The translations under genes were made by a program, and so were the position numbers. Under the pieces are notes generated by a model. The model was not told the origin of the DNA. It did no database searches and was given only the letters and a program-made list of their open reading frames with translations. Below, one piece after another: positions 1 through 39,762 of a DNA stretch of 39,762 nt (positions are counted from its first letter, which is position 1; every line of letters starts with the position of its first letter). The stretch is from Vicinamibacterales bacterium. Lineage in GTDB: Bacteria > Acidobacteriota > Vicinamibacteria > Vicinamibacterales > Fen-181. The stretch covers positions 1-39,762 of the forward strand of contig JARKSS010000007.1 in the NCBI GenBank assembly GCA_029974175.1, in the 5' to 3' direction.

Positions 1-387
1 GACGATCTCGCCCGTGACACGATCGATGAGGAAGGTGGTGGCCCCGAGCACCCGGTCGAGGTCAGGGCGGTTCAGGAAGCCGAGCGTGACACGGCCGTCG
101 TCGTCGAACGGCTCGGCCGAGGTGAACGCCACGAATTCGGCACCGACCGCCGAGCGCGCGGCCCCCTGCCACGAAGCGAAGGCCCGCCCGGCAGCCGCCC
201 GCAGGTCGTCAGGCGAAACGCCCGGCACACCCCGGTTGGTGATGTAGTAACGAACCGGCTGCGAGCTCCACTTCAACTCGACGATGCGGCCGTCCACCTG
301 GACGCCGTAGATCTGGTATCCCTCGAGCACCGCCGGGATGTGAACCGCAAGGAGCGCCGCGCACAGCAGCAGCGAGCTTCTTCTCAT
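1..387 (-). CDS. secreted protein whose N-terminal part resembles matrixin (peptidase M10)-family metalloproteases; the 3' end lies beyond the window start
   Basis: Absent from the ORF track because it has no stop in the window. The reverse complement of 1-387 reads open from ATG (387-385): MRRSSLLLCAALLAVHIPAVLEGYQIYGVQVDG...AAGRAFASWQGA...FLNRPDLDRVLGATTFLIDRVTGEIV. The N-terminus is signal-peptide-like. The AF.SW and LG.T...TGEI blocks are matrixin-like; any HExxH would be off-window. ATGA overlap with the stop of the upstream gene. Confidence 0.5.
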   Translation of the reverse strand, partial: MRRSSLLLCAALLAVHIPAVLEGYQIYGVQVDGRIVELKWSSQPVRYYITNRGVPGVSPDDLRAAAGRAFASWQGAARSAVGAEFVAFTSAEPFDDDGRVTLGFLNRPDLDRVLGATTFLIDRVTGEIV

Positions 388-989
388 CGAAGCCCCCTTC
401 CCGCAGCCGGGCGCCTCGGCGCGAGGTCGCGTCCCTCCCGCGGCCCGAGGACGGCCAGCACCTGGCGGGAGAACTCCTCGAGCGTCACCATCCGCCGTCC
501 GGGGTCGCCGCGCTGCACGCGCACGGCCTGCACACCGGCCCCGTGCCGCGGTGGCGGCATCACCATGGCCGCTCCGGTTCGAGGGTCACGCCGGACCCGA
601 TACACGCCCTGGCCCAGGCCCAGGAGGTACGGGAGCGAGGGCGCGCGCCCCCCGAGGAACACGACCACCTCCTGGCCCTCGCGGAACACCGGCGCGCCAA
701 CCATCACGCTGCGGTAACGCCCCAGCTCGCCGCCGGGAACGCGCAGGCTCACCTCACGAACGGGCTGCCCCTTCAGGACGGTTGCAACCTCCAGGGTGAC
801 GACCGTCTCGATGCTCCGCCGGCCGGCAGTCCACACCCCCTGCACGGCAACGACCCGGCCGTGGGCGATGACCACCGCTTCGCGCGCCAGCTCGCCGAGT
901 TCAGCCGGCACGAGCACGGCCGCGAGCGCCGGCGGCGCGGCCAGTACCGCCAACGTCGCCACCCCGGCGGCGATCCCAGCTTTGCGCAT
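384..989 (-). CDS. secreted hypothetical protein (201 aa)
   Basis: ORF 384..989. N-terminal signal peptide MRKAGIAAGVATLAVLAAPPALA. High GC3. No family recognised. Stop overlaps the start of the downstream matrixin-like gene (ATGA). Confidence 0.6.
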   Translation of the reverse strand: MRKAGIAAGVATLAVLAAPPALAAVLVPAELGELAREAVVIAHGRVVAVQGVWTAGRRSIETVVTLEVATVLKGQPVREVSLRVPGGELGRYRSVMVGAPVFREGQEVVVFLGGRAPSLPYLLGLGQGVYRVRRDPRTGAAMVMPPPRHGAGVQAVRVQRGDPGRRMVTLEEFSRQVLAVLGPREGRDLAPRRPAAGRGLR

Positions 990-1043
990 GGCAGCACTCT
1001 ACCATCCGGGCGAAAAGGTGGCACGAAAAAGCTGACGCCCGCC

Positions 1044-1124
1044 ATCCGAAGCCACGAGCGCAGCGAGCGCTTGAGCGAAGGCGCGCCATGCGAAGCCGCG
1101 AGCGCAGCGAGCGCTGGGCGAAGG
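1044..1124. repeat. imperfect tandem direct repeat, 38 nt + 37 nt, period 44
   Basis: 1044-1081 atccgaagccacgagcgcagcgagcgcttgagcgaagg. 1088-1124 atgcgaagccgcgagcgcagcgagcgctgggcgaagg. Confidence 0.85.
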
Positions 1125-1183
1125 ATGGGGTCTTTGCGCCGCCCGCCCTTTGTCCAGTAGGATCGGCCGGCGGAGGGGGAGAC

Positions 1184-3673
1184 ATGAAGCGAGCGGCGTG
1201 GCTGCTGGCAGGCATCATCTTCTTCACGGGAATCGTCGTGCTGGTTCCGAGGGCGCAGCGCGGAGCGCCGCCGCCCGCGCGCCCGGGAGCCCTTGGCGCC
1301 GGCGTCACCCTGCTGCCGAATGGATGGAAGATCGCCCCGGCCGGCGAGCACATGGCGGTTGGCGACCTGCCCCTCAACATGGTGATCGCCCCCGGCGGGC
1401 GGTTCTTGATCATCACCAACAACGGGTACGCCAAGCCGACCCTGACCGTCGTGGACCTGGAGAACCGGTTCGTGAAGGCGCGCGTGACGGTGGACCACGC
1501 CTGGCTGGGCCTCGCGTGGCATCCCGACGGCCGCCGGCTGTACTCCTCGGGCGCCGGGCAGAACACGGTGAACGAGTTCATCTGGGCCGACGACCGGTTG
1601 ACGCTGACCGGCTCGCACGTGCTCGGACGGCCCGAGCGGTATGCCGGTGCCGATTACCGCGAGAGCGCCGGCTTCATCGGCGGCGTGACCGTCGCCCCGG
1701 ACGGCAAGACACTCTACGCGGTCCACGTGCTGGGCACCGCGCTCTCGGCCGTCGATCTCGAGCGCAACCGGGTGCGGCAGACGATCACGCTGCCGGCCGA
1801 GCCCTACACCTGCCTCCTCTCCAGCGACGGGCAGACCCTGTTCGTCTCGTTGTGGGGCGGCGGGAAGGTGCTGCTGTTCGACCCCGCGACCCTTCAGCAG
1901 ACCGGCGAAATCGAGGTGGGCCAGCACCCGAACGCCATGCAGCTTTCGGCCGACGGCCGCCGCCTGTTCGTGGCGTGCGCGAACACGAACGCCGTCTGGG
2001 TGGTGGACCTTGCCGATCGGACGGCGCGCGAGCAGATCTCGGTGTCCCTTTATCCCAAGGCACCGGTGGGCAGCACGCCGAACGCGCTGGCGCTCTCACC
2101 CGACGGGAGGACGCTGCTGGTGGCGAACGCCGACAACAACACCGTTGCGGTGGTTGACGTCAGCGAGGCCGGCCGGAGCAAGGTCGAGGGCTTCATCCCG
2201 ACGGGCTGGTACCCGACGGGCGTCCAGTTCACCCCCGACGGGAAGCGGATTCTCGTGCTGAGCGGCAAGGGCCTGACGAGCATGGCCAACCCGCGCGGGC
2301 CGACCGGCGACTTCCAGTACTCGGGATCGATGCTGCAGGGGTCGCTCTCGATCCTGCCGACGCCCGACGCCCAGACCCTGGCCGCGATGACCAAGCAGGT
2401 CTACGAGCTGGTGCCGTACACCGAGGCGAACCGGCTCGCCCCGGCCGCGGCCCCGAAGGCGTCGCCGATCCCGGGACGGGTCGGCCAGCGCTCCCCCATC
2501 AAGTACGTCTTCTACGTCATCCGCGAGAACCGCACGTACGACCAGGTGCTCGGCGACATGCCGCGCGGCAACGGCGACCCGAACATCTGCCTGTTCGGCG
2601 AGAAGATCACCCCCAACGCGCACGCCCTGGCCGAGGAGTTCGTCCTCTTCGACAACTTCTACGTGGACGCCGAGGTCAGCATGGACGGCCACGCCTACTC
2701 CACCGCGGCGTACGCGACCGACGTCGTCGAGAAGATCTGGCCCACCAACTACGGGGGCCGCGGCGCCATCTACCTGAGCGAAGGCGGCTGGACGATGCGC
2801 GGCCCGTTCGGCAACTTCGCCGCGCCGCCTGAGGGATACATCTGGGACTTCGCCACGCGCGCCGGCATCTCGGTTCGCAGCTACGGCGAGTTCGCCGAGT
2901 GGAAGGAGCGGTGGGGACCGGTCGAGGCGACCGTTCCCGGGCTGAAGGGGAAGGTGCACCCGACCTACCCGCCCTACGACACGATGATCCCCGACAACAA
3001 GCGGGTGGACATCTGGCTGGAGGAGTTCCGGCAGTTCGAGGCCAACGGCCAGCTGCCGCGCCTGAACATCGTCCGGCTCGGGAACGACCACACCAACGGC
3101 ACGCGGCCCGACTCGCCCACGCCGAGGGCCATGGTCGCCGAGAACGACTATGCCGTGGGGCGCGTCGTGGAGGCGATCTCGAAGAGCCGCTACTGGAAGG
3201 AGTCGGCGATCTTCATCATCGAGGACGATGCGCAGAACGGGCCCGACCACGTGGACGCGCACCGCTCGGTGCTGCTGGTGGCCAGCCCGTTTGCGCGGCG
3301 CGGCGTGGTGGACTCGACCCTCTACACGACGTCGGGCGTGCTTCGCACGATGGAGCTGATCCTCGGCATCCCGCCGATGAGCCAGTACGACGCCGCGGCC
3401 ACACCGATGTACAACGCCTTCCAGGCGACGCCGGTGCTCACACCGTTCACGCTGCGGCCGGCGCAATACCCGTTCGACGAGATGAACGCCCCGAACGCGC
3501 CGGGCGCGCAGGCCTCGATCGAGATGAACCTCGAGGAGGCCGACATGGCTCCCGAGCTCGAGCTGAACGAGATCATCTGGAAGTCGGTGCACGGCGCCGA
3601 CGCGCGCATGCCGCCGCCGGTCCGCACCGGCTTCGTGAGGGCAATCCCGGAAGACGAAGACGACGAGAAGTAG
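1184..3673 (+). CDS. secreted fusion protein: N-terminal YVTN/lactonase-type beta-propeller plus C-terminal phosphoesterase (phospholipase C/acid phosphatase, PF04185-like) domain
   Basis: ORF 1088..3673. Preferred start is ATG 1184 (MKRAAWLLAGIIFFTGIVVL, TM/signal), preceded by GGAGGGGGA. Repeated 'SPDG..L.V.N...N.V.V.D' propeller blades. C-terminal motifs FYVIRENRTYDQVLGD, DNFYVDAEVSMDGH, GNDHTNG, IIEDDAQNGPDHVDAHRS. Confidence 0.8.
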   Translation: MKRAAWLLAGIIFFTGIVVLVPRAQRGAPPPARPGALGAGVTLLPNGWKIAPAGEHMAVGDLPLNMVIAPGGRFLIITNNGYAKPTLTVVDLENRFVKARVTVDHAWLGLAWHPDGRRLYSSGAGQNTVNEFIWADDRLTLTGSHVLGRPERYAGADYRESAGFIGGVTVAPDGKTLYAVHVLGTALSAVDLERNRVRQTITLPAEPYTCLLSSDGQTLFVSLWGGGKVLLFDPATLQQTGEIEVGQHPNAMQLSADGRRLFVACANTNAVWVVDLADRTAREQISVSLYPKAPVGSTPNALALSPDGRTLLVANADNNTVAVVDVSEAGRSKVEGFIPTGWYPTGVQFTPDGKRILVLSGKGLTSMANPRGPTGDFQYSGSMLQGSLSILPTPDAQTLAAMTKQVYELVPYTEANRLAPAAAPKASPIPGRVGQRSPIKYVFYVIRENRTYDQVLGDMPRGNGDPNICLFGEKITPNAHALAEEFVLFDNFYVDAEVSMDGHAYSTAAYATDVVEKIWPTNYGGRGAIYLSEGGWTMRGPFGNFAAPPEGYIWDFATRAGISVRSYGEFAEWKERWGPVEATVPGLKGKVHPTYPPYDTMIPDNKRVDIWLEEFRQFEANGQLPRLNIVRLGNDHTNGTRPDSPTPRAMVAENDYAVGRVVEAISKSRYWKESAIFIIEDDAQNGPDHVDAHRSVLLVASPFARRGVVDSTLYTTSGVLRTMELILGIPPMSQYDAAATPMYNAFQATPVLTPFTLRPAQYPFDEMNAPNAPGAQASIEMNLEEADMAPELELNEIIWKSVHGADARMPPPVRTGFVRAIPEDEDDEK

Positions 3674-3675
3674 CG

Positions 3676-3775
3676 GATTGAAAACGTAGAAGGGAAGCAG
3701 AAGGAAGGACGTGGACAAGGGCGGCACGAACCGCCCCTCTACGTTCTTCACTTCACATCTTGCATCTCAGCCTTT
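3676..3775. repeat. low-GC purine/pyrimidine-asymmetric hairpin element, diverged copy 1 of 3
   Basis: Purine-rich arm ACGTAGAAGGGAAGCAGAAGGAAGGA. Inner stem GGGCGG-cacgaa-CCGCCC. Pyrimidine-rich arm CCCTCTACGTTCTTCACTTCACATCTTGCATCTCAGCC. The 3' arm is colinear with copy 3 (TCTACATTGTTCATTCTTCATTCTCAATTGCATTCAGGC). Confidence 0.6.
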
Positions 3776-4905
3776 CGTGGTCGCCGGGCCAGTTCCAGCA
3801 CCACCTCCGCGGCCCGGCGGCTGGCCCCCGGTCCCCCAAGCTTCTCCTTGACCGTGCGCACGCCGCGGAGCGCGCGGTCTCTCGCCTCGCCGGCACGAAG
3901 CAGGCGAAGAGCCTCATCCGCCACCGCTGACGCCGTGAAGCCCTCCTGGATCAGCTCGGGCACGACCCGCTCACCCGCCACCAGGTTCACCATCGCAAAG
4001 GTATCGACGTGCACGAAACGGCGGCCGACCGCGTACGTCAGCGAGGAGACCCGGTACACCACCACCATCGGCCGCTCGTGGATGGCCGCCTGCACCGTGG
4101 CGGTCCCTGACGCCGTAATCACCAGGTCGCACGCCGCCAGCACATCGTCCGCACGCCCCTCGACAACCGAGACAGGGGTTCCCCCGCCGATCCCGAACAA
4201 CCTCGGATCGAGGCCGGGCGCTCGCGCCACGAGGTACTGCGCACGCGGCGCGGCGGCCGAGATCGCCGTGGTCGCCTCGAGCAGCGTCGGCAGGATGGCG
4301 CTCACTTCATTGGGGCGGCTGCCTGGCAGCAGCGCGACGACCGGCGCAGCGGGATCGAGGCCAACGCTCCTCAGGAAGGTCTCGCGTGCCTCGGTCGGAC
4401 GGGCAAGTTCAAGCAGCGGGTGGCCGACGAAGGTGGCCTCTGTTCCCGCCCTGCGGTAGATTTCCGGCTCGAAGGGGAAGATCACGAGGATGCGGTCGGC
4501 GATCGCCCGAAGCCGGCGCATCCGGCCGCTGCGCCAGGCCCACAGCTGCGGCGGGATGTAGTAGACGAGCGGGATGCCCAGCCGCCGGAGCGATGCCGCG
4601 AGCCTGAAGTTGAAGTCGGGGAAATCAATCGCCACGGCCACGTCGGGGCGAACCTCCCGGGCCACGCCGAGCAGGCGCCGGTACATCAACAGCGACCGCG
4701 GCAGCACCCTGACCGCTTCGGCAAGCCCCGTCACCGCCAGCCCGCGGAAATCGCCCACCAGCTCGCCTCCTGCCGCCTTGAACTGATCGCCCCCCAGCCC
4801 CAGCAGGCGCACGCCAGGGTCGAGCGAGCGGAGCGAGGCGGCAAGGGCCCCCGCATACAGGTCGCCCGACGGCTCGCCGCACGAGATGAGGACGGTGGCT
4901 GGCAC
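3748..4905 (-). CDS. lpxB: lipid-A-disaccharide synthase
   Basis: Within ORF 3748..5358. The homologous part starts at GTG 4905-4903 (VPATVLISCGEPSGDLYAGALA...), overlapping the TAG of the upstream M16 gene. The upstream 151 codons are Arg/Pro-rich junk. Confidence 0.9.
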   Translation of the reverse strand: MPATVLISCGEPSGDLYAGALAASLRSLDPGVRLLGLGGDQFKAAGGELVGDFRGLAVTGLAEAVRVLPRSLLMYRRLLGVAREVRPDVAVAIDFPDFNFRLAASLRRLGIPLVYYIPPQLWAWRSGRMRRLRAIADRILVIFPFEPEIYRRAGTEATFVGHPLLELARPTEARETFLRSVGLDPAAPVVALLPGSRPNEVSAILPTLLEATTAISAAAPRAQYLVARAPGLDPRLFGIGGGTPVSVVEGRADDVLAACDLVITASGTATVQAAIHERPMVVVYRVSSLTYAVGRRFVHVDTFAMVNLVAGERVVPELIQEGFTASAVADEALRLLRAGEARDRALRGVRTVKEKLGGPGASRRAAEVVLELARRPRKAEMQDVK

Positions 4906-6428
4906 TAGCGGGCCCTCCGGAGGTCGGCGGAAAGAACGTCCAGCGCGCCCGCTGGAATCACCTCGAACTTGGGGAATCCCACGCGTCCGAGCTGCGGAAC
5001 GATCTCCTCGGCCCGGCCCACCAGGACCATGGTGAGGCGGTCGGGCTGGAAGCGGAGCGACGCGCGCGCCATGTCTTCGAGTGACACGATGTTCACCCGC
5101 TGGCGGTAGGTCTCGATGTCGCGGAGCGGCAGCCCGTAGAACAGCGCGTTCAACACCTGCGTGGCAATCTGCTCGGGCGTCTCGATCGTCAGCGGGAAGT
5201 GCCCGGTCACGTAGGCCTTCGCGTTGGCGAGTTCGCGGTCGTTGACGCGCTCGCGCTTCAGCCGCGCGAACTCGTTCACCATCAGCCGCAGCGCCTCGCC
5301 GGTGGTTTCGGCGCGCGTGCTGGTCTGGGCCACGAACTGGCCGCTCTGCTGCAGGCACTCCATCTCGGCCGACGCCGAGTAGGTGAGACCCCGCTCGATG
5401 CGCAGCACACGGTGCAGCCGGTTGGCACCGGCGCCGCCGAGGATCTTGATCAGCAGGTCGATGGCGACGTGGTCGTCCACCTTCCGCGGAACGCCGATCT
5501 GGCCTACGCGGATCTCGGTCTGTGCCGCGTCGGGGCGATCGATCACCACGAGCCGCCGTGCCGGATCGGGCGGCCGGGCCGGTGAAGGAGGCGGCAGCTC
5601 GCGCCGGGCCCAGTCGCCGAACGCCGAGGTGACCTGGGCCATCACCTCTTCGACCTCCACGTCCCCAACGACGGCGAGCAGCGTGTTGTTCGGCGCGTAG
5701 TGCGCCGCGTGAAACGCAGCCAGGTCGTCGCGCGTCAGCGCCTGCACCGACGCCACCGTCCCGTTACCGGGGAGGCCGTACGGGTGGGCACCGTAGACAA
5801 GCCGGTCGAACACCAGGTCGGCCAGGTACGACGGATCCTCGTAAGCCACCTTGAGTCCCGACAGCACCTGCTGCCGCTGCCGTTCCAGCTCTTCGGGTGC
5901 AAACGAGGGGCGGCAGAGGACGTCGGCCAGCAGGCGCATGCCGAACGCCAAATCGCCCTTCATCACGACCGCGTTCACGAAGGAGAGATCGCGTCCGAGA
6001 CCGGTGGTAAGCGTGCCGCCCACCCCGTCGATCGCCTCGGCAAGCTGCTGCGCGCTCTGCCCGGCCGCGCCCTGGTCGAGCAGTGTCGAAACCATCGCCG
6101 CCACGCCGGGCCGCCCCGGCGGGTCGTTCGCGCTGCCCGCCCGGACGATGGCGCGAAGGCTCACGACAGGCTGCTCGCGGTGGACAACAACCACCACCTG
6201 CAGGCCGTTCGGGAGGGTCTTGACCTCGTAGGCCGGGAAGCGAACGTCGCGGGCGGCCAACGGGCGGGGGGGACGGCTCGAGGGCCACTTGGGGGCCTGG
6301 GACTGTGACGCTGACACAGACACGGCCGCGGGCGAGGATGCCTGTGCCACTGGCAGAGGCAAGGACGCCTGCGCCACTGGAAGGGCGAGCACGGCGAGCG
6401 CGCACAAAAGGGCGGAGGGCGCGATCAT
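4905..6428 (-). CDS. M16 (pitrilysin/insulinase) family peptidase-like protein lacking the HxxEH motif (probable non-catalytic partner subunit); secreted
   Basis: ORF 4905..6428. Signal peptide MIAPSALLCALAVLALPVAQA. M16 N- and C-domain-like sequence, but no HxxEH is seen. ATGA overlap with the upstream M16 gene. Confidence 0.82.
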   Translation of the reverse strand: MIAPSALLCALAVLALPVAQASLPLPVAQASSPAAVSVSASQSQAPKWPSSRPPRPLAARDVRFPAYEVKTLPNGLQVVVVVHREQPVVSLRAIVRAGSANDPPGRPGVAAMVSTLLDQGAAGQSAQQLAEAIDGVGGTLTTGLGRDLSFVNAVVMKGDLAFGMRLLADVLCRPSFAPEELERQRQQVLSGLKVAYEDPSYLADLVFDRLVYGAHPYGLPGNGTVASVQALTRDDLAAFHAAHYAPNNTLLAVVGDVEVEEVMAQVTSAFGDWARRELPPPSPARPPDPARRLVVIDRPDAAQTEIRVGQIGVPRKVDDHVAIDLLIKILGGAGANRLHRVLRIERGLTYSASAEMECLQQSGQFVAQTSTRAETTGEALRLMVNEFARLKRERVNDRELANAKAYVTGHFPLTIETPEQIATQVLNALFYGLPLRDIETYRQRVNIVSLEDMARASLRFQPDRLTMVLVGRAEEIVPQLGRVGFPKFEVIPAGALDVLSADLRRAR

Positions 6429-7771
6429 GACGGCGGCAGCACGCGCAGGATCAGGCGGTTGGCCGGCGTGAAGTAGGTCCGGGCGACGCGCTGCACATCG
6501 GCGGCGGTCGCCTCCATGAGCAGGTCGAACTCCCGGTCGGCGCTGGCGATGTCGCCGTGGATGACGGCGGCATGCGCCAGGTGCGTCGCCTTCTGCTGGT
6601 TCGACGCGCGCCCGACGATGTAATCGCGTGCGAGCTGGTTCCTGGCTCGCGCCAGCTCACCGTCGGAAACGGCCTCGGCGGCAAGCCGGTCCAGTTCGGC
6701 CACCAGCGCGCGCTCGGCCTCGTCCAGGTCGTGGCCGGGCTGCACGACGGCGACGGCGAAGAACAGGTTCGGGTCCTCGGCGATGTTCGCGGTCCCGAAC
6801 GCGGAAAGCGCGAGCTGCTTCTCGTACACGAGGCTGCGGAAGATGCGCGAGCTTTGCCCGTCCGACAGGATCTTAGCCGCCACCACCAGTGGGTACGAAT
6901 CGGCCTGGCCGTCCGCCGGGATGTGGTGCGCGACGACGATGACTGGCAGCGGCCAGTTCTCGTGCAGCGTCACCCGGCGAAGCCTGGCCTGGGGCGGCTC
7001 GACGGGCCGCTCGCGGGGGACCGGCCGTGGCGAACGCGGCACCGGCCCGAGGTGCCGGCGCGCCAGCGCAATCGCCTCGTCGGCCTCGAAGTCGCCAACC
7101 AGCACGAGCGTGGCGTTGTTCGGCACGTAGTACGTCCGGTAGAACTCGCGGACATCCTCGATCGAGGCGGCCTCGAGATCCTTCATGCTGCCGACCGTCG
7201 TGTGCCGGTACGGGTGCACCGCGAACGCGTGCTCGTAAATCAGCTCCGACAACCGGCCGTACGGCTGGTTCTCGACGCGCATCCGCCGCTCTTCCTTCAC
7301 CACCTCGCGTTCGCGCCGGAACGTCTCCTCGTCCACCTTGAGCGAGGCCATCCGGTCGGCCTCGAGCCAGAGCACCAGCGGCAGGTATCGGGCGGGCAGC
7401 GTCGACCAGAAGACCGTCACGTCCTCGGTCGTGTACGCGTTGCTCTCGCCCCCCACCGAGGCGAGGAGCGACGCGTGCATGTCGGGACGCACGTTCTTCG
7501 AGCCCTTGAACATCATGTGCTCGAACAGGTGCGCGAAACCGGTCCGTCCCGGACGCTCGTCCTTCGATCCGACGTGATACCAGAGCTGCGAGTGGACGAT
7601 CGGCGTGGAGTGATCCTCGAGCACGACCACCCTGAGGCCGTTCTCGAGCGTGACCTGCCTGGCGTCGAGCCGCGGAGGCCGGGGGGCGGCGTCGGCTGCG
7701 ACGACCGCCAGGGCGGCCAGCGCGAGGACCGCTGGCAGCCGCGAGGTGGCCTCGGTCGGGCGCAACCGCAT
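6425..7771 (-). CDS. M16 family zinc peptidase (active-type, HxxEH present); secreted
   Basis: ORF 6425..7771. GFAHLFEHMMFKGS contains the inverted zinc motif HLFEH. Signal-like N-terminus. Confidence 0.9.
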   Translation of the reverse strand: MRLRPTEATSRLPAVLALAALAVVAADAAPRPPRLDARQVTLENGLRVVVLEDHSTPIVHSQLWYHVGSKDERPGRTGFAHLFEHMMFKGSKNVRPDMHASLLASVGGESNAYTTEDVTVFWSTLPARYLPLVLWLEADRMASLKVDEETFRREREVVKEERRMRVENQPYGRLSELIYEHAFAVHPYRHTTVGSMKDLEAASIEDVREFYRTYYVPNNATLVLVGDFEADEAIALARRHLGPVPRSPRPVPRERPVEPPQARLRRVTLHENWPLPVIVVAHHIPADGQADSYPLVVAAKILSDGQSSRIFRSLVYEKQLALSAFGTANIAEDPNLFFAVAVVQPGHDLDEAERALVAELDRLAAEAVSDGELARARNQLARDYIVGRASNQQKATHLAHAAVIHGDIASADREFDLLMEATAADVQRVARTYFTPANRLILRVLPPS

Positions 7772-7780
7772 GACACCCTG

Positions 7781-8815
7781 CTACTTGGTGGAGGCGAGCT
7801 GCCGCTCGAGCGCCTCGAGGCGGGCCTCGAGATCCGAGATCGCCTTCTTCAGCTCGGGCAGGCGCTTGAAAATGGCCGATGCCTTGAGCCAGTCGCGGTT
7901 GGGGATCGCCGGGTACCCCGACACCAGGGTATTGGCCTCGACCGAGTTCGGGATCCCCGTCTGGGCCGTTGCAACCACGCCGTCGCCAATCTCGAGGTGT
8001 CCTGCCACGCCAACCTGCCCGGCCAGCACGACGCGGTCACCCACCGACGAACTGCCCGCGATGCCGACCTGCGCACAGAGCAGCGTGTCGCGCCCGACGC
8101 GCACGCCGTGGGCAATCTGCACGAGATTGTCGATCTTCGCCCCGGCACACACGCGCGTCTCCCCCACGGCCGGGCGGTCGATCGTCGTGTTGGCGCCGAT
8201 CTCCACGTCGTCTTCGATGACGACGAGACCCGGCTGCGGGATCTTCTCGTACGACCCGTCGGGCCGCTTGGCGAAGCCGAAGCCGTCGGCGCCGATCACG
8301 GCCCCGTTCTGCACGATGACACGCCGGCCGAGCACGACGCCCTCGCGGATCGACACGTGGGAGTACAGGAGGCAGTCGTCACCGATGGTGGCGCCGCGCC
8401 CGACCGCGACGTGCGAGAGGATGACGGTGCGGGCGCCGATCGTGGCCCCCGGTCCAATCCAGGCGAAGGGTCCGATCGACACCCCCGCGCCAAGAGTAGC
8501 CGTCGGGTCCACCTCGGCCAGGGGATGCACGCCGGGTTGGTGCGGCGGGGCGGGGTGCAGCAGCCCCACCGCGCGGCCGAAGGCGAGATAGGGGGTTTCG
8601 CTCCGCAACGCCGCGCACGGGGCGGGCGGCCCGTCGCGGGCGAGGATGACCGCCGAGGCACGCGTCGCCTGCAGCGCGTGGGTGTAGCGTGGGTTGGCGA
8701 GGAAGGTCAGGTCACCGGGCCTCGCATCGGCGATGCCGGCCACGCCCGTGATCTCCACCTCGCCGTCGCCGTCGAGGCGGCAGCCGAGGCGCTCGGCGAT
8801 TTCCCTGAGTTTCAA
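7781..8815 (-). CDS. lpxD: UDP-3-O-(3-hydroxyacyl)glucosamine N-acyltransferase
   Basis: ORF 7781..8815. [26 protein letters not shown]-domain, long left-handed beta-helix hexapeptide repeats, C-terminal coiled coil. Confidence 0.92.
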
Positions 8816-8830
8816 GGCCGGGTGAGTATA

Positions 8831-9532
8831 TCACGCGAGGTTTGGGGCCATGCGCTTGAAGAACCGCGGCAGCCTCCGCAGCCCGAGCTGACGCGACACC
8901 TCGGCCACGATCCGCTCGCGCTCGGGCGGCGGCAGGGCAAGCGACGACCGCAGCTCGGCCAGGTGGGCACTTTCGCGCAGGCGCCAGCACACCACGTCGA
9001 GCCCCTGCCGCGCGCCCCGCACGGCGAGGAAGTGCCCGACGATCCGGAACGCGAAGTAGAAGCCGATCACGTTCGGGCCCGGCAGCGGCATCAGCGCCAG
9101 CGACGCGATCCCGGCCAGCGTGTTCACCGCCAGCCACCAGCGGTGCCGGCCGAAGTCTCTCGCGAGGTTGCCGCGGATGACCGACATCGCCCGCTCGTCC
9201 CCCATCCCGACCGGGTAGAGCGCGCAGGCCTCGCGCTGGGTCCTGAGGCGCCACAGCAGCCGCTGCTCGGCCACCTTCTCGGCCAGCCATCGCACGCCGC
9301 GCATGCGTGCGCGCGTCATCCATCCCTTGCGCCGGCGCAGCCGTGCCGCGGCCCTGCTGCGCTCGAGCCGCTCGTGCTCGCGCTCGATCGAGGCCAGCAT
9401 CGCCGCGAACCGCGCGCTCAGCCGTTTCCAGAGGCCCGACTCACCCGCGGGCAGCTCGGGCAGGTCTTCGGCTGGCGACTCGCAGTACAACTGGTAGCGG
9501 TCGGAACCGACGGGGACGAGGTAGACGTCCAT
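8831..9532 (-). CDS. conserved-looking membrane protein of unknown function (233 aa)
   Basis: ORF 8831..9532. High GC3. Hydrophobic hairpin WWLAVNTLAGIASLALMPLPGPNVIGFYFAFRIVGHFLAV. Lies 15 nt upstream of lpxD on the same strand. No family assigned by eye. Confidence 0.62.
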   Translation of the reverse strand: MDVYLVPVGSDRYQLYCESPAEDLPELPAGESGLWKRLSARFAAMLASIEREHERLERSRAAARLRRRKGWMTRARMRGVRWLAEKVAEQRLLWRLRTQREACALYPVGMGDERAMSVIRGNLARDFGRHRWWLAVNTLAGIASLALMPLPGPNVIGFYFAFRIVGHFLAVRGARQGLDVVCWRLRESAHLAELRSSLALPPPERERIVAEVSRQLGLRRLPRFFKRMAPNLA

Positions 9533-9575
9533 CCTTCGCTACAATAGCATCCAAACCCCAACGCTTGCCGAGCCC

Positions 9576-10610
9576 GTGGACAACCTGACCCATACCTTGT
9601 TTGCTCTCACCCTTGCCAATACGGGCCTTCGACGTTTCGGCCGCGGGGTCACCTCGACGCTGGTGCTTGCTTCGAGTGTGCCGGACCTCGAGTTCGTCAC
9701 CGGCCTCACCGGCGGACGGGTCGCGTACCTCAGCGCGCACCGCGGGCCTACGCACGGCCCGCTCGGCCTTGGCCTCGGGGCGGCGATGGCCGCCTGCGTC
9801 TACCTGGCGCGCCGCTTGCGGCGGCCGCGTGAAGACGATGCGCCGTTCCCCGCGCTGGTCATCGCCGGCCTGGCCGGCGTGATCGGCCACGTCGCCATGG
9901 ACTTCGCCACCTCGTACGGCACACGTGTGCTCAGCCCGTTCAGCAAGGTGTGGTACGGGGTGGACTGGCTGCCGATCGTGGATCCGTGGCTATTGCTGGT
10001 CCTGGCCGCCGGGCTGGTAGCCGCGTGGTTTCGGCCCGCGCTGGCGCGCCGGTTTGCGGTCGTCACCCTCGTGGTGATGGCCGTCCATTACGGGCTGCGC
10101 GCGTCGGCGCACGAGATGGCGCTGCGGCAGGCGGAGGCCCGCGAGGCGGCCATCGGCGTGAGTGCCGCCGCTCCCCGCAACACCCGGGTGTTTGCATACC
10201 TCGACCGCGGGCAGCCGGCACGACTGCCCGCTGCCTTGCCGACCGTGGCCTCGCCGTTCCGCTGGCGCCTGATCACGCGGACGGCGGACGGATTCGAGGT
10301 GGCGGAGATCGACCTTCGGAACCCGGACCGCGTGCGCGGGCAGACGCTCCGGTTCCCCAACCATGATGGCGCGCTGGTTGCCGAGGCGTCGGCCGCCCCG
10401 ACCGCGCGCGCCTTCCTCGGCTTCTCACGGTTCCCGGCTGTCGAGGTCGTGCCTCACCGGAACGGCGACGTGACCGTGCACTGGTACGACATGCGGTTCG
10501 GCCAGGCTGCCCCGGAGGGAGACTTCCGGACGGCTATCAGCCCATTCGGCGCGTGGGTGCGGCTGACCTCGGACGGCCGCCTGCTCGGCCACGGCCTCGG
10601 GCCGGGGTAG
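9576..10610 (+). CDS. membrane-bound metal-dependent hydrolase (YdjM/DUF457-like) with an extra C-terminal domain
   Basis: ORF 9576..10610 (GTG start). MDNLTHTLFALTL.. plus multiple His-containing TM segments (GVIGHVAMDFATSYG) typical of the YdjM family. About 150 aa of C-terminal extension. Confidence 0.68.
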   Translation: MDNLTHTLFALTLANTGLRRFGRGVTSTLVLASSVPDLEFVTGLTGGRVAYLSAHRGPTHGPLGLGLGAAMAACVYLARRLRRPREDDAPFPALVIAGLAGVIGHVAMDFATSYGTRVLSPFSKVWYGVDWLPIVDPWLLLVLAAGLVAAWFRPALARRFAVVTLVVMAVHYGLRASAHEMALRQAEAREAAIGVSAAAPRNTRVFAYLDRGQPARLPAALPTVASPFRWRLITRTADGFEVAEIDLRNPDRVRGQTLRFPNHDGALVAEASAAPTARAFLGFSRFPAVEVVPHRNGDVTVHWYDMRFGQAAPEGDFRTAISPFGAWVRLTSDGRLLGHGLGPG

Positions 10611-10614
10611 GCGC

Positions 10615-11490
10615 GTGCCGCTGCTGGGCGCACACGTGTCGGTCGCCGGGGGGCTGCCGCTGGCCGTGGACCGGGCCGTTGCGCAGGGCTGCGACGCGTT
10701 CCAGATCTTCACCAAGTCATCGAACCAGTGGCGCGCGCGGCCCCTGCCGGCCGAGGAGGTCAGGCAGTTCCGCGAGCGGCTCGAGCGCAGCGCCATCGGT
10801 GTGGCGGTTGCGCACGCAAGCTACCTGATCAACCTCGCCTCGTCCGACCCGGTTCTCCGCGAACGCTCGCTGGCCTCGTTCGGCGAGGAGCTGGATCGCG
10901 TCGAGCTGCTCGGGCTGCTGGGCCTCGTGATCCACCCGGGCTGCGTGACGTCGGGAACGGACGAGAAAGGGCTTTCGCTGATTGCCTCGGCCATCGACGG
11001 CGCCCTCAGGGCGCGGCGCTCGGGCAAGGGCCTCGTCATCCTCGAGCACACGGCGGGACAGGGACGGTCGCTCGGATGGCGGTTCGAGCAGCTGGCGCGG
11101 ATCCTCGACCTCCTCGATGGGCATCGCCGGGTGGCCGTCTGTCTCGACACCTGCCACCTGGTCGCGGCCGGCTACGGCCTCTCGGGCGCGGCCGCCTACC
11201 GCCGCACCTTCGAGGCCTTCGATCGCCTCGTCGGCCTCGATCGATTGCAGGTGTTCCACCTGAACGATTCGAAGCGGCCGCCTGGCAGCCGCGTGGACCG
11301 CCACGATCACATCGGCCGAGGGGTGGTGGGGCGCGCGGCCTTCAGGCGGCTGCTCAACGACCCTCGCTTCGCGCACCTGCCCATGCTGCTCGAGACACCG
11401 AAGACCGAGGGCCGGCGGCCGAAGGACACCAGCCCCGACCCGCTGGACGTCATGAACCTCGCCACCCTTCGCGCACTCGTGCGACACTGA
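10615..11490 (+). CDS. nfo: deoxyribonuclease IV (endonuclease IV)
   Basis: ORF 10615..11490 (GTG). LLGAHVSVAGGL..AFQIFTKSSNQW..VIHPG..LEHTAGQG..CLDTCH..HLNDS motifs. Confidence 0.92.
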   Translation: MPLLGAHVSVAGGLPLAVDRAVAQGCDAFQIFTKSSNQWRARPLPAEEVRQFRERLERSAIGVAVAHASYLINLASSDPVLRERSLASFGEELDRVELLGLLGLVIHPGCVTSGTDEKGLSLIASAIDGALRARRSGKGLVILEHTAGQGRSLGWRFEQLARILDLLDGHRRVAVCLDTCHLVAAGYGLSGAAAYRRTFEAFDRLVGLDRLQVFHLNDSKRPPGSRVDRHDHIGRGVVGRAAFRRLLNDPRFAHLPMLLETPKTEGRRPKDTSPDPLDVMNLATLRALVRH

Positions 11491-11535
11491 CTCCGTCCTG
11501 GGCTGCGGCTACGGCGGGCAGGCCCTCCAACACTC

Positions 11536-11566
11536 CCTGCACCTCCTGCACCCCCTGCACGACCTG
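11536..11566. repeat. 9-nt tandem repeat (CCTGCACNN) x3.4
   Basis: CCTGCAC at 11536, 11545 and 11554, plus CCTG at 11563, in the nfo-amrB intergenic region. Confidence 0.8.
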
Positions 11567-11585
11567 TAAGTAGTAGGATCCTTTC

Positions 11586-12428
11586 ATGCCCAAACCGGAA
11601 GGCCCCATCCGGCGGGCCGCCGTCGCCGGATCGTGGTACCCGGGCTCGGCCGAGGCCCTGGCGTTGGAGGTCGATCGCCACCTCGAGGCCGCATCTCCCG
11701 GCCTGCCACGTGGCAGCGTTCGCGGGCTGGTCGCCCCACACGCGGGGCTGATGTACTCGGGGCCGATTGCCGCGTGGGCCTATCGCGCGGTCCGGGACGA
11801 CCCCTTCGAGGTTGCCGTGCTGGTCGGGCCGTCGCACCGCCTCGGGTTCGAGGGGGTAGCGATCTACCCCCGCGGGGCCTGGGACACGCCGCTCGGGCCG
11901 GCGCGGATCGCCGAGGATGCCGCCTCTGCGATCCTGACCGCCGGCGCGCCGGTCGTGCACGTGTCGGAGACCGCGCACGCCCGTGAGCACTCGCTCGAGA
12001 TGCAGCTGCCCTTCCTGCGGCGCGTGCTGCCCGAGACGCCAATCGTGCCGCTGCTGATGGGCCTCCAGACGCCCGACACGATTGACGCCCTGGCCGCGGC
12101 GCTCGCGGAGGCGCTCGCGGGTCGTCGCGCGCTGCTGGTGGCCAGCAGCGATCTCTCGCACTACATGGAGAGCCGCGCCGCCGCGCGCATGGATCGCCAG
12201 GTGCTCGACCTGGTGTCGGCGTTCGATGACGAGGGGCTGGTGCGGCTGCTGCGGACACGCCCCGACCACGCCTGCGGCGGCGGACCGGTGGCGTCGGTGA
12301 TGCGCGCGGCGCGGGCGCTGGGGGCCGGCACGGCCCGCGTCCTGCGCTACGGCGACTCGGGTGACACCTCGGGCGACAAGAGCGCCGTCGTGGGGTACAT
12401 GGCCGCCGCCTTCGGCGGCTTTGCGTGA
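11586..12428 (+). CDS. amrB: AmmeMemoRadiSam system protein B (Memo-like)
   Basis: ORF 11586..12428. IRRAAVAGSWYPGSAEAL... GLVAPHAGLMYSGPIAAWAY ... HSLEMQLPFL ... ACGGGP. Confidence 0.88.
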   Translation: MPKPEGPIRRAAVAGSWYPGSAEALALEVDRHLEAASPGLPRGSVRGLVAPHAGLMYSGPIAAWAYRAVRDDPFEVAVLVGPSHRLGFEGVAIYPRGAWDTPLGPARIAEDAASAILTAGAPVVHVSETAHAREHSLEMQLPFLRRVLPETPIVPLLMGLQTPDTIDALAAALAEALAGRRALLVASSDLSHYMESRAAARMDRQVLDLVSAFDDEGLVRLLRTRPDHACGGGPVASVMRAARALGAGTARVLRYGDSGDTSGDKSAVVGYMAAAFGGFA

Positions 12429-12492
12429 GCCGGCGAGGAAGACCGCCGGGCAACCGGCGTTGAAGTTGCCCGCGCGGTTCGTGGAGCCATTC

Positions 12493-13095
12493 ATGCTCAG
12501 CGCCAGGGAGCGACGCGACCTGCTGCAGTACGCGAGGGACACCCTCACCGCCTATTTCGAGGGCGGGGCGCCACCCCCGCCGCCGACGTTGGAGGATCCG
12601 AGCGCGCACGCGGGCGCCTTCGTCACGCTCGAGGTTGACGGCGACCTTCGCGGCTGCATCGGTTACCCGGGCTCGTCGCAGCCTCTCGGCAAGGTGGTGG
12701 CGGAATGCGCGGTGGCTGCCGCCACAGGCGATCCCCGCTTCACGCCGCTCCGCCGGCGCGAGATGGACGCCCTCGAGATCGAGATCTCCGTGCTGACGCC
12801 CATCGTGCCCGTGCAGGACGTGAGCGAGATCGAGGTGGGCCGCGACGGCTTGGTCGTGACCGACGGAAAGCGGAGGGGCCTGCTGCTGCCCCAGGTCGCC
12901 GTGGAGCACGGGTGGGACCGCGACACCTTCCTCGCCCACACGTGTATGAAGGCGGGGCTGCGTGGCGATGCCTGGAAGGCCGGCGCGCGCATCCTGCGCT
13001 TCCAGGCGGAGGTGTTCTCCGAGAGTTCCGAGCGCGCGAGCGTATCCGCCCAGGAACACCGGGGCGACGAGTCCGGGCGCGCTCCTCGCTCGTGA
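12493..13095 (+). CDS. amrA: AmmeMemoRadiSam system protein A (AMMECR1 domain)
   Basis: Within ORF 12361..13095. ATG 12493 gives MLSARERRDLLQYARDTL...GAFVTLEVDGDLRGCIGY...DPRF.P...LEIEISVL...GLLLPQV. GTG 12481 is an alternative start. Confidence 0.85.
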   Translation: MLSARERRDLLQYARDTLTAYFEGGAPPPPPTLEDPSAHAGAFVTLEVDGDLRGCIGYPGSSQPLGKVVAECAVAAATGDPRFTPLRRREMDALEIEISVLTPIVPVQDVSEIEVGRDGLVVTDGKRRGLLLPQVAVEHGWDRDTFLAHTCMKAGLRGDAWKAGARILRFQAEVFSESSERASVSAQEHRGDESGRAPRS

Positions 13096-13108
13096 TACCA
13101 TCCGCGCC

Positions 13109-13408
13109 ATGAGCGAGGCGCTGCCCGAGCGCGAAGTCGAGCGGATTGCCAGGCTTGCGCGCCTGGCCCCCACCCCTGCCGAACGGCGCCAGCTCGCCGA
13201 GGAACTCGGGCAGATCCTCGCCTTCGCCGCCGCGGTGGCCTCGGTGGACACGAGCGGTGTCGAGCCGGGCGCCGACTGGCTGGTCCAGGAACCCCTCGAG
13301 CGGCCCGACGAACCGCGGCCGTCGCTGGCAACCGGCGCCGCCCTTGCCAACGCGCCCGAGCAGGCGGACGGCCTCGTCCTCGTGCCGCGCGTCCGCCCGC
13401 GAGACTGA
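13109..13408 (+). CDS. gatC: Asp/Glu-tRNA amidotransferase subunit C
   Basis: Within ORF 12962..13408. ATG 13109 gives MSEALPEREVERIARLARLAPTPAERRQLAEELGQILAFAAAV, typical of GatC. Confidence 0.9.
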   Translation: MSEALPEREVERIARLARLAPTPAERRQLAEELGQILAFAAAVASVDTSGVEPGADWLVQEPLERPDEPRPSLATGAALANAPEQADGLVLVPRVRPRD

Positions 13409-13411
13409 TCG

Positions 13412-14872
13412 ATGCCTCCGGAATCCGGGCGCCCACTCACGGCCCTCGCCATCCGGAACGCCGTTCGAGCCGGGCGGCTGACCGCCGCCCAGGCATGCCG
13501 CGCGGCACTCGACGCCATCGACGTCCACGAGCCGCGGATCCACGCCTACATCAGCATCTGCGCCGACCGCGCGATGGAGGCGGCCCACCGCCTCGACGCC
13601 GACCCGGCACGCGTGGCGCGCCTCCCGCTGGCCGGCGTGCCGGTGGCCATCAAGGACAACCTCTGCACGGCCGGCCTCCGGACCACGGCAGGCTCGCGCA
13701 TGCTCGAGGCGTTCGTCCCGCCCTACGACGCCACCGCCGTCCGCCGCCTCGAGGAAGCCGGCGCCATCATCGTCGGGAAGACCAACTGCGACGAGTTCGC
13801 GATGGGGGCGTCAACCGAGTACTCGGCGTTTGGACCCACGAGGAACCCGGTCGATCCGTCGCGAACACCCGGCGGGTCGAGCGGGGGATCGGCCGCCACG
13901 GTGGCAAGCGGCGCGCTGCCGATCGCGCTCGGGTCGGACACCGGGGGATCGGTCCGCCAGCCTGCCAGCTTCTGTGGGGTGGTAGGACTGAAGCCCACCT
14001 ACGGCCGCGTGTCGCGCTACGGGCTGATCGCGTTCGCCTCGTCGCTCGACCAGGTCGGCGTCCTCGCGGGCACGGCGGAAGACGCTGCCCTGGCGCTGCA
14101 GGCAATTGCCGGGGCCGACGCCGCCGACGCCACCGCCGCAGGGCGGCCCGTTCCCGACTATGCCGCCGCACTCGAACACCCCGTGGCCGGCCTGCGCGTC
14201 GGTGTCCCGCGTGCGTTGGTCGCCGATGAGGTGGACGAGGAGGTGCGCGACCGGTTCGATCGGGCGTGTGAAGCCCTTCGCGCCTTCGGCCTCGACGTGC
14301 GCGACGTGTCGCTGCCCCACGCGAGACACGCCGTGCCCGTGTACCACCTGGTCGCCAGCGCGGAGGCCAGCGCGAACCTGGCGCGCTACGACGGGGTGCG
14401 CTACGGCCTGCGCGCCCCGCACGACGGATCGGTGATCGGGATGAACGCCGCCACGCGCGACGCCGGCTTCGGACGGGAGCTCAAGCGCCGCATCATGCTC
14501 GGCACCTACGCCCTCAGCGCGGGCTACTACGAGGCGTACTACGCCAGGGGGCAGCGGGTGCGGGCGTTGATCCGGGCCGACTTCGAGGCGGCGTTCCGCG
14601 AGGTGGATTTCGTCGCGCTGCCCACGGCACCCACGCCTGCGTTCCGCCTGGGTGAGCGCCTCGACAACCCGGTGCAGATGTACCTGGCCGACCTGTTCAC
14701 GGCAGGGCCGTCACTGGCGGGGCTTCCGGCAATCTCGATCCCGTGCGGTGAGACTCGCGAAGGGCTGCCGGTCGGGCTGCAACTGGTGGGGCGGATGTTC
14801 GACGAGGCGGGACTGCTGCGGGTGGCGCATGCGTTCGAGACAGGCGCCGCCGGGCGGAACGACGGGGCCTGA
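13412..14872 (+). CDS. gatA: Asp/Glu-tRNA amidotransferase subunit A (amidase signature)
   Basis: ORF 13412..14872. GVPVAIKDNLCT, GGSSGGSAA, GSDTGGSVRQPASFCG amidase-signature motifs. Starts 3 nt after gatC. Confidence 0.95.
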   Translation: MPPESGRPLTALAIRNAVRAGRLTAAQACRAALDAIDVHEPRIHAYISICADRAMEAAHRLDADPARVARLPLAGVPVAIKDNLCTAGLRTTAGSRMLEAFVPPYDATAVRRLEEAGAIIVGKTNCDEFAMGASTEYSAFGPTRNPVDPSRTPGGSSGGSAATVASGALPIALGSDTGGSVRQPASFCGVVGLKPTYGRVSRYGLIAFASSLDQVGVLAGTAEDAALALQAIAGADAADATAAGRPVPDYAAALEHPVAGLRVGVPRALVADEVDEEVRDRFDRACEALRAFGLDVRDVSLPHARHAVPVYHLVASAEASANLARYDGVRYGLRAPHDGSVIGMNAATRDAGFGRELKRRIMLGTYALSAGYYEAYYARGQRVRALIRADFEAAFREVDFVALPTAPTPAFRLGERLDNPVQMYLADLFTAGPSLAGLPAISIPCGETREGLPVGLQLVGRMFDEAGLLRVAHAFETGAAGRNDGA

Positions 14873-14898
14873 ACGGGAGCCGGCGGCCGCACTTCCCG

Positions 14899-15234
14899 CT
14901 ACGTCGTCCGGATTGGCTCGGGACGGGCAATCGCGCGAACGACGGCCCAGATCACGATCGCGCCGAAGGCCAGCGGAATCAGCGGCACGGCAAGCGCGGC
15001 GAGGCCGCCGACCACGGTGAGTACCAGCAGGACGAACGCGGCGACGACCGCGAGCGGAAGCAGCAGCAGTTTCAGCGCCCAGCCGGCGAGCTTGAACGGG
15101 ATCCAGACGAGCCCGAGCGCGAGCTTGACCGGGAGCAGTAGGAGCATCACGACAAGCTTCAGCAGCGCCAGCGCCACCGCGAGGACCACCCCGACGAGCG
15201 CCAGCATCACGAGCACCGACAGCAGCTCCAGCAT
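14899..15234 (-). CDS. very hydrophobic small membrane protein (111 aa), unknown function
   Basis: ORF 14899..15234. Almost entirely L/V/A-rich TM segments. High GC3. AGGAG lies 5 nt upstream of the ATG on the minus strand. Confidence 0.55.
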   Translation of the reverse strand: MLELLSVLVMLALVGVVLAVALALLKLVVMLLLLPVKLALGLVWIPFKLAGWALKLLLLPLAVVAAFVLLVLTVVGGLAALAVPLIPLAFGAIVIWAVVRAIARPEPIRTT

Positions 15235-15358
15235 GGCCGTCTCCTGGCCGGGTGGGGTGCGCCTCCGGCCTACCGGATCTTACGAAAACCGGCGTGCCGG
15301 GGTTTCAGGGACGGATTTTGCTTGCGGCGAAACGCCCGCCCCGCTACCCTGAGGGATT

Positions 15359-15652
15359 GTGGTAGACGAAAACACGACCAACCAGGAAACACCCGAAGCT
15401 TCCCCGGCGCCACCCCAACCGCCGGCGCCGCCCATCGAGAGCCGGTTCCTCTTCGTGGACGTGGCCGCCCTGCGTGCCAAGCAGCTGCGCCGCGGTGCGC
15501 GGCCGCGGCTGGCCGGCCTGGCCGACTCCGAGACGACGTCGCCTGACGCGCCGCACAAGCCCGAGCGGATCGCGATGGAAGAGGTGCGCCAGGGGCTCAT
15601 CCACTGGGAGCTGCCCGACACCAAGCCCCACGGGGAGGAGCAGCCGGCGTGA
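15359..15652 (+). CDS. rpoZ: DNA-directed RNA polymerase subunit omega
   Basis: ORF 15359..15652 (GTG). Core SRFLFVDVAALRAKQLRRGARPRL...KPERIAMEEVRQGLI matches the RpoZ pattern. Pro-rich N-terminal extension. Confidence 0.75.
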   Translation: MVDENTTNQETPEASPAPPQPPAPPIESRFLFVDVAALRAKQLRRGARPRLAGLADSETTSPDAPHKPERIAMEEVRQGLIHWELPDTKPHGEEQPA

Positions 15653-15882
15653 GCGAGGCCTGGCCCCTTCTCCGGGGGGCCCTGCTGGGCCTCACGGTGC
15701 TCGCGGTCTTCCTCCTTGCGGTGCTGGTCGGCTTCTCGCTGTTCGGCGACCGCACCAAGTTCAGATCGCGGAAGGGCTCGCGCACCATTCGCGACCTCGA
15801 CGAGGGCCTGGGCCGGGCCCCCACCTACCTGCCGCCCGACACGCCGCGCGGCCCGGTGGATCAGCTCGCCGGTTCGAAGTAG
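15649..15882 (+). CDS. small single-pass membrane protein (77 aa), unknown function
   Basis: ORF 15649..15882. GTGA overlap with the rpoZ stop. One TM helix (LLGLTVLAVFLLAVLVGFSLF) followed by a charged tail. High GC3. Confidence 0.45.
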   Translation: MSEAWPLLRGALLGLTVLAVFLLAVLVGFSLFGDRTKFRSRKGSRTIRDLDEGLGRAPTYLPPDTPRGPVDQLAGSK

Positions 15883-15904
15883 GCACAAAAGAAAAGGGGC
15901 CGGG

Positions 15905-15948
15905 CCTAGCCCCTAGCCCCTAGCCCCTAGCCCTTAGCTTAGCCCCTA
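15905..15948. repeat. heptamer tandem array (CTAGCCC)n, locus A
   Basis: CTAG at 15906, 15913, 15920 and 15927, then degenerate units TTAGCT and TAGCCCC. The last unit supplies the hsp20 stop codon (15946-15948). Confidence 0.9.
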
Positions 15949-16398
15949 TTCACTCACCTGCACCTGGATCTGCCGGGGCTTCGCCTCCTCGCGCACGGGC
16001 AGCCGCACCGTCAGCACCCCGGCCTTGTACTCGGCCGACACCTTCGAAGCGTCCACCGTGGGGGGGAGCGAGAACGAGCGGTTGAAGCGGCCGTACGTCC
16101 GCTCGACGCGGTGGCACTGCTCGTCGCGCATGTCCTCGCTCATCCGCTTCTCGCCGCCGATGGTGAGCGTGTTGTTCTCGACCGTCAGCTGGATGTCCTC
16201 GCGCTTCATGTCGGGCAGCTCGGCCTTGATCACCAGCTCACCCTTGCCGTTGTCGTAGATGTCCACGGGCGGCACCCACGCGCCGCGGCGCATCACGTCG
16301 TCGGCACCGCCACGCCCGTAGAACTCGCCGAGCAGGCGGCCCATGCGGTCCTGCATCTCCGACAGTTCGCGGAACGGATCCCAACGCACGATTGCCAT
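15946..16398 (-). CDS. Hsp20/alpha-crystallin family small heat-shock protein
   Basis: Within ORF 15946..16548. ATG 16398-16396 gives MAIVRWDPFRELSEMQDRM...VDIYDNGKGELVIKAELPDMKREDIQLTVENNTLTIGGEK...YGRFNRSFSLP...AEYKAGVLTVRLP. AGGAGG lies 5-6 nt upstream. Confidence 0.9.
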   Translation of the reverse strand: MAIVRWDPFRELSEMQDRMGRLLGEFYGRGGADDVMRRGAWVPPVDIYDNGKGELVIKAELPDMKREDIQLTVENNTLTIGGEKRMSEDMRDEQCHRVERTYGRFNRSFSLPPTVDASKVSAEYKAGVLTVRLPVREEAKPRQIQVQVSE

Positions 16399-16519
16399 GG
16401 TTTCCTCCTGAGCTGAACGACCCGGTTTGCTTCCGGGGCCGTGGGTCTTGCTCGCCGGCCCGCCGTGGCCCCCGGAGCGCCGCGAGCGCTGGCGACGGCG
16501 GGCGACCTCGACGATTCGA

Positions 16520-16548
16520 AGTCTACAACGGATATGAGCGTCTGTCAA
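16520..16548 (-). promoter_or_regulatory. sigma70-like promoter for hsp20: -35 TTGACA (16548-16543), 17-nt spacer, -10 TAGACT (16525-16520)
   Basis: The minus strand reads gcTTGACAgacgctcatatccgttgTAGACTtcg. It would give a GC-rich leader of about 115 nt before ATG 16398. Confidence 0.45.
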
Positions 16549-16787
16549 GCACTCTATATGCGTGTGTAATACTCATATTTCATTGCCGGGCAAAATGCCC
16601 GTAGACGCACCCGAAGACCATAGAGAAGTTGGACAACGGCATCGTCAACCAAACGATATTTGGCCGACGACTCTTCTTCTCCCTACCCCTCGAGGTGGCA
16701 CCCGATATAGACTGTGGGGGTTCGTGCCCCCGCCCTTGAACCCAGGACTCGCGACAGGCTCTTCCGCGAACACGACGAGGTGTCGGC

Positions 16788-17906
16788 ATGGCGAAGTACA
16801 GGATTGCCTGGCTGCCGGGCGACGGGATTGGCGTGGAGGTTCTCGAGGCCGCGAAGATTGTCCTCGACCGCATCAGCCTCGACGCCGAGTACCTCCACGG
16901 CGACATCGGGTGGGACTTCTGGTGCCGCGAGGGTGACGCGTTTCCGGCCCGCACCATCGAGCTGCTCCGGAACGTTGACGCGGCAATGTTCGGCGCCATC
17001 ACCTCGAAGCCGGCCAAGGCTGCAGAAGCCGAACTGGCGCCCGAACTAAAGGGCAAGGGTCTCAGCTACCGCTCGCCCATCGTGCGCATGCGGCAGCTGT
17101 TCGATCTCTACATCTGCCTCCGGCCGTGCAAGGCCTACCCGGGCAACCCGCTCAACTACAAGGAAGGCCTCGACCTCGTCGTCTTCCGCGAGAACACCGA
17201 GGACCTGTATGCGGGCGTCGAGTTCTCGCCGGTGCCCGAAGCGCTCGCCACCGCGCTCGCCTCGCTCTCGAAGCCGTTCGGCGCGTTCAAGGACCTTGCG
17301 CCCGGCGAGTGTGCCATTTCGTGCAAGATCAACACCCGCAAGGGATCCGAGCGCATCGTCCGCGCAGCCTTCGACTTCGCCCGGAAGTTCGGGCGCAAGA
17401 AGGTCACCCTCGTCCACAAGGCGAACGTCGTCCGCGCCAGCGACGGGCTCTTCCTCGAAACGGCCCGCCAGGTCGCCAAGGACTACCCCGAGATCGCCAC
17501 CGACGAGGCCAACATCGACGCCATGACGATGTGGCTGCTGAAGAACCCGTTCAACTACGACGTGCTGGTCGCGCCCAACCTGTACGGCGACATCGTTTCC
17601 GACCTGTGCGCGCAGATGGTGGGCGGCCTCGGGTTCGGCTGCTCCGGCAACATCGGCGACAAGCTCGCGGTGTTCGAGCCGACGCACGGCTCGGCGCCGA
17701 AGCACGCGGGGCTCTACAAGGCGAACCCGATTGCCACCATCCTCGCCGCGAAGATGATGCTCGACTGGCTCGGCGAAACGGCGAAGGCCACGGCGCTCGA
17801 GCAGGCCACCGCCGCCGTCATCGCCGAGGGCAACGTCCGCACCTACGACATGGGCGGCTCGAGCACGACGCTCGAGATGGCACAGGCGATCGCCGCAAAG
17901 CTCTAA
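16788..17906 (+). CDS. isocitrate/isopropylmalate dehydrogenase family enzyme, prokaryotic-IDH-like architecture, substrate uncertain
   Basis: ORF 16788..17906. LPGDGIGVEV, RSPIVRMRQLFDLYICLRP, FRENTEDLYAG, LVHKANV, NLYGDIVSD, HGSAPKHAG motifs. GAGG lies 7 nt upstream. Confidence 0.9.
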   Translation: MAKYRIAWLPGDGIGVEVLEAAKIVLDRISLDAEYLHGDIGWDFWCREGDAFPARTIELLRNVDAAMFGAITSKPAKAAEAELAPELKGKGLSYRSPIVRMRQLFDLYICLRPCKAYPGNPLNYKEGLDLVVFRENTEDLYAGVEFSPVPEALATALASLSKPFGAFKDLAPGECAISCKINTRKGSERIVRAAFDFARKFGRKKVTLVHKANVVRASDGLFLETARQVAKDYPEIATDEANIDAMTMWLLKNPFNYDVLVAPNLYGDIVSDLCAQMVGGLGFGCSGNIGDKLAVFEPTHGSAPKHAGLYKANPIATILAAKMMLDWLGETAKATALEQATAAVIAEGNVRTYDMGGSSTTLEMAQAIAAKL

Positions 17907-17926
17907 GACAAGCTCCAGGAGCCGCG

Positions 17927-18847
17927 ATGCCCGAGATCATCCTTCACGAGGTCGGCCTTCGGGACGGCCTGCAGATCGAGAAGGCCATCGTGCCGACGGC
18001 GCAGAAGATTGCCTGGGTGCAGGCGCTCGACGCGGCCGGCGTCGACATGGTGCAGGCCGGATCGTTCGTGCACCAGCAGAAGGTGCCGCAGATGGCCGAC
18101 ACCGACGACCTGTTCCGGCACTTCCAGGATCCGGCGAACCGCCCGGCGAAGGCCCGCCTCACCGCGCTCGTGCTGAACGAGAAGGGGCTCGATCGCGGTT
18201 TTGCGTGCGGCGTCACCTACTTCTGCATGGGCGTGTCGGCGAGCGACACCCACAGCCGCAAGAACACCGGCATGAGCACCGCCGAGGCCACCGAGCGCAT
18301 CATCGCGATGGGCCGGCGGGCGCTCGAGGCCGGTGCGGACGTCCAGGTCTCGGTGCAGTCGGCCTTCGGGTGCGGCTTCGAGGGGCCGATCCCCGAGGCG
18401 CGCGTGCTCGATCTCGCCCGCCGGTTCCATGACGCGGGACTGCGGCAGATCAGCCTGGCCGACACGGCGGGGCACGCCACGCCCGACCAGGTGGAGCGGC
18501 TGTTCACCGCGGTGCAGGCCATCGACCCGTCGATCGAGTGCGCCTGCCACCTGCACAACACGTACGGAATGGGGCTCGCCAACGCGTACGCCGCGCTGCG
18601 CGCCGGCGTGAAGTACTTCGAGGCGGCGTTCGGCGGCCTCGGCGGCTGCCCCTTCACGAAGATCACCGGCGGCAACGTCTGCACCGAGGATCTCGTGCAC
18701 ATGCTGCAGCGGATGGGATACCGGCCCGACGTGAAGCTCGACGCCCTGGTGGACCTCGCCCGGGCGGTTGGCGCCTTCCTCGGCCGCGACCTGACCGGCG
18801 CGCTCGTGAAGACCGGCCCCATCCCGCGCTTCGAAACCACAACGTAG
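17927..18847 (+). CDS. HMG-CoA-lyase-type (HMGL-like TIM barrel) acyl-CoA lyase, substrate uncertain
   Basis: Within ORF 17126..18847. ATG 17927, with AGGAG 5 nt upstream, gives MPEIILHEVGLRDGLQIEK...SFVHQQKVPQMAD...CHLHNTYGMGLAN...FGGLGGCPF. The RDG, HxH and GGCP motifs are of HMG-CoA-lyase type rather than LeuA type. Confidence 0.88.
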   Translation: MPEIILHEVGLRDGLQIEKAIVPTAQKIAWVQALDAAGVDMVQAGSFVHQQKVPQMADTDDLFRHFQDPANRPAKARLTALVLNEKGLDRGFACGVTYFCMGVSASDTHSRKNTGMSTAEATERIIAMGRRALEAGADVQVSVQSAFGCGFEGPIPEARVLDLARRFHDAGLRQISLADTAGHATPDQVERLFTAVQAIDPSIECACHLHNTYGMGLANAYAALRAGVKYFEAAFGGLGGCPFTKITGGNVCTEDLVHMLQRMGYRPDVKLDALVDLARAVGAFLGRDLTGALVKTGPIPRFETTT

Positions 18848-18960
18848 GGGCGGCGCTTGTGGCCGCCCCCGGCGCGACCCTCGTGGCCGCCCTGACGGCA
18901 GACAACGGACACCCGACATCGCAGGGGCGACCTTTGTGGTCGCCCTCGGGGGCCACCCCG
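18847..18960. repeat. cluster of three related GC-rich hairpins (REP-like) in the 127-nt intra-operon gap
   Basis: H1 18847-18869: GGGGCGGC-gcttgtg-GCCGCCCC. H2 about 18871-18892: imperfect. H3 18924-18946: (G)GGGCGACC-tttgt-GGTCGCCC. The shared core TGTGGYCGCCC occurs three times. Confidence 0.7.
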
Positions 18961-18974
18961 CACACGGAGATCAC

Positions 18975-20168
18975 ATGAAGCTCCTCGAAGGCATCCGGGT
19001 CGTGGACATGACCAACGTCCTGGCCGGCCCGTTCGCCACGCTCCACCTGGCGTTGGCCGGCGCCGAGGTGATCAAGATCGAAACCCCTGGATCCGGCGAC
19101 CTGGCCCGCAAGCTCGGGAACGTGCCCGAGCTGAGCCAGCAGCTGATGGGGACCTCCTTCCTGGCGCAGAACGCGAACAAGAAGTCGCTCACGCTGAACC
19201 TGAAGGAGGAGGCCGGCAAGGAAGTCTTCAGCCGGCTGCTCAAGACTGCCGACGTCCTGGTCGAGAACTTCCGGCCCGGCGTCGTGGCGCGCCTCGGCTT
19301 CCCGTGGGAACGGCTCCACGAGATGAACCCGCGGCTCATCTACTGCGCCATCTCGGGGTTCGGGCAGACGGGTCCCGACGCCGACAAGCCGGCCTACGAC
19401 CAGATCATCCAGGGGCTGAGCGGCGTGATGGCGATCAACGGCGACGAGCGGCTGAACCCGCTGCGCGCCGGCTTCCCGCTCTGCGACACGGTCGGCGGCC
19501 TCAACGCCGCCTTCGCCGTGATGGGCGCGCTCTTCTACCGCGAGCGCACCGGCCGCGGGCAGTTCATCGACGTCGCCATGCTCGACTCGATCATGCCGCT
19601 GCTCGGGTGGGTGGCCGCCAACTGGCTGATTGGCGGGAAGCCGCCGCAGCTGATGGGTAACGACAACATGACCGCCGCGCCGTCGGGCACCTTCCGCACG
19701 GCCGACGGGTACATCAACATCGCCGCCAACGAGCAGAAGCAGTGGGAGGCCCTCTGCGACGAGCTGGGGCTGCCCCAGCTGAAGACCGACGAGCGCTTCC
19801 AGAAGCGCGACGTGCGGAAGGCGAACCGGAAGGCGCTCACGCCGATCATCGAGGAGAAGCTCACCCAGAAGCCGACCGCCGAGTGGGTCGAGCGCCTCAA
19901 CGCGCGTGGCGTTCCCTCGGGCGCGATCCTCTCGCTCCAGGAGGCGCTCGCCCAGCCGCAGGTCGAGCACCGCCGCAGCATCCAGACGGTGAACGAGCCC
20001 GGGATCGGGCCGCTGAAGCTGTTCACGCTGACGGCGAAGTTCTCCGAGACGCCCGGCTGCATCGAGACGCCGCCGCCGCGCCTCGGGGCCCACACGACGG
20101 AGATCCTCCAGTCGCTTGGCTACTCGGACGCCGAGATCGACGCGCTGCGGGCGGCGAAGGTGGTGTAG
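18975..20168 (+). CDS. family III CoA-transferase (CaiB/BaiF/Frc type)
   Basis: Within ORF 18936..20168. ATG 18975 gives MKLLEGIRVVDMTNVLAGPFATLHLALAGAEVIKIE.P..GD. A catalytic-Asp-like context is present (PLCDTVGG). Confidence 0.9.
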   Translation: MKLLEGIRVVDMTNVLAGPFATLHLALAGAEVIKIETPGSGDLARKLGNVPELSQQLMGTSFLAQNANKKSLTLNLKEEAGKEVFSRLLKTADVLVENFRPGVVARLGFPWERLHEMNPRLIYCAISGFGQTGPDADKPAYDQIIQGLSGVMAINGDERLNPLRAGFPLCDTVGGLNAAFAVMGALFYRERTGRGQFIDVAMLDSIMPLLGWVAANWLIGGKPPQLMGNDNMTAAPSGTFRTADGYINIAANEQKQWEALCDELGLPQLKTDERFQKRDVRKANRKALTPIIEEKLTQKPTAEWVERLNARGVPSGAILSLQEALAQPQVEHRRSIQTVNEPGIGPLKLFTLTAKFSETPGCIETPPPRLGAHTTEILQSLGYSDAEIDALRAAKVV

Positions 20169-20200
20169 GCGGGGCACCGCGGTTCACGAAGGAGACACCC

Positions 20201-21481
20201 ATGGGCATGACCATCGTCCAGAAGATCCTGGCGCGGGCCGCCGGGCGCAGCGAGGTGGCGGTTGGCGAGGTGGTGGAACCGGCCGTCGATCTCGCGATGT
20301 CGCACGAGAACGGGGCGCTGGTGATGAACCAGTTCTTCGAGGTGTTCAAGGGCACGGGCCTCGAGCCGACGGTGTGGGACCCCTCGAAGATCGCCATCAT
20401 CCTCGATCACCGCGTCCCGGCCGAGAGCGCCAAGACGGCCACCAACCAGAAGAAGATCCGCGAGTTCGTCGCCAAGCAGGGCATCACGAAGTTCCACGAC
20501 ATCCGCGGCGACCAGGGGGGCATCTGCCACCAGATCCTCCCCGAGCACGGCTACACGCGCCCGGGCCAGGTCATCGTCGGCACCGACAGCCACACGACCA
20601 GTCACGGCGCGGTCGGCGCCTTCTCGTTCGGCATCGGCGCCACCGAGATGGCCGGCGTCTGGGCGCTCGGCCGGATCTTCAACGTCGAGGTGCCCGCCAC
20701 CATCAAGGTGGTGGTCAACGGCGTGCTGCCCGAGGGCGTCCTGCCGAAGGACCTGATCCTCCACCTGATCGGCTCGATTTCCGCCGAGGGCGCCAACTTC
20801 CAGGTGATCGAGTTCCACGGCCGCGGCGTCACCTCGATGCCGCTCTCGGGCCGGCTGACGATCTGCAACATGAGCGTCGAGGCGGGCGCCACCTCGGGCA
20901 TCGTCCCCGCCGACGCCGAGACCGAGCGGTACCTGCGCGAGGAGGCCGGCGTCACCGATCCACTCGACATGGTGGCCCCCGACGCCGACGCCGAGTACTC
21001 GCGCGTCATCGAGATCGACGCCGCGTCGCTCGCCCCGCAGATCGCCTGCCCGCACACGGTCGATCGCGTCAGGCCGGTGGACCAGGTGGCCGGCGTCAAA
21101 GTGCACCAGATCGTGATCGGCTCCTGCACCAACGGCCGCCTCGACGACCTCGAGGTGGCGGCCCGCATCCTCAAGGGGCGCCGCGTGGCCAACGGCGTGC
21201 GGATGCTGATCTTCCCCGCCTCCTGGCGGATCTACCGCGAGGCGCTGCGGCGGGGAATGCTGGCTGAACTCGTGGATGCCGGCGCGGTGGTGATGAACCC
21301 GGGCTGCGGCTGCTGCCTGGGCGTACACCAGGGGGCGCTCGGCGACGGCGAGGTGGCCCTCTCGACGACCAACCGCAACTTCAAGGGGCGCATGGGCAAC
21401 CCGAACGCCGAGGTCTACCTGTGCTCGCCGGCCGTGGCCGCGGCGAGCGCGCTCACCGGCGTCATCACGGATCCCCGGTAG
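20201..21481 (+). CDS. aconitase-family hydro-lyase large subunit, archaeal-type LeuC/HacA-like (about 426 aa)
   Basis: Within ORF 19742..21481. ATG 20201, preceded by AAGGAGA, gives MGMTIVQKILARAAG. Motifs GTDSHT, IGSCTNGR, PGCGCCLG (Fe-S Cys ligands) and NRNFKGRMG. Confidence 0.9.
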   Translation: MGMTIVQKILARAAGRSEVAVGEVVEPAVDLAMSHENGALVMNQFFEVFKGTGLEPTVWDPSKIAIILDHRVPAESAKTATNQKKIREFVAKQGITKFHDIRGDQGGICHQILPEHGYTRPGQVIVGTDSHTTSHGAVGAFSFGIGATEMAGVWALGRIFNVEVPATIKVVVNGVLPEGVLPKDLILHLIGSISAEGANFQVIEFHGRGVTSMPLSGRLTICNMSVEAGATSGIVPADAETERYLREEAGVTDPLDMVAPDADAEYSRVIEIDAASLAPQIACPHTVDRVRPVDQVAGVKVHQIVIGSCTNGRLDDLEVAARILKGRRVANGVRMLIFPASWRIYREALRRGMLAELVDAGAVVMNPGCGCCLGVHQGALGDGEVALSTTNRNFKGRMGNPNAEVYLCSPAVAAASALTGVITDPR

Positions 21482-21497
21482 AGGGAGGCGCAGCACC

Positions 21498-21995
21498 ATG
21501 GCACAAGTGGTCCTCACGCTTGCCGACGACATCTCGACCGACGTCATCTACCCCGGCCGCTTCATGGCGACCGTCCTGCCGTCGGAGACCCCGCAGTTCG
21601 CCTTCGCAGACTACGAGATCAACGCGCGCCTGAAGAGCGGCCAGATCGCGCCCGGCAGCGCGATCGTGGCCGGGGCCAACTTCGGCTGCGGCTCGTCGCG
21701 CGAGCAGGCCGCGTCGACGCTCAAGGGACACGAGCTGATCGTGGTGGCCAAGGGGTTCGCGCGGATCTTCCTGCAGAACTCCGCCAACCTCGGCCTGCGG
21801 ACGATCATCTGCCCCGACATCGAGGCCTCGGTGGGCGACGAACTCGAGTTCACGCCGGCCGAGGTCGTCAACAAGACGACCGGGAAGCGCTTCGAGATCG
21901 TGCCGCTGCCCAAGGCGCGCCAGGACATCATCGACGCGGGCGGCCTCATCGCCTACACCCGGAAGCGCCTGCTCGAAGCACGCGGCGCGGCGTAA
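21498..21995 (+). CDS. aconitase-family hydro-lyase small subunit, LeuD/HacB-like (165 aa)
   Basis: ORF 21498..21995. DDISTDVIYPGRF..., GANFGCGSSREQA, FARIF..N..N.GL motifs. Confidence 0.9.
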   Translation: MAQVVLTLADDISTDVIYPGRFMATVLPSETPQFAFADYEINARLKSGQIAPGSAIVAGANFGCGSSREQAASTLKGHELIVVAKGFARIFLQNSANLGLRTIICPDIEASVGDELEFTPAEVVNKTTGKRFEIVPLPKARQDIIDAGGLIAYTRKRLLEARGAA

Positions 21996-22021
21996 GGGGG
22001 GGCGGCGGCTACCCGCCCCCC
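21996..22021 (+). terminator. GC-rich stem-loop immediately after the leuD-like stop (no U-tract)
   Basis: GGGGGCGG (21998-22005) - cggctac - CCGCCCCC (22013-22020), extendable by G:C pairs. Similar GGGCGG/CCGCCC stems occur at 3719-3736 and 18847-18869. Confidence 0.4.
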
Positions 22022-22045
22022 GCCCTCCTGTGTCAAGATCGCCTC

Positions 22046-22501
22046 ATGCGCGACTTCGACCGGATCATGCTGACGTCGGAGGTCCAGGACCTCCCGGAGG
22101 AGGTCGGGCGCCTGTTCGAGGACCTCGACCGCACGGCGGCCGGGCGCCCGCAGCCGCCCGGCCACTGCACGCCGGCCCTCGACGTCATCGAGTGTGAGTC
22201 GAAGGTCGAGGTCGTCGTGGACCTGCCCGGCGTGGCGCCCGATCGCGTCCGCGTCCTGCTGAAGAACGGCCAGCTGCTGATCGTGGGCGAGAAGTGCTCG
22301 CCCTACGTCGGCGAGCAGCGGCATGCCCGCTTCCAGCTGGTCGAGCGGGGCTTCGGCCGCTTCGCGCGCGCCGTCACGCTGAACGGGGCGTTCGACGCCG
22401 CCGCCGCGCAAGCCACCTTCAGGAGCGGCGAGCTGCGCATCACGGTGCCCCGGATCGCCGAGCGGAGGGGGCAGGAGTTCCCGGTGGCGATCGGCGGGTG
22501 A
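22046..22501 (+). CDS. Hsp20/alpha-crystallin family protein (divergent)
   Basis: ORF 22046..22501. PALDVIECESKVEVVVDLPGVAPDRVRVLLKNGQLLIVGEK...FGRFARAVTL...ATFRSGELRITVPR. No obvious SD. Confidence 0.78.
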   Translation: MRDFDRIMLTSEVQDLPEEVGRLFEDLDRTAAGRPQPPGHCTPALDVIECESKVEVVVDLPGVAPDRVRVLLKNGQLLIVGEKCSPYVGEQRHARFQLVERGFGRFARAVTLNGAFDAAAAQATFRSGELRITVPRIAERRGQEFPVAIGG

Positions 22502-23316
22502 TGAACATCCTTTTCATCGGCGACATCTTCGGGCGCCCCGGCCGCGACCTCGTCCGCCGGGGCCTCAGCGTCCTGGTCGAGCGCTTCGAGGCCGATTTCG
22601 TCATCGCCAACGTCGAGAACGCCGCCGGCGGCTTCGGCATCACCCGCGAGGTGTGCGAGGCGGTTGCCGAATGCGGCGTGGACGTGATGACCACCGGCAA
22701 CCACGTCTGGGACAAGAAGGAGGCCCTCGACTACGTCGCCACCGAGGCGCGGCTGCTTCGGCCGGCGAACTACCCCGTGGGTGCCCCGGGCCGGGGGTCG
22801 CTGCTGGCCCGGACCACCGACGGGCGCGGTGTCGGCGTGATCAACCTGATGGGGCGCGTCTTCATGGCGGCCCTCGACGACCCGTTCGCCGTCGCGCTGC
22901 GCGAGCTGGAGTCGTTCGCCGGGCGCACCCGCGTCATCATCGTGGACTTCCACGCCGAGGCGACCTCCGAGAAAATGGCGATGGGCTGGCACCTGGACGG
23001 CAAGGTCACCGCCGTGATCGGGACACACACGCACGTGCAGACCGCCGACGAGCGGCTGCTGCCGGGGGGCACCGCCTACCTGACCGACGCGGGCATGACC
23101 GGGCCGCATGACTCGATCATCGGCAGCCAGGCCGAGGCGGTGCTCGCCCGCTTCCGCACCGGCCTCCCCTCGCGCTTCGAGCCGGCGACGGGCAACCCCC
23201 GCCTGCACGGCGCGCTCATCACGACGGACGAGGCCACCGGCCGTGCCACCGCGATTCGGCGCCTCGCCTTCTCGCTCGACGAGCTGGAGGCAATGCGCGC
23301 GGAAACCAGGGAATGA
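22501..23316 (+). CDS. YmdB-like (TIGR00282 family) metallophosphoesterase
   Basis: Within ORF 22294..23316. ATG 22501 overlaps the hsp20 stop (TGATG). MNILFIGDIFGRPGR...ANVENAAGGFGIT...TTGNHVWDKKE...DFHAEATSEK...GTHTHVQTADE. Confidence 0.88.
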   Translation: MNILFIGDIFGRPGRDLVRRGLSVLVERFEADFVIANVENAAGGFGITREVCEAVAECGVDVMTTGNHVWDKKEALDYVATEARLLRPANYPVGAPGRGSLLARTTDGRGVGVINLMGRVFMAALDDPFAVALRELESFAGRTRVIIVDFHAEATSEKMAMGWHLDGKVTAVIGTHTHVQTADERLLPGGTAYLTDAGMTGPHDSIIGSQAEAVLARFRTGLPSRFEPATGNPRLHGALITTDEATGRATAIRRLAFSLDELEAMRAETRE

Positions 23317-24731
23317 ACGACCTCTTCGACCTGCCGTTCGAGCCTCCCGAGGAGGAACCCGAGCCTGCCCCAGGCAAGGTCGAGGGGCCGCCGCCGGCGC
23401 CAGCCCCGCGCGTGTGGACCGTCAGCGCGCTCACCGCGGCCATCCGCGACCTGCTCGAAACCCGCTTCGCCGACGTGTGGATCGAGGGGGAGATCTCCAA
23501 CTGCCGCCCGTGGCGCACCGGCCACCTCTACTTCACCCTCAAGGACGAGGGGGCGCAGATCAAGGCGGTCATGTTCCGGTCGGCGGTGCGCGCGCTGAAG
23601 TTCCGCCCCGAGGACGGCCTCGGCGTGCTCGTGCGCGGGCGGATTGGCGTGTACGACCCCAAGGGCGAGTACCAGGTCGTCTGCGATCGGATGGAGCCGC
23701 AGGGGCTCGGCGCGCTGCAGCTGGCCTTCGAACAGCTGAAGAAGCGGCTGCAGGCCGAAGGGCTCTTCGACGCCGCGCGCAAGCGCCCGCTCCCGGCCCT
23801 TCCCCGCCGGATCGGGATCGTGACCTCGCTCGACGGCGCGGCGCTGCGCGACATCATCAAGGTGATCACGCGGCGCCACCCGAACGTCAGCCTGGTGATC
23901 TGCCCGGCGCGTGTCCAGGGCGAAGGGGCCTCGTTCGAGATCGCCCGGGCGCTGCAGCAGGTCGCCCGGCAGCCCGGCGTGGACGTCGTCATCGTGGGGC
24001 GCGGGGGCGGGTCGGCCGAGGATCTCTGGGCCTTCAACGAGGAGCGGGTGGCTCGCGCGATCGCGAACTGCCCGGTGCCGGTCATTTCGGCCGTGGGCCA
24101 CGAGACCGACGTCACCATTGCCGACTTCGTCGCCGACCTCCGCGCACCAACCCCCTCGGCGGCCGCCGAGATTGTCGTGGCCGGCAAGGACGAACTGTGC
24201 TCCCGGATCGACCGGCTGGCCGTGCGCCTGAGGGCGGCGGTCCGCGCGCGCATCGACCGCGCGAGGGGACGCGTGCACCAGCTCTCGGGGCGCCCCGGGC
24301 TGGCGGCGTGGCCTGGCCGGCTGGCGCTGCGGGGGCGGCACCTCGCCGATCTCACGCACCAGCTCGGACGCGCCGGCCGCGCGCTGGTGGCCCGGCGCGA
24401 ACGCCGTTATCATGAGCTGCACCTGCAGCTCGAGTCCTTCGACCTGCGGCGGCGGCTGGGAGCCATCGCGGCGCGGCTCGCGCGCAGTCACGGCGCGCTC
24501 CGTGCGGCAGCGCAGGCCGTGCTCCACCGGGGCACCATGCGCGTGCGACAGCAGGCGGCCCGCCTCGACGCGCTCAGCCCGCTCGCGGTGCTCGGACGCG
24601 GGTACGCCGTCTGCTGGAACGCCGACCGGACCCGGATCCTGCGCGACGCCGGCGCGGTCGCCGACGGCGAGGCGGTGCGCGTCACGCTGCACAAGGGCGA
24701 GATCACCGCGACGGTCACCAAGCGCCCCTGA
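23313..24731 (+). CDS. xseA: exodeoxyribonuclease VII large subunit
   Basis: ORF 23313..24731. WIEGEISNCRPWRTGHLYFTLKDEGAQIKAVMFRS, GIVTS..GAALRDI, GRGGGS.EDLW.FN.E motifs. ATGA overlap with the upstream gene. Confidence 0.93.
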   Translation: MNDLFDLPFEPPEEEPEPAPGKVEGPPPAPAPRVWTVSALTAAIRDLLETRFADVWIEGEISNCRPWRTGHLYFTLKDEGAQIKAVMFRSAVRALKFRPEDGLGVLVRGRIGVYDPKGEYQVVCDRMEPQGLGALQLAFEQLKKRLQAEGLFDAARKRPLPALPRRIGIVTSLDGAALRDIIKVITRRHPNVSLVICPARVQGEGASFEIARALQQVARQPGVDVVIVGRGGGSAEDLWAFNEERVARAIANCPVPVISAVGHETDVTIADFVADLRAPTPSAAAEIVVAGKDELCSRIDRLAVRLRAAVRARIDRARGRVHQLSGRPGLAAWPGRLALRGRHLADLTHQLGRAGRALVARRERRYHELHLQLESFDLRRRLGAIAARLARSHGALRAAAQAVLHRGTMRVRQQAARLDALSPLAVLGRGYAVCWNADRTRILRDAGAVADGEAVRVTLHKGEITATVTKRP

Positions 24732-24742
24732 GGCCCGCGATC

Positions 24743-25036
24743 ATGGATGGCACCATCAAGGACTTCGAGGCGGCCATCGCCGAGCTCGAGGCCATCGTCA
24801 GGAAGCTCGAAGAGGGTGACCTGCCCCTCGAGCAGTCGCTCTCGCTCTACGAGCGCGGCGTCCACCTCTCGCGCTACTGCCACGCGCGCCTCGAGGATGC
24901 CGAGCGGCGCATCGAGATCCTCGACGAGCGCGGCGAGCTGCGCCAGGCGCCGCCGGCGCTGGCCAACCCGCGCAACGGCGAGGAGACCGGCCGCGACACC
25001 CAGGGCGATCGCCCCGACCCGGAGCGCCGGCGGTGA
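24743..25036 (+). CDS. xseB: exodeoxyribonuclease VII small subunit
   Basis: ORF 24743..25036. FEAAIAELEAIVRKLEEGDLPLEQSLSLYERGVHLSRYCHARLEDAERRIEIL. Confidence 0.9.
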   Translation: MDGTIKDFEAAIAELEAIVRKLEEGDLPLEQSLSLYERGVHLSRYCHARLEDAERRIEILDERGELRQAPPALANPRNGEETGRDTQGDRPDPERRR

Positions 25037-26094
25037 CGCCAGGGCCGGCACTGTCCCTCGACGAGTACCTCCGCACGCGGCGCCGCCTGGTGGACGCGGC
25101 GCTCGAGCGCTCTCTGCCCTCGCCCCCTGCCTGCCCCGCCGTCATCGCCGAGGCCATGCGCTACAGCCTGTTCGCCGGCGGCAAGCGGCTGCGCCCCATC
25201 CTCGTGCTGGCCGCGGCTGAAACGATCGCCGCCGACGCGTCGCTCCAGGCACCCGCAATGGCCAGCGTCTTCGCGGCGGCCGCCGGCTCGCCGGAGCGAT
25301 GGGAGGCGCCCGGCGCCGGCGACCTCGAAGCCGGTGCCGCGGAACGCGTCGCGATCAGCCTCGCGCTGCCGGCTGCCTGCGCGATCGAGATGATTCACAC
25401 CTACTCGCTGGTCCACGACGATCTGCCCGCCATGGACGATGACACCCTGCGGCGGGGACGGCCGACCAGCCACGTGGTCTACGGCGAAGGGATGGCCATT
25501 CTCGTCGGCGACGGCCTGCTGACCGAGGCGTTCGCGCTGCTCGCGCGCGGCTCGCGGGATGAAAGCGCGGGCGCTGGTGCAGCCCCGGCGCTGCCGGGAT
25601 TGCCCGAGCGCCTCCAGCGGACGATCGCCGTCATCGCCGAGGCCGCTGGCGCCTGCGGGATGGTGGGCGGCCAGGCGATCGACCTGCAGGCGGTCGGCAC
25701 CGCGCGCCTGGCGTCGCTCGAGGCGCTTCGCGACATGCACGCGCGGAAGACGGGCGCCCTCATCAGGGCCTCGGCCGTGGCGGGGGCGGTGATGGCAGGC
25801 GCCGCCGACCCCGTCGTGGCCGGGATCGACCGCTACGGCGCCGCGATCGGCCTGGCCTTCCAGATCGTGGACGACATCCTCGACGTCGAGGGGTCGAGCG
25901 CCGACTTGGGCAAGACCGCCGGGAAGGACGCCGCGGCCGGCAAGCCGACCTACCCTGCCCTTCTCGGCCTCGACGCGTCACGCCGCCTTGCCGCCGAGGC
26001 GATGGACGAGGCCCGCGATGCGCTGGCCTCGGTCGGCATCCAGGGCAGCCGCCTGGAAGAGATCGCGCGGTGGGTGGTGGAAAGACACTCGTAA
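25033..26094 (+). CDS. ispA: (E)-polyprenyl diphosphate synthase, FPP-synthase-like, with an Ala/Gly-rich insertion
   Basis: ORF 25033..26094 (GTG, GTGA overlap with xseB). GGKRLRP, FARM LVHDDLPAMDDDTLRRGRPT, KTGALI, SARM FQIVDDILD. The xseB-ispA synteny is classical. Confidence 0.87.
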   Translation: MTPGPALSLDEYLRTRRRLVDAALERSLPSPPACPAVIAEAMRYSLFAGGKRLRPILVLAAAETIAADASLQAPAMASVFAAAAGSPERWEAPGAGDLEAGAAERVAISLALPAACAIEMIHTYSLVHDDLPAMDDDTLRRGRPTSHVVYGEGMAILVGDGLLTEAFALLARGSRDESAGAGAAPALPGLPERLQRTIAVIAEAAGACGMVGGQAIDLQAVGTARLASLEALRDMHARKTGALIRASAVAGAVMAGAADPVVAGIDRYGAAIGLAFQIVDDILDVEGSSADLGKTAGKDAAAGKPTYPALLGLDASRRLAAEAMDEARDALASVGIQGSRLEEIARWVVERHS

Positions 26095-26101
26095 CGTCGC
26101 C

Positions 26102-26830
26102 ATGAAGACCCGTCTCGACCTGCTGCTCGTCGCACGTGGCCTGGCCCCGTCGCGCGAGCGGGCGCGCGGGCTGATCCTCGCCGGGCAGGTTCGCGTCAAC
26201 GGCGCGATGGCCGACAAGGCAGGGACGATGGTCGCCGAGGATGCGGGGGTGGAGCTGGTCAAGCCGGACCACCCGTACGTGGGGCGCGGCGGGTTGAAGC
26301 TGGCGCACGCGCTCGACACCTTCGCGATCGGGGTCGAGGGGCGCGAGGCGCTCGACATCGGGGCCTCGACCGGCGGATTCACCGACGTGCTGCTTCGGCG
26401 AGGGGCGCGGCGGGTGGTGGCGCTCGATGTCGGCCATGGGCAGCTCGACTGGAAACTGCGCACCGATCCGCGGGTGGTCGTCATCGAGGGACTGAATGCG
26501 CGGTACCTCGAGCCGTCCCACCTGCCCGGGCCGGTTGACCTGGTGGCCATCGACGTCTCGTTCATCTCGCTGACGCAGATCCTGCCGCGCGTCCCTGCGC
26601 TGCTGGCCCCGTCTGCCGATATCGTGGCGCTGGTGAAGCCGCAGTTCGAAGCCGGGCGCGAGGAGGTCGGGCCCAAGGGGATCGTACGCGACCCGGCGGT
26701 CCACGAGCGTGTCGTCGAGAAGGTCGCGAGTGCCGCCGAGGAGGTGGGCCTGTCGCGCGCCGCCCTGACGACCTCGCCCATTACCGGGTCGGAGGGGAAC
26801 GTCGAGTTCCTGCTGCATCTTAGGGGCTAG
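26102..26830 (+). CDS. tlyA: TlyA family rRNA (cytidine-2'-O)-methyltransferase
   Basis: Within ORF 25988..26830. ATG 26102 gives MKTRLDLLLVARGLAPSRERARGLILAGQVRVNG (S4 domain), followed by an FtsJ-like domain (LDIGASTGGFTDVLL, DVSFISL). Confidence 0.9.
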   Translation: MKTRLDLLLVARGLAPSRERARGLILAGQVRVNGAMADKAGTMVAEDAGVELVKPDHPYVGRGGLKLAHALDTFAIGVEGREALDIGASTGGFTDVLLRRGARRVVALDVGHGQLDWKLRTDPRVVVIEGLNARYLEPSHLPGPVDLVAIDVSFISLTQILPRVPALLAPSADIVALVKPQFEAGREEVGPKGIVRDPAVHERVVEKVASAAEEVGLSRAALTTSPITGSEGNVEFLLHLRG

Positions 26831-26855
26831 GGGCTGGGGGCTGGGCTCGGGGCTG
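26821..26855. repeat. heptamer tandem array (GGGGCTA-type, opposite orientation), locus B
   Basis: taggggc taggggc tgggggc tgggctc ggggctg. Includes the tlyA stop TAG at 26828-26830. Confidence 0.85.
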
Positions 26856-26864
26856 AGGAAAGAA

Positions 26865-26950
26865 GCCTGCAATGCAAAAGGGAAGATGGAGAATGAAAGA
26901 AGGGCGTGGTTCTACATCTTTCCTTCGGCATTTTGCATTCAGGCCGCGTT
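26865..26950. repeat. low-GC hairpin element, copy 2 of 3
   Basis: Shares ATGGAGAATG.A.AA..GGGCG...TTCTACAT and TTGCATTCAGGCYGCGTT blocks, in the same order, with copy 3. The outer arms GCCTGCAATGCAAAAG and CATTTTGCATTCAGGC are complementary. Confidence 0.8.
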
Positions 26951-26982
26951 TTCCAGCGGCCGGCTAGGGCCTGGAGGCCGTG

Positions 26983-27867
26983 ATGGCAGCCATCTCGCGG
27001 GTCGGGATCGTCGCCAAGCCGCAGCTGGAAGCGGTGGCAGCGCACCTTGCTGAAACGGCCGCGTGGCTCGAAGCGCGGCATGTCGAGCCGGTCTTCGACA
27101 CGAACACGGCGGCGCTCGGGCGAGTTGGCGCGGGGCGCCGTTCGGTGAGCCGCGAGGAACTGCCGCGGCTGGTGGACCTGCTGCTCGTCTTCGGCGGGGA
27201 CGGGACGTTCCTCGCGGTGGCCGGCCGCGTGGCCGAGTCGGGCCGCGACATCCCGATCCTCGGCGTGAACTTCGGCCACCTCGGCTTCCTCACCGAGGTC
27301 GCGTGGCCCGGGATGTTCGCCTCGCTCGAGGCGGCCATCGCCGGCGAGGCCGCCTTCGACCGCCGGCTCGTGATCAGGGCCTCGGTGCGGCGGTCGGGCC
27401 GCGAGACAGCCCGTCGCTTCGCCCTCAACGACGTGGTGGTGACGCGCGGCGCGCTGTCGCGCATCATCCCGCTGTCGGTCACCGTCGGAGGCGAGTTCGT
27501 CGCCACCTTCCATGCCGACGGGCTCATCATCTCGAGCCCCACCGGGTCCACCGCCTACAACCTGTCGGCCGGCGGCCCCATCGTGCACCCCGACGTGGAC
27601 GCCCTGGTGCTCACGCCCATCGCCCCGCACATGCTGAGCAACCGACCGGTCGTGATCCCCGCTTCCACCGAGGTGGTGGTGCACCCCGTCGCCCTCGGCG
27701 CCGGGCAGGAGGCGTCGGTCTCGATCGACGGCCAGGGCAGCCAGGGCCTCGTGCCGGATGACACGCTGCACGTGGTCCGCCACGATCAGCCGATCCGCCT
27801 GGTCGAGTCGCCGTCGCACAGCTACTTCGAGGTGCTGCGGAAAAAGCTGAAGTGGGCCGAGCGGTAG
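26983..27867 (+). CDS. nadK: NAD(+) kinase
   Basis: ORF 26980..27867 (GTG 26980 or ATG 26983; GGAGG at 26973-26977). GGDGTFL, NFGHLGFLTE, DGLIISSPTGSTAYNLSAGGPIVHP. Confidence 0.92.
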   Translation: MAAISRVGIVAKPQLEAVAAHLAETAAWLEARHVEPVFDTNTAALGRVGAGRRSVSREELPRLVDLLLVFGGDGTFLAVAGRVAESGRDIPILGVNFGHLGFLTEVAWPGMFASLEAAIAGEAAFDRRLVIRASVRRSGRETARRFALNDVVVTRGALSRIIPLSVTVGGEFVATFHADGLIISSPTGSTAYNLSAGGPIVHPDVDALVLTPIAPHMLSNRPVVIPASTEVVVHPVALGAGQEASVSIDGQGSQGLVPDDTLHVVRHDQPIRLVESPSHSYFEVLRKKLKWAER

Positions 27868-27881
27868 ACTACGATTGATCC

Positions 27882-28913
27882 ATGCGACGCCTCGCGCTGG
27901 TGCTCGTTGTTCTTGCGGCCGTGGCGGCTGCCGCCTTGTGGGCTTTCGAGCAGAGACTCGCCCGGCCCTACAAGGGGTACGAGGGCGCGGAGGTGTTCGT
28001 CGAGATCCTGCCGGGCGAGGGGACCGCGGTCATCGGCCGCAAGCTGATCGAGGCGGGCGTGGTGGCCGATCGCTGGACCTTCCGGGCCGTGCTCTGGCGC
28101 ACGGGAGAGGCGCGGCGGCTCAAGGCCGGCGAGTACCGGTTCGATCGGCCCCTCAGCCCACGCGAGGTGATCGCCAAGCTGGCACGGGGCGACGTCTACC
28201 TGCGGACCATCACCGTCCGCGAGGGGCTGACCATCCGCGAGATGGCGCGCGTCTGGGAGGAGCAGGGATTCGGCACGGCGTCCGAGTTCCGCCAGGCGGC
28301 CGGGCGGGCGTCGCTGATTCACGACCTCGATCCCGAGGCCCGCGACCTCGAAGGCTACCTGTTCCCCGACACCTACGCGCTGCCCCGGCGCGCGAGCGCA
28401 GACCTGCTGGTCGAACGGATGGTCGCGGGCTTTCGCCGCGTCTTCACCGAGGAGTTGCGGGAGGCGGCACGCGCGCAGGGGTTCACCGTGCGCCAGGTGG
28501 TCACGCTGGCCGCGCTCGTCGAGAAGGAGACGGCCAAGCCGGAGGAACGGCCGATCGTCGCCGGCGTCTACCGCCAGCGCCTTCGGATCGGGATGCCGCT
28601 GCAAGCCGACCCCACCGTCATCTACGCGCTGGTCGCAGCGGGACGCTACAACGGCAACCTGACCCGCGAGGGGCTGCAGTTCGACTCGCCCTACAACACC
28701 TACCGCTACCCGGGGCTTCCGCCGGGCCCGATTGCGGCACCCGGTCGAGGATCACTGGAGGCGGCGGCACGGCCGGCGGAGGTGGACTACCTGTACTTCG
28801 TCAGCCGAAACGACGGCTCGCACATCTTCTCCCGCACGCTCGACGAGCACAACCGCGCCGTCTTCCGCTACCAGGTCAAACCCTTTCGAAGCCGTCAGCG
28901 GGGCGGACGCTAA
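27882..28913 (+). CDS. mltG: endolytic murein transglycosylase (YceG-like)
   Basis: ORF 27882..28913. N-terminal TM segment, then GEYRF....S..E...KL..G, LEGYLFPDTY, LASLVEKE-like, SPYNTY...GLPPGPI, DYLYFV. Confidence 0.92.
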   Translation: MRRLALVLVVLAAVAAAALWAFEQRLARPYKGYEGAEVFVEILPGEGTAVIGRKLIEAGVVADRWTFRAVLWRTGEARRLKAGEYRFDRPLSPREVIAKLARGDVYLRTITVREGLTIREMARVWEEQGFGTASEFRQAAGRASLIHDLDPEARDLEGYLFPDTYALPRRASADLLVERMVAGFRRVFTEELREAARAQGFTVRQVVTLAALVEKETAKPEERPIVAGVYRQRLRIGMPLQADPTVIYALVAAGRYNGNLTREGLQFDSPYNTYRYPGLPPGPIAAPGRGSLEAAARPAEVDYLYFVSRNDGSHIFSRTLDEHNRAVFRYQVKPFRSRQRGGR

Positions 28914-28937
28914 CAGGCCGCTGACCAAGAAACCCGC

Positions 28938-29012
28938 CATGAATGGAGAATGTAGAAAGGGCGCCTTTCTACATTGTTCATTCTTCATTCTCAATTGCAT
29001 TCAGGCTGCGTT
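28938..29012. repeat. low-GC hairpin element, copy 3 of 3; probable bidirectional terminator between mltG and ruvX
   Basis: Core near-perfect palindrome ATGTAGAAAGG-gcg-CCTTTCTACAT (28950-28974), flanked by GAATG...CATTC. 3' block TTGCATTCAGGCTGCGTT (28995-29012). Confidence 0.8.
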
Positions 29013-29014
29013 GT

Positions 29015-29446
29015 TCACCGCTCTGTTGTCCGCTCGTCCAGGTACTCCTGGAGGATGATCGCGGCCGCGGCGGCGTCGAGCTTCTTCTTGCGGCTGCGCC
29101 AGTCGCGATCGCGCAGGGCAAGCCGGCTCTCGGCTTCCACGCTCGTCAGCCGCTCGTCCCTGAGGACGACCGGCTGCGCGATGCGAGCCCGCAGCGCCTC
29201 GGCGAACTCCAGTACCCGCGCCGTCTGCTCGTGCGGCGTGCCGTCGAGATGGCGCGGCAGCCCCAGCACCACCTCCCTCAAACCATCCTCCTCCGAGGCC
29301 AGCCGCCGCACCGCGCGCACCACCTCGTGGAGCCGCTGCTCGCCGCGCGCCTCGAGCACCATCAGCGGCCGGGCGATGACACCCGAGGGGTCGGAGATGG
29401 CCAGTCCCACACGCCGCTCGCCGAGGTCGATGCCGAGCACTCGCAC
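29015..29446 (-). CDS. ruvX: Holliday junction resolvase-like / pre-16S rRNA nuclease (YqgF)
   Basis: ORF 29015..29446 (GTG). MRVLGIDLGERRVGLAISDPSGVIARPL....LPRHLDGT....DERLTS.EAE. Confidence 0.92.
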   Translation of the reverse strand: MRVLGIDLGERRVGLAISDPSGVIARPLMVLEARGEQRLHEVVRAVRRLASEEDGLREVVLGLPRHLDGTPHEQTARVLEFAEALRARIAQPVVLRDERLTSVEAESRLALRDRDWRSRKKKLDAAAAAIILQEYLDERTTER

Positions 29447-29453
29447 GGCGGGA

Positions 29454-29462
29454 TGATATACT
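29454..29462 (+). promoter_or_regulatory. candidate extended -10 element TGaTATACT
   Basis: ggaTGaTATACTcc at 29451-29464, in the 56-nt gap between divergent ruvX and the AP-superfamily gene. No good -35 is seen. Confidence 0.35.
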
Positions 29463-29466
29463 CCAA

Positions 29467-29501
29467 GGCGGAATACCGTCCATAACGGTCCGCATTCCGC
29501 C
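29467..29501 (+). promoter_or_regulatory. 35-nt interrupted palindrome/leader hairpin ending 1 nt before the start codon
   Basis: GGCGGAAT-ACCGT-ccata-ACGGT-ccgc-ATTCCGCC. The ATG is at 29503 and no SD is visible. Confidence 0.5.
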
Positions 29502-29502
29502 G

Positions 29503-31566
29503 ATGACCAAGACCATCCTTCGTGGAGCCGCCGTGCTCGCGGCGGTGCTCGTCGTCGCGGGCGGCTGCTCGTCGTCGCCCCAGCCCTCGTCGTTCAAGCA
29601 GAAGCTGGTGATCCTCGGGTTCGACGGGATGGACCCGCGGCTGTTGGAGCGCTGGATGGACGAGGGCAAGCTGCCCACCTTCAAGAAGCTCGCGGCCGAG
29701 GGCGGTTTCTACCGGCTCGAGACGTCCACCTCGCCCGAGTCGCCCACCTCGTGGGCCTCGTTTGCCGTGGGCGGCAACGCCGGCAAGCACAACATCTTCG
29801 ACTTCCTCGTCCGCGACGTGAAGACCTACGTGCCCGACCTGGGGATGGTCCGCCGCGAGATGCCGTCGTTCCTCTTCGACTTCGTTCCGATGGGCAAGCC
29901 GAAGGCAGTCTCGCTGCGGGGCGGCACGTCGTTCTGGGTGACGGCGGGACGGGCCGGCGTGCGGTCGTCGATCCTCACCGTGCCGGTCACCTTCCCGCCC
30001 GAGGAGGTGCCCTCAGGGGTGATGCTCTCGGGATTGCCGTTGCCCGACATCCGCGGCACCGTGGGCACGTTCTACTACTTCGCGACCGACCTGAGCCGCT
30101 ACGAAGAAGGCAACACCGAGATGGGCGGCATCCTGAAGCGGCTCGTCTTCGAGGGCGACGTCGCGCGCACCGAGCTGGTCGGGCCGTCGAACCCCATCAT
30201 CTCGGCGAGGATGCAGGAAGTGCGGCAGAAGCAGCTGCCGCACGAGCAGGAGCGGGCCGCGATGGCCGAGCTCGAGGCCCAGCGCGACGTCACCCTGCCC
30301 TTCACCATCCGCTGGAACCGGGCCGAGCGCACCGCCACCATCGAGATCCAGGACGCCACCATCCGCCTCGCCGAGGGGCAGTGGAGCAAGTGGGTGCCGC
30401 TCGAGTTCCGCATCAACTTCCTGATGCGCGTCCACGGCATGGCGCAGTTCTACCTGATCAAAGCGTCGGACGATCTGCAGCTGTACATCTCGCCGGTGAA
30501 CTGGCGGCCCGAGAAGCCGGTGATGCCGATCTCGGCGCCCGGCTCGTTCTCAAAAGATCTCTACGACCGCCTCGGCACCTTCCGTACGCTCGGGTGGGCC
30601 GAGGCCACCTGGCCGCTGAACGAGGACCGGATCGACGAGAAGGCGTTCATGGACGACCTGTACCGGGCCTTCGACGACCGGGCGCAGCTGATCCTCCAGC
30701 AGATCGACTCGCGGAAGTACGACCTGGTGGTCGGCGTGATCGAGTCCACCGATCGCGTGCAGCACATGTTCTGGCGTTTCATCGACCCGACGCACCCGAT
30801 GTACGACGCCGAGCAGGCCGCCATGTGGGGCGACGCGATCGAGCGGGTCTACCGCCGCGCCGACCTGCTGGTGGCCGAGGTCGTCGAGCACGTCGAGCCG
30901 GGCACCGATATCGTCGTGCTCTCGGACCACGGCTTTCACTCGTTCAAGCACGGGGTGAACCTCAACACCTGGCTGATCGAGGAGGGCTTCATGGCCCGCC
31001 AGCAGCAGCCGGTGGGTGACAAGAACCTCGACGACATGTTCGGCGGCGGCGGCCAGTTCTGGGAGAACGTGGACTGGTCGCGGACCAAGGCGTACTCGCT
31101 CGGCCTCGGGCAGATCTACTTCAACATGCGCGGCCGCGAGGGCCAGGGCATCGTCAGCGAGGGCGAGGAGTACAAGCAGCTGGCCGACGAGCTGTCGGCG
31201 CGGCTGATGACGATGACCGACCCGAAAACCGGGCAGCGGATCGTGACCGGCGTCTACAAGCGCGACGACGTGTACTCGGGGCCCTACATGGCGAACGCGC
31301 CCGACCTTCAGGTGGGGTTCGCCGACGGGTACCGCGTGTCATGGCAGACCTCGCTCGGAGGCTCGCCGCCCGGGCTGCTCTACGACAACTTGCGCAAGTG
31401 GTCGGGCGACCACTGCTCGTTCGACTACAAGGGGATCCCGGGTGCCATCATCACCACGCGCAAGGTGACCTCCGACCAGGTGCGCATCATCGACATCGCT
31501 CCCACGGTTCTCAAGTACTTCGGCGTCCCGATCCCGAAGGAGATGGACGGGAAGCCGCTGTTCTGA
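29503..31566 (+). CDS. alkaline-phosphatase-superfamily lipoprotein (type I phosphodiesterase/nucleotide pyrophosphatase-like, PF01663-type)
   Basis: ORF 29503..31566. Lipobox VVAGGC. LVILGFDGMDPRLLE, TSTSPESPTSWASF (nucleophile region), VLSDHGFHSF. Confidence 0.83.
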   Translation: MTKTILRGAAVLAAVLVVAGGCSSSPQPSSFKQKLVILGFDGMDPRLLERWMDEGKLPTFKKLAAEGGFYRLETSTSPESPTSWASFAVGGNAGKHNIFDFLVRDVKTYVPDLGMVRREMPSFLFDFVPMGKPKAVSLRGGTSFWVTAGRAGVRSSILTVPVTFPPEEVPSGVMLSGLPLPDIRGTVGTFYYFATDLSRYEEGNTEMGGILKRLVFEGDVARTELVGPSNPIISARMQEVRQKQLPHEQERAAMAELEAQRDVTLPFTIRWNRAERTATIEIQDATIRLAEGQWSKWVPLEFRINFLMRVHGMAQFYLIKASDDLQLYISPVNWRPEKPVMPISAPGSFSKDLYDRLGTFRTLGWAEATWPLNEDRIDEKAFMDDLYRAFDDRAQLILQQIDSRKYDLVVGVIESTDRVQHMFWRFIDPTHPMYDAEQAAMWGDAIERVYRRADLLVAEVVEHVEPGTDIVVLSDHGFHSFKHGVNLNTWLIEEGFMARQQQPVGDKNLDDMFGGGGQFWENVDWSRTKAYSLGLGQIYFNMRGREGQGIVSEGEEYKQLADELSARLMTMTDPKTGQRIVTGVYKRDDVYSGPYMANAPDLQVGFADGYRVSWQTSLGGSPPGLLYDNLRKWSGDHCSFDYKGIPGAIITTRKVTSDQVRIIDIAPTVLKYFGVPIPKEMDGKPLF

Positions 31567-31610
31567 TATGGACAGCCTCCCAGCCGCTTGCAGGCCGCTG
31601 AAGAACGCGC

Positions 31611-31638
31611 CTAGCCCCCAGCCCCTGGCCCCTATTAG
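31611..31638. repeat. degenerate heptamer array (CTAGCCC CCAGCCC CTGGCCC CTATTAG), locus C
   Basis: Lies 45 nt after the stop of the AP-superfamily gene. Ends in GCCCCTATT, as does locus A. Confidence 0.7.
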
Positions 31639-31647
31639 AATCCCCCC

Positions 31648-32778
31648 ATGCTCCGAGCGCTGATGGCAACCGCCGCGGCGTGCCTGGCCTTCGGCGTGGC
31701 CTCGTCTGCCTCGCAGGCACAGGCTCCGGCCTCCGACCCCGCCGCGCGCGCCGAGGCACGGATTTGCGCCCTGCACCAGGAAGCTGACGCGCTCGCGCGC
31801 CAGCAGCGCACGCTGATCGGCGACCTGCGGCGCCTGGAGATCGAGCGCGACCTGCGCGTCGAGGAAAGCCGGAAGCTCGATGCCGAGGCTGGGGCGCTGC
31901 AGGCCAAGATGGCCGAGACCCAGGCTCAGATCGAGGCCGAGCGGGCGGCAATCGCTGAAATCAGGCCGTAGCTCGACCGCCGCCTCGTCGAGGTCTACAA
32001 GCTCGGGCGTCCCGGCTACGGCCGACTGCTGCTCGGCGCCCGTGACGTGCGCGACGCGGCACGGGTCGTGCGGCAGACCCTGGCGCTGGCGAGCATGGAC
32101 CAGCGGCGCGTGGACGAGCTGCGCGCGTCGATGGACCGCCTCGAGAAGGCCAACGCCCAGCTGGCCGAGCAGGCCGCCAGTCTCGAGAAAGTACGCGAAG
32201 CGGCACGGGTGGCGGCCGACCGGGCCCGTCGTGCCGCCGAGGCCAGGGCCGCCCTCATCCGCGAGGTGGACGCACGCCGCGACCTGGCGGCGCAGATGGC
32301 CGGCGAGCTCGAGATGGCACGCCAGCGCCTCGCGCAGATCGTCTCCTCCGACCCGGTCGAGACGGCGCTTCCCCTCAAGCCCTTCCGCGGCTCGATCGAC
32401 TGGCCTCTCCGGGGACGCCTCCTCTCGTGGTTCGGCCAGCGCCGGAACCCACGATTCGGCACGCCCGCCAGCCGCAACGGCATCGAGATCGCCGGGGCGG
32501 AGGGGGCGCCGGTACGGGCGGTGCACGAAGGGCGCGTGATCTTTGCCGACGTGTTCACCGGCCTGGGCCAGCTGGTCATCATCGATCACGGGCGTCTCGC
32601 CTACTCGCTCTACGGTTACCTCGGGTCGATCGGGGTCCAGAAAGGGGCCGCCGTCGCGCACGGGCAGGCCGTCGGAACGGTGGGCACCTCCCCTGCCGGC
32701 AACCCCGCGTTGTACTTCGAGTTGCGGATCGACGGCCGACCGGTCGATCCCGTAGAATGGCTGAAGGAGAGCTGGTAA
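31648..32778 (+). pseudogene. envC: EnvC-like murein hydrolase activator (coiled coil plus degenerate LytM/M23 domain) interrupted by one in-frame TAG at 31969-31971
   Basis: ORFs 31648..31971 and 32047..32778 are in the same frame (offset 399 = 133x3). The 75 nt between them are open and have about 22/25 G/C at third positions. The read-through product is ...AAIAEIRP*LDRRLVEVYKLGRPGYGRLLLGARDVRDAARV.... The M23 domain lacks the HxxxD/HxH residues (NGIEIAG, YGYL, ALYFE), as in EnvC. Confidence 0.7.
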
Positions 32779-32784
32779 CCCCCC

Positions 32785-33942
32785 ATGAGTGCCCGGACAC
32801 GCTTGTTCGTCTTCGCCATCACCGCACCGGTGATCGCCTTCGCCCTGGTGGGCGCGTTGCTCGGTCAGGTGTGGGCCCGAGAGACCCCCTACGCGAACCT
32901 GCGCGTCTTCGAGGAAGCGGTTTCGCTCATCGCCAACAATTACGTCGAAGAAGTCAACCTCTCGAAGGTGATGCGGGGGGCGATGGGAGGGCTGGCCGAG
33001 GGCCTCGACCCCGACAGCGCGTACCTGCCGCCCGAGGCCGTTCGTGAAGTGGATGCCGGGAACGGGGCCGGGCCGGCCGACATCGGCGTCACGCTGACGC
33101 GCCAGTACTACCTGCGCGTCATCGCCACGCGCGACGGCTCGCCGGCGGCGCGCGCCGGTCTTCGCGCGGGCGACTACCTGCGCGTGATCGGCGAACGGCC
33201 GACGCGCGAGATGTCGGTCTGGGAGGGAATGCGGCTGCTGCGCGGCGAGCCGGGCAGCACGGTGGGGCTGCTCGTCATCCGCGGCAACGCCGCCGATCCG
33301 CACCCGGTGGAGGTCACGCGCGAGCTGCCGGCAACGCCCGTCGTGTCGGGACGGCTGATCGGGGCTGACGTCGGGTACCTTCGCATCCCTACGTTCGCCG
33401 GCAGCGTTCCCACCGCCGTTTCGACGCGGGTGGCCGAACTGGTGAAGGCCGGCGCCTCCCGGCTGGTGGTGGACGTCCGCGACGTGGCCGACGGCCCGCT
33501 CGACGCCGGCATCGCCACCGCGCGGCTCTTCGTGGCGTCGGGCACGCTGGCGCACAAGGAAACCAAGGGCGCCGGCCGCGAGGCCGTGTCCGCCGGCGGC
33601 CGTGCCCCGATCGATCAGCCCGTCGTCGTCCTGGTGAACCGCGGCACGTCGGGCGCCTCCGAGCTGTTCGCCGCTGCCCTGGCGGGGAACAAGCGCGCCG
33701 AGCTGGTCGGCGAGCGCACGCACGGCCGCGCGGGCCTGCAGCGCATGGTTCGGCTGAACGACGGCTCGGCCATGCTGATCACCAACGCGTGGTACCTCAC
33801 GCCCGGCGGTGAGCCCATTCACCAGAAGGGCCTGACGCCGGCGCACACCGTCGAGGTGCCGGACGTGGAATTCGGCGCGCCGCCCCCCGAGACGGACCCG
33901 ATCCTCGACAAGGGTCTCGAGCTGGTGAGGGCGCGCCGCTAG
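32785..33942 (+). CDS. ctpA: S41 family C-terminal processing peptidase (PDZ domain)
   Basis: ORF 32785..33942. PDZ region (SPAARAGLRAGDYLRVIGERPT). VVVLVNRGTSGASELFAAALAGNKRAELVGERTHG. Confidence 0.9.
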   Translation: MSARTRLFVFAITAPVIAFALVGALLGQVWARETPYANLRVFEEAVSLIANNYVEEVNLSKVMRGAMGGLAEGLDPDSAYLPPEAVREVDAGNGAGPADIGVTLTRQYYLRVIATRDGSPAARAGLRAGDYLRVIGERPTREMSVWEGMRLLRGEPGSTVGLLVIRGNAADPHPVEVTRELPATPVVSGRLIGADVGYLRIPTFAGSVPTAVSTRVAELVKAGASRLVVDVRDVADGPLDAGIATARLFVASGTLAHKETKGAGREAVSAGGRAPIDQPVVVLVNRGTSGASELFAAALAGNKRAELVGERTHGRAGLQRMVRLNDGSAMLITNAWYLTPGGEPIHQKGLTPAHTVEVPDVEFGAPPPETDPILDKGLELVRARR

Positions 33943-33957
33943 AGCCAGCATCCCTTT

Positions 33958-35061
33958 GTGAGATGGAGCCCCCTCCTCAAGAGCGCGAAGAGGGGATTCC
34001 TCTACCCCCTCCAGTGGTCCGGCCTCACTGCCTGGGTCGCTCAGACGGCTTGGCGCCGCTCGCGCCTCGTCATCCTCTGCTACCACGGCATCTCCCTCGA
34101 GGACGAGCACCGCTGGCACCCGTCGCTCTTCATCACGCCCGAGGTGTTCCGCGCACGCCTCGACCTGCTCGCTGACCGCGGCTACACCGTGCTGCCGCTT
34201 GCCGAGGCGGTTTGCCGGCTGTTCGAGGGACGGCTTCCGCCCCGCGCGGCGGCAATCACCTTCGACGATGGCCTGTACGATTTCTACGCCGAGGCATTCC
34301 CGGCACTGAGAGCGCATGGCTTTCCCGCCACCGTCTACCTCACGAGCTATTACTCGGAGACCCAGCGGCCGGTGTTCGACTCGGTCTGCTCGTACATCCT
34401 GTGGAAGGCGGGCCCTGGCGCGTTCGACGGCGAGCCCTTCGTGGGGACGCCGGGCAGGCTGGCGCTGGGCACCAGCGCCGAACGGGCCGACGTGCAGGCC
34501 CGGATCCGCCGTCACGCCGCCGCCGCCGGGCTTTCGGCCCACGAGAAAGACGACCTCGCGCGCCGCCTCGCGGAGAAGCTCGGTGTCGACTACGACCGCA
34601 TCGTCGCCCGGCGCCTGTTCCACCTGATGACGCCCGGCGAGCTGCGGGAGATCTCGCGCCACGGGATGGACGTGCAGCTTCACACGCACCGTCACCGGAC
34701 TCCACGCGAGCGTGGCGCGTTCGACCGCGAGATCGCCGACAACAGGCGGGCCGTGACGGCGGTGCTCGGCGAGCGCCTCCTCGAGCACTTCTGTTACCCG
34801 AACGGCGACATCGCACCCTGCTTCCTTCCGTGGCTGGCCGAGGGTCGCATCCGGACGGCGACCACCTGCGAGCCAGGCCTCGCCAGCCGCGGCGACCATC
34901 CACTGCTCCTGCCGCGGGTGTTGGACAGCGCCTTGCTCTCGCCCGTCGAGTTCGAGGCCTGGCTGTCGGGGCTGTCGTCGTTCCTGCCCACACTGAGGAG
35001 GTCGCGTGACTGGAGGCGGCGCGGCGGGCGCGAAGCACCAGTTCGAGCCGGCGATCGATGA
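33958..35061 (+). CDS. polysaccharide deacetylase (CE4/NodB homology domain)
   Basis: ORF 33958..35061 (GTG). ITFDDG, LHTHRH, FCYPNGD motifs. The last 20 or so codons are Arg-rich and overlap the next gene. Confidence 0.83.
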   Translation: MRWSPLLKSAKRGFLYPLQWSGLTAWVAQTAWRRSRLVILCYHGISLEDEHRWHPSLFITPEVFRARLDLLADRGYTVLPLAEAVCRLFEGRLPPRAAAITFDDGLYDFYAEAFPALRAHGFPATVYLTSYYSETQRPVFDSVCSYILWKAGPGAFDGEPFVGTPGRLALGTSAERADVQARIRRHAAAAGLSAHEKDDLARRLAEKLGVDYDRIVARRLFHLMTPGELREISRHGMDVQLHTHRHRTPRERGAFDREIADNRRAVTAVLGERLLEHFCYPNGDIAPCFLPWLAEGRIRTATTCEPGLASRGDHPLLLPRVLDSALLSPVEFEAWLSGLSSFLPTLRRSRDWRRRGGREAPVRAGDR

Positions 35062-35932
35062 GGCCGAGCGGGCCCTGCGGGCGGTTGCCGGCGGGGCGCG
35101 CGGCCTGGAGCTGGCCGAGTCGTACCGGCGCGTGCTCTCGTCGTGGCCCGTGGACTCGCCCTACAACCGGGTGCCGGCCGAGGTACTGGCCGCACGCGAC
35201 ACCTTGCGGCGCGAGGGTGGCGCGTCGCTGGTCGCCGCCGTGCACCGGTTCGTCCTGCTCGCGTCGATCCCCGCCGCGCGGGAGGCGCTGGCGGCGCAGG
35301 CCCACCTCGCTCCCGTGCTCGAGTGGTTCGACAGTGCGGCCGCCGGCATGGCCGCCGAACTGGCCGGGACGCCGGACGAGCGCCTCGACTTCCCCCTCGA
35401 CCCCTTCGTCAAGGACCTTGCGGTCGTGCTGCGGCGGCTCTGGCCGCTCGGCGCCGTGGGTGTGGACCCGCGGGTGCGCCTCCGACGCACCTGGTTCACC
35501 GAGGACGGCGCGCGGGGGCTGCTGCAGGGCGCCGGGGTGCTGCTGCGGCTGCGGGGCACCGCGCCGCTCTACGAGATCCACCTGTACCACCGCCACCTCT
35601 CGGAGTTCTCCGAGCAGGGGTGGACCGCCTGCTACCGGCGTATCGCGCAGATCATGGGCGCACAGCCCTGGATTCGCGGGCTCTTCGGAAAGACGTGGTT
35701 CTGGGACCCCGCGCTCGAGCGCGTGAGCCCTCACCTCGCCTATCTGCGGCGGCTGCCGCTCGCCCACGGGGCCATTCTCGTCAGGGTGCGGAACGGCCCG
35801 CACACGTACGTCAACGCGCTGCAGAAATCCGAGACGCGGCGGCGCCTGCATGCCGCCGGGAAGTACGAGCCGCAGGAGTACGTGCTGATCTGGCCGCGGC
35901 GCCCGTTCCTGCGCTGGGCCGCCGGCGCATAG
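35006..35932 (+). CDS. hypothetical protein (308 aa), no family recognised
   Basis: ORF 35006..35932. GTG preceded by AGGAGG (34996-35001, 4-nt spacer). An in-frame TGA at 34994 prevents upstream extension. High GC3. Overlaps the deacetylase gene by 56 nt. Confidence 0.6.
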   Translation: MTGGGAAGAKHQFEPAIDEAERALRAVAGGARGLELAESYRRVLSSWPVDSPYNRVPAEVLAARDTLRREGGASLVAAVHRFVLLASIPAAREALAAQAHLAPVLEWFDSAAAGMAAELAGTPDERLDFPLDPFVKDLAVVLRRLWPLGAVGVDPRVRLRRTWFTEDGARGLLQGAGVLLRLRGTAPLYEIHLYHRHLSEFSEQGWTACYRRIAQIMGAQPWIRGLFGKTWFWDPALERVSPHLAYLRRLPLAHGAILVRVRNGPHTYVNALQKSETRRRLHAAGKYEPQEYVLIWPRRPFLRWAAGA

Positions 35933-35977
35933 ACGCCGGCGGCGCCAGCCCCGTGGTCGGGAGCCAGCTGATCACTA

Positions 35978-36006
35978 TTGACACCTGATCACCGCTCGCG
36001 TATAAC
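35978..36006 (+). promoter_or_regulatory. sigma70-like promoter for hup: -35 TTGACA (35978-35983), 17-nt spacer, -10 TATAAC (36001-36006)
   Basis: attTTGACAcctgatcaccgctcgcgTATAACccc, about 77 nt upstream of the HU ATG. Confidence 0.55.
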
Positions 36007-36082
36007 CCCATCCGGACGTCGTGGCTGGCGTGGCGGAGAAACCGCGCGGCATCATTCAGCGGACGAGGAGGAGGTGGGGGTC

Positions 36083-36355
36083 ATGAACAAGCAGTCGCTG
36101 ATCGAGAAGATCGCGAAGGACACCGGGGTGACCAAGGTCGCGGCGGCGGCGGCGCTCGAGTCGGCCCTGGATGGGATCACCCGCTCGTTGAAGAAGGGCG
36201 AGGGGATCACCTTTGTCGGCTTCGGCACGTTCAAGACCGCCGTTCGGAAGGCGCGCGTCGGGCGCAACCCGCAGACCGGCGCCGAGGTGAAGATCCCGAA
36301 GCGGCGCGTGGTCCGCTTCACCCCGGGCAAGGCGCTCAAGAACGCCGTCAAGTAG
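36083..36355 (+). CDS. hup: DNA-binding protein HU
   Basis: Within ORF 35978..36355. ATG 36083 after GAGGAGGAGG. MNKQSLIEKIAKDTG...GFGTFKTAVRKARVGRNPQTGAEVKIPKRRVVRFTPGKALK. Confidence 0.93.
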   Translation: MNKQSLIEKIAKDTGVTKVAAAAALESALDGITRSLKKGEGITFVGFGTFKTAVRKARVGRNPQTGAEVKIPKRRVVRFTPGKALKNAVK

Positions 36356-36362
36356 TTGCGCA

Positions 36363-36408
36363 GGGGCCAGGATTCGGGACGGCCGAGAATCACGGATCCT
36401 GGCTCCCC
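36363..36408 (+). terminator. long stem-loop after hup (GGGGCCAGGAT ... ATCCTGGC(T)CCCC)
   Basis: Inverted repeat with one bulge, 8 nt after the HU stop. No clear U-tract. Confidence 0.35.
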
Positions 36409-36448
36409 GTCTCCCAATCGCGAGTCCGGATCCTCGACCCCTCCTCCG

Positions 36449-36478
36449 TTGACCGCCCGGCTTGGCCGTTGCTATACT
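36449..36478 (+). promoter_or_regulatory. sigma70-like promoter for tRNA-Val: -35 TTGACC (36449-36454), 18-nt spacer, -10 TATACT (36473-36478)
   Basis: cgTTGACCgcccggcttggccgttgcTATACTagc, about 35 nt upstream of the tRNA 5' end. Confidence 0.5.
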
Positions 36479-36512
36479 AGCCACTTCTGTAAGTGCCGGC
36501 TTTTCTTGATTT

Positions 36513-36589
36513 AGGCGCGTAGCTCAGATGGTTAGAGCGCCTGCTTGACACGCAGGAGGTCGGCGGTTCGAGTCCGCCCGTGCCTACCA
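36513..36589 (+). tRNA. tRNA-Val (anticodon GAC), CCA encoded
   Basis: Cloverleaf folded by hand. Acceptor AGGCGCG/CGTGCCT (one G:T). D-arm GTAGCTCAGATGGTTAGAGC. Anticodon stem CCTGC/GCAGG with loop TTGACAC. T-arm GGCGG-TTCGAGT-CCGCC. Discriminator A plus CCA. Confidence 0.93.
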
Positions 36590-36717
36590 CCTCGTTCCGC
36601 GGCAGCGGATCCACCTCGGAGTTCGGCCAGCCGAACGCGAGGGCGTTCAGAAAGCCGGGTGGATGCCCGGATGCCCGACCGTGATGGCTGAGAAGACCTG
36701 CCTATCCTGATCACCGG

Positions 36718-38634
36718 ATGAACCACGTCACCATCACGCTGCCCGACGGCTCACGCCGCACCGTCCCCGCCGGGACAACGGTGCGCGACCTGTCGGCGGA
36801 CCTGCCGCCGCGCGTGGCGAAGTCCGCCTTCGCAGCCGTGGTCGACGGCCAGGTCGTGGACCTGTCGTACCGGCTCGAATGCGATGCGTCGGTGCGCCTG
36901 GTCACCCCCGAGAGCCCCGAGGCGCTCGACCTCTACCGCCACAGCACGGCCCACCTGATGGCCGCGGCGGTCACGAGCCTGTTCCCCGGCACCCAGTGCG
37001 GCATCGGCCCCGCCACCGACGACGGCTTCTTCTACGACTTCGTCGTCCCGCGCCCGTTCGTCCCCGAGGATCTCGAGGCGATCGAGAACAAGATGCGCGA
37101 GCTGGCGAAGCAGGACATCCCGTACGAGCGGAAGATGCTGCCCAAGGAGGAGGCCAAGCGCTACTTCGCCGAGCGCGGCGAGCCCCTCAAGGTGCAGTTG
37201 ATCGAGGAGAAGGGCGGCCCGGTCGTCTCGTGCTACACGATCGACGACATCTTCATCGACTTCTGCGTCGGGCCGCACGTCCCCTCCACCGGGCGGCTCA
37301 AGGCGTTCAAGCTGCTCTCGACCTCGAACGCCTACTGGAAGGGCGACGCGCGCAACCAGCCGATGCAGCGCGTGTACGGCACCGCCTTCTTCTCGGAGGC
37401 CGAGTTGAAGGCGCACCTGCAGCGCATCGAGGAGGCCAAGCGCCGCGATCACCGCAAGCTTGGCCGCGAGCTGGGGCTCTTCATCGGGCACCCGTGGGCG
37501 CCGGGCGCCACCTTCTGGCTCGGCAAGGGCACCGTGCTCTACAACACCCTCGCCGACTACATGCGGCAGGTGCTGTACCCGGCGGGCTACCAGGAAGTCA
37601 AGACGCCGATCATCCTGAACAAGGCGCTCTGGGAGACCTCGGGGCACTGGGAGCACTACCGCGAGAACATGTTCCTCGTCCGCTCGTCCGACGACGAGGA
37701 GATGGGCCTCAAGGCGATGAACTGCCCGGCCCACTTCCTGGTCTACGCGAGCGAGATGCGCAGCTACAAGGACCTGCCGCTGCGGTTGCACGAGCAGACG
37801 CCCCTGCACCGCAACGAGGCGTCGGGCGTTCTCTCGGGCCTGACCCGCGTGCGCCAGTTCTCGCAGGACGATGCGCACTGCTTCGTGATGGAGTCGCAGA
37901 TTGCCGAGGAGGTCGAGCGGCTGCTCCGCCTCGTCCAGCGCGTCTACGGCGACTTCGGCCTCGACTACACGGTGAAGCTCTCGACCCGCCCCGAACAGTT
38001 CATGGGCGAGATTGCCACCTGGGACCACGCCGAGGCCTCGTTGCGCGAGGCGCTCGTCGCCGCGGGCCAGCCATACGAAGTGAACGAGGGCGACGGCGCC
38101 TTCTACGGTCCGAAGCTCGACTTCGACATCACCGACGCCCTCGGGCGGAAGTGGCAGTGCGCCACCATCCAGCTCGACTACCAGATGCCCGAGCGTTTCG
38201 ACCTCAAGTACGTGGGGGCCGACAACGCCGAGCATCGCCCGGTCGTCATCCACCGGGCCATCTTCGGCAGCTTCGAGCGCTTCATCGCCCTGCTGATCGA
38301 GCACTACGCGGGCGGCTTCCCGCTGTGGCTCGCGCCGGTGCAGGTGATGGTGCTGCCGATCGCCGACCGCCACCTGGGCTACGCCACGTCGGTCCGCGAG
38401 CGCCTGGTCGCGGCCGGGCTGCGCGCCGGGGTGGACGAGCGCCAGGAGAAGATCGGGTACAAGATTCGCGAAGCACAGCTCCAGAAGATCCCCTACATGC
38501 TCGTCGTCGGGGACCGCGAGGCCGAGCAGGGCCTGGTGGCCGTGCGCGCGCGCACCGGCGGCGACCAGGGATCGCGCACGCTCGAGGAGTTCGTCGCCGC
38601 GGCCCTGGACGAGGTGGCGAAGAAGGGCAAGTAG
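36718..38634 (+). CDS. thrS: threonine--tRNA ligase
   Basis: ORF 36718..38634. TGS domain [12 protein letters not shown], editing domain HSTAHLMA, class II motifs (FRNE-like HRNEASG, GFGLER-like), anticodon-binding C-terminus. Confidence 0.96.
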
Positions 38635-38675
38635 GATTCAGGAGAATCCCGAATCCCGGTTTCGAGGAGGCTCAT

Positions 38676-39275
38676 ATCGCTTTCGATCGCTCCGGCCCAC
38701 GTCGTGACGACCGCACGCGGATCAACGAGCGCATCCGGGTGCGGGAAGTCCGTGTGATCGATGACACCGGCCAGCAGCTCGGCATCATGCCGCCGCAGCA
38801 GGCGCTGGCCATCGCCCGGCAGAAGGGGCTCGACCTGGTGGAGGTGGCGCCAATGGCGCAGCCGCCGGTCTGCCGGATCATGGACTTCGGCAAGTACCAG
38901 TACCAGGAACAGAAGCGGTCGCGGGAAGCCCGGAAGCACCAGAAGGTCATCGAGGTCAAGGAGATCAAGTTCCGGCCGAAGGTGGACGAGCACGACTACC
39001 AGTTCAAGAAGAAGCACATCGAGCGCTTCCTGGCCGACGGCGACAAGGTGAAGGCGACGATCTTCTTTCGCGGCCGCGAGATGGCCCACCCGGAGATCGG
39101 CCGCCGCATCCTCGAACGCCTCATCCAGGAACTGAACGATATCGCGATCGCCGAGACGATGCCGAGGATGGAAGGCAACACGATGCACACCATCCTCAGC
39201 CACCGGCCAACCCCGGGGGGCGGCAAGCCGCAGTCGCCCAAGCCGGCGCCCGGACAGCCCGCGCCCGCGCGCTAG
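38676..39275 (+). CDS. infC: translation initiation factor IF-3, probable non-AUG (ATC) start
   Basis: Last ~200 codons of the chimeric ORF 36879..39275. [24 protein letters not shown]...[15 protein letters not shown]...[14 protein letters not shown]...[12 protein letters not shown]. The only canonical in-frame start (GIM) would delete the N-domain. In-frame ATC at 38676 sits 5 nt after GAGGAGG (38664-38670). Confidence 0.8.
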
Positions 39276-39336
39276 GGCGCAGGCAGGAGCAGCGGCAGCG
39301 AGGGCTCGGCCCTCCGACGGTAACTGAGAGACGACG

Positions 39337-39534
39337 ATGCCAAAACTGAAGACTCACCGGGGCGCGGCGAAGCGCTTCAAGAAGACGGGAACCGGGAAGT
39401 TCCTGCGGGCCCATGCGTTCAAGCGCCACCAGCTGAGCAGCAAGACCACCAAGGTGAAGCGCCAGCTGTCGGGCACCGTCGTGGTGTCCGCGCAGGACAG
39501 TGCCCGCGTGAAGCGGATGCTGCCCTACAAGTAG
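39337..39534 (+). CDS. rpmI: 50S ribosomal protein L35
   Basis: ORF 39337..39534. [22 protein letters not shown]. Confidence 0.95.
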
Positions 39535-39557
39535 GGCCAGCCTAAGGAGAGACTGCA

Positions 39558-39762
39558 ATGCCTCGTGTGAAGCGTGGGACGGTGCGCCGGGCCAAGCGCA
39601 AGAAGCTGCTCGGCCTCGCCAAGGGGTATTACGCCCGCAAGAGCAAGCTGTACAGGTCGGCCAAGGAGGCGGTCGACACGGCGCTGAAGTACGCCTTCGT
39701 CGGCCGCCGCAACAAGAAGCGCGACTTCCGCCGCCTGTGGATTGCCCGTATCAACGCCGCTG
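39558..39762 (+). CDS. rplT: 50S ribosomal protein L20 (5' part; continues beyond window end)
   Basis: ATG 39558 after [77 protein letters not shown]. No stop in the window. Confidence 0.93.

Follow-up and report, generated by a model that had tools for sequence, protein, structure and literature searches.

A conserved five-gene cassette that may run the first half of the aminoadipate pathway in reverse

We analysed a 39,762-nucleotide stretch of DNA from a Vicinamibacterales bacterium (the window) and found a five-gene cassette that, on our preferred reading, would drive the upper, or first, half of the alpha-aminoadipate pathway backwards, disposing of 2-oxoadipate as 2-oxoglutarate and acetyl-CoA. 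We give this reading a probability of roughly 45%, with every step of the pathway deduced from sequence and gene context. The 2-oxoadipate would come from lysine or pipecolate breakdown via 2-aminoadipate. An NADP(H)-type dehydrogenase would reductively carboxylate it (2-oxoadipate + CO2 + NADPH to homoisocitrate), a LeuCD-type Fe-S enzyme would convert homoisocitrate through cis-homoaconitate to homocitrate, a SUGCT-like family III CoA-transferase would form homocitryl-CoA with succinyl-CoA or acetyl-CoA as donor, and an HMGL-type lyase would split this thioester into the two products. In a second type of cassette, a CoA-independent ICL/PEPM lyase would release 2-oxoglutarate and acetate. We found no description of the reverse 2-oxoadipate route or of the five-gene cassette in the searchable literature, and we know of no documented physiological reaction in which 2-oxoadipate is reductively carboxylated.

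The five-gene locus

The cassette comprises five co-directional open reading frames (Table 1), separated by 20, 127, 32 and 16 nt, with a Shine-Dalgarno sequence of the GAGG/AGGAG type 6–10 nt 5′ of each start. An independent database gene call returned the same five products, assigned in gene order to the Pfam families Iso_dh, HMGL-like, CoA_transf_3, Aconitase and Aconitase_C (E-values 1e-12 to 1e-125). These observations bear out the arrangement given in the preliminary description, namely five same-strand genes with these gaps and a ribosome-binding site for each. The catalytic motifs that it had called intact were all found (RDG, HLH or H-x-H, and GGCP in the lyase; the transferase Asp; SCTNG and GCGCC in the large isomerase subunit; GCGSSRE in the small), and the motifs or their catalytic residues are kept in approximately 180–210 orthologues. 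The neighbours of the cassette within the window are housekeeping genes and, as previously stated, none of the window genes that could be annotated is a leuA, cimA or citrate synthase gene.

Table 1. Features of the cassette and their positions in the window
Feature	Position	Strand	Basis and proposed role
NADP-type beta-decarboxylating dehydrogenase, 372 aa	16788..17906	+	Pfam Iso_dh 291 bits; proposed homoisocitrate dehydrogenase, reductive carboxylase on 2-oxoadipate
HMG-CoA-lyase-type (DRE-TIM) C-C lyase, 306 aa	17927..18847	+	Pfam HMGL-like 150 bits; proposed homocitryl-CoA lyase
Spacer, 127 nt, with three 21-nt GC-rich palindromic units (18848-18945)	18848..18974	+	Repeat count in window
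Family III CoA-transferase, 397 aa	18975..20168	+	Pfam CoA_transf_3 419 bits; proposed succinyl-CoA (or acetyl-CoA):homocitrate CoA-transferase
Archaeal-type LeuC/HacA-like Fe-S hydro-lyase large subunit, 426 aa	20201..21481	+	NCBIfam PRK00402, hacA_fam; proposed homoaconitase
LeuD/HacB-like small subunit, 165 aa	21498..21995	+	NCBIfam HacB2; structure 3vba
G+C-rich hairpin	21996..22025	+	Read from sequence, directly 3′ of the last stop codon

The palindrome in the spacer between the lyase and transferase genes occurs there three times, against 0.11 copies expected, and nowhere else in the window. The terminator scan found no T-run after these palindromes, the spacer fold energy has a z of -1.96, and the corresponding gap in relatives is often just 8–60 nt. 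The spacer looks like a REP-like insertion rather than a conserved operon feature, with hairpins that are peculiar to the present genome. The hairpin following the last gene, which has no T-run after it and was not picked up in the terminator scan, is possibly the operon end.

Conservation and gene neighbourhood

The order dehydrogenase, HMGL-type lyase, family III CoA-transferase, LeuC-like and LeuD-like subunit is found in 118 of 210 unique related loci, all of them in metagenome-assembled genomes of uncultured bacteria. Identity among the cassette relatives is 60–88%, more than 15 phylum labels are represented, and the flanks are otherwise unrelated, varying as expected of a horizontally spread accessory cassette. 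Because the order is kept across such loci, the five-gene cassette is a real operon and one selected unit; the check on synteny in related genomes that the preliminary description had proposed was thus strongly positive. Some genomes carry the lyase and transferase genes with the other three not nearby. Bacteroidota and Ignavibacteria have a 2-oxoacid:ferredoxin oxidoreductase next to the cassette, arranged in two different ways; it could supply the succinyl-CoA donor from the 2-oxoglutarate product. A VorB-type oxidoreductase is among the neighbours.

Lysine-catabolic genes are fused to the cassette in Chloroflexota and at one Acidobacteriota locus. The gene for L-piperidine-6-carboxylate (P6C, 2-aminoadipate semialdehyde) dehydrogenase, which scores 769–770 bits against an NCBIfam equivalog cut-off of 730, lies inside the cassette at three loci (L129, L135 and L151), directly upstream on the same strand at three others (L110, L139 and L235, the last being of the lyase-only cassette type), and divergently at three more. 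This enzyme oxidises the semialdehyde to aminoadipate, the catabolic direction. At L139 the order is an OCD/mu-crystallin-family gene, a sarcosine/pipecolate-oxidase-like FAD enzyme, P6C dehydrogenase and the cassette. Genes resembling saccharopine dehydrogenase adjoin the cassette at nine unique Chloroflexota loci, in seven of which they lie on the same strand, 57–189 nt away, some upstream and others downstream.

Features of the encoded proteins

The dehydrogenase falls below all NCBIfam equivalog cut-offs, its top match being the AksF2 homoisocitrate dehydrogenase (338 bits). Its substrate loop, YRSPIVRMRQ, is invariant across 183 orthologues and shares S-P-I-V with the homoisocitrate dehydrogenase (HICDH) of S. 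pombe (3ty3, SSPIV), whereas the isocitrate dehydrogenase (IDH) loop reads RSLNV; the loop thus fits homoisocitrate as a predicted substrate. Asn115, which in IDH binds the gamma-carboxylate of isocitrate, is replaced by Ile in 183 of 183 orthologues, and in the PDB the substrate segment is best matched by 1grp, an N115L mutant. HGSAPK(Y/H)AG, the cofactor motif, agrees with that of E. coli NADP-IDH and by its sequence is of the NADP type.

The large isomerase subunit exceeds the subfamily cut-offs of NCBIfam PRK00402 (555 bits) and hacA_fam (514 bits) and reaches no NCBIfam equivalog cut-off; the motifs of its Cys ligands, SCTNG and GCG(P/C)C, are conserved. For the small subunit, in which GCGSSRE is also kept in orthologues, the top NCBIfam match is HacB2 (106 bits). 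Its best structural match is MJ1277 (3vba, 99.6 bits), the small subunit of an isopropylmalate/citramalate isomerase, ahead of the homoaconitase subunit MJ1271 (2pkp, 86.7 bits). The specificity loop, IYPGR(F/Y)MATVLP, is invariant in orthologues and has Ala (GRFMAT) where the methanogen homoaconitase MJ1271 has its substrate-binding Arg (GPYLRT). Top family similarities to AksF2, HacA and HacB2 point the same way, and would agree with a homocitrate route.

The lyase passes the cut-off of the NCBIfam HMG-CoA lyase subfamily (268.6 bits against 246), and its nearest structures are the HMG-CoA lyases 1ydo and 6nds. Its clade keeps RDG, HxH and GGCP, but the signature Glu of HMG-CoA lyase is Gln throughout. 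The best solved relative of the transferase is human succinate-hydroxymethylglutarate CoA-transferase, SUGCT (9br6, 288 bits), and its top NCBIfam match, below cut-off, is succinate-glutarate CoA-transferase (303 bits); the catalytic Asp, in CDT, is conserved among orthologues. These nearest enzymes act on 3-hydroxy-3-substituted C5/C6 diacids. Homocitrate is 3-carboxy-3-hydroxyadipate, a substrate class that the transferase appears to fit.

A CoA-independent ICL/PEPM-family lyase is encoded between orthologues of the dehydrogenase and LeuCD genes at 13 loci, 11 of which have it where the HMGL lyase and CoA-transferase are usually found; two loci have both lyase systems. It carries a KRCGH motif and lacks the Arg with which PrpB binds the succinate moiety. 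Structurally it is most closely related to the petal death protein, a 2-alkylmalate lyase. Since this associated lyase uses no thioester, it suggests that a 2-substituted malate undergoes C-C cleavage.

Alternative functions

The main conflict with a homocitrate reading is the missing Arg in the LeuD-like loop. Also against it are the higher score of the small subunit with MJ1277, the sparse lysine-gene association (about 19 of the 210 loci, almost all of them in Chloroflexota), an empty reverse check (a cassette within 9 kb in 0 of 80 sampled P6C-dehydrogenase loci), the housekeeping neighbours in the window, the lack of any linked aminoadipate aminotransferase, and the two loci with both lyase systems. 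The small-subunit features would suit a module that cleaves a 2-alkylmalate whose side chain is uncharged, or that acts on it reversibly, as would Ile and Val at the positions of IDH Asn115 and Thermus HICDH Arg85, the petal-death-like lyase without the PrpB Arg, and the VorB-type neighbour. The substrate would chiefly be (R)-citramalate (2-oxobutyrate + CO2 <-> 3-methylmalate <-> citramalate <-> citramalyl-CoA <-> pyruvate + acetyl-CoA), with isopropylmalate the second candidate (2-oxoisocaproate <-> 2-oxoisovalerate + acetyl-CoA). Chloroflexus pairs an HMGL-family R-citramalyl-CoA lyase with a family III transferase. However, orthology to Chloroflexus Sct/Ccl (EC 2.8.3.20 is listed in PMC8085960) is only putative, because the 210 loci include no Chloroflexus or Roseiflexus genome. 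Moreover, this reading leaves the fusions to P6C dehydrogenase, saccharopine-dehydrogenase-like and pipecolate-oxidase-like genes without a reason, the SPIV loop matches a homoisocitrate-specific enzyme, and all three LeuBCD-like proteins lie well under the NCBIfam leucine-pathway equivalog cut-offs; we consider it unlikely.

The preliminary description had offered two directions, of which ATP-independent cleavage is favoured by the ICL/PEPM stand-in, the lysine-gene fusions and the SPIV loop. The other, thioester-conserving 2-oxoacid elongation, would join acetyl-CoA and a 2-oxoacid to an alkylmalyl-CoA, pass the CoA to another acid, then isomerise and oxidatively decarboxylate the product, as from 2-oxoglutarate to 2-oxoadipate (aminoadipate-route lysine) or pyruvate to 2-oxobutyrate (isoleucine). 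In principle each of the four reaction types can run both ways, the gene set parallels the LeuABCD, aminoadipate and TCA modules, the surroundings in the window are housekeeping genes, and conservation as high as this could reflect a core role in biosynthesis. We nevertheless rank it below the 2-alkylmalate module: some genomes have a CoA-independent lyase in place of the lyase–transferase pair, and mass action, by our thermodynamic estimate, disfavours the condensation of free acetate with a 2-oxoacid of low abundance; the fused P6C dehydrogenase works catabolically, LysW-type and ilv/leu genes are linked to the cassette at none of the 210 loci, and the flanks vary like those of an accessory cassette. 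Operons joining Re-citrate synthase, aconitase and IDH exist in Clostridia and Bacteroides. A comparable TCA-type set (citryl-CoA lyase, succinyl-CoA:citrate CoA-transferase, LeuCD-type aconitase and NADP isocitrate dehydrogenase) would either make citrate with conservation of energy or, in a variant of the reductive TCA cycle, cleave it without ATP. This reading would accord with a dehydrogenase that in its substrate segment and NADP motif most resembles E. coli-type NADP-IDH, and with the nearby ferredoxin oxidoreductases of some phyla. It is improbable given the replaced Asn115, a LeuD-like loop without the equivalent of aconitase Arg580 or homoaconitase Arg26, the ICL/PEPM lyase without the PrpB Arg, and the unexplained lysine-gene fusions. 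Among the acids that had been listed, homocitrate is the best candidate, and citrate or isocitrate is disfavoured by the Ile at Asn115 and the loop without Arg. Finally, the lyase score, the SUGCT-like transferase, the hairpins in the spacer and the genomes in which the lyase and transferase genes stand apart from the other three would allow two unrelated adjacent units, HMG-CoA lyase plus CoA-transferase for leucine/hydroxymethylglutarate catabolism and leuB/C/D for leucine biosynthesis. This possibility, raised earlier, fails on the conserved five-gene order, with lyase and transferase placed between dehydrogenase and isomerase genes; the hairpins are confined to this genome, the LeuBCD-like proteins miss the leucine cut-offs and the lyase signature Glu is lost, making it extremely improbable.

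Proposed role of the cassette

Homocitrate synthase, which hydrolyses its thioester and is in effect irreversible, is unusable in the cleavage direction. In the proposed reverse aminoadipate route, the transferase and lyase pair would therefore take its place, following a logic similar to that by which the reductive TCA cycle cleaves citrate.

Organisation of the operon in the window

The five open reading frames lie where the preliminary description placed them, and the gene call of a public collection independently agrees, including the product lengths listed in the feature table. The gene gaps (20, 127, 32 and 16 nt) are as reported there, each of the five starts is preceded, 6–10 nt 5′, by its own ribosome-binding site of the GAGG/AGGAG type, and all of the catalytic motifs that had been named are present and kept in about 180–210 orthologues. 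The leuA, cimA and citrate synthase genes that had been described as missing are indeed absent from the annotated part of the window.

The G+C content of the window is ∼70%, with 0.66 for the first gene (dehydrogenase) against 0.70, and the nearest relatives are MAGs of Vicinamibacterales (Acidobacteriota). The neighbouring genes are of housekeeping type (LpxD, GatCA, RpoZ, YmdB, XseAB, IspA, TlyA, NadK, MltG and ThrRS). The upstream Hsp20 gene also adjoins the lyase gene in related Vicinamibacterales MAGs (e.g. L005; L-numbers denote related loci from the genome scans described below). Read by eye, the 861-aa gene comprises a signal peptide, a β-propeller and a phosphoesterase-like domain.

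The spacer between the lyase and transferase genes holds three tandem 21-nt GC-rich palindromes (GGGCGRC..T.GTGGYCGCCC), against 0.11 copies expected and none elsewhere in the 39.8-kb window. No T-run follows these hairpins, and the gap is only 8–60 nt in many relatives. Together, these features suggest a local insertion as opposed to a conserved terminator; the palindromes look like a REP-type insertion.

Features of the window and of related loci (L-numbers), with coordinates where available
Feature	Position	Strand	Remark
Dehydrogenase	16788–17906	+	372 aa; Pfam Iso_dh
Lyase	17927–18847	+	306 aa; Pfam HMGL-like
Spacer palindromes	18848–18945		
CoA-transferase	18975–20168	+	397 aa; Pfam CoA_transf_3
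LeuC-like	20201–21481	+	426 aa; Pfam Aconitase
LeuD-like	21498–21995	+	165 aa; Pfam Aconitase_C
Hsp20/α-crystallin gene, upstream side of cassette	15946–16548	−	
Hsp20/α-crystallin gene, downstream side of cassette	22046–22501	+	
M16 zinc-peptidase subunit gene pair	4905–7771	−	
861-aa gene	1088–3673	+	Upstream of M16 pair, opposite strand
Dehydrogenase – ICL/PEPM lyase – LeuC – LeuD, without HMGL lyase or CoA-transferase	L166:5595–6527 (lyase)		L165, L166, L180, L183, L207, L208, L212, L233, L235
HMGL lyase – CoA-transferase – ROK-family – ICL/PEPM lyase – LeuC – LeuD	L125:5992–12365; L128:1578–7946		The two lyase systems combined
Sigma-54 activator with GAF domains, and 463-aa protein	L068:2614–5901		Zixibacteria; also L070, L072, L078; upstream of lyase – transferase – LeuCD
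Rrf2-family regulators (Fe-S/redox-sensing type)	L022:5003–5476 and 11065–11574		Ignavibacteria; also L064; both sides of cassette
Three-subunit 2-oxoacid:ferredoxin oxidoreductase, and 206–251-aa protein	L011:1971–5680		Bacteroidota; also L019, L026, L037, L039; upstream of cassette, same strand

Conservation, spread and rearrangement

Three genome scans returned 235 related loci, 210 of them unique, with 60–88% identity to the window proteins. The preliminary description had proposed checking whether the gene order is kept in relatives, and it is kept in 118 of the 210; most of the others are contigs cut short, or cassettes that are split or rearranged. The five genes are a single conserved unit, not two. 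More than 15 phylum-level labels are represented, among them Acidobacteriota (including Aminicenantes), Chloroflexota, Ignavibacteriota, Bacteroidota, Zixibacteria, Omnitrophota, Eisenbacteria, Elusimicrobiota, Verrucomicrobiota, Myxococcota and Gemmatimonadota. The flanks are otherwise unrelated between loci, with no flanking family common to more than ∼16 of them, all related records are MAGs or uncultured organisms, and a plasmid collection held no orthologue (all matches <45% identity). With the lower G+C content of the first gene, this suggests a cassette that has spread horizontally. Cluster look-ups returned no informative names.

One chromosomal site (GatA ... Hsp20 – X – YmdB – XseA) was compared between L002, L005 and L007–L009 on the one side and L003, L004, L006 and the window on the other. 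At the GatA...XseA site, related Vicinamibacterales MAGs carry one of three versions, namely lyase and transferase only, LeuCD with lyase and transferase, or all five genes; the cassette is undergoing rearrangement within this family. One Vicinamibacterales MAG has the dehydrogenase on a separate contig (L159). In Zixibacteria (L068, L070, L072 and L078), a 463-aa protein without a family match also lies upstream of the cassette genes, and no dehydrogenase gene was found within 7 kb.

Lyase and CoA-transferase

The lyase passes the Pfam HMGL-like model (PF00682; 149.9 bits, cut-off 29) and one NCBIfam HMG-CoA lyase subfamily model (NF004283; 268.6 bits, cut-off 246), which is the only such model passed, along with no equivalog. 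Among solved structures it is nearest to the HMG-CoA lyases of bacteria and humans. The motifs GLRDGLQ, CHLHNTYG and GLGGCPF are present; the catalytic Arg-Asp of RDG, the metal-binding H-x-H and GGCP with its loop Cys are kept in ∼210 orthologues. The signature Glu of the DRE-TIM family (human E72), which is Glu in the bacterial structures 1ydo and 6nds, is Gln in the lyase (‘VQAGSF’) and in all seven listed common variants among the 210 orthologues. The clade also has Lys (within residues about 40–56) where most solved enzymes have Trp (1ydo Trp; 6nds Ala), and the Gln and Lys together suggest a more electropositive pocket.

The transferase matches Pfam CoA_transf_3 over residues 4–374 (419.5 bits), and its catalytic Asp (‘CDT’) aligns with that of SUGCT and is kept in the 198 orthologues examined. 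It is nearest to human SUGCT (succinate-hydroxymethylglutarate/glutarate CoA-transferase), followed by formyl-CoA and oxalate CoA-transferases, and fails the NCBIfam succinate-glutarate CoA-transferase equivalog (NF052585; 302.7 bits, cut-off 750). It resembles enzymes for 3-hydroxy-3-substituted C5/C6 diacids; homocitrate is 3-carboxy-3-hydroxyadipate. All five cassette proteins miss every NCBIfam equivalog cut-off, and by this measure none of them is a known enzyme.

Dehydrogenase and isomerase

The substrate loop of the dehydrogenase, ‘YRSPIV’, shares an identical S-P-I-V with the homoisocitrate dehydrogenase (HICDH) of S. pombe (3ty3, ‘YSSPIV’ in ‘GYSSPIVALRK’), and this segment is invariant in 183 orthologues. 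The loop of Thermus HICDH differs (‘GAIRY’); given the match to the S. pombe enzyme, the missing Thermus Arg85 is no argument against homoisocitrate. Of the residues that hold the γ-carboxylate in isocitrate dehydrogenase (IDH), Ser113 is kept and Asn115 is Ile in all orthologues, and in the PDB the substrate segment is best matched by E. coli IDH with the N115L mutation. The overall score falls between NAD-IDH and Thermus HICDH, and the cofactor motif HGSAPK(Y/H)AG is of the E. coli NADP type. A conserved, clade-specific insertion of ∼13 residues, ‘SKPAKAAEAELAPELKGKG’ (residues about 72–95), lies just N-terminal to the substrate loop and is missing from the IDH and HICDH of known structure that were aligned with it. 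The dehydrogenase fails all IDH equivalog cut-offs as well as those for homoisocitrate dehydrogenase (AksF2, 337.7 vs 540; AksF, 289.7 vs 500; iso_homocit_dh, 192 vs 680), and the three LeuBCD-like proteins likewise fall short of the leucine-biosynthesis equivalogs (leuB, 198.6 vs 353; LEU2, 442.9 vs 610.65; leud, 102.5 vs 245.85).

The isomerase subunits belong to the archaeal HacA/LeuC subfamily. The LeuC-like subunit passes PRK00402 (555 bits, cut-off 385) and hacA_fam (514 bits, cut-off 385.7), with the motifs of its three Fe-S Cys ligands, SCTNG and GCG(P/C)C, conserved. In the LeuD-like subunit, the Arg of the small-subunit specificity loop of methanogen homoaconitase (YLRT, 2pkp) is Ala (‘RFMAT’, in GRFMAT), and the isopropylmalate/citramalate isomerase subunit gives a better score with it than methanogen homoaconitase does. 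The published loop rule for homoaconitase was built on methanogen enzymes and may not be universal.

A second cassette type and the direction of reaction

In 11 loci from Verrucomicrobiota, Sumerlaeota, Aminicenantes, Anaerolineae and Acidobacteriota, a single 310-aa gene takes the position of lyase and transferase between orthologous dehydrogenase and LeuCD genes. It encodes a member of the ICL/PEPM lyase family with a KRCGH motif. Among solved structures the petal death protein, which splits 2-alkylmalates and oxaloacetate, is the nearest to it; methylisocitrate and dimethylmalate lyases come next. As it lacks the Arg with which PrpB binds the carboxylate derived from succinate, this enzyme should release acetate. 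Were the transferase to recycle CoA to another acid (e.g. acetyl-CoA/acetate), the net reaction of transferase and HMGL lyase would be that of the ICL/PEPM lyase, namely 2-substituted malate to 2-oxoacid and acetate.

A thioester-free lyase makes sense for cleavage; for a biosynthetic condensation it makes little sense by our own mass-action estimate. A search of the 235 loci at E<1e-3 found no second HMGL-domain gene (a thioester-hydrolysing synthase of the LeuA/CimA/HCS type), and the LeuA-type synthase would be absent because that enzyme is irreversible. In L125 and L128, where the dehydrogenase is elsewhere in the MAG, the two lyase systems stand together, which is a complication for the argument on direction.

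Linkage to lysine genes and other neighbours

An aldehyde dehydrogenase gene adjoins the cassette in nine unique loci. Both of the genes scored (L110 and L235) passed the L-piperidine-6-carboxylate (P6C, 2-aminoadipate semialdehyde) dehydrogenase equivalog, at 769 and 770 bits against 730. The gene lies between transferase and LeuC in L129, L135 and L151, directly upstream of the five-gene type on the same strand in L110 and L139, directly upstream of the lyase-only type in L235 (an Acidobacteriota MAG), and divergent from the cassette in three more loci. In L139, two further genes stand ahead of it, one of the OCD/mu-crystallin family (lysine cyclodeaminase or piperideine-2-carboxylate reductase type) and one for a sarcosine/pipecolate-oxidase-like flavoenzyme. 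Nine unique loci, all from Chloroflexota, have saccharopine-dehydrogenase-like genes next to the cassette; in seven these are 57–189 nt away on the same strand, some upstream and some downstream. In total, lysine genes are linked in about 19 of the 210 loci (∼9%), almost all of them from Chloroflexota, with none in the window or in most phyla. In the reverse direction, the cassette was near none of 80 P6C-dehydrogenase loci among the matches listed; the query locus itself was not among these, making this weak negative evidence.

Other recurrent neighbours are an omega-aminotransferase, LivJ-type binding proteins and an EamA transporter. The α subunit of the Bacteroidota oxidoreductase scores above the NCBIfam VorB subfamily cut-off, and in these loci the gene of a conserved 206–251-aa protein, with no Pfam or NCBIfam match, is likewise found upstream of the cassette and on its strand. 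The Ignavibacteria have this oxidoreductase downstream of the cassette, in convergent orientation.

Proposed pathway and alternatives

We propose that the cassette may run the homocitrate branch in reverse on 2-oxoadipate, at a probability of roughly 0.45. From lysine, the linked P6C dehydrogenase and saccharopine- or pipecolate-type enzymes make 2-aminoadipate, whose transamination product is 2-oxoadipate, and the best NCBIfam similarities (AksF2, HacA and HacB2) agree with this substrate. The figure stands where it does because of the LeuD-like loop, the ∼9% linkage, the empty reverse sample and the uninformative context in the window. In the proposed sequence, 2-oxoadipate, CO2 and NADPH would give homoisocitrate, which would be isomerised through cis-homoaconitate to homocitrate; this would be activated to homocitryl-CoA with succinyl-CoA or acetyl-CoA as CoA donor, and cleaved to 2-oxoglutarate and acetyl-CoA. 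Judged from textbook values for the analogous citrate reactions, the carboxylation runs slightly uphill; isomerisation and CoA-dependent cleavage are near equilibrium, with mass action favouring cleavage. The 2-oxoglutarate produced would be the amino acceptor in the preceding lysine steps, and in Bacteroidota and Ignavibacteria the adjacent oxidoreductase could turn it into the succinyl-CoA donor.

Several other readings must be weighed against this one. The substrate could be another alkylmalate with an uncharged side chain, citramalate before others such as isopropylmalate, as suggested by the Ile for Asn115, the Ala at the methanogen homoaconitase Arg in GRFMAT, the similarity of the LeuD-like subunit to isopropylmalate/citramalate isomerase and the hydrophobic dehydrogenase loop; a link to citramalate and isoleucine was for a time our leading idea. 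The fusion of P6C dehydrogenase to the cassette and the SPIV loop, a motif of fungal HICDH, led us to downgrade it, and we now consider it doubtful. An anabolic module that builds its acid while conserving the thioester, one of two options in the preliminary description, is rather improbable, as the thioester-free ICL/PEPM lyase of the second cassette type argues against synthesis.

A variant of the TCA cycle acting on citrate was our first idea, prompted by the oxidoreductase neighbour and by the likeness to operons that join citrate synthase, aconitase and IDH. It was downgraded after residue checks on three enzymes (Ile for Asn115, the LeuD-like loop lacking the Arg, and the ICL/PEPM lyase lacking the PrpB Arg), which make a citrate-type tricarboxylate an unlikely substrate and leave this variant a slim chance. 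That the cassette comprises two unrelated units is hardly credible at all, given the gene order common to the 118 loci and the nature of the spacer hairpins as a local insertion.

Combining the homocitrate route with the distribution of the cassette, we tentatively suggest an O2-free degradation of lysine via a CO2-fixing, reversed homocitrate branch, with two activities of which we found no description, borne on a horizontal unit spread through more than 15 mostly uncultured soil and sediment phyla. One would be that of a homocitrate CoA-transferase paired with a homocitryl-CoA lyase, the other that of an ICL/PEPM-family lyase cleaving homocitrate without CoA.

Relation to known systems

The upper α-aminoadipate pathway of fungi, Thermus and archaea (homocitrate synthase, homoaconitase and homoisocitrate dehydrogenase) uses the same isomerase and β-decarboxylating dehydrogenase families. 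Unlike that pathway, the cassette lacks homocitrate synthase and has transferase and HMGL lyase, or the ICL/PEPM lyase, instead; it is proposed to be catabolic, its dehydrogenase has an NADP-type rather than NAD-type cofactor motif, its LeuD-like loop lacks the methanogen homoaconitase Arg, and the equivalog cut-offs are not reached. The Chloroflexus citramalate enzymes (Sct/Ccl) are an adjacent family III CoA-transferase and HMG-CoA-lyase-family lyase acting on a 3-hydroxy-3-substituted diacid. The cassette pairs the same two families. A genome scan re-seeded with a Chloroflexota lyase returned only Anaerolineae-type MAGs, and no Chloroflexus is among the 210 loci. EC 2.8.3.20 is listed in PMC8085960.

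The same thioester-then-lyase logic operates in citrate lyase (CitDEF) and, in the reductive TCA cycle, in citryl-CoA synthetase with citryl-CoA lyase or ATP-citrate lyase, where a hydroxy-tricarboxylate that an irreversible synthase makes is cleaved in reverse. To this the cassette would add an aconitase-type isomerase and an IDH-type reductive carboxylation. Its transferase and lyase folds are unrelated to those of citrate cleavage, its substrate is probably one carbon longer, and the cassette would serve to break down amino acids rather than to fix CO2 or ferment citrate. For the second cassette type, nicotinate fermentation provides a catabolic precedent with the exact pair of enzymes (DmdAB, a LeuCD-type dimethylmaleate hydratase, and the ICL/PEPM 2,3-dimethylmalate lyase), although no β-decarboxylating dehydrogenase takes part there and the substrate does not allow isomerisation followed by oxidation.

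In reviews of lysine catabolism, 2-oxoadipate has two fates only, the route through 2-oxoadipate dehydrogenase to glutaryl-CoA and that through HglS (DUF1338) to 2-hydroxyglutarate (PMC7286885). Like these routes, the cassette would take 2-oxoadipate after an AmaB-type P6C dehydrogenase step; it would differ in using carboxylation, isomerisation and retro-Claisen cleavage, needing neither O2 nor glutaryl-CoA dehydrogenase. A full-text literature search found no description of the gene combination, homocitryl-CoA, isopropylmalyl-CoA or homocitrate lyase. All of the enzyme families are already known, as is the transferase-plus-lyase logic (citrate cleavage and the Chloroflexus citramalate enzymes); what is new, as far as these comparisons reach, is the combination of genes, the ICL/PEPM lyase as an interchangeable part, and the upper aminoadipate pathway run backwards, as proposed here.

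Should another alkylmalate prove to be the substrate, the cassette would still be a conserved, uncharacterised module of central metabolism, and its two interchangeable lyase solutions could serve carbon-conserving pathway design. If 2-oxoadipate is indeed the substrate, the cassette would provide a third, oxygen-independent fate for this compound beside the glutaryl-CoA and HglS routes, and would extend four well-studied enzyme superfamilies to new specificities. After citrate cleavage in the reductive TCA cycle, it would be the second clear case in which a lyase system, taking the place of an irreversible synthase, reverses a biosynthetic pathway. It would also explain an operon that is very common in MAGs from soil, sediment and groundwater, where it is mis-annotated as ‘HMG-CoA lyase / CaiB / LeuCD / isocitrate dehydrogenase’.
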